The notes below the pieces were generated by a model. That model was not told the origin of the DNA, did not search any database, and was given only the letters and a program-made list of their open reading frames with translations. The translations under genes and the position numbers were made by a program. From contig JAVLKG010000002.1 in the NCBI GenBank assembly GCA_032128875.1, positions 608,001 to 672,000 on the forward strand: DNA of 64,000 nucleotides, in the 5' to 3' direction. The DNA is from Candidatus Melainabacteria bacterium 17Bon1m (GTDB lineage: Bacteria > Cyanobacteriota > Vampirovibrionia > Obscuribacterales > Obscuribacteraceae). Shown here piece by piece: positions 1-64,000 of the stretch (its first letter is position 1; every line of letters begins with the position of its first letter).

Positions 1-884
1 TGGAAGTGGTCAAAAACTTTTGCTATCTGGTCATGATCCAAACGAATGAGAAATTGCGCTTCGCGAGCGAACAGCTCCATCGCTTTGTCGCGTGCTTTCT
101 CCTCGGTGCCTTCTGGTATCACAGCTTCCTTGACGATAACCATGTCTTTCTCGTTTAGCTGCGCAAGATAGATAGCAGACAATCCGCCGAATGCAAGCTG
201 CTTTACTATCTTGATTCTGCCGTTCTGTAACCTGCGATCTGGTTCTAGCGGCACGAATGCTGTAGCGCTAAACCGTCTGCTCAATTCTTCTTCCCACATC
301 TGGGTGTAGCTGAGTTTGTCTATGCCGAGATTTTCATTCTGCAACTGATCGTGAAATGCGATTAGCTCCGGCGCTCTGCGGCATTGAGCACCCCAAACTT
401 CCAGCGACAAGAGCAAACGTTCTAAATCACTACGCTTCAGACTCTTCAAAGGAATATTAACGTGACCGCCTGAATTGAAATGAAGGTCTAACTTTCCTTG
501 AGGTAGTTTTTCCTTTGATTGGTTTTGCGTATCAGAAATCTGCAAGCGAGCTTCCGATAGATCCGACCAAAGTCTTTCTCTTCGAAATTTGAGCATTGGA
601 AGAAACAGCAAAGGAAACGAAAATCCTTCTTTGCTGACCAGAAGGCGATCATCTTCGCATATTGCCGCGATAACAATGGAGACGAAAGGAATAGCCATTA
701 AAACCGTTAGAACAACCGCAGAAATCAACGGTGGAACGGCTTGGGCTTGCAAAAGCATGGAAATGAAAAATCCCAGGCAAAATGGGACCACGATTGCCCA
801 TAGAGGCATTAGCGCGCCCATGATGAACAAACCTACGCGCTGAGGAGTGCTTTTGTACTCAATTACGACTTCAAGCTCTGACAC
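1..884 (-). CDS. Membrane-anchored Ser/Thr protein kinase (runs off the window start)
   Basis: Manual minus-strand translation from GTG at 884. Two hydrophobic helices, then kinase motifs: KQLAFGGLSAIYLA (Gly-loop), VIVKEAV (catalytic Lys), ELFAREAQFLIRLDHDQIAKVFDHF (alphaC). No stop before base 1, so it is absent from the ORF track. Confidence 0.85.
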   Translation of the reverse strand, partial: MSELEVVIEYKSTPQRVGLFIMGALMPLWAIVVPFCLGFFISMLLQAQAVPPLISAVVLTVLMAIPFVSIVIAAICEDDRLLVSKEGFSFPLLFLPMLKFRRERLWSDLSEARLQISDTQNQSKEKLPQGKLDLHFNSGGHVNIPLKSLKRSDLERLLLSLEVWGAQCRRAPELIAFHDQLQNENLGIDKLSYTQMWEEELSRRFSATAFVPLEPDRRLQNGRIKIVKQLAFGGLSAIYLAQLNEKDMVIVKEAVIPEGTEEKARDKAMELFAREAQFLIRLDHDQIAKVFDHF

Positions 885-990
885 TGAAAACCTGCAGGGA
901 GCTACAAAGACTTTAAACCCAACTATATTCTTCTTATTCTAGCCAAGAGCGAAAAAAAGAAATCGGATTTCGGCAGGTTTTAACGGAAGA

Positions 991-1866
991 TCAGTTCTTT
1001 TCAGGGATTTCACTAGAATCTACAAGTTCGCTGGGTAAGCGTTTGGCAATTGCAAAAACTGCCGGAGGGCAGACTCCTGCCAGCCTCTCGAAAATCTTGC
1101 CCGGATGGGTAAGAATGATTTCCTGGCTGCCGCCCTTTTCCATAGCCCTAACGATCTCTGCTGAGCATTCCTCTGAAGTAATTGAAAGGAAACTGCGCAT
1201 TATGAAGCCTTGCAGATCCTTCTTACTGCCGATGGACGTAGGGTTTTTCAGTTTGGAGACGTTGTTTTTGTCAAAAAACTCGGTGCGTACCCAGCCGGGG
1301 CAAACAGTGATTATGTCGATGTTTTTTGGCGCTAATTCCGCAGCCATTCCTTCGGACATACCGGTGAGCGCGAACTTGCTAGCTGCATAGCAAACGCTGC
1401 CAGGAAAAGAGATCTTTCCGGCTACAGAGCTGATGTTGACTATTTTGCCTCTTCCAGCATTTACGAAGTGCGGTAAAACTCCGTACGTAAGGCGCAGTGG
1501 GGCGAAGAAATTGACAGCAAAAACACGCTCCCAATCCTCGACACGAAGTTTCATTATGGTGCCGGGCTTTGCAAGACCAGCGTTATTAACCAACACGTCG
1601 ACGCCGCCAAAGTGCTCCAGGCAAGAGTTTACGGCTGCATCCGTCACCCACTGTTCGCTGACATCGCCTACTACCTTTATAGCTTTGCCGCCGAATTCTT
1701 CGACCGCCTTGCAGGTGGCTTCTAACTGTTCTTCCGAACGGGCATTGAGGACTAATCTGGCTTGATACTTCCTTGCCAGCTCCAACGCCATGGCTTTTCC
1801 GATACCGGAAGAGGCGCCTGTAATGATGCCTTTGAATTGCCCGCTCAGACCGCGCTTAGATGCCAT
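991..1866 (-). CDS. Short-chain dehydrogenase/reductase (SDR)
   Basis: TGASSGIG NAD(P)-binding motif, NNAG, catalytic YAASK, and VCPGWVRT. Confidence 0.95.
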   Translation of the reverse strand: MASKRGLSGQFKGIITGASSGIGKAMALELARKYQARLVLNARSEEQLEATCKAVEEFGGKAIKVVGDVSEQWVTDAAVNSCLEHFGGVDVLVNNAGLAKPGTIMKLRVEDWERVFAVNFFAPLRLTYGVLPHFVNAGRGKIVNISSVAGKISFPGSVCYAASKFALTGMSEGMAAELAPKNIDIITVCPGWVRTEFFDKNNVSKLKNPTSIGSKKDLQGFIMRSFLSITSEECSAEIVRAMEKGGSQEIILTHPGKIFERLAGVCPPAVFAIAKRLPSELVDSSEIPEKN

Positions 1867-2026
1867 TGCCCTACCTCGTTATACAGACTCTGACTCAGAG
1901 TTGCTGTTCAGTAAAATTCTCGACGCTCAATTATAGAGCGTCTCCATTCTCACAAAGTTTTCACAGGTCGCATTTACGATGAAATTGAGGGGATATGGGT
2001 TTTTGGTGGGTTTCTAACGAACTGTT

Positions 2027-2572
2027 ATGAATAGCGCGCTTCTGTCCGAATGTTTGCGGGAGCTAAGCGCCAAGCTGGATTCGCGGGACATTTTACTGTC
2101 CGACGCTATCCTGAAGGCGCTTAAAATTCTGCGTATTTTTTATAGCAACGAAAAGTTGCAATTCTTCAATCGTGAATTGCTTGGCTATTTGCAGGAGGAA
2201 ATGGCAGATATTGAAGCAAGTAAAAAGCGAAAAGAGGATGGATTAGTTGTTGAAGAACAGCTAGTCGCGTATAGGTATTTGACCGGCTTCTGGGTGGAAG
2301 AGGCAATTCTGAAACGTGGTGTGAAAACCATTGCGTGTTTGCATACTCAGAAAACAACGCTATTCTGCAATTACGGTGTCGGTGAGATCGAACAAGTAAT
2401 GGCAAAATTGCATTGCGATGATCAAAACTATATCGGGATAAAACTGTCCGAGAGTTCCACACGCGTCTTTCTTTGTCGAGCCAGTCAGATTTATCGCTTG
2501 TATAGCTCTATTCGCCATCAGGTGAAACTGAAGATCGACGAATTAGTGATAGAGCTTCAGCTAATTAAGTGA
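2027..2572 (+). CDS. Hypothetical protein, AbiTii-like domain
   Basis: Pattern LLSDAILKALKILR...FFNRELLGY...VAYRYLTG...GVGEIEQ...SQIYRLYSSIR resembles the AbiTii profile (L+dlL+ka...EL.GY...P.YR.v.G...iseie...s.l..il..ir). Recognised by eye. Confidence 0.55.
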   Translation: MNSALLSECLRELSAKLDSRDILLSDAILKALKILRIFYSNEKLQFFNRELLGYLQEEMADIEASKKRKEDGLVVEEQLVAYRYLTGFWVEEAILKRGVKTIACLHTQKTTLFCNYGVGEIEQVMAKLHCDDQNYIGIKLSESSTRVFLCRASQIYRLYSSIRHQVKLKIDELVIELQLIK

Positions 2573-3110
2573 AGTTAGTATCCCGAAATTTCTCAAAGAG
2601 AATTGGGTATTTAGCCTTAAGTTCTTCTGGACCTTCTAGGAGTTGTTTTGCATCAATTTCTGGCGTTTCTCGGTAGATACTAGATATTGCTTCAAGTGCC
2701 GCATCTTCATCCATTCTTTTTTCTAGCGTCTCATGCACTAGGTAAGAAAACGTTTCTCCTGTAATTAGATATTGCGTGCGAGAAAATGATGCGAGATATT
2801 CAGGATCTGAAAGCGTTCGTTCATAAACATCTCGCCCAAAGACAATCAGCGCTCTGCGGAAATCAGAAAAGTCATCATCCCCCATCCCGTTCTGGATGAT
2901 GTATCCAGCGTTCCAAAGATCTGAAACGTAAGAAGCCTGGTAATAGTCTTCAAACTTGTTGGCAAATTGAAGTAGTTCAACATCAGTGAGTTTGTCCAGC
3001 GCCCTTAGGAGTTGGCTTTTGTGCTGTTCAATTGAATATTCTGATTCATGGGGGAGCGAATCTTCGATCAATTTCCAGAACCAATTTTCGTCTCTGATTA
3101 CTTCTTTCAA
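2565..3110 (-). CDS. DUF4240 family protein
   Basis: FWKLIEDS...LWNAGYIIQNGMGDDDFSDFRRALIVFGRDVYE...DPE is the typical DUF4240 pattern. Confidence 0.8.
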   Translation of the reverse strand: MKEVIRDENWFWKLIEDSLPHESEYSIEQHKSQLLRALDKLTDVELLQFANKFEDYYQASYVSDLWNAGYIIQNGMGDDDFSDFRRALIVFGRDVYERTLSDPEYLASFSRTQYLITGETFSYLVHETLEKRMDEDAALEAISSIYRETPEIDAKQLLEGPEELKAKYPILFEKFRDTNFT

Positions 3111-3132
3111 GTCGTTCCCTTTGCCGCAGAGA

Positions 3133-4395
3133 TCACGCTAATAAAATCAACGCTTCGATTCCGTAGAGCGCCATGAGTTCGGAGAATATGGGATTGTAAT
3201 CTTCTTCTTTCAAAACCTCTGTCAATGCGGTAATTGGACGCTTTTCAGAGAGGCGTTTTCTTGTTTCTTCCATTCGCTTTTCACCATATTCGGTGGCGAT
3301 TTGAGTATTTCTTATTTTCCAGCTTCTCAACAAGAAGAGGAGGGCTCTTAAACAGGGAAAAGCAAGAAAGACGCTGACATAGATTAGTTCTTGAGCGTTT
3401 TTGAATCCAAATACTGTCAGCCAGAGAAAGCCTCCAATGAAGATGATCGTTGAGGCCCCGAGTGCGACGAGCGTAAGCGCAATCATCATAGCTTTTCTTG
3501 CTGTCTGGAGAACTCTTAGGCGCCAACTATCTCTGTTCAAAACAATTGCGAGCGTTTCAAATTCTGTGAGATATGGAAGAAATTCTCGCACGGCGAAAAT
3601 TGCGGTGATGAAAAAAGCAGAGATTGCAGCAGAGCCAGTCATTACCGCTGCGGCGAATAGCATTAGTGGAATTCCTGATGCAGTGCCCACTATTGCCAGT
3701 GAAAATAAAAACACGGAAGGAAAGATTGAGATCCCCATAAGCGCAATTTGTGATGCCGCTTTGAGCCTTTGCTCTTCACGTACCAAGTAATTGTTCGCCA
3801 CTAAGTAATCTCTCAACGAAGTGGCAAATGCGTTCTGATAACCAGCAGAAATAAAATCGGCGAGCAACCGCATTACGCCGGCCATCGAGAAATAGCGCTT
3901 CAATTGTCTTGGATCGGCGATGATGTCTTTGACGACAAGCTTGAGAGACTTGGTGATGAAAAGATAGAGGCTATAGATTTTTTTGACAAAACCCACAGGG
4001 TTAGTTTTAAAGTCGGGTGGCAGATATGGATCTGCTTTTTTGATCGCCCACTCTTTTGCAGTTTCTTTTGCAAGAGTCCACATTTTTTTTTCGTACTCTG
4101 CGGGCTCTGGAATTGATGCACCTAATTGCAACTTGGCTGCTCGTTGCAAAAGATCCACGCCCATTACAAGAACCGCATGGTTGGTATCTCCGCCTCTTAG
4201 CATGTAGCCGATTTCGACAGGTCTGAGCTCCGAATTCTGGCTGGTTGCTGACGTTGGAATCAGAGTAGTAGCAGAACTGATCGATGCTCCTTCTTTTTTC
4301 ATTCGCCCTTCGATAGTTGCTGACAGCCAACTGGTCAGCGAAATTACTGCCAAGGAAAATCCGAATGCGTAGAGATAAAGAATGTCGGGCGTCAT
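3133..4395 (-). CDS. Multi-pass membrane protein of unknown function (N-terminus resembles TIGR04222-type LxPxExxYLRGG motif)
   Basis: 420-aa ORF with about 5 hydrophobic segments and the motif LRPVEIGYMLRGG. Confidence 0.6.
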   Translation of the reverse strand: MTPDILYLYAFGFSLAVISLTSWLSATIEGRMKKEGASISSATTLIPTSATSQNSELRPVEIGYMLRGGDTNHAVLVMGVDLLQRAAKLQLGASIPEPAEYEKKMWTLAKETAKEWAIKKADPYLPPDFKTNPVGFVKKIYSLYLFITKSLKLVVKDIIADPRQLKRYFSMAGVMRLLADFISAGYQNAFATSLRDYLVANNYLVREEQRLKAASQIALMGISIFPSVFLFSLAIVGTASGIPLMLFAAAVMTGSAAISAFFITAIFAVREFLPYLTEFETLAIVLNRDSWRLRVLQTARKAMMIALTLVALGASTIIFIGGFLWLTVFGFKNAQELIYVSVFLAFPCLRALLFLLRSWKIRNTQIATEYGEKRMEETRKRLSEKRPITALTEVLKEEDYNPIFSELMALYGIEALILLA

Positions 4396-4500
4396 TTTGG
4401 TAGAGAAAGACGAGTTTTGTCTTTTATACCCTCAGTGTAGACCAGCACAATCCACAGTGGGATCGTGCTGGAGACGACGCTTTGGCGGGAATAAACTTGT

Positions 4501-4920
4501 CTAGCCTGCCATGGTTGCCGGTACATATACCGGTGCCATGGGAGCGACGCGCTTTTGAGCGGCCTTGCGGATGCATTCTGTCAATTCGCTGAGCACTAAT
4601 TTTGGATTGATGTACCCATCGAGATCTTTACCTAGGGCTGACTCCATTGGAGCGATTTCGCTTTCGTGCATTACCAGAATGGATGGATGCGTTGTAGTTG
4701 CCTTGATTTTGGAGGTAATGGCCGGCTGATCTTGGGCCAGCAAGCTGAAGTCGAGAAGGACTACTTCCGGCTGGTGGAAAGTTGTGCATGCAGCGAGTTT
4801 GTCGCCACTGCAAGTGGTGCCCACTACTTCCAAATCTGTATATTGCTCCAACCACAAGAGCAGAGAGACGAGCTTTGCGCCGTCCGGCTGAGCTATGAGC
4901 AGTTTGGTGCGGGGATTCAT
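4501..4920 (-). CDS. Single-domain response regulator receiver (NarL-like REC, partly degenerate)
   Basis: KLLIAQPD...LEVVG...QPEVVLLDFSL (phospho-Asp)...SILVMH...DGYINPK; no output domain. Confidence 0.75.
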   Translation of the reverse strand: MNPRTKLLIAQPDGAKLVSLLLWLEQYTDLEVVGTTCSGDKLAACTTFHQPEVVLLDFSLLAQDQPAITSKIKATTTHPSILVMHESEIAPMESALGKDLDGYINPKLVLSELTECIRKAAQKRVAPMAPVYVPATMAG

Positions 4921-5054
4921 GGTTCACTCCAAGGGGGATGCGCAGGGAAGGGATGGAGAGGAAATACGCAAGGTTCGACCGGGACTTACGAAGTAAGTTC
5001 CCGAGCCGTTCTTAACTAGAACACACGAACGAAAATCTAAAGACAACCTAAATA

Positions 5055-5072
5055 TTGATACAAGTGTATACC
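5055..5072. promoter_or_regulatory. Palindromic operator ATAC-N4-GTAT (copy upstream of the response regulator)
   Basis: ATAC-AAGT-GTAT at 5058-5069. On the minus strand it reads GGTATACACTTGTAT, matching GGTATACATATGTAT upstream of imuA. Confidence 0.5.
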
Positions 5073-5139
5073 TTTATCTAGCGTTTTAGAACATCTAAGT
5101 AGTACCAGCCCATATTGACCCGGAAGTACTCTAGATGCA

Positions 5140-5152
5140 CATACACTCGTAT
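5140..5152. promoter_or_regulatory. Palindromic operator ATAC-N4-GTAT (second copy)
   Basis: CATAC-ACTC-GTAT at 5140-5152, in the same intergenic region. Confidence 0.4.
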
Positions 5153-5204
5153 TTTGACCGAGCTGCCAAGTGAAATTGTAGAGAGAAAGTTAATGCGTTT
5201 TGAA

Positions 5205-6878
5205 TCACGGACGAGCCAGTGATACCGCGCGTTCTGTCGATGTGAAGGGGGCGGATGCGACACTTTGCGTCCTCCACGCACCCTTCTCAAACGTGATGTG
5301 GTGCAGAAAAGCGGAATTGTTAGGAGTGGTGAAATCGGACCGGACATGCCCGCCGCGCGTTTCTTGTCTAAGTGCACAGGCTTTTGCGATTAGCTTTGCA
5401 ACAAGTAGCATGTTGGCCGATTCACGTTCATATCTATCAATGCCTGTTTTGTATATAGATATGGCGTCGAGTTGCTCTTGGAGTTGGGTCAGCCCTTTCG
5501 CTTCGCGCACCAGTCCTGCGCCTTTGTACATCATGGATTTAAGAGCGTGCCTGTTGGTTGGTACGGCAAACGGACGGCAGTGTGCAAACCATGCCTCCGT
5601 GAGCTTGGCATTCTTCTTATATGGAATCGCTTTGAAAGACTGCGAGTTGATGTGCTTGGCGAGGCTCATTGCCATGACGCCAGCTTCAAGAAGTGAATTG
5701 CTCGCCAGTCTGTTGGCTCCGTGAAGTCCGGTCGCGGCGCATTCGCCGAGCGCATAGAGCCCGACTAGACTGGTTTGTCCTTTTGCGTCTGTGGCGATTC
5801 CGCCCATGTAGTAGTGCGCCGCCGGGCAAACTGGAACAAGTTCTTTGGTTGGGTCGACGCCAAGTTTTCGAAGGGTATCGACGATATTGGGAAACTTAGA
5901 TTCAATTTCTTCAGCTGTGCCGATTGTTCTCATATCCAGAAAAACGCTGTCCAGGTTTCTGTTTAGCATTGTTTGATGGATAGCCTTTGCAACAGTGTCA
6001 CGAGTTGCCAGTTCGCCGTCCTTATCGAAGTCGAATGCAAAACGCTGATTGCGATCATCGACAAGTATCGCGCCCTGTCCTCTGACTGCCTCAGATACCA
6101 GAAAAGCTGGTTGGCCTTCTTTGCAAAATGCTGTTGGATGAAATTGAACAAACTCTAAGTCGGAGAGCTTTGCGCCGGCTCGAGCGGCCAGAGCGATACC
6201 ATCCCCGGTGGCAATGGAAGGGTTAGTCGTGCGCGTAAAAATTTGTCCTGCTCCGCCGGTCGCCAGAACAATATCTGTAGCTGCGACAGAGACGACGCCT
6301 TGATCTGTGAGGATAAGTGCTCCGGTCGCTACGCGAGGCGCAAGTGGCGTTGCCTGGAAGTGAAGGATATCGAGGGCGAAGGCGTCTTCTAAAATGACAG
6401 GTCGATTGAGATCGTGCTCGTCTGCTGCCCTAGCCTTAATTGCGGCGGCAAGACCTTCAGCGATTGTCTTTCCAGTAGTGTCTTTTGAATGCAAAACTCG
6501 GGCGCTGGTGTGTCCGCCTTCCAAGTGCAAAGATGGCGCGCCAGTTGATGTCTTGTCGAAGTGAACACCAAGACTCGAAAGTTTTTCGACGAGTGCCGCG
6601 CCGCCGTTGATTATTTGCTCGGCGACTGCGGCATCTGTGAGACCAGCTCCAGACTTGAGCGTGTCCTTCAGGTGCGCTTGTCGTGAATCTGTGACACTGT
6701 CTTTGAGAACAGCTGCCAGACCGCCTTGCGCGTAACGAGTATTTGATTCAAGAAGCTTGCCTTTGGTGGCGATGAGCACTCTTCTGCCCGCTGCAACGAG
6801 TTCGTTAGCGAGCAAGAGGCCGGCTAGTCCTGAGCCGATAATGACGGCGTCAACTTTTATTGTCTTGAGTTCAGGCAT
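5205..6878 (-). CDS. nadB: L-aspartate oxidase
   Basis: GSGLAG FAD motif, SNTRYAQGG, EGGHT..RVLH, EFVQFHPT, SEAVRG, HYYMGG, GLHGANRLASNSLLE, ETRGGH.R; adjacent to nadA. Confidence 0.97.
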   Translation of the reverse strand: MPELKTIKVDAVIIGSGLAGLLLANELVAAGRRVLIATKGKLLESNTRYAQGGLAAVLKDSVTDSRQAHLKDTLKSGAGLTDAAVAEQIINGGAALVEKLSSLGVHFDKTSTGAPSLHLEGGHTSARVLHSKDTTGKTIAEGLAAAIKARAADEHDLNRPVILEDAFALDILHFQATPLAPRVATGALILTDQGVVSVAATDIVLATGGAGQIFTRTTNPSIATGDGIALAARAGAKLSDLEFVQFHPTAFCKEGQPAFLVSEAVRGQGAILVDDRNQRFAFDFDKDGELATRDTVAKAIHQTMLNRNLDSVFLDMRTIGTAEEIESKFPNIVDTLRKLGVDPTKELVPVCPAAHYYMGGIATDAKGQTSLVGLYALGECAATGLHGANRLASNSLLEAGVMAMSLAKHINSQSFKAIPYKKNAKLTEAWFAHCRPFAVPTNRHALKSMMYKGAGLVREAKGLTQLQEQLDAISIYKTGIDRYERESANMLLVAKLIAKACALRQETRGGHVRSDFTTPNNSAFLHHITFEKGAWRTQSVASAPFTSTERAVSLARP

Positions 6879-6956
6879 ATGCGTACTCCTTGTACTTGCC
6901 TGTTTGTATAAAAACGTGCGGTTTCGGAATGTTGGAAAGCCTTTCGGCGTTTTCTA

Positions 6957-7940
6957 TTACCCGATCGCCACCATTCTCTCGATTGATAGTCGCGCTTTTG
7001 CGGCTACATCTTCACGAACAGTTACTTGGAACTGGTCGTTGACGAGCGCTGCATGCAGTTTTTCAAGAGTGATCATCTTCATGAACTGACAACTCATTTC
7101 GTCAGCAATCGGAATGAATTCTTTGTCCGGATTTTCTTTTTTCAGCCGGTGCAGAATGCCTTCCTCAGTAGCCACTACGAATTGCTTGGCCGGCGACTGG
7201 CAGGCTCTCGTGATCATGCCTTCTGTCGAAGCGACTTTGAGTTGGTCGCCTTTGTCCTGTCTCGATACTCGATCCAGATATGGTGTCAGGCAGCCGCATT
7301 CGGGGTGAACGAGGAGCTCAGCTTCCGGGTAGGCTTTCATTTTTTCGTCAATAGAGCGAGTGGGAATCGCTGCGTGCACATGGCATTCGCCCATCCAGAT
7401 GTGCATATTCTCGCGACCCGTCATGCGTTTAACCCATGAGCCGAGGAAAACATCCGGTAAAAATAGAATTTCTTTGTCCTTGTCGATCGAATTGACGACT
7501 TGCAGCGCATTGCCGGAAGTGCAGCAATAATCCGACTCCGCTTTTATAGCGGCGGTGGTATTGACGTAAGAGACGACGACTGCGCCTGGGTGCTCTGCTT
7601 TCCATTTGAGCAGTCCATCCAGCGTCACTGAGGCTGCTAGCGAGCAACCTGCTTCCAAATCCGGAATGAGGACGCGCTTATTTGGACACAGAATGGCAGC
7701 TGTTTCCGCCATAAAATGTACGCCGCAGAACACAATCATGTCGCTTTTCGTTGCAGCGGCCTGTCGCGATAGACCAAGCGAATCACCGACGAAATCGGCG
7801 ATGTCCTGAATGATCGGGATCTGATAGTTGTGGGCAAGAATCACCGCGTTGCGCTTCTTTCTGAGCTCGTTGATCTCTTGAATGAGTTGTTGATTGCGCT
7901 TTGAGCTGGTGAGTTCTACGTTGTTCATTGTCGTTGTCAT
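6957..7940 (-). CDS. nadA: Quinolinate synthase
   Basis: ILAHNYQ, GDSL, FCGVHFMAE, AGCSLA, YVNT, C.VH, HPEC, ASTEGM, C..MK..TLE motifs. Confidence 0.98.
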   Translation of the reverse strand: MTTTMNNVELTSSKRNQQLIQEINELRKKRNAVILAHNYQIPIIQDIADFVGDSLGLSRQAAATKSDMIVFCGVHFMAETAAILCPNKRVLIPDLEAGCSLAASVTLDGLLKWKAEHPGAVVVSYVNTTAAIKAESDYCCTSGNALQVVNSIDKDKEILFLPDVFLGSWVKRMTGRENMHIWMGECHVHAAIPTRSIDEKMKAYPEAELLVHPECGCLTPYLDRVSRQDKGDQLKVASTEGMITRACQSPAKQFVVATEEGILHRLKKENPDKEFIPIADEMSCQFMKMITLEKLHAALVNDQFQVTVREDVAAKARLSIERMVAIG

Positions 7941-8893
7941 ATGCCTATCTCAACCTCGAGGCTGATGTCTATTGATTTGACCGAGTGGGTCAAGCTGCCG
8001 ACAGATATGAAGTCGACACCTGCAATTAAGTAGCGGTCTAAAGTGTCCAGAGTGATACCTCCGGAAACTTCGATCTGTGCACGCTTTTGAATTAGTTCTA
8101 CACAGCGGACGATTTCAGCAGGGGGCATATTGTCGAGCATGATGATGTCGCAAGAGCTGTCCAGTGCTTCTTGGACTTCCGAAAGAGTGGTGGTTTCTAC
8201 TTCGATTCGCTTTCCTTTGTATAGGGAGCGTGCTGCTGCAACGGCTTGAGAGATGCCGCCGGCGCAGGCAATGTGATTGTCTTTGATCAAAATCTGGTCA
8301 TAAAGTCCGATGCGATGGTTGGTGCCGCCGCCGAGCCGCACGGCCAATTTGTCGAAAACACGCAGGCCTGGGACTGTCTTGCGAGTATCAAGAATTTGAA
8401 TGCCAAACGGTTTTGCCTTTTGGCTGTAGAGGCGGGCGGTGGTGGCTATGCCGCACATTCGTTGCATGAGATTGAGCGCCGTGCGCTCGGCTGTCAGGAT
8501 TGAGCGCGCGTTGCCGTTTATTGTCGCGACCGTGAGGGGAGAGTCTTCGATAAAAGTGCCTTCGCTGACCAGGGCAGTGAATTGGAGCGTAGGATCGACT
8601 GTTTTGAACACCAAATCTGCGACCGCCAGCCCGCAAATGACAGCATGGTCCTCTTTGACGATGAGAGTCGCCGTCGCAGTCTTGTCGGCAGGAATTGTCG
8701 AAGTCGAGGTGACATCGCCTTCTTGTCCGAGATCTTCGAGCAGAGCGAAGTCGATTGCTCTTTGGGCCAATTCTAGCGAGTAAAAGCTGGCGTCCGTTGC
8801 TGGCTTGGAAGGGTTGGTTTGGGCATCCCTCGGATTGGAGTGGAGCTCAGTCTGCAGCTTGTCTTGAATAGTAGTGGTGGCGGAAACGGTCAT
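7937..8893 (-). CDS. nadC: Nicotinate-nucleotide pyrophosphorylase (carboxylating)
   Basis: EDLG..GDVT, AERTALN, DTRKT.PG.R, NHR.GL.D.ILIKDNH, MLDN, SGGI, ISVG.LTHS; 4-bp overlap with nadA. Confidence 0.98.
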   Translation of the reverse strand: MTVSATTTIQDKLQTELHSNPRDAQTNPSKPATDASFYSLELAQRAIDFALLEDLGQEGDVTSTSTIPADKTATATLIVKEDHAVICGLAVADLVFKTVDPTLQFTALVSEGTFIEDSPLTVATINGNARSILTAERTALNLMQRMCGIATTARLYSQKAKPFGIQILDTRKTVPGLRVFDKLAVRLGGGTNHRIGLYDQILIKDNHIACAGGISQAVAAARSLYKGKRIEVETTTLSEVQEALDSSCDIIMLDNMPPAEIVRCVELIQKRAQIEVSGGITLDTLDRYLIAGVDFISVGSLTHSVKSIDISLEVEIGI

Positions 8894-9297
8894 TTTGTGG
8901 CTCTTTTGGGGATTTGTGACTTGGTTACGATTTCTTAATCGTTCAAGTAATTGTTAATTCTACGTTGTACCATTTATCTCTTGATTTGTCTATATATATT
9001 CTAGCGCTTGTGGATATTCTGCAATGATTGCCAAGTTTCAATGGTTTCGGGCTTTTGCTACTTCTGACGCGAACCTGTATCAAATGTTCCACTCACAGCA
9101 ACTGGAATAACAAGTAAGCGTGATAATAACGTTTGCTGCGTCTTCATTGGGAGAATAGCCATCCTTAAACCCACAAAACACGCAGTATTTAGGTGATTAG
9201 AAAGTAATATTGGCAGTAATATATGAGTGGGCTGGCAACGCGGGACTGTGCCAGCAGCGTTTCTAAATCTTTCTGCGACTCAATGTGGGGACGTTGC

Positions 9298-9579
9298 GTG
9301 AGTAAGGCGCTTAATTTCTATTTTTTCGCAGCTGCCACGGCAGTGGCTGCTGCTCTGCTTCTAGGCAGTTATGCCCTGGCGGAGTCAGACGTTTATTTCA
9401 ACTTGAAGCGCACCAGAGACGCACTTTTGGCTCAGCGCCAGGAATTGCTTAACGCACAACAGGCTGTTCAACAGCAGATGGGCGAGCTGCAAAAACGCAA
9501 TGATCGTATCGATGCTTATCTTCGTGATAATGACAATTCCCTCCGTGACGTGGAAGGGGCCCTTCGTACAACCAAGTAG
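9298..9579 (+). CDS. Small secreted coiled-coil hypothetical protein
   Basis: Signal-peptide-like hydrophobic segment ending ALA, then a Gln/Leu-rich heptad helix. GTG start at 9298 is preferred over 9223. Confidence 0.6.
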   Translation: MSKALNFYFFAAATAVAAALLLGSYALAESDVYFNLKRTRDALLAQRQELLNAQQAVQQQMGELQKRNDRIDAYLRDNDNSLRDVEGALRTTK

Positions 9580-10128
9580 GTGAGCGCCATGCGCACGCAA
9601 AAAACAGCACTTCTATCTTTTATTTCTGCCGGTTTGGCCCTTGCAAGTCTCGTGTTGCCGATTTCTGCGGCATACGCCGATGATGCCGAGAAGCCAAAGG
9701 TCAGCTGCGTTGAGCCGCATGCCGGCTGTTCAGAGTCTGCGAAAATCATCGAAGACTTGAAGCAAATCGTGCACGCACTGAATACCGGCGACGTCGACAA
9801 AGCTGCTGAGTACTACGATGACCAATGCACAAGCATTGATAAGAAAACTCACAAGCTAATTAGCGGAAAGCAAGCGGTCATCGCGGATCTCAAGAAAAGA
9901 TTGGAAGATCACAATCCCAATTCTCAAGAGCCGCTCAAATCGATCACTATCGACCACCCATATGCATTTGTTCACGGGGATACAGCAACCGTCAATTTCG
10001 TGGCTTACAAAGAGTTCGGCGGGGAACATCCATATAAGATGGAGTCTCATTGCACTGATATATTTGTTAAGCGCGGCGAAAAGTGGAAAAAGTTGCACTA
10101 TGTGAGCAACTGGAAACGGGTAAAGTAG
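9580..10128 (+). CDS. Secreted NTF2/SnoaL-like (DUF4440-type) protein
   Basis: Signal peptide (AYA), ALNTGDVD.AAEYYDD, GDTATV, TDIFVKRGEKWK.LH. Confidence 0.8.
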   Translation: MSAMRTQKTALLSFISAGLALASLVLPISAAYADDAEKPKVSCVEPHAGCSESAKIIEDLKQIVHALNTGDVDKAAEYYDDQCTSIDKKTHKLISGKQAVIADLKKRLEDHNPNSQEPLKSITIDHPYAFVHGDTATVNFVAYKEFGGEHPYKMESHCTDIFVKRGEKWKKLHYVSNWKRVK

Positions 10129-10174
10129 TGGGGCCGAGTATTTCAGCTTTTAAAAGTTTGGGCTTTGCAGTCAG

Positions 10175-10891
10175 ATGATGGTTACTGAGTGGGAAAAATA
10201 TAAAGACTCTGCAGAGCAACTTGTGCAGATGGGCCGCTATTCGGAAGCAGAAAGCTTTTGGATGCAGGCGGTAAAGGCTGCAGACAACTTTGTCGAGAAC
10301 GATCCACGCACCACTTATACCCTAGATAGACTGGGTGATTGCTTCATCAAACAGCAGCGCTACGCTGAAGCAGAGCAGGTCTTCACTATGGCGCTCGAAA
10401 TCAGAAAAGCGGTCCTTGGTCCCACGCATTTGGATGTCGGCAAAAGCTTGAGCCAGATTGTCGATCTGATGCAAATCGAGCAGAAATTCTCTGAAGCTGA
10501 GCCTCTGCAACTGGAAATTCTCTCTATCTATGAGACCAATTTTGGTGCAGAACACCCGGGCGTTGCGACTATTGTTCTCAATCTGGCTCAGTTCTACCAT
10601 GGTTTGAAACGCTACAACGAAGCAGAATTGTTCTACAAACGCGCCCTGGCCATCAAGCAAAAGCTCTATGGATACCGCAGTCCGGAAGTAAAAGGCTTGA
10701 CTGAAAGGTATGCAGCCATGCTCAATGAATGCGATCGGTCACAAGAAGCAGAATCGTTGGTTGAGGAAGTTTCCGGCACCGCCTCTGGTGTCTGGCGCGC
10801 CATTAACGCAAAGCGCGAGGAAGAGGTTAAGAGTCGCGGCGATAAAATGAAGCGCAGCGGATTCTTCGACCGATTCAAGAAAGATCGCTAA
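10175..10891 (+). CDS. Tetratricopeptide repeat protein (kinesin-light-chain-like TPR)
   Basis: Repeated YAEAEQVF..ALEIR..VLGP.H.DV / EAELFYKRALAI..K.YG motifs. Confidence 0.9.
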   Translation: MMVTEWEKYKDSAEQLVQMGRYSEAESFWMQAVKAADNFVENDPRTTYTLDRLGDCFIKQQRYAEAEQVFTMALEIRKAVLGPTHLDVGKSLSQIVDLMQIEQKFSEAEPLQLEILSIYETNFGAEHPGVATIVLNLAQFYHGLKRYNEAELFYKRALAIKQKLYGYRSPEVKGLTERYAAMLNECDRSQEAESLVEEVSGTASGVWRAINAKREEEVKSRGDKMKRSGFFDRFKKDR

Positions 10892-11040
10892 ATTTCAAAG
10901 ATTCAACTGCCAATAATGTTTGCCTTCTGCCCATTGCGATGGCGCAGGTGGGCGATTTGGGCATAAATATAAGGTACGAACGGTTTAATCGACGGTCCGG
11001 CGCCTGATTTCGCTGGGTTCAGGAGTTTTCTGGAATAACG

Positions 11041-13692
11041 ATGCCAGAAGCAGAATCAATTCACAAGGCATACGACAAGGTCCTCGAGCGCACAGGCCGT
11101 CTTTTCGATCAGCAGCGCAAGAAGAATTTCGTGATGCAAGACCGGTGGTTTGCTGGTTTGCTTCTTTGTGAATGGATTGCCGGTATGTTGCTGTCACTGA
11201 CCGTATCTAGTCAGCTCTGGGCACAGGTTGATAAAACTGTGGTTTCGCAATTTCCGGTCGCGACACTGCTTGGATCGTCCATTATCGCTTTTCCGATTTT
11301 CATGGCGATAAAATTTCCCGGACATTCCTTTACCCGTCATTCGATAGCCATCGCTCAGATGCTGATGTCTGGTCTTCTTATTCAATTGACGGCCGGTCGC
11401 ATGGAGACACACTTTCACATCTTCGGCTCTCTGGCTATTCTGGCTTTTTATCGAGACTGGAGAATACTTATAACTGCTTCTGCAGTGGCACTATTGGATC
11501 AGCACTTTCGAGGAATTTACTGGCCTCATTCTGTGTATGGTGTCGAATATGCAAGCCCGTGGCGAGTGCTTGAGCATGGCGGCTGGATTGCCTTTGAAGA
11601 TCTTTTCCTGGTTCGATCGATAATCACCAGTACAAAAGAGCTATGGGACAACTGCCAGAGACAGTCTGAACTAGAAGCGACAAATGTCATTGTTGAAGCT
11701 CGGGTTGAAGAGCGAACCCGTGAATTGAAAGTGACAGAAGAACGATTTCGTCTTTTGAGTTCTGCCTCACCAATTGGAATCGTGCTCACAGATGCATCCG
11801 GTGATTGCCTCTACGTCAATCGAAGGTGGGAAGACCTGTCCGGCATCCTGCATGATGCGTGCCTCGACAAAGGATGGCTTGAATGCATCCATCCTGACGA
11901 CAAAGACACAATGATTGAAAAATGGATGGATTCCATTGGAGAGTCAAACGAACACGTCACAGAGTTTCGTGTAGAACGTGAAGATAAGCCGATTTCCTGG
12001 CTACACTCACGGGTTACCTCCATCGGTGACTCAGAGGGAATTTCGCGGGGATACATCTGGACATTTGAAGACATCACTGAAAGAAAGAATGCAGAAGCTA
12101 ATCTTCTCATGCAATATGCAATTACTGACGCGCTCGCCGAATCTTCAGATCTGTCCGATGCCTCTCCCAAGCTTTTGAAAGCTATCTGCAACAATCGTCA
12201 GTGGTCGCTCGCTATTTTGTGGATGCTAGATGCGCAAGATGACGTGCTTCGCTACGAAGGAAGTTGGTGCGCAGATGAGCCGGCGTTGAAACAGCTTGTT
12301 GAAAATTCCCGGCGAATGACTTTTGGTCGTGGTGAAGGTGCCCTGGGGATTCCTCTCGTCAGTGGGCAGCCGTTTATTGCACAGTCGGTCGCTGAATCGA
12401 ATTTGCAAGGGCGCATGGAAGCACTGCCAGAACGATTTGGATATATGTCCTTTCCCGTGACTGAAGACGAGCAGGTCTTCGGTGTTCTCGAATTTATGAG
12501 CGATGAACCGATTAAACCAGACGGAGAATTTTTCCTGATGTTGAATTCGGTGGCGACGCAAATCAATCAGTTCGCCGAGCAAATGTCAGCAGAGATGCGT
12601 CTGAAAGATTCCGATGCTCGAATTCGTGCAATGTTGGAAAGTGCGATTGATGGCATTGTTACTTTTGATTTGAGTGGTATCGTCGAACTGGTGAACCCGG
12701 CTTTTGAAAGAATTTTGGGCTTCGATGCTGACGATGTGTTGGGCAAAGCGATAGCAGAAATCGTGCCTGGTGAAACAACCGTTGATCGCATCGCGGACCG
12801 GAAAATTAGCACCATCCAGAATGTGCTGGATGACTTGAAAGCTCATAACTACAGTGACAGAGAATTGATAGTCAGAAGATCGGACGGAACTTTGATTCCG
12901 GTTGAATTCCGTGTCAGTGAAGTAGTGCTTGGTACGAGAAATTTCTATTCTGGCATCATACGTGATATCACAGAGAGAAAAGAAGTCGAACTTAGAGTTA
13001 GCGAGTTCTATTCTACTGTTTCGCACGAGCTGCGTACGCCCTTAACATCAATCCGTGGCGCTCTCGGTTTGATGGAAGGCGGAGTTGTCGGAGAGATTCC
13101 AGAGGAAGCGCTAGAACTAGTGACCATCGCCAGGGTCAGCTGCGATCGATTGATACGCCTAATCAATGACATTCTTGATTTGCGTAAGATCGAGGCTGGC
13201 AAGTTGGAGTTGAAGTTGGAGTCACTCGATTCCGAATCAATGGTGAAGGCAACAGCCGATTCACTTAGAATGATGTGCGAAGAATACGGCGTTTCAATCG
13301 CTGTACACGTGAATGACAAACGACCGGTGAAGGGCGATCACGATCGGGTCGTGCAAATTCTCACCAATCTCGTTTCTAATGCAGTGAAATTTTCCGGACC
13401 TGAAGGCAAGTTAGACGTCAGAGTTGTTGGTGGCACCAATGGTGCGGTGCGATTCGAGGTCGAAGACAATGGACCTGGTATTCCCGAGAGTCAAATGCAT
13501 AGACTGTTCGGGAAATTTCAGCAATTGGACTCTTCTGATACTCGAGCACAAGGCGGAACAGGGCTTGGCCTGGCAATCTCCAAGGCACTTGTAGAAAAGC
13601 ACAATGGACGAATCGGTGTTAAGAGTATCGAGAAAAAAGGTTCTACTTTCTGGTTTGAAATTCCGGCAGATCAGACTGCCGAATCAAACTAA
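11041..13692 (+). CDS. Membrane PAS/GAF/PAS sensor histidine kinase
   Basis: N-terminal multi-TM domain (ETHFHIFGSLAILAFYRDW), PAS, GAF, PAS, H-box VSHELRTP, NLVSNAVKF, DNGPGI, GTGLGL. Confidence 0.95.
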   Translation: MPEAESIHKAYDKVLERTGRLFDQQRKKNFVMQDRWFAGLLLCEWIAGMLLSLTVSSQLWAQVDKTVVSQFPVATLLGSSIIAFPIFMAIKFPGHSFTRHSIAIAQMLMSGLLIQLTAGRMETHFHIFGSLAILAFYRDWRILITASAVALLDQHFRGIYWPHSVYGVEYASPWRVLEHGGWIAFEDLFLVRSIITSTKELWDNCQRQSELEATNVIVEARVEERTRELKVTEERFRLLSSASPIGIVLTDASGDCLYVNRRWEDLSGILHDACLDKGWLECIHPDDKDTMIEKWMDSIGESNEHVTEFRVEREDKPISWLHSRVTSIGDSEGISRGYIWTFEDITERKNAEANLLMQYAITDALAESSDLSDASPKLLKAICNNRQWSLAILWMLDAQDDVLRYEGSWCADEPALKQLVENSRRMTFGRGEGALGIPLVSGQPFIAQSVAESNLQGRMEALPERFGYMSFPVTEDEQVFGVLEFMSDEPIKPDGEFFLMLNSVATQINQFAEQMSAEMRLKDSDARIRAMLESAIDGIVTFDLSGIVELVNPAFERILGFDADDVLGKAIAEIVPGETTVDRIADRKISTIQNVLDDLKAHNYSDRELIVRRSDGTLIPVEFRVSEVVLGTRNFYSGIIRDITERKEVELRVSEFYSTVSHELRTPLTSIRGALGLMEGGVVGEIPEEALELVTIARVSCDRLIRLINDILDLRKIEAGKLELKLESLDSESMVKATADSLRMMCEEYGVSIAVHVNDKRPVKGDHDRVVQILTNLVSNAVKFSGPEGKLDVRVVGGTNGAVRFEVEDNGPGIPESQMHRLFGKFQQLDSSDTRAQGGTGLGLAISKALVEKHNGRIGVKSIEKKGSTFWFEIPADQTAESN

Positions 13693-13700
13693 TGCCGATT

Positions 13701-15002
13701 TTAAAAACCGGTGTCGCCTTTATTAGGTGTCGGTCCCGATGGCAGAACAAATTGGTCGTCTTTTTTGCCTGCTGATTGATCAGCTTGCGCGGGTGCATTT
13801 GCATTTTTGATCATTGCAAAAACAGGCGCGAGCTGGCGACCAGGACAAGCGCGTTCGAAGCCTTCTAGCGCCGCTTTAGCATCATCAATTTTACCTTCGC
13901 GAAAACGACTCAGCGCGAGGTAAAGCTTGGCCAAGTGCCAATCGGGTGCGCGACCAATGACTTTAGCGAAATCTTGCGATGCATTGGCGTAGTCGGCACT
14001 CGCCAGACCAATCATTCCGGATTGAAGCAGCAAGTATGGATCGTTGGGTGTTGTCGATAGCAGGTTTTTTACTTCAGACATCGCTTGATCCGCTTTCCCT
14101 TTTCTTGCAAGGGAAACGCGACGCGACTCTCGCTTCGGCAAATCCACAAATCTCGCTTCTATCAGACTTTCATTGTCGAAATAATCGCGCACAAAAGGAT
14201 CGAAGTGAAAATCGTGTTGCGGTAAATAGCCAATTGCCACCATGTCGAAATTAGGTTTTCCCTTCTTTCCGGTACTGGTGATGCGACTGGCAGTGGATAA
14301 CTGCTTTGCTGCTTTCTGCGCATTGCCTTCAAGAAAGTCCATCTCCGCCAGTATAAGAGCAACCTGCTTTGCAGAAGCCGCTTGCCCTGCGGCAGATCGC
14401 GCAATAGGAAAATTGCCGTTGAGGTAGTGAAGCAACGTCAACCCTCTGTAAGCGGCCTGAGCATAACTCGATCTCTTTGCACATTCACGAAGACTGTTTT
14501 CGGCTTCTTCGATTTTTCCATCGCGTAATTGTGCGTAACCAATATCAGTATAGATTTGCACGACATCTGGATGCGATTGAAGCAGCTTGCCCCAAACTCC
14601 CACCGCTTGCTCGTAGCGGCGAGAAAGAAAATGGCTGAATCCGACCGTCAAATAGGTTTCTCTCGCCTTATTGTCCAGCGTGTATGACTGTTTTAAGGCA
14701 TCGAGCGCTTCTTGATAGCGCCCTTTCATGTTGAGCGACATGCCCAGAAGCATGAAAGGCAATGGATCGGTCGGGTCAGCCCGAGTGGCATCCGTGAGGA
14801 GCGGTATCGCTAAATCTACTTTGCTCAAAACCAACTGATTCAATGCAGCAGAGGCTAATCTTTGGGATTTTTCTCTCGCTTGTGTATTCCAGTGCTGTGT
14901 TTGAGCGAACGAAAACGGAGCGCAGGAAAGAACAAGTAGCAGCGATGCTGCCAGGCAGTTTTTTACTCTTGTGGATTTGAAAACTTCGTTGAGCGACGTC
15001 AT
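13701..15002 (-). CDS. Secreted TPR protein
   Basis: Signal peptide (SFA-Q) and multiple TPR-like helical pairs (LGMSLNMKGRYQEAL, IGYAQLRDGKIEEAE). Confidence 0.8.
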   Translation of the reverse strand: MTSLNEVFKSTRVKNCLAASLLLVLSCAPFSFAQTQHWNTQAREKSQRLASAALNQLVLSKVDLAIPLLTDATRADPTDPLPFMLLGMSLNMKGRYQEALDALKQSYTLDNKARETYLTVGFSHFLSRRYEQAVGVWGKLLQSHPDVVQIYTDIGYAQLRDGKIEEAENSLRECAKRSSYAQAAYRGLTLLHYLNGNFPIARSAAGQAASAKQVALILAEMDFLEGNAQKAAKQLSTASRITSTGKKGKPNFDMVAIGYLPQHDFHFDPFVRDYFDNESLIEARFVDLPKRESRRVSLARKGKADQAMSEVKNLLSTTPNDPYLLLQSGMIGLASADYANASQDFAKVIGRAPDWHLAKLYLALSRFREGKIDDAKAALEGFERACPGRQLAPVFAMIKNANAPAQADQSAGKKDDQFVLPSGPTPNKGDTGF

Positions 15003-15015
15003 TTAAGTGCCTCTG

Positions 15016-15693
15016 TCAAAACATGAAGACGGGCTTGTCTGGTAGCTTTTCAAACTCTTCAAGTGAGAATGTGTACAGTCTAGCCGGGCGATAAGAGCCT
15101 TCCTGGGAAGTCTCATTTAGTTCTTGAAGAACACCTGTGTTGAGAAACTTTTTGCGGAAATTCCTGTTATCTACAGCCTTTCCGAGTACTGCTTCGTATA
15201 CGGACTGTAAGTCCCTCAACGTGAATTTTTCCGGAAGCAGCATAAAAGCGGCAGGTGAATACTCGAGTTTGTACTTCACTCTCTGACGAGCATATGAAAT
15301 TATGCTGGCGTGATCGAATGCTAGTTCAGGCAATTCGTTTACTTTCCACCAGGCTACTCCACGCGCTTTGGAGCCGGCCTTCAACTCCAGACCTTCTTGT
15401 CTAAGTAGTGCTAAGTAAGATGCCGTCACTGTTCTGCCGCGAGGATCACGTCCTTTGTCGCCGAAAGTATAGAGCTGTTCCAAGTAAACGTCTCCAACAT
15501 TCGTTTCTTCGAGCAGCTCGCGTGCAGCCGCTTGATCCAGTGTTTGATCGTTTTCATCAAGTGATCCACCCGGCAACGCCCAGAGTGACTTGTAGGGCTC
15601 GAATTTCCTCTTGACGAGAAGCACTTCCAATGCGCCTTGCTCAACCGCAAAGGCCACCGTGTCGACTGTAACTTTGATTGTTTCTGTAGCCAT
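15016..15693 (-). CDS. nrtR: NrtR family Nudix-related transcriptional regulator (NAD metabolism)
   Basis: N-terminal Nudix domain (WALPGG, AARELLEET, LEQLYTFG...RDPRGR, LAFDH) plus C-terminal wHTH (FTLRDLQSVYEAVLG..VD.RNFRKK...RPARLY). Start at ATG 15693. Confidence 0.92.
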   Translation of the reverse strand: MATETIKVTVDTVAFAVEQGALEVLLVKRKFEPYKSLWALPGGSLDENDQTLDQAAARELLEETNVGDVYLEQLYTFGDKGRDPRGRTVTASYLALLRQEGLELKAGSKARGVAWWKVNELPELAFDHASIISYARQRVKYKLEYSPAAFMLLPEKFTLRDLQSVYEAVLGKAVDNRNFRKKFLNTGVLQELNETSQEGSYRPARLYTFSLEEFEKLPDKPVFMF

Positions 15694-15772
15694 CCGGCAG
15701 GAATTATGCTCTCTAAAGTTACCTGAAAACCTACCCAATCATACACGTTAAGAGGCTTGGCGCGTTTGTTTG

Positions 15773-16729
15773 CTAGCCTTGTTTTCCGAGAACGAAGTCC
15801 AAACCTTCAGTATAGAATTCCGCCGGCGGAATTCCATGCCCGGAATCAACTTCTAGAATTTTGGTTTCGAGATTTCGTTTTTCAAGCGCGTTATAGAGTT
15901 CTTTTTGAAAAGACGGGGGCACGATAGTGTCTTTGGTCGCGCTGATCAGAGCGAACCGCGTTTGCCCTTTCAATTGATCTATGTTCGGCAGAAAACTTTG
16001 TTTTGCATAGCGATCCGGAACCATCTCTGGTGTTCCACCAAAAGCATTTGTCAGCGCGTGAGGAATGCTTCTGTTCTTTGTTTCTTTGAAAAGCAAAGCC
16101 AGATCTCCTGCACCCTCACAACTAACCGCTCCAACAATTTTCGCTTTTACGTCTTCAGGCGCAAGGGCAGTGTAAGTAAGCGCAGTGCAGCCGCCCATTG
16201 ATGTGCCCATGATGACGATGCGATTGACGGGATATCGCTGCATTAACTCACGAATGTTTTGAGTTATGTCGGCTAAGGCTGCGTCATTTCCCCATGACCA
16301 GGCACGCCGATAATTCAGAGATGAAAAAATAATCGTGGGATGGGTGTCTCCAATGCGTTTTGCAATTGGTTGCGCATCTGGTGACACGAATGGTTCAAGA
16401 AATGTTGAGCCCATTCCGTGCAAATAAATGATCAGATCGAAACCTTGTTCAGGTTTTGGTGCGCGTGGTGCCAGCACTGCAAAACTGTCTTCCTGTCCGT
16501 CGAAGTGACTTACAAAAGTCGATTTGTTTACCAGATCTGTATTTAAAATCTCATTGACTTTGCTTTGACCTCTAACCAACGCAGCATTTTGAGCGATCAA
16601 GTTTTTCTCTCTTTTGACATGCTTCAAATGAGCAGCCGTTTGCAAAAACCAAACGAAGAAAAAGATGCCCACCAGGTTGAGCAACATCGAAACGAAAAGT
16701 GCGATAAGTATCAGGCGTGGCTTATTCAT
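15773..16729 (-). CDS. Membrane-anchored alpha/beta hydrolase (esterase/peptidase S9-like)
   Basis: N-terminal TM, YLHGMG, nucleophile GTSMGG, D in KDTIVP, H in SGHG. Confidence 0.88.
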   Translation of the reverse strand: MNKPRLILIALFVSMLLNLVGIFFFVWFLQTAAHLKHVKREKNLIAQNAALVRGQSKVNEILNTDLVNKSTFVSHFDGQEDSFAVLAPRAPKPEQGFDLIIYLHGMGSTFLEPFVSPDAQPIAKRIGDTHPTIIFSSLNYRRAWSWGNDAALADITQNIRELMQRYPVNRIVIMGTSMGGCTALTYTALAPEDVKAKIVGAVSCEGAGDLALLFKETKNRSIPHALTNAFGGTPEMVPDRYAKQSFLPNIDQLKGQTRFALISATKDTIVPPSFQKELYNALEKRNLETKILEVDSGHGIPPAEFYTEGLDFVLGKQG

Positions 16730-16833
16730 TGTTATCTATTAGCTGACTTCTGGATTCTACCGCCTTGTTTCAGTAATTGCTTGCTTTGAGGTAAACCTCT
16801 CTATGCTTGGGAATAATGGCCTGGAGGTGAAGA

Positions 16834-17499
16834 ATGGCAATAGGAAAGCCAATCGGAACATTATTCGCCGTATGCGCGGTTTGGGCGGCGTATCCTTTAG
16901 TTGGGCTTGCCGGCAATATAGAGGAGGCCCGCCAAATGAATTTGCGAGCCGCCGATTTTATGGCAGAAGGTAAATTGGCAGAGGCTGCAGCGAAATATCG
17001 CCAGGCTATTCAACTAAATCCGCAGTCGGCCGGCTATCACAGCAATTTGGCATTAGTGCTGAAAGATTTGAACCAACTGCCGGCCGCCGAGCAAGAAGCT
17101 CGGCTGGCAGTCAAGCTGAACGGTAAAAAGCCCTCGTATAAATACAATTTGGGTGTTATTTTGCAGCGCCAGGAAAAGTACGCCGAAGCCGAAACTTACT
17201 TTGCGGAAGTTGTTAGAAGTAATGCCTTGGATGCGGATTTCCGTTATCGCCATGCCCAGGTTCTGTTCAAGCTTGATAAATTTCAAGAGGCACAGGACGA
17301 AATGAAAATGGCGCTTCTGGTAAAACCGAATGAGCGTGATTACCACTTACTTCTTGGGGATGCTTATTACAAGCTTGGAAAGAAGGAAGAGGCATTATCC
17401 GAATACAGACGGTTGATGGACGGACAAAGCGAAGAGGACTTGACGCCCGATTTGAAAGCCAGAATTAACTACTTAAAACAGGTCTTGAATACTCGTTAG
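16834..17499 (+). CDS. Secreted TPR protein
   Basis: Signal peptide and about 5 TPRs (YHSNLALVL, YKYNLGVIL, YHLLLGDAYYKLG). Confidence 0.88.
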   Translation: MAIGKPIGTLFAVCAVWAAYPLVGLAGNIEEARQMNLRAADFMAEGKLAEAAAKYRQAIQLNPQSAGYHSNLALVLKDLNQLPAAEQEARLAVKLNGKKPSYKYNLGVILQRQEKYAEAETYFAEVVRSNALDADFRYRHAQVLFKLDKFQEAQDEMKMALLVKPNERDYHLLLGDAYYKLGKKEEALSEYRRLMDGQSEEDLTPDLKARINYLKQVLNTR

Positions 17500-17563
17500 G
17501 CTCATATTTGCTACTGTAATGTGAGATTTGTTCGCAAGAGATCTATTTATGCTTCAGTGAGTT

Positions 17564-18787
17564 ATGCCCGAGCAAGAAAAACCAAAAATAGATGACAAGA
17601 CTCAGGAGCAGTTGGCAAAGCTAGCGCTCGTTCAGCGTCAACTTACGGTTGTTGCACTGTCTTTTGCAGCGCTGTATTTGTGTTGTCAGGTGGCGTCTTA
17701 CTTCGCTGATATCTTGCGAATTCTCGGCATATCGATTTTGCTCTCGTACTTATTCATCAATGTCGTCGACTGGTTGGAAAAGTATGTTCATTCCAGAGCG
17801 GGCGCAATTTTTATCGTTTACTTTGTCCTTGGCGTTACGGCTATTGTTGCTGCCGTGCTCGTAGTTCCGGCCATGATCTATCAGGTCGCGCAGTTGGGAG
17901 AAACAATCTTCCAGCAAATTCCTCAGATCGTAGACAAACTGATTGCTGCGTTGCATCCATTGGAAGAGAAATTGCATGCGGCAAAAATTGAAGTGAAGGC
18001 GATGGACATTCTGTCTACTTTTGCCTCTAATCTTCCGAAGCCGGATTCGTCACAAATTCTTTCGCGCATCCAAGATATGGCTTTTTCCACCATGACGATT
18101 TTCATGTATGGATTGAGCGTTTTGGTTGTGTCTTTCTATTTTTTACTTGACGGACACCGTATCAGAGATTCGATTATCAAGCTCTTTCCAAGGCGGATCC
18201 AGCATCGCTGTCATCTTATGGCACAGCAGATGGATAGCAGTCTGCAGGCGTTTTTCCGCGGACAGATTGTGCTTGGGCTGTTGTTCGGTGGCATCATGAT
18301 CGGCGTGTATTTTGCGTTAGGAATACATTACGCGCTTATTTTGGGTGTCTTTCTAGCGGTATGGGAAATCGTACCTGTAATTGGTCCGCCGATAGGATTT
18401 ATTCCCGCCGCTGTCGTTGTAGCAATTGATGGAATGGATACTTTTCAGGTAAATCGTTTTGCACAAATTCTGATTTTGTTTGCTGTCTTCAACGGGTTTC
18501 AGTGGTTAAAAGATAATCTGGTGGCGCCTCGGTATATCGGCAATGTGATCGGTTTGCATCCTGTCATGGTTTTTATCGCGATTATGATTGGGGCTCGATT
18601 GGATGGCATGCTTGGAATTATTTTTTCCTTGCCGGCCGCATGCGTGCTGAATGTGTTTTTCAATAATTTGTATGTGGAAAAGGAAACACAAGATGCAGCC
18701 GAGGAAGGAAACGCGAGTATTCTGCCTGAGCCGAAAGTTATAAGAGCTCAAGTGGGCAGTGGCAGCGAGGTTCATTCAGATTCTTAG
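17564..18787 (+). CDS. AI-2E family transporter (PerM/UPF0118)
   Basis: FYFLLDG, AFFRGQI, WEIVPVIGP, NLVAPRYIG..IGLHPV...G.LG.I.SLP motifs. Confidence 0.93.
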   Translation: MPEQEKPKIDDKTQEQLAKLALVQRQLTVVALSFAALYLCCQVASYFADILRILGISILLSYLFINVVDWLEKYVHSRAGAIFIVYFVLGVTAIVAAVLVVPAMIYQVAQLGETIFQQIPQIVDKLIAALHPLEEKLHAAKIEVKAMDILSTFASNLPKPDSSQILSRIQDMAFSTMTIFMYGLSVLVVSFYFLLDGHRIRDSIIKLFPRRIQHRCHLMAQQMDSSLQAFFRGQIVLGLLFGGIMIGVYFALGIHYALILGVFLAVWEIVPVIGPPIGFIPAAVVVAIDGMDTFQVNRFAQILILFAVFNGFQWLKDNLVAPRYIGNVIGLHPVMVFIAIMIGARLDGMLGIIFSLPAACVLNVFFNNLYVEKETQDAAEEGNASILPEPKVIRAQVGSGSEVHSDS

Positions 18788-18926
18788 GATTCGAAAGGAA
18801 AGACAGTGCGGCAGCGCTGATTTGGGTTAATAGCTCTTTTGTAGACTAATGAATCCCAGGTGTGATGCGGGGTTTCATCGACTTTTCAGGAGTCGATTTG
18901 GCTCTTGCTTTGCCTGTTGAAACGTG

Positions 18927-18948
18927 GTATACATATGTATGGTATCGA
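18927..18948 (+). promoter_or_regulatory. Candidate SOS operator/promoter of imuA
   Basis: GTATAC-ATAT-GTATGG-TATCGA; perfect 12-bp palindrome at 18929-18940; TTGAAA at 18917-18922. Confidence 0.65.
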
Positions 18949-19028
18949 AAAAACGTAGCAGTACAGCAAGTCGGGGCGCACCTGGCTTGTTTGTATGGGA
19001 TTAGCCGTATCTAGAAGAAACTACAAAA

Positions 19029-19814
19029 ATGGGCAGTCAAGTCAGTGTTTTTGCATTAAAGCAGCAATTAGAGCAGCTTTTCCCAGGGAAGTGGTTCTCT
19101 GCCGAAAAGAGGCATAAAGCGCTTTTGACTGGAGTTGCAGAGGTCGATGCAAAACTGGTCAATGGACTTTTGCGCAGACGTATTACTGAGTGGGCTGGAA
19201 GCATCTCATCAGGTAAAACGACACTGCTTCGCAAGGCTGTGGCAAATTGGTGTTCTGCAGGATTGCATGTCGCCTACATAGATCCATCCGGCCGTCTTTC
19301 TGCGGAAGATTGGGCTTTTGTTGGCGATGGTAATTTTGCATCAGCATCTACTCCCAGCCTTGTTACTTCCAAAGGAAAGTTTTGGGTTGTTCGCAATTTG
19401 ACTGTAAATCCAGAATTAAATTCTATGTGGGCGGCAGAGCAATTATTGCAGTCTCAAGTATTTGATGTGGTTATTTTTGACAGTGAGAATTTGCGTATTA
19501 CAAGTCGAATGCATGCGCGTCTAAAACGTGCTCTCGACAGATCAAAAGCTGCATTGATTGTTCTTCGCGATAACAATCGAGTAAGTAATTTTTCTAATAG
19601 TTGGGGCTTTCATACCCAGTTGAATTTTTCATGGGATTTGCCCATCGATTCACAAGATGGATTGTCTGGCTGTGCTGCTTTTATGCCAGCTATTAAAGGA
19701 AATGTTCTCAGGGATGGACTCTCTCAAGCTATAGAGGTGCGGGGAAAATCAAATGTCTCGAATAGCCTGTTTACGCATTCCCCGATTCCCGATCGCCGCA
19801 CAGCTAAAGTATGA
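19029..19814 (+). CDS. imuA: ImuA-like RecA-fold mutasome protein
   Basis: LTGVAEVDAKL..GL.RRRITEWAG, Walker A GSISSGKT, VAYID, WAAEQLLQSQVFDVVIFD; overlaps imuB. Confidence 0.8.
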   Translation: MGSQVSVFALKQQLEQLFPGKWFSAEKRHKALLTGVAEVDAKLVNGLLRRRITEWAGSISSGKTTLLRKAVANWCSAGLHVAYIDPSGRLSAEDWAFVGDGNFASASTPSLVTSKGKFWVVRNLTVNPELNSMWAAEQLLQSQVFDVVIFDSENLRITSRMHARLKRALDRSKAALIVLRDNNRVSNFSNSWGFHTQLNFSWDLPIDSQDGLSGCAAFMPAIKGNVLRDGLSQAIEVRGKSNVSNSLFTHSPIPDRRTAKV

Positions 19815-21357
19815 CCCTTCTTTGAAGAACAAACCGCTGGTTCTTGTAACTGGCGCAGAGGGGCGAAAGACTCTCAGTCAAAAAGTTGTAGCCTGTTCGA
19901 TTCAAGCAAGCAAGGAATATATACAGCCTGGAATGCGGCTTTCTGAAGCGCGTGCCATTTGTGGTGATTTGATTTCATTGCAATACGACACAAAATTATA
20001 TGAAGAAGCGCAAACAGAAATTGCCAGATTGCTCATCAATCTTTCACCACGTGTTTCGGCTTTAGAGCCAGGAATATTTTTACTTGATGCTTCCGGACTT
20101 TCACATCTTGGTGGTGAAAGTCGATTAGCGACCAATGCGCTTAAGATTTTGAGCAAGCTAAGTTATGTAGAAGCACGAGTTGGGATTGCAGACAGTGCTT
20201 TTTCTGCTTCGATTGCTACTCGCCTCAAAGGGCGCCGCTGGCACATGGTGCCTCAAGGTAAGGACAAATTATTTATAGCTCCAATGCCTGTTGAGTATCT
20301 TCCGCTTGGACAAGAGTCCGTAGATATTTTGAAGGACTTGGGCATCAAAACAATTGGTGATTTTGCCGCTCTTTCAATTACTTCTGTTGCGGAACGATTT
20401 AGCGAAGAAGGCAGAAAAGCGCATGAACTTGCACTTGGCTTAGATCACAGAAGACCTACATTGCCTCAAGTTTTCAAAGACCGACAGTGCTCAATGGAAA
20501 TTGGTGCACCAATTGAATCTCTTAATCAGACTTTATTTATTTTGAAGTCTCTTATCGATCGATTGTCTTCTGATTTGAAAAGAGATGGTTTATGCGCAGA
20601 AGAGCTTTTAATCAGTTTTTTTAACGAAAATGATTTGTTTGATGAGCGACCAATCAAGCTAATTGCTCCGACCAATAGTGCCAAGTTTCTTGTTGAAGTG
20701 ATCAAACTTTCTCTTGAAACAACAAAGCTTCAAAGAGAATTTACTGGAGTGCGGATTTCTGTTCAGCGTTATTGCGATGAGACATGGCAGCAGTCGCACC
20801 TCTCCGTTTCTGCAAATGCCAATGAGCAACTAGAGCTAAATGAGCCTTCTATGCTGCTTTTACAGAGACTCACGACTCGTCTGGGTGAAGGAAAGGTCGT
20901 GCAGCCTCAAGCAAGTGATGGATATGCACTTACAGGAAGCGGGTGTTGGACTCCTGTTATCGATACGAAAGCTAGAAGTATAAAGAGGACGGTTGCCGAA
21001 ACATACAAGCAGGCAGTCAATCCTGTCGATGTTGACTATATTTTAAAACGAGCTGGTGCTGCCGGTTTGGTTTCAAATTTGGTTTTGAAAAAACCGCATG
21101 AGCCTGTCAAAGTGATGGTGGAATTAAAGGACGAGCAACCAGTTTCACTGGCATATGCAGGCAACTGGTATCGCATTTCTTTAATCACCACTCCGGAATG
21201 TTTGTCTGGCTTTTGGTGGGATAAATTGATTCGCAATTCATATTATGTGGCAATGATTCAACCTTCTCAAAGATCGCAAATCAGCGAAAGCTTGGTTGTT
21301 CTTCTCGCCAAAGAGCACCTCAAAGATACCTGGCAAATTGAAGGGGTCTATGACTGA
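19753..21357 (+). CDS. imuB: ImuB, inactive Y-family polymerase scaffold
   Basis: RIACLRIPRFP N-terminus lacking the catalytic Asp, VVACS..A...IQPGMRLSEARA, SPRVS, LLDASGL, LGIKTIGDFAAL, and ImuB-type C-terminus (PECLSGFWW...YY...WQIEGVYD). Confidence 0.9.
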   Translation: MSRIACLRIPRFPIAAQLKYDPSLKNKPLVLVTGAEGRKTLSQKVVACSIQASKEYIQPGMRLSEARAICGDLISLQYDTKLYEEAQTEIARLLINLSPRVSALEPGIFLLDASGLSHLGGESRLATNALKILSKLSYVEARVGIADSAFSASIATRLKGRRWHMVPQGKDKLFIAPMPVEYLPLGQESVDILKDLGIKTIGDFAALSITSVAERFSEEGRKAHELALGLDHRRPTLPQVFKDRQCSMEIGAPIESLNQTLFILKSLIDRLSSDLKRDGLCAEELLISFFNENDLFDERPIKLIAPTNSAKFLVEVIKLSLETTKLQREFTGVRISVQRYCDETWQQSHLSVSANANEQLELNEPSMLLLQRLTTRLGEGKVVQPQASDGYALTGSGCWTPVIDTKARSIKRTVAETYKQAVNPVDVDYILKRAGAAGLVSNLVLKKPHEPVKVMVELKDEQPVSLAYAGNWYRISLITTPECLSGFWWDKLIRNSYYVAMIQPSQRSQISESLVVLLAKEHLKDTWQIEGVYD

Positions 21358-21458
21358 AGATGCCAGCTTGTGACGTCTTTTGGGATTAATCTTAGTGCTG
21401 ACCAAAAAGCCATGCCTTGCGTATAGATACACATGGGCAATTAGGCTTTCATCCAAAA

Positions 21459-23264
21459 ATGACGTTACCATTAGAGCAGCTTACGCCTGCTCTTGCACCT
21501 CCGCGCAACGAAACCAGTGAGCGTCTTTATCAGGATGCTCGTGATTACGGGCGTTTTGAATCTCCGCGCTCAACCACCCTGGCTTTCGAACCGCAGTTGC
21601 AAGGCTTTCCAAAATCGGATTTGCTTCTGGCAAGTTTTGAAATTCCTGCTGCGCCTGTTGCCGGTGATAGAAAGACCTTCACTAAGGCTATTGATGGTCT
21701 CAGCGCTGAGCGTCGCGAGCGTTTTTACAATCGCATGGAAGCGTTTGAAACGCGTGCCCGCGCCGAACGTCTCGCTCCCGAGCAAATCGATGCGACTTAC
21801 CGGCAGATCAACCGTTTAATTTCAACTCGCACCAATACGCTCACCGACGAGCAACGCCTCAATATTGCCGAACAAGTAATGTCCATGACCGCTGATCCGA
21901 CAACAATAGATCAAGGGGTGCATGACACTTGCGGTGCCGCCGTCATTGAAGTAAGAACCTATATACGACACCCTGAGAAAGCCATCAAGCTTGTTGCAGA
22001 CGCCGCGTTAAATGCAGAGGTTCTGACTAAAAACGGTGTTGCCTTGCCTATTGATACTACTCCGCACGATACCTCGAAATTGGATGCTCCTAAATCAGGA
22101 CAGAGAAGTCATGCCAGCGAACTCTTTCAGGTGGCGGCCATAAATCTGGTCATCAACGACGGGCTAGGAAAGAAGGAAGGCAGCCTTGCATATCGTCAAA
22201 ATGACAGAAGACCCGAGACAGTCAATCTCGGAGAAATGGTCGTCGATTTTTCTTTTCATCCGCCGCGGGAAAAGAAATTCGAGGGATTATATGTGGCTGA
22301 TGTTTTGCGAATGAATCGATTGGTGACGGGAGAGGACGAGCCGGAATTGGTCTTGTGGAAAGCAAATACTCTGGGCGGTAAGCAGTATGGAAAACCATTT
22401 ACCAATGAAACCGAGATGGAAAGCGCGCTTCTAGAAGCCAAAATGAATGGCAAACTGCCTGCTGTGATCTACGTCTACAGCGGCAATGATCCCCTCTGGC
22501 AAGATGCTCCCAACATCAATGATGGAGGCCGTGGCGACGGACATTACATAAACGTCACGGACATAACTCTCGGCAAACAACCTTCAGTTGAAATAGACAG
22601 CACCTGGTGGAGGCGCGCAGACCATTTGAAGAGCACCGGCTCGTCTGTGAAGCTCTCGGATCTCTACCTCTCTTCTCTGCCTCCAAAGGATGCTGAAGCC
22701 CAATTGCGCCAGGAGTTGTCCGCTGCTGTAAAAGCTGGAAAGCCTGATGCTGCGCGGCAAATCGCATTGGCTCGTCAGGAGTGGGTCAATGGAAAAATCG
22801 ATACAAATGGGCTGGAAAGCTCGCTTCGTGAGCTTCTTCTCTATGCCGATATGCGCTGGCAGAACGAAAAGCGCGCCGGAAAGCTGAACACCGACGAGCA
22901 GTCTCGTGCGTTAACCAAGGCTATGGAAGCTGTCGATCGCTTGCCTTACGCCAATAAGGTAAGAATGCTGGAAACCCTCAAGAATAAAGGCATTATTGAT
23001 AGTACTGAATACGTGTCTGCATTGGTTGCCACTTCAAACGAAATGACCGAGCAGCGAATGATGATGACTTTTGCCGGCGAGCACGATCCGCAGAGGGAAT
23101 TAGGCTTCCGCCGCGCCCAGGACGAGCTTTCTCAGCGTTTTGACGCTTTGAGCCCCGATGTTCGCCGTATGGTCGACGAGCAGTTGCGCCGTGGACAGAA
23201 TGCTGACAATACCGGCTTCTACGCCTCCCGTGCAAAAGAAAGGCGTGACCGGCGGAAATTATAA
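21459..23264 (+). CDS. Large hypothetical protein with papain-like Cys/His motifs
   Basis: IDQGVHDTCGAA (QG-x3-TC), GHYINVTDI, VEIDSTWW; helical C-terminal region. ATG 21459 is preferred. Confidence 0.6.
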   Translation: MTLPLEQLTPALAPPRNETSERLYQDARDYGRFESPRSTTLAFEPQLQGFPKSDLLLASFEIPAAPVAGDRKTFTKAIDGLSAERRERFYNRMEAFETRARAERLAPEQIDATYRQINRLISTRTNTLTDEQRLNIAEQVMSMTADPTTIDQGVHDTCGAAVIEVRTYIRHPEKAIKLVADAALNAEVLTKNGVALPIDTTPHDTSKLDAPKSGQRSHASELFQVAAINLVINDGLGKKEGSLAYRQNDRRPETVNLGEMVVDFSFHPPREKKFEGLYVADVLRMNRLVTGEDEPELVLWKANTLGGKQYGKPFTNETEMESALLEAKMNGKLPAVIYVYSGNDPLWQDAPNINDGGRGDGHYINVTDITLGKQPSVEIDSTWWRRADHLKSTGSSVKLSDLYLSSLPPKDAEAQLRQELSAAVKAGKPDAARQIALARQEWVNGKIDTNGLESSLRELLLYADMRWQNEKRAGKLNTDEQSRALTKAMEAVDRLPYANKVRMLETLKNKGIIDSTEYVSALVATSNEMTEQRMMMTFAGEHDPQRELGFRRAQDELSQRFDALSPDVRRMVDEQLRRGQNADNTGFYASRAKERRDRRKL

Positions 23265-23428
23265 GGAATATATGCGCGGGCCTAGCGCTCCTTGAAACTT
23301 TCAGACCTGGCCCATGTCTCTAAAATGGATAAAGTTTTCATCCTGTTATGAGCCAGATCGCGGTCTATTGCTTGATATGCGGCTGTCAAGTCTGGTAATT
23401 TTGGGTTTAACCGACTGCAGAGTAAAAA

Positions 23429-24184
23429 ATGCCCAGGTTTGTGGATGCATTGCCAACCGATCGTCAACTTCTCAGCCTCTTTGTGCCGCTGGGAATATTG
23501 GGTCGCATTCTTGCTTGTTTGTTCAACCCGACCTGCTATTCCCGCATAGATTTAGAAGAGTTCAAACAGATTTGCAATTATCTTGGTCCCAAGTCCCTGC
23601 CACTCATCGTCGTCACCGCTATCTTCATTTCACTGGCACTTACAATCGAGACGATTCTCGAGACGACCAGATACGGGGCGCAAGATAGTTCGGGCGCTGC
23701 CATTTCTATAGGTTTGCTGCGCGAACTCGGTCCTCTCACGGTTAGCATTTTCTGGGCCGCTCGAGTGACTGTGCTTTTGTCCTACAACGCAAAGTTGTAT
23801 GTGGATGCCAACGGCTCCAAGGACTTTATTGAAGTGTTTGTATTTCCGCGCTTTCTTGCCGGACTAATCATGGCAATTCCTCTGGCCAGTTTCGGCTTGG
23901 TCTTTGGCTTCGCCACAGCTGCTTTCTATGCGCCGACTATTGGAGTCAGCTCGTGGCAAGAATTTTTAGAGATAGCCCGCGTTTCCATCCACGAGAAAGA
24001 TATCGTGGTCTACTTTGTCAAACTTGTGTTGCTCAATCCAATTATCGCTGTCATCGTCGGCAGTGCATGCGGACTTTATTCAAATGAAGATGGTGGTACT
24101 ACCGCTTCCCATGCGGTTTCTAAAATGTTCATCTACGCGGTAATCGCCAATTTCGTTTTCACTTACTTTATGTTCCCCATCTAA
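23429..24184 (+). CDS. mlaE: MlaE-family ABC transporter permease
   Basis: LGPKSLPLIVVTAIFI, LLRELGPL, FVFPRFLAG; adjacent to an MCE gene. Confidence 0.85.
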   Translation: MPRFVDALPTDRQLLSLFVPLGILGRILACLFNPTCYSRIDLEEFKQICNYLGPKSLPLIVVTAIFISLALTIETILETTRYGAQDSSGAAISIGLLRELGPLTVSIFWAARVTVLLSYNAKLYVDANGSKDFIEVFVFPRFLAGLIMAIPLASFGLVFGFATAAFYAPTIGVSSWQEFLEIARVSIHEKDIVVYFVKLVLLNPIIAVIVGSACGLYSNEDGGTTASHAVSKMFIYAVIANFVFTYFMFPI

Positions 24185-24204
24185 AAGGAAGAATAGGCGC
24201 CTCA

Positions 24205-25479
24205 ATGTCAATCACTACCGATTCCAACTCGGCAATTCGCGATGGACGCCTGGGCGTTTTTGTTCTCATCGCCATCATTTTTTTGATGGGTTCATATCTG
24301 TGGTTCAAGGCTGTTTCGCCCTGGAATCCACAACAAAGATTTGAAGTCCGTTTTCATGAAATCGCAGCTCTCAATGATAATGCGCCGATTCTTGTAAATG
24401 GCGTCCGCGTCGGGTCTGTTGAAAGTATTCATTTGAAGGGCAAAGACTCAGTGCATGTAAAAATGCAGATCAACAAATCGAAGATCACCATTCCCGAAGG
24501 TGCGACGTTCAAAATCTTGAGTAATAACGTAGTCGGCGTTAAGTACGTCGACATCTCGCTGCCGAGGAGCGATCCGAATAAGCCACAGCCTCGTCCTCTT
24601 GATGAAACGATGGAGGTTGTTGGGCAAGATCCGGGTCGACCGGAAGTGATTATCGATGAATTGACCGCTAGTCTGAGCAAAATCAGTTTTGACAAACTGG
24701 AGAAGAAGGTTGCGGAGAATTTCGATGATCTTTCGATTGCCACAAAAAACATTTCCAAAGCTTCAGAGAAATTAGGACCGGTTGCCGACAAGACAATCCT
24801 TATGGAAGATAAGGTGGGTGTCCTTGCTGACGAAGTGAGAACAACCTCGAAGCGAATCAACAAGATTATCGAAAACCCGCAGTTTGTTGCTGACATAAAA
24901 GAGACAGCTAAGCGAGCGCGCGATGTCGCAGCTTCTATTGAAAGGACGATGAATCAGGTCGACTCCTTACTTGCCGATAGAGAATTGCGCAACGACGTCA
25001 AAGAATCGCTGGCTCGTTTGAACGATGCGACGAAGCATGTTCAAAGTGGATTGGAAACTTTCGAAAAAATCGCTCAGGACAAAGACGTTCGCAGTGACTT
25101 GAAGGCGATTATGGTCGATGCTCGGCAAACGCTGGATAAGGTCTATCGCATGGTCAACAGTCCTGGATTTGGAGACGATCTCAAAGGTACTCTCAAGAAC
25201 ACAAATCAGGCTCTGGAAAACATCAATACTGTCACGCTTCAGGTCAATCAGATTTTGAGTAAGCGACATCCTTTGCTGCACATGATTTTTGGTGCTCCCG
25301 GCAAATTGGATGTGAAGGCGCGTCTTCACAAGAAGGAAGGCGACAGCAAGGATAAAGACAAAGGCACGAACGCGAAGAATTCCAACGATTCGTCGCATTC
25401 GAAAGAGGCTTCTTCTTCGACTCCGCCAACTACGCCCGTCGTAGATGAGATAGACAAGCAAGCTCCAGCCAACGATTGA
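24205..25479 (+). CDS. mlaD: MlaD/MCE family protein with long helical domain
   Basis: N-terminal TM, F.EIAAL.DNAPILVNGVRVGSV, IPEGA.F.I.SNNVVGVKYVDI; coiled-coil C-terminus. Confidence 0.88.
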   Translation: MSITTDSNSAIRDGRLGVFVLIAIIFLMGSYLWFKAVSPWNPQQRFEVRFHEIAALNDNAPILVNGVRVGSVESIHLKGKDSVHVKMQINKSKITIPEGATFKILSNNVVGVKYVDISLPRSDPNKPQPRPLDETMEVVGQDPGRPEVIIDELTASLSKISFDKLEKKVAENFDDLSIATKNISKASEKLGPVADKTILMEDKVGVLADEVRTTSKRINKIIENPQFVADIKETAKRARDVAASIERTMNQVDSLLADRELRNDVKESLARLNDATKHVQSGLETFEKIAQDKDVRSDLKAIMVDARQTLDKVYRMVNSPGFGDDLKGTLKNTNQALENINTVTLQVNQILSKRHPLLHMIFGAPGKLDVKARLHKKEGDSKDKDKGTNAKNSNDSSHSKEASSSTPPTTPVVDEIDKQAPAND

Positions 25480-25513
25480 ACGTTTTTCGTTTCGACATCT
25501 GTTGGATATTGTA

Positions 25514-25542
25514 TTGTCAGCCATACGAAAGTATGGTATCTT
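25514..25542 (+). promoter_or_regulatory. Sigma70-type promoter of dnaE2 with palindromic operator in the spacer
   Basis: -35 TTGTCA (25514-25519), 17-nt spacer, -10 TATCTT (25537-25542). Spacer contains the perfect IR CCATAC-GAAA-GTATGG (25521-25536). Confidence 0.75.
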
Positions 25543-25685
25543 GAGAGATCTAGAACCTTTTAAACAATATTGAGTTGTGAATCTTTCTCGAAAGGCTTGC
25601 AGTAGCTAAAGCCGAGCCTTCGCATGTTTATGTTTGAAAGTTTCTAGACCTGGAAATCCCTGAAGAATTACATCTAAAAGTTGCC

Positions 25686-28600
25686 GTGACTGCTGGATAT
25701 CAAAGATATGCCGAGCTGCATTGTCATTCGTCATTTTCTTTTCTGGATGGTGCGTCCAACCCGGAAGAGTTGGTCATGCGTGCAAAAGAACTCGGCTTGG
25801 CTGCTCTTGCAATAACAGACCATGATGATTTTGGAGGAATAGTCAGATTTGCATACTCTGCCAGAGAACTCGAATTTCCTGTCATCATAGGGTGTGAGGT
25901 AACGATTGAAGATGACTCGCATCTGATCCTTCTCGTTGAAAACGAGCGAGGATATCGAAATCTCAGTTATCTCCTCACGCAGGCACGCATGCAAAAAGCA
26001 CGCGGCAAACCTCGTGTTTCATACCAGCATTTAGAAGAGCGATCGGAAGGGCTGATAGCCCTCTCCGGCTGTCCTCATGGACGCATACCTTCAGCCTTAT
26101 TTCTTGAACGAGTTGAAGAAGCGAAAGACATTGCAGGTCAGCTCAAAGAAATATTTCAAGATCGTTTTTACCTTGAAGTATGGAATCATTTACTAAACCA
26201 AGAAGCTGTTATTGCCAAAAAGCTTTTGGATTTGTCAAATTCTTTGGCAATACCGTGGGTGGTGACAAACAATGTTCACTACGCATCGCCGGAAGGGCGA
26301 ATGGTGCATGATGTTCTTACTTGCATAAAACATGATGTTACTCTCGCCCAGGCAGGTAGAAGATTAAGGGCCAATGGTTGTTTCTACCTGAAGTCCCCGG
26401 AAGAGATGGCTTATTTATGGCGCCATGATCTTACCGGAATAAACAATACACTTCGTATCGCAGATAGATGCCAGTTTCGCCTTGGTGCATTCAAACCGCC
26501 ACTGCCAGTCTTTGATTTGGAGGATGGCACCACTCATAATGGCATCTTAGAAAAACTTGTTTGGGAAGGTGCAAAGATCAGATATCCAGATCTGACAGAA
26601 AAGCACCTTAAACAAATAAATTACGAATTGAGCATGATTACGAATTTGGGGTTGGCTCCATATTTTTTGATCATGTGGGACATCGTCAATTTTGCCCGTA
26701 AAAACGGCATTGCTGTTCAAGGGCGTGGCTCTGCGGCAAATTCGGCTGTGTGCTATTGCTTGATGATTACAGCTGTCGATCCGATTGGTATGGATTTACT
26801 CTTCGAACGATTTCTTTCTTCTGGTCGCAATGAACCCCCGGATATTGATGTCGATATTGCTCACCAGGAAAGAGAAAAAGTAATTCAGTATGTTTATGAA
26901 AAGTATGGACGAGAACACGCTGCAATGGTCTGCGAAGTAATAACTTATCGCGGGCGTTCTGCAGTGAGAGATGCTGCCAGGGTGCTGGGTTTTTCTCAAG
27001 AACAAGCTGATTCGCTTTCGGTAGAAGCAAGACATATGGAAGCTCACGAAGCAGCGTTGAACTTGAGAGCCGGTGGTGCGGAAAGAGCAGGATTGGATCA
27101 AAAGGATAAACGAGTTCAGCAACTGATTCGTGTTGTTTCAGGACTGCATCAATTGCCTCGTCATAGATCTATTCACGTGGGTGGTTTTGTTCTTTGTGGA
27201 ACTGCACTTGGTGAAGTGGTGCCTATTGAGCCTGCGGCGATGGATGCGCGAACTGTCATTCAATGGGACAAAGATGATATTGATTTGATGGGCTTGATCA
27301 AAATTGATCTACTAGGTTTGGGAATGCTGACTCTTCTTCAAGAAGGGTTGAGGCATGTTCATAAATATCGTGGATTGGATATTGATATTGGTCGCCTAGA
27401 TATGAGTGATCCTGCGATTTACGAGATGCTGACTCAAGCCGATACCGTCGGTGTGTTTCAAGTCGAATCTCGCGCTCAGATGAATATTCTCCCGCGCATC
27501 AAGCCAAAGTGCTTCTACGATATTATTGTTTCCATTGCTATTGTGCGACCTGGTCCGATTCAAGGAAATATTGTTCATCCATATTTACGACGACGTCGAG
27601 GCGATGAGCAGGTCACTTATCTTCATCCGACTTTAGAGCCGATATTGAAGCGGACATTAGGAGTGCCGCTGTTTCAAGAGCAAGGCATGAAGCTGGCTGT
27701 CGTTGCCGCCGGATTTACTGCTGCACAGGCAGATCATTTGAGGCGCGTGATGAGTCATAAGCGCTCTCTGGAAAAGATGGCATTACTTTGTGATGATCTT
27801 GCTGCAGGAATGAAAAAAAATGATTTTTCACCAGAAGCGATTGAAACAATCACACATCAATTGAGAGCATTTGCAAATTACGGATTTCCTGAAAGTCATG
27901 CTGCTTCCTTTTCCCTTTTAGTCTACGCATCTGCATACTTGAAGAAGTATTTCCCGACGGAATTTTACTGTGCGATTTTGAACGCTCAACCGATGGGTTT
28001 TTACAGCCCCGCTACTCTGATACGAGATGCAATTAACCATGGTGTTGAAGTGCTTAGTGTGGATTTGGCAAAAAGCGATTGGGATTGCACAATCGAAATA
28101 ATTGAACAGAAGGAAGGATTTGGTGCTTTTGGATTTGCCAATGCGAATAAAGTTAAACAAGCCAATCAAGCCAATCAAGCTCCTAATGCAGTTGAAGTTT
28201 TGGAGCAAAAGAAAACTCAGAAGCTGGCACTGCGTATTGGGCTGAGGTTTGTACATGGCTTAGGTAACAAGTCTATGCAGGCATTGAAAGCGGTTCATGC
28301 TGCTGGAGGAAAGTTCACATCAATGGAAGATGTTTTGCAGAGAAGCGGCTTAGGACCAAGTGATTTGAAACAACTTGCACGTGCCGGAGCATTTGAAAGC
28401 CTATATCCCGGACGTCGAAAAGCGTTATGGGAAGTGCTTTCCAGATTGAATAATCCACCTCCTACACCTTTGCTCGATCTTCTAGAGACAAAGCCGGTAG
28501 AGGATGTACCGGAAATGTCTAGCCTAGAAGAGATAGTTGCTGATTTTAGAACTTTAGGACTTTCTACAGGTCCTCATCCGATGTCGTTCTACAGAGAATG

Positions 28601-28937
28601 GGCTCAAAAATTTGGAATCAAATCTTGCCAGGAATTGGGTGTGTCAGAGCACAGCAAAGTTATGTCTGTAGCAGGCGGAGTAATTTGCAGGCAAAGACCG
28701 GAAACTGCAAAGGGGTTCGTTTTTATCACTCTTGAAGATGAGACTGGCGTCGCAAATATCATCGTCAACCCAAAAGTTTTTGCTGAATTTCGACATTTGA
28801 TAATGCGAACTTCTTTTATGTTAGTGAAAGGCAAATTACAGCTAGAAGATGGCGTAGCTAACATCCTTGCGGAAAAGTTCGAACCGCTTCCGCTTTTGCC
28901 TGGAAATCCTATTTTGCCTACCCGAGATTTCCATTAA
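25686..28937 (+). CDS. dnaE2: Error-prone DNA polymerase III alpha (DnaE2/ImuC)
   Basis: YAELHCHSSFSFLDGAS PHP start, QGRGSAANSAVCY, PPDIDVD, SIHVGGFV, FQVESRAQ, YGFPESHAASF, and the diagnostic C-terminal TRDFH. Confidence 0.97.
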   Translation: MTAGYQRYAELHCHSSFSFLDGASNPEELVMRAKELGLAALAITDHDDFGGIVRFAYSARELEFPVIIGCEVTIEDDSHLILLVENERGYRNLSYLLTQARMQKARGKPRVSYQHLEERSEGLIALSGCPHGRIPSALFLERVEEAKDIAGQLKEIFQDRFYLEVWNHLLNQEAVIAKKLLDLSNSLAIPWVVTNNVHYASPEGRMVHDVLTCIKHDVTLAQAGRRLRANGCFYLKSPEEMAYLWRHDLTGINNTLRIADRCQFRLGAFKPPLPVFDLEDGTTHNGILEKLVWEGAKIRYPDLTEKHLKQINYELSMITNLGLAPYFLIMWDIVNFARKNGIAVQGRGSAANSAVCYCLMITAVDPIGMDLLFERFLSSGRNEPPDIDVDIAHQEREKVIQYVYEKYGREHAAMVCEVITYRGRSAVRDAARVLGFSQEQADSLSVEARHMEAHEAALNLRAGGAERAGLDQKDKRVQQLIRVVSGLHQLPRHRSIHVGGFVLCGTALGEVVPIEPAAMDARTVIQWDKDDIDLMGLIKIDLLGLGMLTLLQEGLRHVHKYRGLDIDIGRLDMSDPAIYEMLTQADTVGVFQVESRAQMNILPRIKPKCFYDIIVSIAIVRPGPIQGNIVHPYLRRRRGDEQVTYLHPTLEPILKRTLGVPLFQEQGMKLAVVAAGFTAAQADHLRRVMSHKRSLEKMALLCDDLAAGMKKNDFSPEAIETITHQLRAFANYGFPESHAASFSLLVYASAYLKKYFPTEFYCAILNAQPMGFYSPATLIRDAINHGVEVLSVDLAKSDWDCTIEIIEQKEGFGAFGFANANKVKQANQANQAPNAVEVLEQKKTQKLALRIGLRFVHGLGNKSMQALKAVHAAGGKFTSMEDVLQRSGLGPSDLKQLARAGAFESLYPGRRKALWEVLSRLNNPPPTPLLDLLETKPVEDVPEMSSLEEIVADFRTLGLSTGPHPMSFYREWAQKFGIKSCQELGVSEHSKVMSVAGGVICRQRPETAKGFVFITLEDETGVANIIVNPKVFAEFRHLIMRTSFMLVKGKLQLEDGVANILAEKFEPLPLLPGNPILPTRDFH

Positions 28938-29144
28938 ACGTGCCCTGTCTGCCGTTCGGAGCTTTCGCTTAAGTTAAGAAGCCGTAATCTTTGGAGCGCT
29001 TGAAAACCCGCCGCTCTGCTGCAGCACACGCGATGTGCAGCATATTGTGCTATTACTTAAAAGAAAGTGGCTAGCCATAAGGGTCATCAAAGTTTATCCT
29101 TTAAGTTACCTCTATTAAATGGCTGGAAAGAGCGTTGGCGTCCT

Positions 29145-29777
29145 ATGTCCGCAGATTTAAACAAACGACCTACAGTTGACGAAAAGGACTATTGGGAGAC
29201 TCTGTACAGGGTCAAGCGCACGCCGTGGGAACTCAATCAGATTTCCCCGCCGCTGCGAACCTTTTTGGACTCACCCTATAAAGTCCCGCCCGGTCGAATC
29301 GCTGTTCCTGGTTGTGGAACAGGTCACGATTGCATGTTGTTTGCCAGCCGTGGATTCGAAGTAACCGCAATAGACTTTGCACCGTCAGCACTCCAATCGA
29401 CCACTGAAAAGTTTATACAAGCCGGAATTCTGAATTCCAAAGGTTTTGTTCTCGATAAAGATGTTTTCGACATGCACGACTATGACGGGCATTTCGATTA
29501 TGTTCTCGACCACACATTCTTTTGTTCGATACATCCGTCTCGACGCAGACAGTACGCTTACGTCGTACGTGACCTTTTGAAGCCGACGGGCAAATTGATT
29601 TCACTTTTCTGGTTGGTTGAACGACGTGGTGGCGGTGCGCCTTTTTCCACTACAAATGACGATATCTTCGCTGTCTTCAAAGACATCTTTGCCTTCGACA
29701 TCGTTTTCGAACCGCCTGATTCAGTGGATTCGAGAAAAGGCAAAGAAATCTTTTGCTTGATGTCGGTGAAGAAGTAA
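29145..29777 (+). CDS. TPMT-like class I SAM-dependent methyltransferase
   Basis: YW..LY....TPWEL..ISPP, VPGCGTGHD, IDFAP.A, FDYVLDHTFFCSI.P..R..Y, APF. Confidence 0.88.
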   Translation: MSADLNKRPTVDEKDYWETLYRVKRTPWELNQISPPLRTFLDSPYKVPPGRIAVPGCGTGHDCMLFASRGFEVTAIDFAPSALQSTTEKFIQAGILNSKGFVLDKDVFDMHDYDGHFDYVLDHTFFCSIHPSRRRQYAYVVRDLLKPTGKLISLFWLVERRGGGAPFSTTNDDIFAVFKDIFAFDIVFEPPDSVDSRKGKEIFCLMSVKK

Positions 29778-29787
29778 GTATCCCTTC

Positions 29788-29848
29788 TTTTGTAGGGGAG
29801 TCGCATGCGACTCCCTGTCAGGGAAGCGCATGCGCTTCCCCTACAAAA
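29788..29848. repeat. GTAG-family REP doublet (REPIN-like) between convergent genes
   Basis: TTTT-GTAG-GGGAGTCGCATGCGACTCCC-TGTCA-GGGAAGCGCATGCGCTTCCC-CTAC-AAAA: two perfect palindromes in inverted orientation bounded by GTAG/CTAC. Confidence 0.8.
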
Positions 29849-29857
29849 ATAAACCGA

Positions 29858-30565
29858 TTAGAACAAGCCTTCGCGCATCGCTTTTACTGCGGCTTCTGTT
29901 CTGTCTGAGACGGTCAATTTTTCCATGATATGGCGCATGTGAGTCTTCACAGTTTCAAGACCCAGTTCTAACTGGTCGGCAATTTTTTGATTGCTCAAAC
30001 CTTGAGCGACCAAGCGCAAGACCTCGATTTCTCTAGGCGAGAGTCTCGTGTTTGTACGCTCTCTTGTGCGTGTTCGTGTGCCGGTGGCCGTTGAACCGCC
30101 ATTTCCTTGAGCATTCGCCGGCTTGTCTGATGCGTATGCGCAAAGAACTCTGTTTGCAATGCCTGGATCGAGCCAGACTGCGCCTTCTGCTACGCTGCGC
30201 ACCACTGTTCCCAGCTGAGCGCTGGAGATGTTTTTCAAACAATATCCATTAGCGCCAGCGCTAAGTGCTGCGAAGATCTCTTGATCGCTCTGATGGGAGG
30301 TGAGCATGATCACTCTTGTCTCCGGCAATTCCTTGCGAATGCGTCGTGTCGCTTCGATGCCGTCGACATGAGGAAGTTCAATATCCATTAGCACTACATC
30401 CGGTTTCAACTCCATGACAGTCTTCAAGCCTTCACGACCGTCTTCGGATTCGGCTATTACACTTAATCCCGGCACCTGCTCCAGTCCCATCTTCAGACCA
30501 ATACGAGTAAACTCGTGGTCTTCGACGATAACTATACGGATGGTGGACTCAGATAAATTTTGCAT
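29858..30565 (-). CDS. NarL/LuxR family DNA-binding response regulator
   Basis: IVIVEDH, PDVVLMDI, GYCLK, LSPREIEVL.LVAQGLSNQKIA..L....TVKTH. Confidence 0.95.
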   Translation of the reverse strand: MQNLSESTIRIVIVEDHEFTRIGLKMGLEQVPGLSVIAESEDGREGLKTVMELKPDVVLMDIELPHVDGIEATRRIRKELPETRVIMLTSHQSDQEIFAALSAGANGYCLKNISSAQLGTVVRSVAEGAVWLDPGIANRVLCAYASDKPANAQGNGGSTATGTRTRTRERTNTRLSPREIEVLRLVAQGLSNQKIADQLELGLETVKTHMRHIMEKLTVSDRTEAAVKAMREGLF

Positions 30566-30578
30566 TTTCCTTAACCTA

Positions 30579-32249
30579 TCAGTGTGTTGTTGCTTGCAGA
30601 TCGTTATCGTGCTGCTTGTTCGATTTTCCTTCCGGTTTTTGAACCGGTAACTTGATGTAGAAGGTGGTCAATTGACCTGGGTCGCTCTCGCACCAGATTT
30701 CGCCGTTATGGGCTTCCACGATTTTCTTGCACAGGTAAAGGCCCAGGCCCCAGCTGTGTTTGTATGTTTTTTCAGGTGATTTGTGCCAGTAACGTCTGAA
30801 TAGTTTTGGGATATCCTCCGGCTGAATGCCAGCTCCTGGGTTGGTGATACTAAACAGAACATGTCCAGGCAAGTTGCGTGCGGCTACCTTTATGTTGCTT
30901 CCTTTGGGCGAATACTTGATCGCGTTTTCGAGCAAGTTTGTGAATACCCTGCGAATTGCAGTGTGGTCTGCCCAAACTTTTTTCAGATTGGTTGGAATCT
31001 CGACTTTTACCGACAAGTCATGATCTTTGATGATCGCGGACATGTGATCCAGGCAAGATTCAACAGTAATACCGAGATTTATTGTGTCGAAGAAATGCGG
31101 CTGTGCATTTGCTTCATAGCGATAGACGTCCAGCAATTGTTGGATCATCTTGAGCAAATTGCCATTGTTTTCACGCAGCTTGGTGACGAGCATTATGAGA
31201 GAGTCGTCCAGCCTTCCGGCTGTAGACTTCATCAAGAGCTCGATCGCTCTATCGGTCGCTATGACTGGAGTTTGCAAGTCGTGTGTGAGTGTAGCCACGA
31301 AGTCTTCTCTGTAACGAGCATGCTCGACGCGCTCGGAAACATCTACCGCAATGAGAACTGCACCGATAATGCTTTGGTCCTCGCTCTCGACAGGCCAAAT
31401 GGCCAGGTCAAAGTACCCTAGACAGCCCGGTTCCTCAGAAGTTCCATTCTTGGCAACCGCGGAAATGCCATTTGTTTTTGACTCTAAGCCATCAAGGTCC
31501 TGATCGTGATTGACGCAAAACTCTCTCTCGAAGTACTTCTTGCCCTCGTTGAGAGCATCTCGGAAGGGATCTTTTGGCAACCATGGGAAGGCGTCGAAAA
31601 TATTTTTATTTTGCAGTGAGCTCGAATCTTGTTCTGCTAATGAAGCAAAAGTCGCATTGACTTCCTTAATCAGGAAATCATTGCCGATATGCACGATACC
31701 AACCGGAGCGTGTTCCAAAATCTTTTGAGTGACGCGATGCTCTTCTTTGACTTTGAATGTTTCGGCCTCATGTAAGCGCTTCGTTTCAACGAGCTTCGCC
31801 TCGTGCTCTCGTTTTTCATGGGCGAGAATTACCTCTGCCTGACGCTTCACTTCTTCGCGCATCAAATACAGATTTACGAAGACAGATACTTTGGATTTGA
31901 GCACATCTTTCGAATAAGGCTTGATTATGTAGTCGACCGCCCCTAGAGAATACCCTCTGCTCGCCTCCGCTTCTTCGCGATACATGGCAGTAATAAATAT
32001 AATTGGAATGTGTTTTGTTTTTTCTCGGAGTCGGATCAAACGTGCCGTTTCAAAACCGTCGATATCCGGCATTTGTACATCTAAAAGCACCAGCGCATAG
32101 TCGTCGGCAAGCAAGCACTTCAGCGCTTCTGCGCCGGATTTTGCAGCCACTAATTCAAGGCGCGAGTCACCTAGCGCCGCAGTCAATGCGGACAGGTTGA
32201 GTTGATTGTCATCGACAAGCAATATTTTAACTTGGTCCGTTTTCGCCAT
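30579..32249 (-). CDS. Hybrid REC-PAS-histidine kinase (OsaB-like receiver)
   Basis: KILLVDD..LNL..., LLDVQMPDIDGFETA, GAVDYI.KP...LKSKVSVFV.LY, PAS, H-box LTHDLQTP, NLLENAIKY, GLGL. Start at 32249 or 32282. Confidence 0.9.
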   Translation of the reverse strand: MAKTDQVKILLVDDNQLNLSALTAALGDSRLELVAAKSGAEALKCLLADDYALVLLDVQMPDIDGFETARLIRLREKTKHIPIIFITAMYREEAEASRGYSLGAVDYIIKPYSKDVLKSKVSVFVNLYLMREEVKRQAEVILAHEKREHEAKLVETKRLHEAETFKVKEEHRVTQKILEHAPVGIVHIGNDFLIKEVNATFASLAEQDSSSLQNKNIFDAFPWLPKDPFRDALNEGKKYFEREFCVNHDQDLDGLESKTNGISAVAKNGTSEEPGCLGYFDLAIWPVESEDQSIIGAVLIAVDVSERVEHARYREDFVATLTHDLQTPVIATDRAIELLMKSTAGRLDDSLIMLVTKLRENNGNLLKMIQQLLDVYRYEANAQPHFFDTINLGITVESCLDHMSAIIKDHDLSVKVEIPTNLKKVWADHTAIRRVFTNLLENAIKYSPKGSNIKVAARNLPGHVLFSITNPGAGIQPEDIPKLFRRYWHKSPEKTYKHSWGLGLYLCKKIVEAHNGEIWCESDPGQLTTFYIKLPVQKPEGKSNKQHDNDLQATTH

Positions 32250-33933
32250 CTTGGCTCCTTCTGGATCGAAAGTCTTTTTCATTTGGGCGGGATCTTGTTT
32301 TGATCACCCAACTGTCGACCAGGTTTTTCAGCCGCTCGAGAGTAGCTGGTTTGCTGAGGTAATCGTCCATGCCTGCCTGCAGGCATCGCTCTCTGTCGCC
32401 TTCCATCGCTTGCGCGGTAAGACCGATGATGGGGGTATGTCTTCCAATTTCGGACTCCGTGTGTCTGATGATGCCGGTGGCTTCAAAGCCGTCCACGTCA
32501 GGCATTTGGCAGTCCATCAATATAAGTGAGTATGGAGTTTTCAATGCGGCATCCACCGCTTCGCGTCCGTTGTTGACCGTGTGGCCGACATAGCCTAATT
32601 GTTTGAGTTGAAGAACAGTAACCAACTGACTGGTCTTATTGTCGTCGGCAACAAGGATCAGTTTGACTGTATCCGGAGCTTTCGCGGCATCGTTTGTTGT
32701 TAAAGCTGGCGCCGCTTTGAGATTTTGATGGCTTCTAAAAGCTGCGCGCCGCTTGCTTTCGCTCGAATCACTATCCGGTTGACCGCCCGTTGCCAGCGGT
32801 GAGCGATCGAGACTCACGATGAAAGTAAACGTCGAGCCTTTGCCCATAGTGCTGTCTACTTCGATGGTTCCGCCCATCATATCGACCAATCTCTTTGATA
32901 TGGAAAGACCAAGCCCCGTGCCACCATATCGGCGCGTTGTCGCGCCATCCACTTGCGTAAACGGACGGAACAGCAACTGCTTGTCTCGGTCGGACAAGCC
33001 GATTCCGGTATCGCTAACGGACAAGCTTATCGTGACTGATTGTTGATTTTGCGTGACAAGGGCTACTTTGAGATAAATTCCGCCTTTTGAGGTGAACTTG
33101 ATTGCGTTGGACAGTAAATTGATCAGAACTTGACGTATTCGAATGGAATCGCCGCGCAGAACATTTGGAATTGTTGGATCAATTTCAGTTTTTAGATATA
33201 TTCCTTTTTCCGATGCTGCATTTTGCAGCAACTCAATGGTGCCTTCAACGGTGGCACCAAGCTCGAAATCATGAACATCGAGATTGAGCTTTCCGGCTTC
33301 GATTTTTGAGAAATCGAGAATATCGTTGATGATTGTGAGAAGTGCAAGCCCTGAGTCTCGGATCAATGTGGCGAGGTCTTGTTGCTCGGGATCAAGTTTT
33401 GTTTTGAGCAGCAACTCGGCAAGACCGATGACACCACTCATCGGTGTCCGTATTTCATGACTCATATTGGCTAGAAATTCGCCTTTCAGCTTATTTGCTT
33501 GCATCAATTCCTGGCTTTGTCGCTCGAGAATTCTCGACTTGCGATACAGCTCTACGAAAACGGCAACCTTTGAACGCAGAATCTCCGGGGAAATCGGTTT
33601 CAACATGTAATCGACCGCACCATAGGAATAGCCGATCTGAGCTTGAGTCGGCGCGGATTCGGTACCGGTCAAAAAGATGATCGGTGTGTTGCGAGAGCGT
33701 TCGCGTTGCTGGATCAACTTAGCGGTTTCAAAACCGTCGACATCCGGCATTTGCACATCAAGAAGGATAAGCGAGAACTCCTGCTTGAGCATGCATCGCA
33801 GCGCTTCCCTTCCTGAATGCGCTTTAGTAAAGCGAATGCCTGGACCTTGCAGCATTGCTTCAAGGGCCATCAAGTTTTCTTCTTTGTCATCGACAAGAAG
33901 AATATGAGTTGAGGCATCCGTGATTTCAATCAT
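32227..33933 (-). CDS. Hybrid REC-histidine kinase-REC
   Basis: OsaB-like N-terminal [38 protein letters not shown]-terminal REC (LMDCQMP...YLSKP). Confidence 0.93.
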   Translation of the reverse strand: MIEITDASTHILLVDDKEENLMALEAMLQGPGIRFTKAHSGREALRCMLKQEFSLILLDVQMPDVDGFETAKLIQQRERSRNTPIIFLTGTESAPTQAQIGYSYGAVDYMLKPISPEILRSKVAVFVELYRKSRILERQSQELMQANKLKGEFLANMSHEIRTPMSGVIGLAELLLKTKLDPEQQDLATLIRDSGLALLTIINDILDFSKIEAGKLNLDVHDFELGATVEGTIELLQNAASEKGIYLKTEIDPTIPNVLRGDSIRIRQVLINLLSNAIKFTSKGGIYLKVALVTQNQQSVTISLSVSDTGIGLSDRDKQLLFRPFTQVDGATTRRYGGTGLGLSISKRLVDMMGGTIEVDSTMGKGSTFTFIVSLDRSPLATGGQPDSDSSESKRRAAFRSHQNLKAAPALTTNDAAKAPDTVKLILVADDNKTSQLVTVLQLKQLGYVGHTVNNGREAVDAALKTPYSLILMDCQMPDVDGFEATGIIRHTESEIGRHTPIIGLTAQAMEGDRERCLQAGMDDYLSKPATLERLKNLVDSWVIKTRSRPNEKDFRSRRSQDGENGPS

Positions 33934-33986
33934 TTTTCTGATTCCATTATCAGGGGTGTGATTCCACACCCCTGATTACCATTTAT

Positions 33987-36900
33987 TTAGCGGTACAACC
34001 ACACTCTCAAGAGTGAGAGCAGTCTGTCCGTATCAACCGGCTTGGCAATGTAGTCAGAAGCTCCGGAGTCCAGGCACTTCTCGCGGTCTCCTTTCATCGC
34101 TTTTGCAGTAAGAGCAATGATTGGCAAGGTCTTGAACTTCGGCATCTCGCGAATTGCCATAGTCGTCTCGTAGCCGTCCATGCCTGGGAGCATGATGTCC
34201 ATCAAAACAACTGATATGTCTGGCGTATTGTCGAGAATTTCCAGTGCTTCTTTGCCGCTTTCAGCATAGAGCACGTTCATCTCTTGCCGTTCGAGAATGC
34301 TGGTCAATGCGAAGATATTGCGTACGTCGTCATCGACGATGAGCACTTTTCTTCCAACAAGAACAGGATCAGTTTGATGCACCTCCTCGAGCATCTTACG
34401 TTTGTACTCAGGCAGATTGGCTTCGACTCTGTGCAAGAAGAGTGAAGTTTCATCGAGCAGTCTTTCAGGCGATTGAACGTCTTTTACGACCACTGTGTTG
34501 GTTAACTTCTTAATTTCCATTTCTTGCTTTGGTGTCAGTTCCTGCCCGGTGTAAATGACGACGGGCATGTCAGGCATTTGAAGTTCTTTCTGCACTTTGC
34601 GGATGAATTCAATACCTGCCATGTCAGCTAGTTCCAATCCGAGAACAACACAATCAAAGGCGCCGTCCTTCAGCTTGTTGACTGCTTCTTCACCAGTATC
34701 TGCCGTTGCAATTTCAACATCATCGCCCTGAATCAATTCGACAAGAGCATCACGGTGTTCGTGATTGTTGTCGACGATAAGCAGAGATTTACGCTCGCGC
34801 TCGATAAATCCTCTTATGTTGCTGAGCGCATCGACGATGCTGTCCTTGCTGACTGGTTTTTCAAGATAGCCTATGGCACCTTGTCTCAAACCACGCCAGC
34901 GTTGCGAATCAACTGAGATAACGTGCACTGGAATGTGTCTGGTGTTGGGATCGTGCTTGATTCTATCCAGCACTGTCCAACCATCCATATCAGGCAAGTT
35001 GAGGTCGAGAGTGATTGCCTCAGGCTTGTATTTCTTGGCTAATGCCAGAGCGGTTTCACCATCCTGAGCAACAATGCCCTTGAACTCTTTCTCGTGAACA
35101 AGATCGACCATCAGGCTGGCGAAATTCGGATCATCTTCAACAATGAGCACGGTGCGATCGCCTGCTTCGATTGCGTCGCGATCGTCATTGACTGTGAGCT
35201 CATGACGCGGCATTGTTTGCGTCATCGCTTCATAGAGAATCTCCGGTTCGCGATCTTTGGTTGCGTTTTGACCTTGAGTCTTTTGCGCATAGACCTTTGC
35301 TGCTTCCGGCAGGTAGGTCTTAGGAATGTACAGAGTGAATACGCTGCCTTCGTCAGGAGTGCTTATGACGCGAATTTCACCTCCGAGCAATGTGGCGATT
35401 TCGCGGCTGATTGCGAGCCCTAAGCCTGTGCCGCCGAACTTACGGCTAGTTGTGCCGTCAGCCTGGTGGAAGGCTTCGAAGATGATACCTTGCTTGTCGA
35501 ATGGGATGCCGATACCTGTGTCTGAAACAGTGAATGCAATCACTGAATCAGCCATATTCAGCACTTCCATGTCAGGCGACCAACCGGATTCGACGGTTTT
35601 GATATTGAGTGCCACGCTTCCCTTTTCCGTGAACTTGATGGCGTTGGAAAGGAGGTTCTTCAATACCTGGTGCAGACGCTTCCAGTCTGTGTAGACAAGT
35701 TTTGGAGCGTTCTCGTCGACGGCGACTGAGAATTCCAATTTCTTGTCTTCGGCAATTTGGCGGAATCCTCTGTCCATGTCGTTGCGAATGTCGGACACAA
35801 AGATGTCGGACAGTTCGACGGTCATGGTTCCAGATTCAATCTTAGACAGATCGAGGATGTCGCTGATCAATCCCAACAAATCTGTTCCGGATGAATAGAT
35901 TGTGTTGGCGAAATCAATTTGTTTCTCCGTCAAGTTGCCTTCTACGTTTTCGGCAAGTAGCTTGGAGAGAATCAAGAGTGAATTGAGCGGTGTGCGCAGT
36001 TCGTGCGACATGTTTGCAAGGAACTCGGACTTGTACTTGGAAGTAAGAGCAAGCTGTTTTGCTTTTTCTTCCAGTGAGAGTCGAGCTTGTTCGATTTCTC
36101 TGTTCTTGCGTTCGACCTCTTTGTTCTGCATTTGCAGCAATCGAGCTTTTTCTTGCAATTCTTCGTTTGTTTGTTGCAGCTCTTCTTGTTGCTCTGTGAG
36201 CAGGTTTTCTGATTCCTTGAGGTTCTTCGCTTGTTGTTCCAATCGTTGGTTGGTTTCTGTAAGCTCTTGTTGCTGTGCTTGCAGTTCTTGCGCCAATGAC
36301 TGGGACTGAGCCAGAAGGTTTTCTGTTCTGGAGTTGGCTTCGATGGTGTTCAGCACGATACCGATTGATTCGGTGAGCTGATCCAAGAACGCCAAGTGGA
36401 TGTCGCTGAATCGTTGGAAAGATGCCAGCTCGATTACCGCTCGTACTTCACCTTCAAACAGTACCGGCAGAACAACGATGTTTAGCGGTGTTCCTTCGCC
36501 CAGTCCGGAGTTGATTCTGACGTAATCATTTGGCGCGTCGTGAACAAGAATTCTTTGTTTTTCGATAGCGCACTGGCCGACCAGTCCTTCACGCATTCGG
36601 AATCGATCAGATAGATTCTTTCTTTCTCTGTACGCGTAACTACCGATCAACTTCAGCACTTGTTCATTTTCTTCTTCGTCATCGACTTCGTTGAGGTAGA
36701 ACACACCGTGTTGCGCGGTTACCAGTGGTGCCAACTCAGACAAGATCAAGTTTGACACTGTGAGCAAGTCTCTTTGACCTTGTAGCATTCGAGTGAATTT
36801 CGCCAAGTTGGTCTTGAGCCAGTCTTGTTCCGTGTTCTTCTGTGTCGTGTCCTTCAGGTTCCAGATCATTTCGTTGATGTTGTCTTTCAACGCCGCAACT

Positions 36901-39290
36901 TCGCCTTGCGCTTCTACGGTAATCGATCGGGTCAAGTCACCCTTCGTCACGGCGGTTGCTACTTCTGCGATAGCCCGTACCTGTCCGGTCAAGTTCGCAG
37001 CGAGCTGGTTGACGTTGTCTGTGAGATCCCTCCACGTACCGGCGGCACCAGGCACCCTTGCCTGACCACCGAGTTTTCCTTCAACACCTACTTCCCGGGC
37101 AACTGTAGTTACCTGGTCTGCGAATGTCGCCAGAGTGTCGATCATCTCGTTGATGGTGTCTGACAGAGCCGCGATTTCGCCTTTGGCTTGCAAGGCTAGT
37201 TTTCGTTTCAAGTTGCCGACGGCTACCGCGGTTACAACGCCCGCAATACCCCGCACCTGCTCTGTGAGGTTACCTGCCATGGAGTTTACGTTATCGGTTA
37301 GATCTTTCCAAATACCGCCCACCCCTTGTACGTCCGCTTGTCCTCCGAGTTTTCCTTCGGTTCCTACTTCCCGGGCTACCCGTGTAACTTCTGCCGCGAA
37401 AGACGAGAGCTGGTCAACCATGGTGTTGATTGTGTTTTTCAGCTCTAAGATTTCGCCCTTAACGTCTACAGTAATCTTCTTGGACAAGTCGCCTCGGGCT
37501 ACAGATGTCGTAACGTCTGCGATGTTACGCACCTGAGATGTGAGGTTCGACGCCATGTAATTTACGTTGTCCGTCAAATCCTTCCAGGTGCCGGACACAC
37601 CTTTTACATCCGCCTGACCACCGAGTTTTCCTTCCGTACCTACTTCTCTTGCAACCCGTGTTACTTCTGATGCGAATGATGAGAGCTGGTCAACCATGGT
37701 GTTGATTGTGTTTTTCAACTCCAAGATTTCGCCTTTAACGTCTACAGTGATCTTCTTCGAAAGGTCACCGTTCGCAACCGCAGTCGTTACGTCCGCGATG
37801 TTACGTACTTGCGACGTGAGGTTGGACGCCATGTAATTTACCGAGTCGGTCAAATCTTTCCAGGTACCGGACACACCTTTAACGTCCGCCTGACCACCGA
37901 GTTTTCCTTCCGTACCTACTTCTCTTGCAACCCGTGTTACTTCTGCCGCGAATGATGAGAGCTGGTCCACCATGGTGTTGATGGTGTCTTTCAGCTCCAA
38001 GATTTCGCCTTTTACGTCTACGGTAATCTTCTTCGAAAGGTCACCGTTCGCAACTGCGGTCGTAACGTTCGCGATGTTCCGCACCTGAGCTGTCAGGTTG
38101 CCTGCCATGTAATTTACTGAGTCAGTCAAATCCTTCCAGGTACCGGCGACCCCTTTTACTTTCGCCTGACCGCCGAGTTTTCCTTCCGTACCTACTTCTC
38201 TTGCAACCCGTGTTACTTCGGATGCGAAGGAGGACAGCTGATCCACCATTGTGTTGATTGTGATCTTCAACTCCAAGATTTCGCCTTTAACGTCTACGGT
38301 GATCTTCTTCGAAAGGTCACCGTTGGCAACTGCGGTCGTAACGTTCGCGATGTTCCGCACCTGAGCTGTCAGGTTGCCTGCCATCGAATTTACGTTATCG
38401 GTCAAATCCTTCCAGGTGCCGCTGACGCCTTTTACAATCGCCTGACCGCCTAGCTTTCCTTCAGTACCTACTTCCCGGGCAACCCGTGTTACTTCGGATG
38501 CGAAAGAGGACAGCTGGTCCACCATGGTGTTGATGGTGTTTTTGAGCTCCAAGATTTCGCCCTTTACGTCTACCGTAATTTTCTTGGAGAGGTCGCCGTT
38601 TGCAACGGCGGTTGTTACTTCTGCGATGTTCCGCACCTGTGCTGTCAGGTTACTTGCCATCGAGTTTACTGAGTCAGTCAAGTCTTTCCACGTTCCGCTT
38701 ACGCCTTTGACCTGAGCCTGACCGCCGAGTTTTCCTTCGGTACCTACTTCTCTTGCAACCCGTGTTACTTCTGATGCGAATGACGAAAGCTGGTCAACCA
38801 TTGTGTTGATCGTTTTCGCTGTTCGGAGGAACTCCCCTTTGAGTGGCGCTCCATCGATTTCGAGTGACATGGTTTGGCTGAGGTCGCCTTTTGCTACCGC
38901 CCCGATAACCCGGGCAACTTCTGTCGTGGGCCGCACCATGTCTGATACCAGAAGGTTGACTGAGTCCATGCAATCAGCCCAGCCCCCGGACACATCACCA
39001 AGTGACGCGCGGTGACCGATCTTACCTTCCTTACCAACAACGGTTGAGACTCGCTGTAGCTCGCGCACCATGCGCTCATTCAGCTCCGCCGCGTCGTTGA
39101 AAGCTACCGCTATTTCCCCGGCAATGCCGGTCTGGTCGAGCGGCAATCTAACTGAAAAGTCACCGCGAGACAGCATTCGCAGTGCCTTTAGTAATTGCTT
39201 CGCATCGATCACTTCTTTCTCAAGTGTCGCCGGCGACAATTTCTTGCTGCCGTTCGTGTCTGTGGAAGCACGAGATTTGGTTGTTGGCAT
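33987..39290 (-). CDS. Poly-HAMP hybrid histidine kinase (OsaA / fungal group III Nik1-like) with GAF and three receiver domains
   Basis: Seven 92-aa repeats ([19 protein letters not shown]...WKDLTD.VN.MA.NLT.QVR) plus one degenerate unit, GAF, coiled coil, [12 protein letters not shown], HATPase, three REC domains. Confidence 0.96.
36870..38810 (-). repeat. 276-bp tandem coding repeat (HAMP-pair units)
   Basis: AGCTGGTC(A/C)ACCAT(G/T)GTGTTGAT-like string recurs near 37408, 37684, 37960, 38236, 38512 and 38788 (period 276). Confidence 0.9.
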
Positions 39291-39742
39291 GGGCGGTTTT
39301 TCCGTATGTTGTTTTTGAGGGCGAACTATGGGCGTTTTGCGGATTTAACAGTGAAATTAACAAAAATTGCCAAGCGGAAAGAGCGCGGGACGTCTCCCGC
39401 GATATATAAAGGACTTCTTTTTATGTTCCACGATTGCATCGTATCGCGCTCACTCCATGTGGGCATCGCGCAACGTCGGTATGACGCGTCAGGTGAGACT
39501 AGTCACGCGGGATAAAGTTCCCACGTATTTATTGAGTTTCCAGACTTTAATGGTGGGAAGTGTACAGATTCCCGAATATTAAATCTGCCATTTAATCTTA
39601 GGTAAAACGCGGCAGAGCCCAGGCTGGAGCTGCAATTTGGTCTGAGAACGAACAGTATGGAGCATGCACTCGTTCGGGGTCTGACCAAACACCCTCCCTT
39701 GGAATCTGTCTGATTCGGTGGCCTCTCGGGACGAAAGTGACC

Positions 39743-40990
39743 CTAAAAAGTGTGATTTGAACCTGCAGTAGTTTCTGTGCCTGAGTTTCCGTTGATTGCG
39801 AGCGCCTGGCGGACTTTTCGGTTCATGCTCAGAGACTTGGCGACCATGTCCATGAATTTTGCGCCGCCCTGCGCGTTTAGGTGGGCAGTATCTTGGAAGT
39901 CGGAATCATGGAAGATCCAGTGGCTGTTCAGATCGATGAATGAAAACTCGCCACGCTGCGCGCGCGCATTCATTTCCGTCATGTACTTCTCGTACATTCC
40001 TTTCGGCATCAAAGACATGTTTTTCTCAGTGAGAGGCATGTTTGCCACCACTACTTTCACATTGTTGGCTTTTGCGTCTGACAGCAATTTATCGAAAAAT
40101 GCAATTTGATTTTGGAACAATTTTTCGTTCGGTGAAGCGAAGCGTTTTTTATACTCTCGAGTGTTATCTTTCCACGGAATTACCTGATGTGGTGGCAGTA
40201 CGAAATTGCCTTCTGTGACCGTTGCATTACCGAGAATATTGCCATCACCTTTTTCGTCGGTACCTTTCGCATCGAAGTTCGAAATCGGAATTCCTGACAG
40301 CGCACTCTTGCCTGCTTCATTAAGTGGCTTGGAGAAGTAGGTCTGCAATTCCAATCGCTTGTCGGAAAGATAATTGATGTTGTTGTAAAACGCTTCTGCT
40401 GCGGCTTGTGGGGAAACAGTCAGAAGGTGCCGAACATCATTTGTTTTGTCGAAGTGACGAAAAAATTGGTAGGTAGGTGTGGAAGTTGCTGAATCAACAC
40501 CACTGTCGATAAAGTCTCTGAGGGTCAGACCCAGTAGTATCACTTTTGGTGCCCGCTCGCCATTGAAAAGTGAGTGCTCTGTGAAATACTGGTCGGAAAT
40601 CATCGCGCCTGGCAAGGCAAAGTTGAAACACGAAATTCCTTTTGGTGCGCCAACTTCTTGCAGCTTATTTTCCAGGAAAACAGAGTGAGGATGCTTTACT
40701 GCGTCGATATTCTTGTTGAGAAAATCTGCGTCAATTAGTGATGTGGGAATCATCATCAATGACGAACCCATTACCACCACATCTGGTGCCTTAGGTTCTG
40801 CCAAATAGGATTTGGTGCGCCACCATTCCCAGGACAAACGCACGGGCAATTCGGTCGGCTTAACCTGTAGGTTAGGTTTGATGACCGAAAGTGCAATGTT
40901 GATTCCAGCGAAGGCGATCAGGGCGCAAACAATCGGACGTCCGGGGATAACGGACAGCCATGATTTCTTATCCTGCTTTTCTTCTGACAT
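39743..40990 (-). CDS. Membrane-anchored SGNH-like protein (DUF1574/DltD/AlgX-like)
   Basis: N-terminal TM, VVVMGSSL, FNFALPG, VVVANMP, DFQDTAHLN (DxxH). ATG 40990 is preferred. Confidence 0.75.
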   Translation of the reverse strand: MSEEKQDKKSWLSVIPGRPIVCALIAFAGINIALSVIKPNLQVKPTELPVRLSWEWWRTKSYLAEPKAPDVVVMGSSLMMIPTSLIDADFLNKNIDAVKHPHSVFLENKLQEVGAPKGISCFNFALPGAMISDQYFTEHSLFNGERAPKVILLGLTLRDFIDSGVDSATSTPTYQFFRHFDKTNDVRHLLTVSPQAAAEAFYNNINYLSDKRLELQTYFSKPLNEAGKSALSGIPISNFDAKGTDEKGDGNILGNATVTEGNFVLPPHQVIPWKDNTREYKKRFASPNEKLFQNQIAFFDKLLSDAKANNVKVVVANMPLTEKNMSLMPKGMYEKYMTEMNARAQRGEFSFIDLNSHWIFHDSDFQDTAHLNAQGGAKFMDMVAKSLSMNRKVRQALAINGNSGTETTAGSNHTF

Positions 40991-41242
40991 TTTCTCGCTT
41001 TCGCAAAATGGGTGAGGCTTTTCGCCGCCCGGCTCATAATTGTAAAGGTGATTGGGCTCCCCGTAGCCGACATTAACCATTAGTTAGGTGCCAAATCTGG
41101 AAAGCCTAGCTATTTGGGGCTCTCGGCTTATACTGTCGGTAATAATGAGCATTTGCTTATGTGTATGCCTCTAGTACTCAAGGGCGAAGCCAGTGATTCG
41201 GATTTGAGTCGCGAAACGCTGCGCCAGTGAGGATTTTCGTGT

Positions 41243-41296
41243 CCTCCACAATTCCTCCATATTCTCCATCCTCAATACATCCTCTTTAAATAGGAT
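41243..41296 (+). promoter_or_regulatory. CTCCA direct-repeat operator plus -10 (copy A; candidate BaeR-like binding site)
   Basis: CCTCCACAATTCCTCCATATTCTCCATCCTC (41243-41273), then 17 nt, then TAGGAT (41291-41296). Confidence 0.8.
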
Positions 41297-41364
41297 TTCT
41301 ACATGGCGAAGCAGCCCCCGCGTTAAGCGCCTTGCGCCTTTTCCGTCCTCTGAGGATTGAGTTG

Positions 41365-42126
41365 ATGCAAATGAAATTTGAGTTCTTTGGCAGCAATGGT
41401 AAAACTCCAGGTTTTGCACGTCGTGTCTCTGCGCTTTTGGCAATTTCCGCACTTATGTTGGGTCAAAAGTGTTTTTCCGCGAACGAATCAGATACCTACC
41501 GCAACTGGCAAGCGACAGCAAAAACTACTCAGTTAGGGCAGCAGCTTCTGAGCATGATGAACGCAGTCTCGCGATCGATAAGCGTCAATCCGGCCGACAA
41601 ATATTCTCTATTTCGCCGAGCATATCTGTATGGAACGATTGGATGCACTGAATCAGCCTTGACTGATTTGACTCGAGTCATTGCAATCGATCCGAGCTTT
41701 GCTGCTGCCTACACCGAGCGAGCAAATTGCTACATGGATTTGAAGAACTACGAGCGCGCATTATTCGATCTAAATCGCGCGATTGTATTGGATCCACGAT
41801 CTGGTGATGCTCTTTATACTCGTGGTCGTTTGATGCTCCTAATGAATAAGCCGAGCCTTGCTCTCAATGATTTACGCCGCAGCCAGAGTAGTGAGTGTAA
41901 GTTTGCGCCTGCCTTACCGGGTGAACTGCCGGCTAATCACTATGACGCAACCGACTATTATCTTGGTGTTGCCTACGAGGCAATGGATAAAAAGGATGAT
42001 GCAATCAGGCATTTTCAAGCATCACTGAAAACTCCGCGACTGGGATCAGTTGGCTTCATCCATCGTTATGCGGATCAACCGCTTGATGCGAAGTACAGAG
42101 TGAGTATGTTGGAAAACGGGTATTGA
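41365..42126 (+). CDS. Secreted TPR protein
   Basis: GAGGA RBS before ATG 41365, signal-like segment, TPRs (AYTERANCYMDLKNYERAL, ALYTRGRL, YYLGVAYEAM). Confidence 0.85.
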   Translation: MQMKFEFFGSNGKTPGFARRVSALLAISALMLGQKCFSANESDTYRNWQATAKTTQLGQQLLSMMNAVSRSISVNPADKYSLFRRAYLYGTIGCTESALTDLTRVIAIDPSFAAAYTERANCYMDLKNYERALFDLNRAIVLDPRSGDALYTRGRLMLLMNKPSLALNDLRRSQSSECKFAPALPGELPANHYDATDYYLGVAYEAMDKKDDAIRHFQASLKTPRLGSVGFIHRYADQPLDAKYRVSMLENGY

Positions 42127-42512
42127 ACTGGAAACTCATAATTCTTGCACTATATATGATGCTCTTTATGAGTGTTCCAGCCGTTGCTTGCAATGAGAAT
42201 ACGAAGTTACAAACAAAATCTGCTTGCCAAAAGCAATCAGTAACCAAAAGACTTTTGGCGAGCAGAATATTTGTACCGACGCAGAAGGGACAGGTAGGAA
42301 CCAACAAAACTAGAAATGCAAAATTGGCTGCAGGCAGAAACAATACTTCGAGTCCATGGAAATTGTTGACGTCCTTGTACTCAGAAGAATCAGCCACCAA
42401 GCCAGCTGTCAGTTTTTGTAGCGCAAAAATCGAAAGAAAGTCCCTTCGATCAAAAGGTTCAAATTGCAGAAAGAATCCATGGCGTAAATTGAGCGAACTC
42501 TTTTCGTACTGA
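42123..42512 (+). CDS. Small basic secreted hypothetical protein with repeated PW-x2-L-x2-L-(Y/F)-S motif
   Basis: TTGA overlap with the upstream stop; signal peptide ending AVA-C; SPWKLLTSLYS and NPWRKLSELFS. Confidence 0.55.
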   Translation: MNWKLIILALYMMLFMSVPAVACNENTKLQTKSACQKQSVTKRLLASRIFVPTQKGQVGTNKTRNAKLAAGRNNTSSPWKLLTSLYSEESATKPAVSFCSAKIERKSLRSKGSNCRKNPWRKLSELFSY

Positions 42513-42546
42513 AGAATTTTTGTGTTGTTTGAACCTTTTCGACAAT

Positions 42547-43257
42547 TTATTCATTTCCGGCTTTCGCTTCGTAACGGTAGCCGACACCGTATACGGCGTG
42601 AATCAATTCCTGCCCTGGAAGAGCTTTTGCCAACTTCTTTCTGACGTTCTTAACATGGCTGTCGATCACTCTATCGAATACCATTTGTTCTTGCTGATAG
42701 CAAAGTTCCAACAACTGATTTCTCGAAAATACGCGTCCAGGTTTTGACACAAAGAGCTTGAGCAAGCGAAACTCTGTTGGCGTCAAATCGAGGACAATGC
42801 CATTGACTGTGATTCTGCCCTGGTCATCGTCTATCTTGAAGAGTTTGGACTCTGGCTCTGCACCACCAGCCGCACGCGATCTTCTGAAGACTGCTTTCAC
42901 GCGAGCGACTACTTCTCGCGGGCTAAATGGCTTGCAAATGTAATCATCTGCGCCGAGTTCAAGACCTAGTAATCTGTCTAATTCGTCAATTCGCGCGCTG
43001 ACAATTATGATTGGGACAAGTGAAAACTTTCGAATCTCTTTGCAAATTTCCAGACCATCTCCGCCTGGCAGCATCACATCCAGAAGAATAAGTGATGGCG
43101 GATTTTTGCGAACCAATTCGACGATTTTATCACCGCGATCCTGATGCTCGACGTCGAAACCATTTTGGCGAAGGTAGTCGGTGAGGATTTCGGCTATGCG
43201 CCTCTCATCCTCGACGATCAAAATTCTTTCCTTCTTTTCCGGCGCTTCAACCACCAC
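42547..43257 (-). CDS. BaeR-like OmpR family response regulator
   Basis: ILIVEDE..IAEILTDYL, LLDVMLPG.DG, LGLELGADDYICKPFSPREVVARVKA, LTPTEFRLL, DRVIDSHVKN.RKKL, VYGVGY. Confidence 0.93.
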   Translation of the reverse strand: MVVEAPEKKERILIVEDERRIAEILTDYLRQNGFDVEHQDRGDKIVELVRKNPPSLILLDVMLPGGDGLEICKEIRKFSLVPIIIVSARIDELDRLLGLELGADDYICKPFSPREVVARVKAVFRRSRAAGGAEPESKLFKIDDDQGRITVNGIVLDLTPTEFRLLKLFVSKPGRVFSRNQLLELCYQQEQMVFDRVIDSHVKNVRKKLAKALPGQELIHAVYGVGYRYEAKAGNE

Positions 43258-44356
43258 GAAGCCCTCTTGCAGTCGGCAGAACTACTTCTATTCTTATTCC
43301 ACCAAGGTCGGATTTAGACGCGGTAATGCTGCCTGAGTGTGCTTCAATGATCGTTTTACAAATTGCCAGACCCAATCCTGAGCCACCAAGCTCTCGGCTT
43401 CTTGATGCTTCTACTCTGAAAAAACGATCAAAGATTTTTGGAATAAGTTCTTCTGGAATGCCGGGCGGCGAATCGTCAAATCTCATCACAACCGCACTTG
43501 GTGATTTTTCCATCGATAATTTGAGTTTCCCGCCTTTGTCCGTGTACCTAAGCGAGTTTTCTAGCAGGTTGATAAAGACCTGGCGCATGCGATTGTTATC
43601 TGCATAGACAGTGCATGATTCGTTGAGGATAGCGCTTTTATCAATAGTCAGTCCTTTCTCGGCAAAGCGCTCTTCGAAGATTTCCGCGACATCTTGCAAT
43701 GTCGAGGCGACATCAATCGGAATGAATGAGTGTTTTAGATTGCCAACATCGAATCGTGCCAACCAATGCAAGTCATCGACTAGTTTGCTTAGACCCATAA
43801 TCTCTGCGTGTAACACCTGCAAAGTCTTTGGCGTTACTTCTTGCACGCCGTCTTGAAAGGCTTCCACCTGGGCGCGCAATATTGCAATCGGTGTGCGTAA
43901 TTCATGCGATGTATCTGCCATCCATTGCTTGTGGTTTTGGTCTTGATTGTTGAGAGATGCGGCCAGACTATTGAGTTCGTTTCCCAACTGACCGAATTCG
44001 TCAGAACGCAGATGTTCAATTCTTGTATTCACATCACCATCGACAAGCTTTCTCGTGCCTTCAGATATGGTGCGCACTCCCTCGGTCAAGTCTTTGGTTA
44101 GGAAATAGGTCGCAGCAAAAGTAACTGCAGAAACTCCAATACCAACTAAAAACAATTCGAAAGTTTGCTTATTGTCGAACTCTTGCCGAAGCTGTACGAG
44201 CTTCATTAAGTCATTCACCGAATGGAGCGCCTTTTCGTTGTATGCACTGATGTCCGGCCATAGTCCGAACGAAGCATAGATTACAAGTATTAGAAGAGTC
44301 GACAAAGAAACCGCAATTGCGGCAAACAGAAGTTTTTTTTCTACGTTGAGGTGCAT
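43247..44356 (-). CDS. BaeS-like sensor histidine kinase (2 TM, HAMP)
   Basis: MADTSHELRTPIAILRAQVEAFQDGV, LSKLVDDLHWL, NLLENSLRYTD.GG, FDDSPPG, RVEASRSR..GGSGLGL. ATG at 44356 lies 4 nt after the upstream stop. Confidence 0.92.
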   Translation of the reverse strand: MHLNVEKKLLFAAIAVSLSTLLILVIYASFGLWPDISAYNEKALHSVNDLMKLVQLRQEFDNKQTFELFLVGIGVSAVTFAATYFLTKDLTEGVRTISEGTRKLVDGDVNTRIEHLRSDEFGQLGNELNSLAASLNNQDQNHKQWMADTSHELRTPIAILRAQVEAFQDGVQEVTPKTLQVLHAEIMGLSKLVDDLHWLARFDVGNLKHSFIPIDVASTLQDVAEIFEERFAEKGLTIDKSAILNESCTVYADNNRMRQVFINLLENSLRYTDKGGKLKLSMEKSPSAVVMRFDDSPPGIPEELIPKIFDRFFRVEASRSRELGGSGLGLAICKTIIEAHSGSITASKSDLGGIRIEVVLPTARGLRGG

Positions 44357-44360
44357 GTTG

Positions 44361-46526
44361 TCAAACGTTGGCAGTCCACAGAGCATTCTTCTCTGGTATG
44401 CCATTATCTTCCCGCAAACCATAACCGGCAAGGGCTGCTTTGAGAATAGATTTTCCATTAACCTTCAGCTCCAGACCGACGACTCCCAGCGATTCGCACA
44501 TTCGAGCCTCCGTCTCAATCGTCCAATTGACTAATCCGAAGAGGAGTTTTGTTTTGTTTTCCCCCTTTTGGATCCATGTGTGTGATTCTGGATCCCAGTC
44601 GCGCCGATAACTAAAACGCAAACCTGGCTCAAAAGTTTTCAAAAGAGACCACAAGAATTTTGATGGGCCACTTGCAGGCAAAAGCCTTTTGGGCAGAAGG
44701 TCCTCCCATACGACTACACCCTCAACGAGCGGTGTAAGCCCAAGCGACATGATAAATGCGTCTAAAAGCAAATCTCCGGAACCTTGTCGATTGAAACACG
44801 CAAATAAGTCGTCAGAGCATAAGAAAGAAACGGTGGCATTGTTCTTCCCTTGCAAGTAAAACTGACCGTTCAAATCTAGGTTCACCTCTATTCTGCGCAC
44901 TTCGTCGCCTATTTCAAATTCATGTCGACAACCGACCGATAATCGCAGGGCGCGTTTTAATGCCGCATTGCAAGTAGGTTGACTAACCGATTGCAGCTCG
45001 TCAGGCTGGCAGAATAGCGAGAATGATCTCTTGTCGTTATTTGCATTTGCTGAATGAATCACGCCGGAAAGATGAAACGGAACAGTTCGACTGCCAAGCA
45101 CAAATGTTTCTTGCACGTGCATGTGTAAATGCGGCTGCGGCGAGCGGCCAGAGTTTCCCACCATAGCAAGAACCTGTCCGGGTGCCACCCAAGAGTTGAG
45201 AGCGACCTTTACGCTGTCTTTCTGCAGATGTGCGAGTAAGACATATGCTCCGGTAGTGATCTGAATGAGAATGAAGTTTCCCCAGTTATTAACAGTGTCT
45301 ACCTCACCGACAATGTTATCGGAGAGTGACGAAACGAATGCCACCACTCGCCCAAAACATGGTGACAAAACAGGCTTGCCATAAGCATAATAGTCTTCTA
45401 AATTGCGACCGTTGTCTTTGTAGCTCATCCCGTCCGCGGTTACGAAAAAGTCTAAAGCATGTTTCCACGCGGCCTGATGCGTATAGCTTCCGTCAAAGCC
45501 TTGATAAATACTCCACGAGCCGGAGAATGGAGCTTTTAATGAGATGCTGGTATCACTTAAACCTCTTGCGAGAGCTAAGCTCTTTTCTTCGATCGTCTTT
45601 TCCGGAAGCGCTGGTAAACGCAGCCAGAAATTGGTCCAGGGTCCGCCACGATAAGGCGCTAATGCAATCAGCACACCATATGTGGTGAGGACGAAAGGAG
45701 TTGCAAGAGCAGGTAACGATTCAATTGATAGTAGGCGCTCTACGCTCATTGACAATATTGCGCACAGTCCTGAAGCAACGAGAGCTACTGTTATGCTGCG
45801 TCTGCCGGGTGTTGTGTAGAGTCCGCCAATAACTGCACCAGTGAGCACCGCATTCATCTGTGCAATCAAGAAGGATATGGTGCCGGGGTAAAAACCTAAA
45901 CCAATTAAAACCAGATGTGAAATGGCGCAAGTTGCTGCTGCAATAAATGCAAGACAGGGAGAACCAATAAAAAACGCCAGGAACACAAGCAATCCACCAG
46001 TTGCGGTTCCATGAAAGTAAACGGAACCTAGTGGAGATAAGAATTTCAATGGGGTTTCTGTAAGCGGTAAACAGTCAAATACGATATTTGGCAGCGATGC
46101 TGGAATGCAAACCGTTGCCATCATAGGCAGCAACAAAAATGCGCACACTACATACGGCAGACCCAGCAATGGCAATCTAAAGTAGTGGCAGATTGTATCT
46201 CTCAAAATTGCACTTACGGCTACGATCAGCACGCAACCGACCGCAAGGAATACCATTACTTTTGCATCAACGAAGTATGTCGAACCCAGCAGCATTCCTA
46301 AAAGGATGCCATTTACGATTTCGACAGACTCATCCCATTTAGGAAGCTCGAGCAATTGTCTGATAAGAATTACCGTCGCACCGCCAAGGGCGCCCATCAA
46401 TCCAACCACTGGATTGAGCATAGTCGTTGTGAACAGCAATAAGTTCGTAGCTGGTTCTCTTAGCGCAAAAAAGGCACCATATCCAGACAGCAAACGTTTT
46501 AGAATTTCTACAACAGCTCGTATCAA
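44361..46526 (-). CDS. Urea-transporter-like membrane domain fused to an M23 metallopeptidase domain
   Basis: About 10 TM helices with NG.L.G and two LP boxes (LPLLGLPY, LPALATPF). Then THQAAWKHALDF, GKPVLSP..G.V, WGNFILI, LAHLQ, GQVLA.VGNSGRSPQPHLH.H, and an extra C-terminal domain. Confidence 0.88.
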   Translation of the reverse strand: MIRAVVEILKRLLSGYGAFFALREPATNLLLFTTTMLNPVVGLMGALGGATVILIRQLLELPKWDESVEIVNGILLGMLLGSTYFVDAKVMVFLAVGCVLIVAVSAILRDTICHYFRLPLLGLPYVVCAFLLLPMMATVCIPASLPNIVFDCLPLTETPLKFLSPLGSVYFHGTATGGLLVFLAFFIGSPCLAFIAAATCAISHLVLIGLGFYPGTISFLIAQMNAVLTGAVIGGLYTTPGRRSITVALVASGLCAILSMSVERLLSIESLPALATPFVLTTYGVLIALAPYRGGPWTNFWLRLPALPEKTIEEKSLALARGLSDTSISLKAPFSGSWSIYQGFDGSYTHQAAWKHALDFFVTADGMSYKDNGRNLEDYYAYGKPVLSPCFGRVVAFVSSLSDNIVGEVDTVNNWGNFILIQITTGAYVLLAHLQKDSVKVALNSWVAPGQVLAMVGNSGRSPQPHLHMHVQETFVLGSRTVPFHLSGVIHSANANNDKRSFSLFCQPDELQSVSQPTCNAALKRALRLSVGCRHEFEIGDEVRRIEVNLDLNGQFYLQGKNNATVSFLCSDDLFACFNRQGSGDLLLDAFIMSLGLTPLVEGVVVWEDLLPKRLLPASGPSKFLWSLLKTFEPGLRFSYRRDWDPESHTWIQKGENKTKLLFGLVNWTIETEARMCESLGVVGLELKVNGKSILKAALAGYGLREDNGIPEKNALWTANV

Positions 46527-46529
46527 TAT

Positions 46530-47969
46530 CTAACTCCTGCGAGCGCTTGTGCCACCGTTAAGCATCCGAGCCATCGCCGATGTGTCGGGAAAAGGCATTG
46601 AAAGATGTTCTGGCAGTCTGTCTTGTTGCATCATGACTGACAAGTCTTCACACATTCTGATGACTGAGCATTCACCGTTTTCGTGAACCAATACAACGTT
46701 TGGGCGATACTCAATAAATTGCATCCATTGAGTATTGTTGTACGCACCTACGGGACTGAAGACTAAGTTGTCTCCTTGTGAAAGTGGTGGCAGCTGAACG
46801 CTGTGTCGCATTACATCGATGTTCATGCAGAGCGGGCCGTAGAGCACCGTGTCCGCCACTGTCCCTTCTGAAGGTTTTGTTGTGTGTACCTGGTGGTTGT
46901 ACCAATAAGCGGTAAACAGCAAGTTTGTTCCGGCATCGAGAATTGCTGCACGTCGCCCGTCTAACAAACGCTTCGTTCCGACGACGCTGCATATCAGCGA
47001 CTGCGCATCATCGATGATGGCGCGACCACTTTCGAATATTAGTCTCGGTAATTCGCGTCCGATTTGACGTCTGTATTGCGTTCCTTCCAGAAGTGCAGTG
47101 CAAATAGCATCGGCGTATTCGTTGATGGATGGGACTACTTGCTCCGGAGGCAGATAAACACTTTGAAGTGCATTTTGAGACGCGAAGCCTCCACCGATGT
47201 CTATGGTATCAATGCAAAAGTCTTCATTACTTTCCAGCTCGCGCATGAATTTGCACATGATACGAACTTGTTCTGCATAAGCGCGAGGTTCTAAAATAAA
47301 GGTTCCGATGTGGCTGTGCAGACCTGTAAGATTTAGGTGGCTGCTGAGCGCAATCATTTTTGCTGCCTGATGAGCTTGCCCACTTTCTATATTGAAGCCA
47401 AACCGGCTCCATGGCTCAGTGTAGCCAGTGTCGAAGTTGAGCCGCAGAACCACAGGCACAACCTTGTCCTGCTCTTTTGCAACGTTCTCGATCAACTGTA
47501 ATTCGTCAAGATGGTCGACGTGGATTTGTGCACCTTCGGCGACCGCGCGTTCGATGATGAATTTGGGCTTGTTTGGACCATTGAAAATGATTTTGTTGGC
47601 TGGAACACCTAGGGCCCGCGCCTTCTCATATTCGAATGCAGAAACAACTTCTGCCCATGACCCTTCTTGGTGCATTATGTTGCAGACGGCGCTGATGTAG
47701 TTGGTTTTGTACGACCACCCGTGGACAACAGATCCATATCGCCTCTCAAATGCTTTTTTTGTATTCCTCAAATTGGTGCGTATCTGTTTTTCTGATGTAA
47801 CAAATAAAGGTGAACCAAATCGTCTCAGTAACTCGACTACGGGAACACCGTATACTGATGATTTGCTGTTGTCGTGCAAGCGAGCCCTGCCAAACTTATT
47901 GATCTCGCCCATTCGGTGCGGCTGAATGAAAGGCGGTTCCCACACAAGTTTTTTTGTGTCGTTGTTCAT
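46530..47969 (-). CDS. PLP-dependent fold-type III decarboxylase (diaminopimelate/ornithine decarboxylase-like)
   Basis: GSPLFV, WSYKTN (PLP Lys), EVVSAFE, FNGPNK, SRFGF, GLHSHIGT, DIGGGF, ESGR, GPLCMNID, GAY. Confidence 0.9.
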   Translation of the reverse strand: MNNDTKKLVWEPPFIQPHRMGEINKFGRARLHDNSKSSVYGVPVVELLRRFGSPLFVTSEKQIRTNLRNTKKAFERRYGSVVHGWSYKTNYISAVCNIMHQEGSWAEVVSAFEYEKARALGVPANKIIFNGPNKPKFIIERAVAEGAQIHVDHLDELQLIENVAKEQDKVVPVVLRLNFDTGYTEPWSRFGFNIESGQAHQAAKMIALSSHLNLTGLHSHIGTFILEPRAYAEQVRIMCKFMRELESNEDFCIDTIDIGGGFASQNALQSVYLPPEQVVPSINEYADAICTALLEGTQYRRQIGRELPRLIFESGRAIIDDAQSLICSVVGTKRLLDGRRAAILDAGTNLLFTAYWYNHQVHTTKPSEGTVADTVLYGPLCMNIDVMRHSVQLPPLSQGDNLVFSPVGAYNNTQWMQFIEYRPNVVLVHENGECSVIRMCEDLSVMMQQDRLPEHLSMPFPDTSAMARMLNGGTSARRS

Positions 47970-48004
47970 GTTTGAAAAATTGCTCCAATATTTTTTTTGA
48001 AATT

Positions 48005-49120
48005 TTAGGCAGACCGAATTATTTGGTCTTGCACCATTTGCGGTGCTAGTCTGCCTTCAGTTAATACTGTCTCAAATTCAGGCAGCGTTACAATGAGTTC
48101 TTGTGCGTGCCGGATGAAGAATGTCCCTGAGGTTGGCTCTGACAATTCCAGCTGGGTAGCTCCAGAAAGCAGCTTCAATACTGCAACCGGTAGATTTCTT
48201 CCAACGGCGTGACTTAAATAAATCCAGGAAGGAAATCTTGGGTTTATTTCTATAAGGTAGATTTTGCCGTCATAGCCTTTGATTACTTCGACCTCTAGCG
48301 GCCCTCGCCAACTCAGTGCACCAACAATCTTTTCTGCGACCTTTGTCAGTCCATCGTCAACGATACTTACACCTGCCCAAGCCTTTCCTTTCTCTGTCAA
48401 CGCCTTCTTCCGCATGGTTACAGCGCCAAGCATGTTTCCTTTTCCGTCGCCTACTGCCGCTAAATTGAGTTCATCGCCGATTACAAGTTTTTGCACCAAA
48501 ACCGGATAACCCCAAGTTGATACCAGTTTTGCAAAAATCGTTTTTGCTTCGAATGCTGAATGCACGACATAGGCATCATAGAAAAGCCCTTTCACGATGA
48601 GTGGATATTTCCATCCTTCTTTTTCGCAACTGTCGAAAAATGAAGGATTACTCAAAGCCTTACTTTCTGGGGCGTGTACATCTATTGATTCACAGAAGGT
48701 TCTCAGATGATTCTTCGCACGCAGATTGAATTGATCTCGAGTCGGAATCAACATAGAAATTCCCATCAATTGCAATTCGCTTTTTAGGCGCCCAAAATTC
48801 TGTAGTTCAGAATCCAGGCACGGAATAATTGCATCGAGTCCTTCCGCTCGATGAATTTGCGCGAGGCGATACAGCAGCGCTTCTTCTCCCTCTGACGGGT
48901 ACGGAATCAGGTAACTGTTGTTACATAGATGCCGGGCATAAAGCCCGGCATCCAGTGCGTCGTATCCCAACCCAATAATCGAACCTTTAAATTGAGGGTG
49001 TTCTTGAATGCATCGTGCAACCGCGCAGCCCGGACCCGGGTTTTCCGCCCGAGCATTGATGCCTGTCACTGCCACTTTACAGTTTTGCCAACTCTTGCCC
49101 TTCTGGCGCGTTGCCTTCAT
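48005..49120 (-). CDS. ATP-grasp (carboxylate-amine ligase) protein
   Basis: VAVTG...NPGPG.AVAR, IIPCLDSEL, YPLIVKG, YPVLVQ, GPLEVE, IEINPRFP.W. Confidence 0.9.
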   Translation of the reverse strand: MKATRQKGKSWQNCKVAVTGINARAENPGPGCAVARCIQEHPQFKGSIIGLGYDALDAGLYARHLCNNSYLIPYPSEGEEALLYRLAQIHRAEGLDAIIPCLDSELQNFGRLKSELQLMGISMLIPTRDQFNLRAKNHLRTFCESIDVHAPESKALSNPSFFDSCEKEGWKYPLIVKGLFYDAYVVHSAFEAKTIFAKLVSTWGYPVLVQKLVIGDELNLAAVGDGKGNMLGAVTMRKKALTEKGKAWAGVSIVDDGLTKVAEKIVGALSWRGPLEVEVIKGYDGKIYLIEINPRFPSWIYLSHAVGRNLPVAVLKLLSGATQLELSEPTSGTFFIRHAQELIVTLPEFETVLTEGRLAPQMVQDQIIRSA

Positions 49121-49389
49121 AGATATCTCCCAAGTTGCAGTATGAATGCTTCAACGCTGCTGGATGCAATTTCTGCAGGAATACCGCAGCGGTCTGCCAG
49201 TGAATTAGAGGCAACGTCCAGCGTACTGCCGCGCTTGAGCAAATCGAGCACTATCAAGCCAGTCGGGTTAACCGAGAAACTTTGTCCTGTCTGCGGGTCA
49301 AAAATAAAACCTGTTTCGCTAACAGCCAGTTGCGAGAGTCGCTCTCTCGACGGCACTTTCCCGCCTGTGCGACTCAGCAGTTCTTCCAT
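49117..49389 (-). CDS. PqqD family / RiPP recognition element (RRE) protein
   Basis: LAVSETGFIFDPQTGQSFSVNPTGLIVLDLLKRG...LADRCGI...VEAFILQL (3 strands + 3 helices). GGAGG RBS before ATG 49389; ATGA overlap with the ATP-grasp gene. Confidence 0.88.
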   Translation of the reverse strand: MEELLSRTGGKVPSRERLSQLAVSETGFIFDPQTGQSFSVNPTGLIVLDLLKRGSTLDVASNSLADRCGIPAEIASSSVEAFILQLGRYL

Positions 49390-49434
49390 CACCAGTTTTA
49401 CCTCCAGTGAAAGTGAAGCGCCTTCCACACTCGC

Positions 49435-49488
49435 ATCTTAGTAGGCGAGCATGGAGAGAGGATGGAAAATATGGAGGGATTGTGGAGG
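49435..49488 (-). promoter_or_regulatory. CTCCA direct-repeat operator plus -10 (copy B)
   Basis: Minus strand CCTCCACAATCCCTCCATATTTTCCATCCTC (49488-49458), then 17 nt, then TAAGAT (49440-49435). Confidence 0.8.
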
Positions 49489-49513
49489 CGGTGGTTTGAT
49501 GTCGGAAACTGCG

Positions 49514-50218
49514 TTAACCCGCTGGTACTTCGGCGGTGTTTGCAGGTTTGTCTTTCAGTGCCAGAAACAGTGCGACTAGCCCTGCTCCCGGCACTATGAA
49601 GCCGGCTGCATTAATAACCAGGATTATCCATTTTTTGGAAGTATTTCCCTTAAGAGCCAACAGAGTCGGTAGGAAGAAAGAGCCGATATACATAAGGAAG
49701 TAGAACATTGCGAACGCATAGCCAAGCGGCTCGCTGCCTGTGAGGATGATGATGCCCGGCGCAGCGACTGCAGCTATGCCGCCAATTACTCCGACCGCCA
49801 GCATGAGCTTAACCAGTCCCCACTTCTTGACGCAGGCAGCCAAAATTGCGCCGGTTATAAGCATCAGTGCCGAGCATACGCCTAAAAGCTCGGCTACCCA
49901 GCCAAGAGCTTCTTTCTTTTTGGAAGGGTCACTCAGGTCTTTAATTAGTGATTGAGTGGCTTTGTCAGCCTCTGAGGCATTCTCTGCTTCTGATGAGTCC
50001 TCTGTTCCAGAAGACTTCTCGGTCCCAGAAACTTTTTCTGTTCCAGAAGTCTTTGCTGGTTCAGAAGCGTTCTCCGGTTTTGCCGCATTTTCGGTGGTAG
50101 GGCTGGTAGCTTCTTTTGACTTTTCTGAGGCAGTCGGAGGTTCAGCGCAAACCGGCGACGGCAGAAAAACAAAGCCGGCTAAGCATAAGCAAACAAACAT
50201 CCGTAAAAACAGTGCCAT
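49514..50218 (-). CDS. Membrane protein with low-complexity S/E/K/T linker and C-terminal superinfection-immunity (T4 Imm)-like hairpin
   Basis: Signal peptide, SGTEK-type repeats, several TMs, and FFLPTLLALKGNTSKKWIILVINAAG...LVALFLAL. Confidence 0.55.
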   Translation of the reverse strand: MALFLRMFVCLCLAGFVFLPSPVCAEPPTASEKSKEATSPTTENAAKPENASEPAKTSGTEKVSGTEKSSGTEDSSEAENASEADKATQSLIKDLSDPSKKKEALGWVAELLGVCSALMLITGAILAACVKKWGLVKLMLAVGVIGGIAAVAAPGIIILTGSEPLGYAFAMFYFLMYIGSFFLPTLLALKGNTSKKWIILVINAAGFIVPGAGLVALFLALKDKPANTAEVPAG

Positions 50219-50380
50219 ATATTTAGCTCCAAGCTCGCCCACAATCGAGAATATAGCACTGCTGGGCTCTATTTTTTGAACCGGTTTGACGACAATTGTG
50301 TCCACGTGAGACTTTGGAATTTGACTGATTCAATTGAACTTTTTCAGTGGATTCGTCGTCTCTATAAAAGGACAACAAAA

Positions 50381-50541
50381 TAGACGCGTTGGTCTGCTTG
50401 CAGGTCCGTAGTGGGGAGAAACTATCATCCTGCTGGTGGACTAGCGCGTCTAAATTTTAAAGGGTCGTTCGTCAGTTGGAACGTCGCGACAGGGGTTTTC
50501 CCTATGGAATTTAGGAACCTCCGTGGCTACAGTGGACCTGC
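50381..50541 (+). ncRNA. Putative structured RNA (long G-U-rich hairpin with alternative pairing)
   Basis: TAGACGCGTTGGTCTGC (50381-50397) pairs with GTGGACTAGCGCGTCTA (50436-50452) using 4 G-U pairs. Alternatively, GCAGGTCC (50400-50407) pairs with GGACCTGC (50534-50541). Confidence 0.4.
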
Positions 50542-50609
50542 GCACTTTTGCGTTTTTGTTCAACTTAGTAGTTTTTCAAACTGCTAAAACCCTTACCAGG
50601 AAAAATTAA

Positions 50610-51257
50610 ATGTATTGGAGAATCGGCATTGCCTTGATGCTGAGCGCGCTTGCGTTTGGAATTTGGATTGCCTCACTGCAGCCCGGCACTGGCAGAGATG
50701 AGTTCTTTTGGCAATGTATGGCAAGCAACGACCATATCTTTCGGAGATTTTGGCCGCAATTTCTTTGGCTTACAATCCCGAGCTTGCTGTTGGCGGTGTG
50801 GCCATTTGCTATCTCTGTACCCGGCGTAAAAAGCAGTTTCAATAAAGCGTCTCAACTTAAGGCGTCCTTTTGGTTGTTTCTCGCCTTTGCATCTATTCCC
50901 CGCTTTTTCCCATGGTTAGCAATTGTCTTGCCTCAGCTAATTGCACAAGTATTTGCAGATCACTTCCCTCAGATCTACCACCACGGCACAACGTTTTGCG
51001 CGGTATGTGATCATACTCTCGCCGAGGATTTGAACATGATACTGCTGCCTTGTATGCAGGCAGTTTTGTGGGCTGCAGGTGTTGCGACAGGCGTGCTTCA
51101 ACTTTTGAAATCATCGAAGCCTGTTTCGAGGCTTAATTCAGCGAAAAGCTATTTGCCTGGCCTCAGCTATGCATGCCTTTTGATGGCTGTGGTCGTCGCC
51201 GATATAACCCAACGATATGTATGGGCTGAAGAGTGCATACACCAGGGATTTCACTGA
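50610..51257 (+). CDS. Hypothetical multi-pass membrane protein
   Basis: AGGA RBS, about 5 hydrophobic segments, His/Cys cluster HHGTTFCAVCDH. Confidence 0.65.
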   Translation: MYWRIGIALMLSALAFGIWIASLQPGTGRDEFFWQCMASNDHIFRRFWPQFLWLTIPSLLLAVWPFAISVPGVKSSFNKASQLKASFWLFLAFASIPRFFPWLAIVLPQLIAQVFADHFPQIYHHGTTFCAVCDHTLAEDLNMILLPCMQAVLWAAGVATGVLQLLKSSKPVSRLNSAKSYLPGLSYACLLMAVVVADITQRYVWAEECIHQGFH

Positions 51258-51426
51258 TGGCGGCCGGTGTTACGGCTGGTGGCATATGCAATAGACACCA
51301 AAGTCGAGTAAATCAAACCTGCCGTGACCATTTTGAAGCTGAGTCCAAGAGCTCTGGTGGCTCTTGCGATGATGGTGGCAGATCTTTTCAAACGAATTCT
51401 TTCTAGCTGAGACTACTAGAAGTGTA

Positions 51427-53037
51427 TCAGGTTGTCCGAGTAGTAGGAGTGCAAATCTCTGGCATTGGACCAAAGAATTGAGCCTTTGTTTTCTTGATTT
51501 TTAGTGCGCGCTGCGCTGCAATGCGGCCGCCTCTGATTGCTGACTCGGCTGCAGGTAGTCCGTGATAGCTGGAGTGCGCAAATGAGTAGCTGTTGGTTTG
51601 CGCGGCCAGGATCTTTTTCATTCTTTTGAAATAGTCCGGACCCGTCACGGCCATTGCATGCCCCCAGCGTGTGAGCTGTACTGTTTCAAGAGAGGCATCG
51701 AACTCTTTTCCGAGGATGCCTGCCAACTGTTTTCGCAATTGGAGTGAGAACCTATCGCGGTCTCCTTCGAGCAATAAGCCTCGCCCTTCGGAGCCGGCAA
51801 GATAAGGTTGGTAAACGGTCAATACCTGACCCATCTCTTTTCTGTAGTGACCGTTCAGGTCATATGCAGTGTTGGCGATAGTTATATCTGGGAATGAGTA
51901 TTTAGACGGCAGCCAGTTGTCGAAACTGCTATTGAACACCTTCTTGTTGAGAATGAAATTGCCGACCAGATAACTTCCATATCGGACCGCATACATTTGC
52001 GCTTTTTCTGGAACCTTGAGATTGACCATGCGAGTAGCAATCATTGGGGAAACAGCGATGATCGCGTGTTTGCAATTAACGCGGTGAAGATTTCCTGCCT
52101 TATCTTGGTAAACAACAGAAGCTCCATCATCCTTCAACGTTACATTCCAGACAAATGCATCTGTCACCATTCTTTGAGGCGTTTTTTGTTTAATGCTATT
52201 TGCAATCGCGCGTGTCAAGGCCGGGTTTCCGCCTTCGAGCAAGTAGCTTGGTATTACCAAGTCTTCAAGCACCGACAGACCTGCAAGAGCAGAGAGGTTG
52301 TTTGCGCCTCCGCAGGCCGAGGATTTCATAAATCCCTCGATCAAATCCATGAAAGGGGCACTGTATCCAGTGAGCATTGTTGAGAGCAAAACTTTGTCCA
52401 GTTTTTCTAATTCTGGTGTCAGCTCGGAAACGTACATAGTGGCATTTCCCATTTTTGACCAAACTGATTTCATTTCTGATCTCAGTCTTTTGAAATCTTT
52501 GTAGATTGCGTTGGTTCCACCATCGATGCCCTTGAGGAAACGCGCACCGTCCCACCACGCATTCTTTTCCGTGCCGATCTTAACCGGCTTCAGTTTCATA
52601 TCAGCGATGATTTGACCGACGTCCCCATCGATGTCAGTTAGGTATTGCGAGCCGTATGAATACCAGAGTCCGCGAGAATTAGAGCCGCGCGCGTTGCCAC
52701 CAGTTTCTTGATACTGTTCCAACAATAGATAGTCATGGTCTTTGAGATGATGCGCCGCAGTCAGCGCTGCCATGCCACCACCGATGATGACGAAGTCAAT
52801 GTTTCGCTCGCTTGCTTTAGGAAACCTCGGAATTTCAGAGTTTCTCAAACGATGGCCGAAAGTGAAGTCGTCGCCGGTCCAAGGAAGCAACTTAACGTCT
52901 GACTTTAGTTTGACTTCGCCCGCCAGCGCCTGCGAGCCTTGCAACATCGAAATTCCGCCCGATGCGCCCAGTCCACATAGCAAAACTGCGAGTTGTTGGA
53001 GAAACTCGCGCCTTGTCGTTTGTTCGTCGAAAGTCAA
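51427..53037 (-). CDS. Tat-exported FAD-dependent oxidoreductase (amine oxidase-like)
   Basis: TRREFL twin-arginine signal ending ALA, GHRLR, IIGGGMAAL.AA, LLLEQ...GGNA, TRWGHAM, AESAIRGG. Confidence 0.85.
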   Translation of the reverse strand: MTFDEQTTRREFLQQLAVLLCGLGASGGISMLQGSQALAGEVKLKSDVKLLPWTGDDFTFGHRLRNSEIPRFPKASERNIDFVIIGGGMAALTAAHHLKDHDYLLLEQYQETGGNARGSNSRGLWYSYGSQYLTDIDGDVGQIIADMKLKPVKIGTEKNAWWDGARFLKGIDGGTNAIYKDFKRLRSEMKSVWSKMGNATMYVSELTPELEKLDKVLLSTMLTGYSAPFMDLIEGFMKSSACGGANNLSALAGLSVLEDLVIPSYLLEGGNPALTRAIANSIKQKTPQRMVTDAFVWNVTLKDDGASVVYQDKAGNLHRVNCKHAIIAVSPMIATRMVNLKVPEKAQMYAVRYGSYLVGNFILNKKVFNSSFDNWLPSKYSFPDITIANTAYDLNGHYRKEMGQVLTVYQPYLAGSEGRGLLLEGDRDRFSLQLRKQLAGILGKEFDASLETVQLTRWGHAMAVTGPDYFKRMKKILAAQTNSYSFAHSSYHGLPAAESAIRGGRIAAQRALKIKKTKAQFFGPMPEICTPTTRTT

Positions 53038-53352
53038 AACCTGCCCCTTGGCTAGCCGTCTGCTCGCGCCGCCCACCCGGGCCCGGACGCTTTCTGAAGG
53101 ACATTATATTCATTTTGGAAAAGTGTGCCGTCTCTTTCATGCCCCATTTAGTGGTTATTTCGCCGTTTCAAGGTTTGAAAGGGGGTTCAAATGAGCACGC
53201 CAATCTAAAACAATGTGGACAGTTTATCTATATATACGGCCTCTCGCTTTAGAATTTTCGCTTGCCGTCTTCTGCCGGGAACGCCTGGCTGGACTGAGTC
53301 AAACGGAGACGCGCTTGTGACGGCTATCGTTTCAAAGAAGGACGAACACAGG

Positions 53353-54927
53353 ATGGGTACGGATTTGAAGGAAGCAAAGAGTCAACCAAACCAAGACTCT
53401 ACTAAAAGCGGCGCGCTCGAAGAGCAAATTGCCCGCATCAAGAAAGGTGGAGCTCCCAAATACCACCAGAAGCTGAAGGAAGACAAAAAGCTGTTCGCAC
53501 GCGAGCGCTTGGCACTTCTGCTTGATCCAGGCTTTGAAATTGAAGATGCACGCTTTGCCAATGGACGCGAAGCTGACTTGCCGGCAGACGGCGTTGTGAC
53601 AGGTATTGGACAAATAGAAGGCAAGACTGTTTGCTTCATGGCCAATGACTCGACCGTGAAGGCGGGCTCATGGGGATGGCGCACGGTTGAGAAAATCATC
53701 CGCATTCAAGAGACAGCCGCAAAACTCAGAGTTCCATTGATTTACCTCGTAGACTCAGCTGGTGCACGCATCACCGATCAAATCGAGATGTTCCCGGGAC
53801 GTCGTGGCGCCGGAAAAATCTTCCACAACCAAGTTTCTATGAGCGGAATGATTCCGCAAATCTGCTTGCTATTTGGACCGTCTGCTGCAGGCGGCGCATA
53901 CATCCCAGCATTCTGCGACATTGTCGTCATGGTCGATGGCAACGCTTCGATGTATTTGGGCTCACCCCGAATGGCTGAAATGGTCATCGGAGAGAAGGTG
54001 ACGCTTGAAGAAATGGGTGGCGCGCGCATGCACTGCTCAGTGAGCGGATGCGGAGATGTGCTCGCGAAGACCGAGGAAGAAGCGATTCAGATGTGCAAAG
54101 ACTATTTGCGCTTCATGCCCGCGAACTGCAACGAAAAGGTTGCGCTTCTCCCGTCGCAAGAACCAGTCGCTGGAAAGCGCTCTCTCGAAGAAATCATTCC
54201 CGAGAAAGAAAGCGTTCCTTTCGATGTTTACGAAGCAATCGATACTCTCATCGATGCAGGCACTTTCTTCGAAATCAAGAAATTGTTTGCTGCCGAGCTG
54301 GTCACAGGCTTCGCTAGAATTGGCGGTCGCGCAGTAGGTATTCTCGCCAACCAACCGAAGGTAAAGGGCGGTGTCTTGTTCGTCGATTCATCGGACAAAG
54401 CGGCGCGTTTCATCTGGTTGTGCAACGCATTCAACATTCCTCTGCTATTCCTCGCTGATGTTCCAGGCTTCATGATTGGAACAAAAGTTGAGCGCGCAGG
54501 CATGATTCGCTCAGGCGCAAAGATGATCTCTGCTGTTTCTTCCGCAGACGTTCCGAAGATTTCGGTCATCCTGAGAAAGGCATATGGTGCGGGTCTCTAC
54601 GCAATGTGCGGACCAGCATTCGAACCGGATGCTTGCCTCGCATTACCGACAGCTTGGATTGCGGTAATGGGTCCGGAAGCTGCCGTAAATGCTGTCTACT
54701 TCAACAAGATTCAAGAACTTCCTGAAGCTGAAAGACCTGCGTTCGTCGAGCAAAAGCGCGCCGAGTACAGAGAAGATGTAGACATCTACAAACTTGCTGC
54801 AGAAATGATTGTTGATGACATGGTTACACCGACAAGTCTTCGTGGTGAGCTGATCAATCGTTTCAATGCCTACGCAACGAAAGAATTGAATCTGCCCAAG
54901 AAGAAGCACAGCGTGTTGCCTGTTTAG
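53353..54927 (+). CDS. Acyl-CoA carboxylase carboxyltransferase (beta) subunit
   Basis: ARERLALLLD, ADGVVTG.G, ANDSTVKAGS, DSAGARI, AGGAY.PA, MGGA.MH..VSG, DVPGFMIG, RKAYGAG, AVMGPEAA. ATG 53353. Confidence 0.95.
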   Translation: MGTDLKEAKSQPNQDSTKSGALEEQIARIKKGGAPKYHQKLKEDKKLFARERLALLLDPGFEIEDARFANGREADLPADGVVTGIGQIEGKTVCFMANDSTVKAGSWGWRTVEKIIRIQETAAKLRVPLIYLVDSAGARITDQIEMFPGRRGAGKIFHNQVSMSGMIPQICLLFGPSAAGGAYIPAFCDIVVMVDGNASMYLGSPRMAEMVIGEKVTLEEMGGARMHCSVSGCGDVLAKTEEEAIQMCKDYLRFMPANCNEKVALLPSQEPVAGKRSLEEIIPEKESVPFDVYEAIDTLIDAGTFFEIKKLFAAELVTGFARIGGRAVGILANQPKVKGGVLFVDSSDKAARFIWLCNAFNIPLLFLADVPGFMIGTKVERAGMIRSGAKMISAVSSADVPKISVILRKAYGAGLYAMCGPAFEPDACLALPTAWIAVMGPEAAVNAVYFNKIQELPEAERPAFVEQKRAEYREDVDIYKLAAEMIVDDMVTPTSLRGELINRFNAYATKELNLPKKKHSVLPV

Positions 54928-54956
54928 TCTGTGGCACTGATCAAATCGCAGAGCTA

Positions 54957-56255
54957 ATGGTTACAGTCAATCCAGGATCTTCATTCCCAGAGCAAGAATA
55001 TGCTCAGCTGGATCGCAATGCGGTCGAGCAGCTTGTTCTGGGAATTGATTCTGAGTCGGTTAGAGAACAACTTGAGAGTGCTGAAGACATCGATGAATTG
55101 GCTTTGCTGCCAATTGCTGAACTTATAATCAAGCTTCTTGTCGAAAAAACAGAGCTTGAAGCAGCACTGGTTACAAATAAGTTTCTAAAGGTAATCATTG
55201 AAAGCCACTCGGTATTTTCCGGAACCATTTGGCAGAATGTGCTCTTTACGGTGATACCATCTGCAGTGGTTCTGGAAAAGTTCGACTATCTCGATGAATT
55301 CATTGATAACGAGCTGGCTGATCCAGTTACACGCAGTGGCATGTTGGCTGTAGCCGCGCATGTATGTTTGTCAAAACATCACTACGATCGCGCAAAAAGT
55401 TATTTGCAGAAAGCGAAACAGGCGGTTGCCGCTGATCCTTTAGTGTCGACCTACTCTATAGACGAACTGATTACCTACGCTGACGCGCAGCAAAGCAGTG
55501 ACAATGCAGACCATTCCTGTGGAGAGCATCATTCTTCAATGCTGCCTGAGACACAGAACGTATTGCGTAAGTGGCAATTAAAACTGGGCGGCAAAGAGCA
55601 GGACGCTCCCTGGTCTAACAAGGACGATCTCGCCTTTCTCTTCCAGCGTTTCCGACCAGACGGCGAAGGAATTGAAGAGTTCTGCGCCGACATGAATTGC
55701 GAAGCAATTGCGCCTCGTCTGCTAGAGATGTTTCGCGCAACTGCAGATAGCTACAAAACCGGAAATTCAGTGGACGCATATTTTGTTGTTCGCGATGTGC
55801 CAAGCTCCTCTGACGAAGAACTTAAGACTCTTGCAATTGCGTACATCGAGAGTTTGAAACAAATAAGTCCAGGTTCTGAGAATGACGAAGCAGATGATGA
55901 TGATGATGAATTTGTTTCGATGGAAACGTATTTTGAATCGACGCCAACTATCGAAATTGCGCGTGGAGAGAAAGCTCCGCTAGAAAGTAGCGACATTGAG
56001 ATTTCCGTCTATCTAGCGCTCAATGATTACTTCGCTTCGTTTGCGCTCAGTAAGGAAGCTTCCTTACTCACTGAAGCTTTGTATACCATGTCGAACAACT
56101 ACAACCTTGCCAATTATGTCTTGTGGCCTATGGTTCAACGAAATCAAGATAAATCGCTGGAAGATCCATACAGCAAATACTTTGAACTATGGCGCCGAGG
56201 TGTGAACCCGTTTTTTGAAGACGATCACAAATGTGTACTCTACACTGTGTCCTGA
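54957..56255 (+). CDS. Acidic hypothetical protein
   Basis: 432-aa ORF 29 nt after the carboxylase; conserved-looking C-terminus EALYTMSNNYNLANYVLWP...DPYSKYFELWRRG. Confidence 0.7.
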   Translation: MVTVNPGSSFPEQEYAQLDRNAVEQLVLGIDSESVREQLESAEDIDELALLPIAELIIKLLVEKTELEAALVTNKFLKVIIESHSVFSGTIWQNVLFTVIPSAVVLEKFDYLDEFIDNELADPVTRSGMLAVAAHVCLSKHHYDRAKSYLQKAKQAVAADPLVSTYSIDELITYADAQQSSDNADHSCGEHHSSMLPETQNVLRKWQLKLGGKEQDAPWSNKDDLAFLFQRFRPDGEGIEEFCADMNCEAIAPRLLEMFRATADSYKTGNSVDAYFVVRDVPSSSDEELKTLAIAYIESLKQISPGSENDEADDDDDEFVSMETYFESTPTIEIARGEKAPLESSDIEISVYLALNDYFASFALSKEASLLTEALYTMSNNYNLANYVLWPMVQRNQDKSLEDPYSKYFELWRRGVNPFFEDDHKCVLYTVS

Positions 56256-56352
56256 CGCGTAAGCTCTGTGATCATCTACGCGTAATCGTCAGTGCGTAGT
56301 CATGTTATACGCCTAAATTGTTCGCGTGATCTTTTCGCGTGATCTTGTTCTC

Positions 56353-56649
56353 CTAGTCTTCTTTCTCTACTCGTTTTTCAGTCGGGGTCTTCTTTGGACC
56401 CTCTAGAACTTTGCTTTCCTTGACTCGTGCTTTTTCAGCCTTGACTGCAGGTGTTTCTGGCTGCTCTTCCACTTTCTCACCGGCTGGCTTAACCCCGTGG
56501 CATTCTATTTTTGACTGTTCTTGCAGCGCTTTGGCATAGTCTTTCTTTTCTTCTGCATTACCGCATCCGCAAGAGGATTTTGACTCGGTTTCTTTTCCGG
56601 CATCCCCTATTTTCAATTCTTCCATTTCTCGTTCTTCCGTTTTATCCAT
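56353..56649 (-). CDS. Small charged, probably disordered hypothetical protein
   Basis: GAGG RBS, E/K-rich 98 aa, SCGCG motif. Confidence 0.6.
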   Translation of the reverse strand: MDKTEEREMEELKIGDAGKETESKSSCGCGNAEEKKDYAKALQEQSKIECHGVKPAGEKVEEQPETPAVKAEKARVKESKVLEGPKKTPTEKRVEKED

Positions 56650-57101
56650 GCTTTACTGCCTCATCTATTCACTGCTCTCAATACTGGTTGGAACGACTGA
56701 AATCAAACCCTGGAATTCGCTCCAATCTAGTAGGGCAGCCCGTGCGGCTAAAGGTTCCAGACCATTGCCCTCCAAGCCCTTAAGGATTCCTGAATGCCCC
56801 AACTGGTGGGATTATGAGGAATTGGTGAATTTGTAACAATGTTGTCAAGAAAAGTGGTAACTTGGGCGCATAGAGAACAAATCGGATCGAGACGACGAAA
56901 GTGCAAACCACAATCCGCAGTTACAGCAGACGAATAAGAACAAGAGTGAAAGCTTTGAGCTTGAAGCTGTAATCCAGTCTCAATTCCTTTTGGGTTCTAT
57001 GAACTCATGCCCTAAATACAATTGCTCCGGCGCAACGAATGCGCCGGACGGCGGATGTCATCGAGAGTCGATGGCATCGCGCAAACTTGGAGATTCTAAA
57101 A

Positions 57102-58025
57102 ATGGATAATAGTGCACATAAAGCGATAGGTACGATGGTAGGTGGCTTGGTCGTCACCGGCGTTGTTCTAGCAATTCCATTGTTCACTGGTTTTTGGGTA
57201 TCTGTTGATGCTGGCCACGTAGGCGTTCTGAAAACAATGGGTGCTGTTAACTCGCAAGAGCTACCTCCCGGTTTTCACTTTAAGACGCCCCTGATGGATG
57301 ACGTGGTTCAACTCGATACGAGATTGAAATCGTTTGAAGTAAGAGCAGCAGCAGCATCTAAAGACTTGCAGACTATTGAAACGACAATTTCTGTTCAACA
57401 CAGTATTTCCCCAACAATGGCAGCCGAATGCTATCAAACTGTCGGTGATCTCGACAAGATCGACTTGACGGTAGTAGCGCCGGCGGTGCAAGAAAGTTTA
57501 AAAGCTATTACTGCTAAATACACTGCCGAAGAGCTAGTTACGAAACGCGAACAGGTAAAGCAACTGGTCACAGACGCAATTAGGGCCTACATCGGACATA
57601 CGCTATCTGAAAAGAAATTGGATGGTGCTGTGAGTGTAGCCAACGTTGCGATCACTGATTTTGATTTCTCGAAGGAGTTCAACCTGTCAATCGAAGCCAA
57701 AGTAAAAGCTGAACAACAAGCTTTGCAAGCTAAGAATGAAAAGGAAAGACGAATCACGGAAGCTGAAGCAGCAGCAAGAGAAAAAGAGTTGGCGGCAGAC
57801 GCTGCAGCCTATCAAATTAAGAAGGAAAGTATTGAACGAGCCGCAGCTATCCAACGTGAAGCCAACGCCCTTTCACAAAATCCCAACCTTGTAGGTCTGA
57901 GAGCTGTTGAAAAATGGGACGGCGAATTGCCAACATTCTCTGGTGGTGGACCTATGCCTTTTATCAGCTTGCCGACACCTGAAAGACGACACGTAGCAGA
58001 CAGCAAGACCAAACAAGTCCACTAA
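57102..58025 (+). CDS. SPFH/prohibitin family protein
   Basis: N-terminal TM, VDAGHVGVL..MGAV...LPPGFHFKTP, ASKDLQ, QESLKAITAKYTAEELVTKRE, FSKEF..SIEAKV.AEQ, EKWDG.LP; GGAG RBS. Confidence 0.93.
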   Translation: MDNSAHKAIGTMVGGLVVTGVVLAIPLFTGFWVSVDAGHVGVLKTMGAVNSQELPPGFHFKTPLMDDVVQLDTRLKSFEVRAAAASKDLQTIETTISVQHSISPTMAAECYQTVGDLDKIDLTVVAPAVQESLKAITAKYTAEELVTKREQVKQLVTDAIRAYIGHTLSEKKLDGAVSVANVAITDFDFSKEFNLSIEAKVKAEQQALQAKNEKERRITEAEAAAREKELAADAAAYQIKKESIERAAAIQREANALSQNPNLVGLRAVEKWDGELPTFSGGGPMPFISLPTPERRHVADSKTKQVH

Positions 58026-58070
58026 TAGTTTCAACGAAACGCAAACCCAAAGACATACCTGAGAGGGCAA

Positions 58071-58096
58071 ACGGAGCAGTCGAAAGGCTGCTCTGT
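58071..58096. terminator. Hairpin between convergent genes (probable terminator)
   Basis: ACGGAGCAGTC-GAAA-GGCTGCTCTGT stem-loop. Confidence 0.55.
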
Positions 58097-58120
58097 AATA
58101 TGAGCGCCTTCTTTTGCAAT

Positions 58121-58525
58121 TTAATTTAGTTTGCCTTCTCGGCCTTTGACTGTTCGATTGCGCATTACGCGTTCGTTAATTACGTTCATTCGAGCTTTAT
58201 TTCCAAAATAGAAGTCGAGAATGTCGTCGATGGCCTCTTGCGCGCTTTGCCAAACGTTTTTAAAATCTCCTTCCCCCATAACTGGAACATGTTCTTGATT
58301 CAGTACGACCCATCCTTCCTTTGTGTGTCGCAGCAAGACCTCTGGTGCGTCAATTTGCATATCACCAATGGCACCGTTGTAACCTTCCACGCTGTTTCCA
58401 TGTACCGCTGAAGGCTTGGCGATCCACACGCCCTCAGCTAGAACATGACCAGACGGAAATGGGTCAGACACATATAAATCCTGAGCACGCAGTTGTTGTA
58501 AGTATTTTTCGTCTATCTTGGACAT
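58121..58525 (-). CDS. Small hypothetical protein, putative immunity protein
   Basis: 134 aa, co-oriented, 33 nt downstream of the toxin-like gene; no signal peptide. Confidence 0.55.
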   Translation of the reverse strand: MSKIDEKYLQQLRAQDLYVSDPFPSGHVLAEGVWIAKPSAVHGNSVEGYNGAIGDMQIDAPEVLLRHTKEGWVVLNQEHVPVMGEGDFKNVWQSAQEAIDDILDFYFGNKARMNVINERVMRNRTVKGREGKLN

Positions 58526-58558
58526 GTTTTTCTCTCACTACCAAATGATTATATTGAA

Positions 58559-60877
58559 CTACCTCTGCATGTATTGGGTAGTCCAAACTCGGTTAAACTC
58601 GTCGATATCCATTTCGTATTTCGTACCTTCGTAAGTATCATGAATTCGCAGTCTACCAGTTGATTCGTTCTTGAGCTGGACCATCAGCAAATGCCAATCC
58701 TCTCCATCGTATAACTTAGCAGCCCAAGGACCTCTTTTGCACTCACCTTCAATTGCTGCTTTCATTTGGTCTAGAGGGACGCTAAGTGCCTTGCCATTAA
58801 TATGCTCAGCTAAATCACGCATCGCTGCCCTTGGAGGAAATAGTTTGATCAATGTTTCTTCATCGATGTTTCTATCTGATAGAAGTGCTGCTACCGCATT
58901 GCCGCACGACTCGTTTGTGATTTGGCGCGGTAAATTTTTGGAAAAGACTTCTCCCACTGCTTTCCATAAAAAAGGTCGACGTGGGGTTTCGCCTTTGAGT
59001 CTTAGTCGGCGACAGTCCTCCGGACCCGCCCATTCAGCTTTGTCGTTTTTAAGTAACTCCTCAGTATACGCAATGTCTTCCTCAGGAATATCCCAGGGCG
59101 GAGGACCATCTCCAAACAATGGTTGATCGCGTTCGTTACCTAGATTGTCACTTCCTGTTTTTGACTTTTCATTTTCGGTCTTTTTTCCACCAGCTCTTTC
59201 CCCTGCAGATTCGTTGTGATATTCACTCCTTGCATACTGAAGTTTGCCTCTTTCATCTCTGCTGATTTGATTTGTGATGGCAGTGACTGATTTCTGAGTT
59301 CGATCAGTTGAGGTTTCTAATTCCTTGCTTGTATTTTGCACAACTTCCAAAGCGTCATTATTTTTGATCGTTCCTTTACGCGTGATCGCATAATCAGCTT
59401 TATTTGCATCGTTGAAATTAGTCAGGCACTCGGTGAATTTCTGAGCTAAAGTCCGTAAAGATTGTTGGTTTTCGGCTAAGCCCCTGAATAACTCTGCATG
59501 ATGTTCCAAGTTTTTTGCAACTGTGTTTGCGACTGCGGTTGCAGGGGTTAAATTTTCTCCGACCCTAGTGACGTTCACTCCCTGCACAAGCTCGCGCAAT
59601 GCTGAAGTTTCTTCGACTGCTTTGGTCAATGAGCCAACAAGCTCATTTTCCCCAATCTTTGCGGCACTTCCTAGTCCGGCACTATCTATAAGAATTACGA
59701 TGTTTAAAACCGCTTCCGTAGCAATCGCACTCTGTGTTTCAGGATCGGCAGTAGCAAATTTTTCAATCTCGTGACTGATCTTTTCCGGTAACGCCTTTGC
59801 TAACGCGCGTGTCATTGCCGCACCATTGGGATCGTATTCAATACCAAAAAGTGGTGAGGTTGGATTGAATGTAGTACTAAGTTGATTAATCACACGTGCT
59901 GTTGTCAGCGTTCCTTCTACTGTCTTGTGAAGCATCTCGGTTGCTTCTTTATCAGGATAAAGATCGGGACAAAGTCTTGCCAATGGCGTGGATTCATAAT
60001 TCGCCGCTCCAGCCATTCGTACTGCATTGCCAACGCCGGCCATTGTATTAACAACGAAGTTTAGCGTGCCGTGGACTATCCCAACCCCGCGCTTTAATTC
60101 GTTAATTTCTGCACGAACGAGTGCTCTGAGAATCTCTTGTTTCAGATCTCCGGTGGGACTCTCGTGTTTTTTGCTAGTTCTTTCGTTTATTTCCTGTTGA
60201 AACTCGAGTTGTGCAAAGGAGTCAATTGGTTCCGTGCTCTCTCCGAGTTCTTTGCTGGCAGCCCTCATTTCTTGGAGATACGAGGCTAGTTGTCTTTTCT
60301 CGATAGGTAAGTCAGGATCCGATTTTATTGATTCAAGGATCTTCGTATCAACTCCATGTTTCCCCGGCTCCCGTGACAACTCGTTTGGTCCCACAGTGTC
60401 ATCGTTCTGCCGTTGCTGACCGAACTCACCTCGACTGAACCATTTGTCTACTTCTTTTTGAATGCTTCTTTTCTCTTCTTCAGTTTTTGCGCTGTTGAGT
60501 CTCTCCAAGAATCTTGAGGCGCTGAGTTCTCCCCTTTGAGCTAATGCTTGCAGCTCTTCGTTACTAATGGATTTTTTGTTTGCCTCGTATCTTTCAATGT
60601 CCTTTTCTGTCCCACCTTTCTGTCGTGATACAGACATCTTTTCATGTCCGTGTTCATCCCGAATTACGACCTCAATACTCTCACCGTGGCCGCCCGCTGA
60701 TCCGTCGTGCCGGTTCTTGTTTGAATCAAGAGCTTTATTCCGTTCTTCTTTTGAACTCTCCCTTGCTTGTATTGCATCCTCTGAATGCTCAAGATGATCT
60801 TTCGGCTTTTCGTTGAATTCAACTTTGCCTTTGAGCAGCAATTTCTCTTGGTCGTGATTGCCTTTGTTTTGTGACAT
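58559..60877 (-). CDS. Putative polymorphic toxin with C-terminal papain-like (C39-type) peptidase domain
   Basis: Charged N-terminus, Gly/Ala-rich pre-toxin-like helices, low-complexity linker, then RQITNESCGNAV (Cys), WHLLMV (His), LRIHDTYEG (Asp), EF..VWT. Confidence 0.65.
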   Translation of the reverse strand: MSQNKGNHDQEKLLLKGKVEFNEKPKDHLEHSEDAIQARESSKEERNKALDSNKNRHDGSAGGHGESIEVVIRDEHGHEKMSVSRQKGGTEKDIERYEANKKSISNEELQALAQRGELSASRFLERLNSAKTEEEKRSIQKEVDKWFSRGEFGQQRQNDDTVGPNELSREPGKHGVDTKILESIKSDPDLPIEKRQLASYLQEMRAASKELGESTEPIDSFAQLEFQQEINERTSKKHESPTGDLKQEILRALVRAEINELKRGVGIVHGTLNFVVNTMAGVGNAVRMAGAANYESTPLARLCPDLYPDKEATEMLHKTVEGTLTTARVINQLSTTFNPTSPLFGIEYDPNGAAMTRALAKALPEKISHEIEKFATADPETQSAIATEAVLNIVILIDSAGLGSAAKIGENELVGSLTKAVEETSALRELVQGVNVTRVGENLTPATAVANTVAKNLEHHAELFRGLAENQQSLRTLAQKFTECLTNFNDANKADYAITRKGTIKNNDALEVVQNTSKELETSTDRTQKSVTAITNQISRDERGKLQYARSEYHNESAGERAGGKKTENEKSKTGSDNLGNERDQPLFGDGPPPWDIPEEDIAYTEELLKNDKAEWAGPEDCRRLRLKGETPRRPFLWKAVGEVFSKNLPRQITNESCGNAVAALLSDRNIDEETLIKLFPPRAAMRDLAEHINGKALSVPLDQMKAAIEGECKRGPWAAKLYDGEDWHLLMVQLKNESTGRLRIHDTYEGTKYEMDIDEFNRVWTTQYMQR

Positions 60878-60965
60878 AAAGATGACCTGAAACTACTACA
60901 TTATTCCCAAAACTCGTCCTTCTGATTAGATTACTTAAGCGCGCTGGCAAAAGATCCGGTTCTTA

Positions 60966-61814
60966 TCATTTATAATCCCCCATCAGGTCGTCATCCAGAG
61001 ACTTGATGGCTTTTGATTGCTCTTCCGCGCCCTTCTTATTTCCGACAATTTTGTAAACCTTTAGCAAACCTACATGAGCTTGTCTCATATCAGGAGAATG
61101 CTTCAGAATCTCATTGAAGTCTGCAATTGCTTTTTCATATTGTTTGGTTTCCACATAGGCTTGTGCTCTGTGTTCTAAGAGAGTCCAGTTGGAAAAGTTT
61201 CCTTTTTTGAGGGCGATTATGCGCGAGCTATCTTCAATGACTTTTGGCCAATGCTTCAGCTTGCGTGCTATCTCCAAACGCCGTGATCGCACAATGTCAT
61301 CGTTGGGACGCTTAATTACAAGCAGGTCCAATTCCTTCTCTGCTTGGTCCGCCTTTCCAACCAATCTAAGTATCTTTGCTCTGGACAAACGACAATCAGA
61401 TTCTTGATCTCCTTTTGCAAGTTTGACACCTTGATTTGCACACTCAAGTGCTTCATCATTGCGTTGCAAATCTGCCAAAATTTCCGCTTTCGTCTTCCAG
61501 CTATAAGGATTTTTTGGATTGAGTTTGAGTGCCTTTTCTACGCATGGGAGAGCTTCCTCGACTTCATCCATTCGCTCTAAAATCAGGGCTTTGCATTCCC
61601 AAAAGTATGCTCGTTTTGGGTCAAGCCTGATTGCCTGGTTGATGTGCTGGAGAGATGCTTCACGCGTTGATAGGTTTTCAAACTCAATCATTGCTCTCTG
61701 TCGTAGTTGCTCTGCTTTATCATCAGCGGCATACGTTAGAGGTGTTTGCAACAACAAAGTTGCAGCGATTGCTAATGCCAGTTTTGTCTTCAAGTAAATG
61801 TCGTGGCAACGCAT
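60966..61814 (-). CDS. Secreted TPR protein
   Basis: Signal peptide (TYA-A) and TPRs (FWECKALIL, SWKTKAEIL, RAQAYVETKQYEKAIADF). Confidence 0.87.
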   Translation of the reverse strand: MRCHDIYLKTKLALAIAATLLLQTPLTYAADDKAEQLRQRAMIEFENLSTREASLQHINQAIRLDPKRAYFWECKALILERMDEVEEALPCVEKALKLNPKNPYSWKTKAEILADLQRNDEALECANQGVKLAKGDQESDCRLSRAKILRLVGKADQAEKELDLLVIKRPNDDIVRSRRLEIARKLKHWPKVIEDSSRIIALKKGNFSNWTLLEHRAQAYVETKQYEKAIADFNEILKHSPDMRQAHVGLLKVYKIVGNKKGAEEQSKAIKSLDDDLMGDYK

Positions 61815-61908
61815 AATGGCACTTATAGGCGCTAAGTCCTATATTTTAACTGTAATTCTGTTATCTGTGAAACAATATTCGGGCGTATTTCAAGCTGGAT
61901 GCATACCA

Positions 61909-63267
61909 ATGTCTGAGTTTTTCTTTCGGAATCTCAAAAAGACTTATCCCACCGTTGCTTCTGCAAAGGGAGTGCGAATTACCGACGCCGACGGCCGCAC
62001 ATATCTTGATGCTTGCAGCGGAGCTGTTGTGTCAAACATTGGGCACGGCGTTGCTGAAATAAATGAAGCGATCAATACTCAGCTCAAAAAAGTCGCTTTT
62101 GCGCACACGACGCAGTTTGTATCGGAAGCTGGACTGGAACTAGCGAAGAGGGTGGTGGACTTAACATCGCCAGAATTCAGAAGTGGTGCGCGTACGTATT
62201 TTATGTCCGGCGGTTCAGAGGCTGTGGAAACCGCCATCAAAATGGCGCGTAGTTATTTCGTGCATAGAGGGGAGAATAAGAGAACCATTTGTTTTTCACG
62301 TTGGCAGAGTTATCACGGAAGTACATTTGGTGCGCTTTCTGCGACGGGACATCCAGCTCGTCGTAAGCCCTATATTCCTTTGCTTCGTGAGCCTTCGCAC
62401 GTTGGTGCGGATTATCGTTATAGATGCAAGTGCGGGTTTGGACCTAGTCCTTGTTCAAGTGATGAATGTTCTATCGCTGCGGCAAATGAGTTAGAAGCTG
62501 CGATTATTAGCGCTGGTCCAGAAACTGTAATGGCATTTCTAGCAGAACCAATCGTTGGGGCGACATTGGGAGCTGCCGTTCCTGGTCTTGCTTATTTCCC
62601 TCGAATTCGGGAGATTTGCAATAAATATGGTGTTCTTCTCATCGCAGATGAAGTGATGACTGGTCTCGGCAGAACAGGCACCACATTTGGTATGAATCAC
62701 TTTAATGTGGTACCGGACATGATTGTATTAGGAAAGGGAATGGCTGCTGGATACCAGCCACTAGCAGCGGTGCTTGCTTCCGGCAAAGTTGTTAAAGCTT
62801 TTGAAGATAGCAACGGTATTTTTGAACACGGTTTTACGTACAGTGCTCATCCTGTTTCATGCGCGGCAGGTCTAGCGGCAATTGAATATGTTCTAAAGCA
62901 CAACTTGATTGAAAGAGTTGCGGAAAAGGAATCTGAGTTTTTCAAGCGCGCAGAGAAACTTCTCGAAACCGGAATAATTGGCGACATTAGGGGAAAGGGC
63001 TTCATGATGGGTATCGAGTTCGTGAAAAACCTAGAAACGAAACAACCCTTTCCGGCCAACATTCGAATCTCTCAGTTTGTCGCGCAAGAGGCTATGAAAA
63101 ATGGACTGCTTGTTTATCCAGGTTCTGGCTTCCTAGATGGAGAGCTTGGTGACCATATTATGGTGGCACCACCTTTCACAACAACAGATGAAGAACTCGA
63201 CGAGATGTTTGAACTTCTAGGAGAAACACTGAATAAAGTTGCGCAACACATAGGCGGTGTTACGTAA
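61909..63267 (+). CDS. Class III PLP-dependent aminotransferase
   Basis: YLDACSGA.VSNIGHG, SGGSEAVETAIK.AR, SYHGST, AEPIVGA, LIADEVMTGLGRTG, LGKG (PLP Lys), HGFTYS.HP. ATG 61909. Confidence 0.95.
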   Translation: MSEFFFRNLKKTYPTVASAKGVRITDADGRTYLDACSGAVVSNIGHGVAEINEAINTQLKKVAFAHTTQFVSEAGLELAKRVVDLTSPEFRSGARTYFMSGGSEAVETAIKMARSYFVHRGENKRTICFSRWQSYHGSTFGALSATGHPARRKPYIPLLREPSHVGADYRYRCKCGFGPSPCSSDECSIAAANELEAAIISAGPETVMAFLAEPIVGATLGAAVPGLAYFPRIREICNKYGVLLIADEVMTGLGRTGTTFGMNHFNVVPDMIVLGKGMAAGYQPLAAVLASGKVVKAFEDSNGIFEHGFTYSAHPVSCAAGLAAIEYVLKHNLIERVAEKESEFFKRAEKLLETGIIGDIRGKGFMMGIEFVKNLETKQPFPANIRISQFVAQEAMKNGLLVYPGSGFLDGELGDHIMVAPPFTTTDEELDEMFELLGETLNKVAQHIGGVT

Positions 63268-63297
63268 CGCTAGTGCCTTCAGTTTAGGTTTGAGAGA

Positions 63298-63353
63298 GAA
63301 CCGGGCGATGCATGGCATCGCCCCATGCGTTTGCATATGGCATCGCCCGGTTC
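63298..63353. repeat. REP-like inverted repeat / bidirectional terminator
   Basis: GAACCGGGCGATGC...GCATCGCCCGGTTC (14-bp IR), with internal hairpin GGGCGATGC-ATG-GCATCGCCC, between convergent genes. Confidence 0.65.
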
Positions 63354-63363
63354 CATTCGCGTT

Positions 63364-64000
63364 TTACCCGCGCTTATTCTTCGTCTCTTTCTCTGCAAGT
63401 TTTGCAGCTTTGTCGCGAAGCTTGGCAATATTTTGGCGCATCTTCTCTGCTTCCTTAATCGGCTGATTAGGATTGAGAGACATGTAGTTGTGATATTGCT
63501 CAGCGGACTCCATCAACATCGTTGAATTAGCCTTCTGCATTTTCTCCAGCGATCTCGCCAAACCGAGTCGAGCATCTGCAAGCGTCGGATTTGTGCTGAC
63601 TGCATGGCGGTATCTGTCGATTGCACCGTCAAGTTGATTTTTCTTGAAAAGTTCGTCGGCAACTATGACGTCGTCTTTCGATACTTTTCTCAAACGAGCG
63701 ACTTCGTCCAATCCGCGCTGTGCGCGTTCTGGCGCCCCAGATAAAGTGATGGCTTTCTTGTAGGCCGCCTCCGCATTATCGAGGTCTTTATTCAACATCG
63801 CAACGTCGGCTACTGCGAATGCTTGCTTCGGATCGTTTACGCTGTTTACCACCGTCTTCATCATATCGGTTGCTTTTTGAAACTCACCTTGCGCCATTAG
63901 CGCTTCAGCATAGGCAAGCTTCTCGCCATTGTTTTGCGGGTCTCCCATTTTACTGAGGTCAGGTTTTGCACCAGCCAGCGACATCAATTTTGCCTGAGCG
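63364..64000 (-). CDS. TPR protein (5' part outside the window)
   Basis: Frame stays open to the window end; TPR-like helices (AEAAYKKAI, AIDRYRHAV..NP.LADARLGLA). Confidence 0.8.
   Translation of the reverse strand, partial: AQAKLMSLAGAKPDLSKMGDPQNNGEKLAYAEALMAQGEFQKATDMMKTVVNSVNDPKQAFAVADVAMLNKDLDNAEAAYKKAITLSGAPERAQRGLDEVARLRKVSKDDVIVADELFKKNQLDGAIDRYRHAVSTNPTLADARLGLARSLEKMQKANSTMLMESAEQYHNYMSLNPNQPIKEAEKMRQNIAKLRDKAAKLAEKETKNKRG

Follow-up and report, generated by a model that had tools for sequence, protein, structure and literature searches.

In the Francisella rhizoferrin pathway (FslA/FslC, or FigA/FigC), a ligase builds an amide at the side chain of a diamino acid. FslC, a LysA-like fold-III decarboxylase acting on amide-linked ornithine, then removes the alpha-carboxylate of the conjugate. 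In butirosin biosynthesis (BtrI/BtrJ/BtrK), the ATP-grasp enzyme BtrJ and the fold-III decarboxylase BtrK alternate on glutamate bound as a thioester to an acyl carrier protein, with a small accessory protein presenting the substrate. Lasso peptide maturation sets an RRE (B1) beside a transglutaminase-like protease (B2) and an asparagine-synthetase-like lactam synthetase (C). The locus described here recalls all three, and adds a pore with the urea transporter fold (dvUT, UT-A, UT-B) and a two-component pair that resembles BaeSR of E. coli and Salmonella.

The locus lies within a window (the whole stretch of DNA analysed) of 64,000 nt from Candidatus Melainabacteria bacterium 17Bon1m. Six minus-strand genes, for a PqqD-like protein, an ATP-grasp ligase, a fold-III PLP decarboxylase, a UT-M23 fusion, a histidine kinase (HK) and a response regulator (RR), converge on a plus-strand pair encoding a TPR protein and a small secreted protein (Table 1). 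The open reading frames match the tight packing described earlier, neighbours overlapping or lying at most 35 nt apart: by coordinates, a 4-nt overlap (PqqD/ATP-grasp), a 35-nt gap (ATP-grasp/decarboxylase), a 3-nt gap (decarboxylase/UT-M23) and an 11-nt overlap (HK/RR). Every named domain scores above its curated Pfam cut-off, and Pfam also identifies Response_reg, Trans_reg_C, HisKA, HAMP, HATPase_c and TPR_1. The inverted repeat between the convergent units, a candidate two-way terminator, was not detected by the terminator scan.

Table 1. Features of the locus, with positions in the window.
Feature	Coordinates	Strand	Evidence or details
Box A, upstream of TPR unit	41243..41284	+	CCTCCA / CCTCCA / TCTCCA repeats, 10-11 bp spacing, then -10-like TAGGAT
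TPR protein, signal-peptide-like N-terminus	41365..42126	+	TPR_1 73 bits and other TPR families
129-aa basic secreted/lipoprotein-like protein	42123..42512	+	4-nt overlap with end of TPR gene
Inverted repeat I4, candidate two-way terminator between convergent units	42452..42539	.	26-nt arms, 77% complementary, 36 nt apart
RR, OmpR/PhoB-family, BaeR-like	42547..43257	-	Response_reg 96.1, Trans_reg_C 80.3 bits
HK (HAMP-HisKA-HATPase)	43247..44356	-	likely start ATG 44356, 4 nt past UT-M23 stop
UT-M23 fusion, 721 aa	44361-46526	-	Pfam UT + Peptidase_M23
C-terminal beta-rich domain, ~225 aa, fusion-specific	44364..45038	-	no Pfam family
M23 (LytM-type) metallopeptidase domain, predicted cytoplasmic	45042..45545	-	Pfam Peptidase_M23 44.4 vs 28.7
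UT-fold membrane pore domain, residues 1-295, altered pore lining	45642..46526	-	Pfam UT 87.4 vs 25
Fold-III PLP decarboxylase, FslC-like	46530..47969	-	Pfam Orn_Arg_deC_N 114.9 vs 23.4
ATP-grasp ligase, ATPgrasp_Ter / PylC-like group	48005..49120	-	Pfam ATPgrasp_Ter 32.3 vs 29.1
PqqD-like RRE-type protein, ~90 aa	49117..49389	-	Pfam PqqD 34.0 bits vs 23.4; likely start ATG 49389
Box B, upstream of six-gene operon	49447..49488	-	then -10-like TAAGAT

We conclude that the cassette is genuine, widely conserved and equipped with its own two-component regulator, and that it matches no described pathway. No description of the four-gene system (PqqD-like to UT-M23) was found in the literature searched; the available part of PMC12998343 mentions the UT+M23 architecture and gives no function. 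Our preferred reading, for which we put the chances at about even, is an inducible cytoplasmic pathway of ligation followed by decarboxylation, with the product released at the pore and conducted through it to periplasmic TPR partners: an accessory, self-regulated operon that would build a product and hand it across the inner membrane. The original prediction of an inducible, envelope-linked pathway keeps its co-conserved core, a decarboxylase distinct from lysA, a small protein recognized by the PqqD HMM and co-regulation with the TPR unit. In need of correction are the role given to M23, BaeS-like sensing and the RiPP option, for which the loci searched show no conserved precursor frame near the cassette.

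Conservation and genomic setting of the core

Of 361 relatives, 80 loci were retained, 71 of them with at least 3 kb of upstream flank. The original prediction turned on the four core genes being kept together elsewhere, and the order PqqD > ATP-grasp > decarboxylase > UT-M23 is collinear in 71/71 of the flanked loci. The loci span Obscuribacterales, Zeta-, Gamma- and Alphaproteobacteria, Magnetococcales and Vulcanimicrobiota. Within the order the cassette occurs in 44 of 107 species genomes (17 of 39 among the high-quality ones), a patchy distribution that fits an accessory role and is silent on chemistry. Of the 31 Obscuribacterales-type loci with flank, 30 have the HK and RR genes directly downstream, as does locus L078; in the zetaproteobacterial locus L039 a divergent BaeSR-like pair adjoins the cassette. 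Natural ATP-grasp::decarboxylase fusions also exist (P0245, 854 aa with 52% identity, P0247 and P0333-P0337).

Each protein taken alone has a generic family name, and the public names of relatives are only ‘urea transporter’, ‘carbamoyl-phosphate synthase large subunit’ and ‘ATP-grasp domain-containing protein’. The genes might thus be chance neighbours: lysA for lysine synthesis, UT for urea uptake, pqqD for PQQ synthesis and a generic two-component system. We regard this as extremely improbable, given the collinearity across several phyla, the fusion proteins, the loss of the urea relay and LysA motifs (below), and the private regulator box. A true lysA and a canonical pqqC-pqqD pair also lie elsewhere in the genome, apart from the cassette, whose PqqD-like gene is the second PqqD-domain gene of the genome. 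The fusion carries the sole UT gene, and no urease alpha subunit reaches the cut-off (36.1 vs 680 bits). The first proposal, that the locus serves neither PQQ synthesis nor urea catabolism, is supported.

Decarboxylase, ligase and PqqD-like protein

The solved structure nearest to the decarboxylase is 7kh2, N-citrylornithine decarboxylase (E 3.7e-50), and the next named is M. jannaschii LysA (3.7e-41). The LysA motifs CESSD and NDMMRP contact diaminopimelate; their positions read CMNID and NLLFTA in the cassette enzyme, and the motifs are also absent from FslC. Against the lysA model the enzyme scores 219.1 bits, below the cut-off of 297.9, and the true lysA, on contig C10, scores 429.8. Its identification as the genome's LysA is therefore rejected. 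The likeness to FslC also has limits: the enzyme reaches 205.8 bits on the FslC model vs a cut-off of 500, the cassette ligase is an ATP-grasp enzyme and not an NIS synthetase as FslA is, siderophore receptor and exporter genes are missing, and the PqqD-like and UT-M23 proteins have no rhizoferrin counterpart. BtrK is among the solved relatives too (7ru7, 2j66; E about 1e-16), but its similarity is far weaker than that of FslC, and the small protein of the cassette has a PqqD/RRE fold with no conserved C-terminus.

The nearest solved structure to the ATP-grasp protein is 2pn1 (profile E 6.8e-15), its Atlas neighbours are ATPgrasp_Ter / PylC-like_N clusters, and VanA and Ddl appear among weak profile matches. 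From these family relationships, the ligase would join a carboxylate and an amine as an amide, with one partner retaining a free alpha-amino-acid centre. The FslC-like decarboxylase would then strip the alpha-carboxylate, leaving a primary amine on the amide-linked conjugate.

The RRE identity proposed for the small protein is supported: it passes the PqqD HMM, and its family profile matches the lasso-peptide RREs TfuB1 (E 2.7e-7) and TbiB1 (E 4.7e-6). Its longest open reading frame is 49117-49428 (-), from GTG 49428. As a homologue of leader-binding RREs, it may hold the acceptor used by the ligase, a peptide or something peptide-like. Alternatively, the cassette could make a non-canonical RiPP from a precursor encoded elsewhere in the genome, with a lasso-like division of labour among unrelated enzymes: the PqqD-like protein would bind the leader, the ATP-grasp enzyme make a side-chain or C-terminal amide, the decarboxylase modify an appended residue and M23 remove the leader. 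The lasso RRE matches speak for this (the NCBIfam top match is the lasso PqqD chaperone model, at 34.3 bits vs a cut-off of 70), as do the co-occurrence of an RRE homologous to B1 with a protease and an ATP-dependent amide-forming enzyme, and the translational coupling of PqqD and ligase, a 4-nt overlap in 39 of 70 loci. Yet the protease is of M23 type and the ligase an ATP-grasp enzyme, unlike B2 and C, the decarboxylase and membrane pore are extra, and none of the graspetide or lasso enzyme models scored.

A precursor gene was not detected at the cassette. Of the 18-90-aa frames lying up to 1.5 kb before or 4.5 kb after the core in the loci searched, none is conserved, and every conserved small-ORF cluster consists of shadow frames of real genes (blastp-short, E 1e-3, a search that short variable peptides and unlinked genes would escape). 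The peptide expected for RRE binding is therefore missing, which counts against the RiPP option first raised. In 22 of 70 loci, moreover, the PqqD domain forms the C-terminal part of a longer protein of 255-277 aa, and two (L032, L081) of four such proteins tested carry a TetR-type HTH, which makes regulation or ligand sensing as plausible as leader binding. A modified peptide could also hardly pass a UT-type pore. A RiPP thus seems to us improbable.

The urea-transporter-fold pore and its fused domains

The UT domain (AF2 model, pLDDT 91.8, pTM 0.84) shares the fold of urea transporters (TM 0.75-0.84 by target, with 0.84 for dvUT 3me1 in Foldseek) and their two LP..PF repeats. Equivalents of L127, L291 and N124 are retained in the cassette pore and among family members. 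The Q67/T176/Q231/T338 positions of hUT-A2, by contrast, are replaced by small residues (S/A, G/S, S/A/G and A/S) in 55-57 of 58 family members; PMC11589576 reports that alanine mutants at these positions impair urea permeation. Judged from the alignment, the Q-T-T-Q urea relay is gone from the UT-fold pore, and the residue changes lead us to infer a wider pore. A UT pore is nevertheless narrow, so passage would be limited to a small or unbranched molecule. The pore also differs from urea transporters in being joined to M23 and to a private domain, in a genome without urease.

The M23 motif residues H350, D359, H433, H466 and H468 are invariant in 58/58 sequences, and Foldseek matches are to DipM, Csd, EnpA and LasA. 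The domain follows the last UT helix, T5b, which in the hUT-A2 alignment runs from outside to inside; by homology with eukaryotic UT topology, M23 should be cytoplasmic. The cleavage of peptidoglycan cross-bridges suggested earlier is therefore unlikely. The C-terminal beta-rich domain (AF2 model, pLDDT 91.9, pTM 0.88) has no Foldseek match at E <= 0.001, and its best VIA matches are vitellogenin (Z 10.0), lipovitellin (Z 9.0) and LolA (Z 7.0). Its profile finds 314 clusters only among 1.84 billion; in all the long ones the domain is C-terminal. In our preferred reading, the M23 amidase, with catalytic and metal residues intact, and the beta-rich domain would sit on the cytoplasmic face of the pore and cut or release the product at its mouth, from which it would cross to the periplasm.

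Could the enzymes instead edit cell-wall precursors or muropeptides, acting in the cytoplasm on peptidoglycan stem peptides? A LysA-like enzyme would decarboxylate the free D-centre of peptide-bound diaminopimelate, the ATP-grasp enzyme would add a residue as D-aspartate ligase does in enterococci, M23 would trim the peptide, and the two-component system would induce the set under envelope stress. The solved-structure M23 relatives are peptidoglycan enzymes, LysA-type enzymes can accept a centre whose other end is amide-bound, as FslC does, and the VanA and Ddl matches, the BaeR-like regulator and the co-regulated TPR protein are in keeping. But across the 80 loci the core has no co-conserved mur, fem, pbp or amidase gene, the UT-fold pore and PqqD-like protein are left without a role, M23 is predicted to lie remote from the sacculus, and the cassette occurs in fewer than half of the species of the order. 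We consider such editing unlikely, on a par with a RiPP.

Regulator, shared box and envelope partners

The original BaeSR label stands as far as BaeR and BaeS are the best-scoring models, but both proteins fall under the equivalog cut-offs (RR 291.2 vs 380 bits; HK 330.5 vs 500). The HK, whose longest open reading frame extends to 44458, matches the BaeS model over positions 156-457 only. It has two membrane helices with a loop of ~35 residues between them and lacks the BaeS sensor region, so that BaeS-like sensing of envelope stress, as first suggested, lacks support. With almost no periplasmic domain, the HK would more likely respond to a signal from the membrane or a partner than to a periplasmic ligand.

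Boxes A and B form the inverted repeat I1 (42 nt, 86% complementary; 36/42 nt alike), each in the same orientation relative to its unit. Read directly, their first 31 nt are identical at 29 positions, and the same 31-bp operator on both units is thereby recovered. A 26-nt degenerate core pattern, allowing up to 3 mismatches, has two matches in the whole 7.55-Mb genome, boxes A and B only; the reversed-pattern control has none. PMC3799227 quotes the BaeR consensus as TCTNCANAA / TTTTTCTCCATDATTGGC; the box resembles it, its TCTCCAYAA-type repeats fitting TCTNCANAA and TTTTTCTCCATDATT. The BaeR-like RR would bind the three CTCCAYA-type direct repeats, which overlap the -35 region of two putative promoters, and so drive both its own six-gene operon and the TPR unit. 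Self-regulation would be shared with BaeSR, but the predicted targets here are the cassette and TPR unit, not efflux pumps or spy, with just two sites in the genome.

The box is kept in 20 of 80 loci, all Obscuribacterales-type, and always before the first gene of a unit: PqqD in PqqD-led operons (L005-L008, L010-L014, L016-L019, L024, L030, where it is orthologous), TPR in TPR-led ones (upstream of TPR in L005-L009, L044, L053, L059, L062), with two copies in window-like arrangements. The other 16 Obscuribacterales-type loci, mostly TPR-led, gave no match to it at up to 4 substitutions. This placement supports the proposed co-regulation with the TPR unit.

TPR homologues adjoin the cassette in 24 of 36 Obscuribacterales-type loci. 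In the window, the longest TPR frame begins at TTG 41332, and the likely start, ATG 41365, has GAGGA 8-9 nt before it. The 129-aa protein, with a hydrophobic N-terminus ending in AVAC, has no Pfam or NCBIfam match and is poorly conserved (tblastn matches only L005, at 66%, and L007, at 41%). The signal-peptide TPR protein would receive the product in the periplasm, a part that a TPR protein and a YaiO-like outer-membrane barrel may play in proteobacteria. A common role is an assumption, and TPR proteins of Obscuribacterales and proteobacteria have no detectable sequence similarity.

In the non-Obscuribacterales loci the fusion is followed by a signal-peptide barrel-like protein in 37 of 44 and a TPR protein in 35 of 44. 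In predicted structure only, this TPR and barrel form is reminiscent of PgaA, BcsC and AlgK/AlgE-type exporters of secreted polymers, but the cassette lacks a glycosyltransferase, and in the window's lineage the locus encodes a TPR protein and no barrel. In its Atlas model the barrel looks like those of the YaiO family in the outer membrane (TM 0.75/0.87); TPR-YaiO fusions and a glycosyltransferase-barrel fusion are among its Atlas neighbours.

The four-gene core and its distribution

The locus consists of eight genes, arranged as two units that converge (see table). The ORFs, junctions and Pfam scores all agree with the gene description in the original prediction, and every named domain passes its own Pfam cut-off. 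Read 5' to 3', the minus-strand genes are joined by a 4-nt overlap, a 35-nt gap, a 3-nt gap, a 4-nt gap and an 11-nt overlap. If the longest kinase ORF is taken, the fusion/kinase junction becomes a 98-nt overlap.

Features of the locus and its borders, in window coordinates
Feature	Coordinates	Strand	Remarks
Hybrid sensor kinase	33987-39290	minus	1767 aa
DUF1574 protein	39743-41080	minus	border of locus
Box A	41243-41284		upstream of TPR unit
TPR protein	41332-42126	plus	probable start ATG 41365, preceded by GAGGA
129-aa basic protein, hydrophobic N-terminus	42123-42512	plus	second of TPR unit
OmpR-family response regulator	42547-43257	minus	last of six
Histidine kinase	43247-44458	minus	fifth; probable start ATG 44356, 4 nt after the fusion's stop
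UT + M23 peptidase + unnamed C-terminal domain fusion	44361-46526	minus	fourth; 721 aa
Fold-III PLP decarboxylase	46530-47969	minus	third in transcription order
ATP-grasp ligase	48005-49120	minus	second in transcription order
PqqD-like protein	49117-49428	minus	first in transcription order; probable start ATG 49389
Box B	49447-49488		upstream of six-gene operon
Membrane protein	49514-50305	minus	263 aa
Four 18-nt tandem units	49983-50072		within the 263-aa membrane protein gene
Flavin amine-oxidase/PigB-like protein	51427-53076	minus	border of locus

The DUF1574 and amine-oxidase/PigB-like genes are probably outside the system, since synteny of either gene extends no further than the nearest relatives (L005-L010). 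Just past the DUF1574 gene lies a hybrid sensor kinase that combines eight HAMP stretches with a GAF domain, HisKA/HATPase and three receiver-domain stretches and gives no sign of cassette membership. Seven proteins scanned against PADLOC defence models gave no match. Sequencing runs X2-X4, labelled RNA-Seq, contain the whole stretch from 39500 to 51500 in single 18-48-kb contigs, with even depth across the units of both strands and their flanks. These runs look like DNA despite their label, and are thus no proof of transcription.

Among the candidates scored, 298 proteins are related at E ≤ 0.001 to the fusion of a urea-transporter (UT) fold with an M23 peptidase; they are full-length (~720 aa) and annotated at source only as “urea transporter”. 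A scan with one genome per species gave 361 encoding stretches, of which we retained the best 80, with flanks of up to 10 kb. PqqD, ATP-grasp and decarboxylase genes, located by tblastn with the window's proteins, lie immediately upstream of the fusion, on the same strand and in the same order, in 71 of the 71 loci with at least 3 kb of upstream sequence. The core that the original prediction had delineated is therefore conserved, collinear, elsewhere. The alternative that housekeeping genes have become adjacent by chance is contradicted, and we give it almost no credence.

Record titles place the hosts in Obscuribacterales/Melainabacteria, Zetaproteobacteria (Mariprofundus, Ghiorsea), Gammaproteobacteria (Methylococcales, Thiotrichaceae and others), Magnetococcales, one alphaproteobacterium and a Vulcanimicrobiota MAG. 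Thirty-six loci are treated as Obscuribacterales-type by title and similarity, with L006, L052, L053 and L059 titled otherwise or uninformatively. The fusion occurs in 44/107 species genomes of the order (17/39 high-quality genomes) and is patchy inside genera, so the cassette is an accessory trait.

What follows the fusion differs between lineages. The histidine kinase and response regulator do so in 30 of the 31 Obscuribacterales-type loci with sufficient downstream flank and in 1/34 other loci (L078); in the zetaproteobacterial locus L039 a BaeSR-like pair lies upstream of the cassette in divergent orientation. Downstream of the fusion, 37/44 non-Obscuribacterales loci encode a 305-aa protein that has a signal peptide, an aromatic C-terminus and no Pfam match. 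Its Atlas model is similar to outer-membrane barrels of the YaiO family (TM 0.75 by query, 0.87 by target), and the Atlas neighbours of this barrel-like protein include TPR-barrel fusions. A TPR protein of ~207 aa with a signal peptide likewise follows the fusion in these loci (35/44). A periplasmic TPR partner recurs in separate lineages, although the window's TPR protein and the proteobacterial one have no detectable sequence similarity (BLASTP, E 4.5).

A shared box and its likely regulator

The longest inverted repeat within 39500-51500 pairs box A with box B (42 nt, 86% complementary). The units converge, which gives the box the same orientation relative to each; read directly, the copies share 29 identical positions in their first 31 nt. 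The box contains CCTCCA, CCTCCA and T(C/T)TCCA at a spacing of 10-11 bp, with a TAnnAT hexamer ~10 nt further on. With up to three mismatches, a 26-nt degenerate core pattern matches the 7.55-Mb genome at these two sites alone; the reversed pattern, used as a control, has no match. A promoter/terminator consensus scan gave counts not above shuffles and no site coincident with the boxes.

A fuzzy search allowing up to four substitutions found the box in 20 of the 80 related loci, every one Obscuribacterales-type, and gave no match in the remaining 16 loci of that type. The box lies upstream of PqqD in PqqD-first loci (L005-L008, L010-L014, L016-L019, L024, L030) and upstream of the TPR gene in TPR-led operons (L044, L053, L059, L062). 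Two boxes in the window-type arrangement occur in L005-L008; L009, where the contig is cut, has the TPR copy only. Orthologous boxes are TCTCCATAATTTCTCCATAGTTTCCAT or near variants, and TCTCCAYAA and TTCTCCATA occur in them as well as in the window boxes. PMC3799227 quotes two published consensus sites for BaeR, TCTNCANAA and TTTTTCTCCATDATTGGC, and the predicted boxes fit a BaeR-type DNA site by both.

The regulators had been named BaeSR. BaeR is indeed the best model for the response regulator (291.2 bits against a cut-off of 380) and BaeS for the kinase (330.5 against 500, or 324.2 against 603), and a BaeSR-like label is fair. However, both proteins fall below the equivalog cut-offs and were rejected as true BaeSR equivalogs. 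The BaeS-like sensing that the name implies is no more than conjectural, as the kinase covers positions 156-457 only of the BaeS model. By reading, it has two membrane helices with ~35 residues between them. A dedicated two-component system and a box with only two genome sites together make a practical handle that is absent in other lineages. They offer a direct way of inducing the operon heterologously and of finding both its product and its inducing signal.

L011 (5849-6520) and nine more Obscuribacterales-type loci encode a 223-aa TPR-plus-thioredoxin protein immediately upstream of the box, and these loci have no window-type TPR gene. In the window, the 263-aa membrane protein encoded immediately upstream of box B is kept only in the closest relatives (L005-L010), and the tandem units in its gene encode a Ser/Gly/Thr/Glu-rich stretch.

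Ligase, decarboxylase and PqqD-like protein

The decarboxylase scores 219 bits on the lysA model TIGR01048 (cut-off 297.9) and 205.8 bits on the FslC model NF041039 (cut-off 500). It is not LysA: the score is below the cut-off, the CES(S)D and ND..RP motifs are absent, and the genome has its real lysA on contig C10 (429.8 bits). A housekeeping role as the only lysA, the danger attached to the original prediction, thus falls away. Nor is it an FslC equivalog, given its score and the lack of an IucA/IucC-type gene in the conserved neighbourhood. The nearest solved relative is nevertheless FslC, an N-citrylornithine decarboxylase (7kh2, E 3.7e-50), followed by M. jannaschii LysA (E 3.7e-41), with BtrK distant (about 1e-16). 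Printed alignments indicate that the PLP lysine (SYKTN), HIGT, GGG and GAY are retained. The LysA motifs CESSD and NDMMRP, whose residues presumably hold the far end of diaminopimelate, are replaced by CMNID and NLLFTA here and by CMQHD and HTIPTI in FslC. If that role is right, their loss suggests that the decarboxylase, like FslC, takes an amino acid with an uncharged amide at its far end.

The ATP-grasp protein (PF15632, 32.3 bits against a cut-off of 29.1) belongs to the ATPgrasp_Ter/PylC-like group. Its profile matches 2pn1, carbamoyl-phosphate synthetase, VanA and Ddl; closest to it among solved structures is 2pn1, an uncharacterised protein from structural genomics, and no source assigns a functional name to the ligase's relatives. 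Ligase and decarboxylase are joined in single proteins of 824-934 aa (P0245, P0247, P0333-P0337), one of which (P0245, 854 aa) is 52% identical to the window's ligase. Amide formation followed by decarboxylation of the conjugate is a logic known from FslA/FslC and BtrJ/BtrK.

The assignment of the first gene product to the RRE-like proteins, which have a peptide-binding PqqD-like fold, holds at the level of fold family. It scores 34.0 bits on PF05402 (cut-off 23.4), and its family profile matches the lasso leader-binding proteins TfuB1 (2.7e-7) and TbiB1 (4.7e-6) as well as PqqD (3g2b, 0.073). A single-sequence search against solved structures found none at E ≤ 1, and RREs are reached via the family profile only. 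The family has a conserved core, LAxSxxGFxFDPxxGxSFxxN, and a variable C-terminus, which sets it apart from LysW-type carriers, whose acidic tail is fixed.

Could the PqqD-like protein serve a RiPP pathway? No conserved 18-90-aa ORF that might be a precursor peptide was found from 1.5 kb upstream to 4.5 kb downstream of the core, in a search insensitive to highly variable peptides and blind to unlinked genes; the clusters of such ORFs around the core are all shadow frames. Models for graspetide ATP-grasp, lasso B2 and lasso C are absent from the NCBIfam matches at E ≤ 0.01. A RiPP with an unlinked precursor would go with the lasso-type profile matches and lie beyond the reach of that ORF search, and we regard it as unlikely. 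PQQ synthesis, already discounted in the original prediction, is rejected: none of the 12 ORFs scanned around the locus is pqqA/B/C/E, and a canonical pqqC (301.7 bits) is on contig C6, adjoined by its own PqqD gene (48.4 bits; G000:C6:215015-215991). The organism, a non-photosynthetic relative of cyanobacteria, probably has a PQQ pathway encoded elsewhere in its genome.

The PqqD domain forms the C-terminal end of a longer protein, 255-277 aa in length, in 22/70 loci. Such forms occur in Zetaproteobacteria, Magnetococcales and some Gammaproteobacteria (for example, L032:2602-3420 and L081:1857-2648). Among four N-termini compared with the TetR HTH model, that of L081 passes (28.9 bits, cut-off 24), that of L032 falls below it (18.3 bits), and those of L069 and L070 have no match. 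A TetR-type regulator appears to be fused to the PqqD domain in those lineages, whereas in the window a two-component system would regulate instead.

An altered pore and a candidate route

The AlphaFold2 model of the fusion is confident (pLDDT 91.8, pTM 0.84, from 58 sequences). In Foldseek comparisons its first ~300 residues resemble urea transporters (dvUT 3me1, TM 0.84 by target) and its middle part LytM/M23 domains, and Pfam scores agree for both the UT domain (PF03253, 87.4 bits against 25) and the M23 domain (PF01551, 44.4 bits against 28.7). The pore was compared by aligning the family profile to the human transporter hUT-A2 (8xd7) and counting residues over 58 family members. The available text of PMC11589576 names a urea recognition motif, Q(Pa)-T(5a)-T(5b)-Q(Pb), and the residues of the narrow Sm region, and reports that Q67A, T176A, Q231A and T338A in hUT-A2 impair permeation. 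In the fusion family Q67 is S or A (55/58), T176 is G or S (57/58), Q231 is S, A or G (56/58) and T338 is A or S (57/58). By contrast, L127 (58/58), L291 (55/58) and N124 (58/58) are retained. The alignment indicates that the UT fold and hydrophobic lining are kept and the polar relay is lost, so the fusion is unlikely to be a urea channel and its constriction is probably wider than in urea transporters. The genome has no other UT gene and no urease alpha subunit (best 36.1 bits against a cut-off of 680). The earlier exclusion of urea catabolism is supported.

The five M23 motif residues H350, D359, H433, H466 and H468, at the metal and catalytic positions, are invariant (58/58), and H350/D359 would form the first metal pair (H-x8-D). 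The fusion has no signal peptide, and its M23 domain comes after UT helix T5b, whose start aligns with hUT-A2 P336. The segment at P336 is labelled extracellular loop 2b, then helix 5b, in the available text of PMC11589576, and the second LP..PF repeat of the fusion aligns with both. As the last UT helix runs inward by this homology, the M23 and C-terminal domains should be cytoplasmic. A simple hydropathy and positive-inside count was too coarse for helix assignment, and homology was used instead. With a peptidase domain beside a ligase whose profile matches VanA and Ddl, peptidoglycan-precursor editing is a rival reading, though we think it improbable.

The C-terminal 225 residues, modelled alone, reach pLDDT 91.9 and have no Foldseek match at E ≤ 0.001 (best LolA 2zpc, E 0.016, TM about 0.3). 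The top VIA matches are vitellogenin (Z 10.0), lipovitellin (Z 9.0) and LolA (Z 7.0), where background usually peaks at Z 7-8, and the modelled likeness to open beta-barrels is only moderate. Of 1.84 billion clusters, the domain profile matches 314. In the 150 of these that were listed the domain is C-terminal in long proteins and the short ones are fragment-like, and it appears private to the UT-M23 architecture.

So, what might the cassette make? The reading we prefer, to which we give about an even chance, is ligation followed by decarboxylation, with release at the altered pore. A cytoplasmic ATP-grasp enzyme would form an amide, and the decarboxylase would then act on the free amino-acid centre of the conjugate, with the PqqD-like protein offering a peptide-like partner. 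At the pore's inner mouth, the M23 domain may release or trim the product, which would cross to the periplasmic TPR partners, and the dedicated regulator would induce both units. Within this reading we infer the chemistry, PqqD's partner and the pore cargo alike. Its weak points are that no peptide gene was found near the core and that any UT-type pore is narrow.

A long shot is that an iterative ligase-decarboxylase pair spins a side-chain-free polyamide through the pore. In each round an acidic amino acid would be joined via its side-chain carboxylate to a terminal amine, and removal of the alpha-carboxylate would regenerate that amine, lengthening a poly-4-aminobutyrate or poly-beta-alanine chain. 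The PqqD-like protein would grip the chain by backbone pairing, and the widened UT-fold pore would thread it, unbranched, across the inner membrane. The M23 family prefers glycine-type bonds without side chains, and here its domain would set chain length. The TPR protein and the outer-membrane barrel would export the chain, as polymer secretion systems do. The reading, if true, would reveal a secreted bacterial polymer of a new type, whose translocon is a urea-channel fold put to another use.

The four-gene cassette, intact in several phyla, the natural ligase-decarboxylase fusion and the private domain point to an undescribed biochemical route. The host lineage consists of uncultured, non-photosynthetic cyanobacterial relatives. 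The whole combination has no counterpart among NCBIfam equivalogs, PADLOC models or papers in the literature searched, whose coverage stops short of subscription journals and supplements; the available text of a 2026 paper (PMC12998343) notes the co-occurrence of UT and M23 domains as a domain-architecture remark only. What this analysis adds is control by a two-component system through a defined box of BaeR type that is unique in the genome, the loss of the urea relay at residue level, the TetR-PqqD and ligase-decarboxylase fusions, and the exclusion of lysA, PQQ and urease roles at genome level. The fusion would be the first urea-transporter fold reused for a non-urea role, joined to a peptidase on the inner face. 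An assigned function would annotate hundreds of proteins mislabelled “urea transporter” or “carbamoyl-phosphate synthase” in public genomes. A separate family of ~710 aa apparently carries two ATP-grasp modules.
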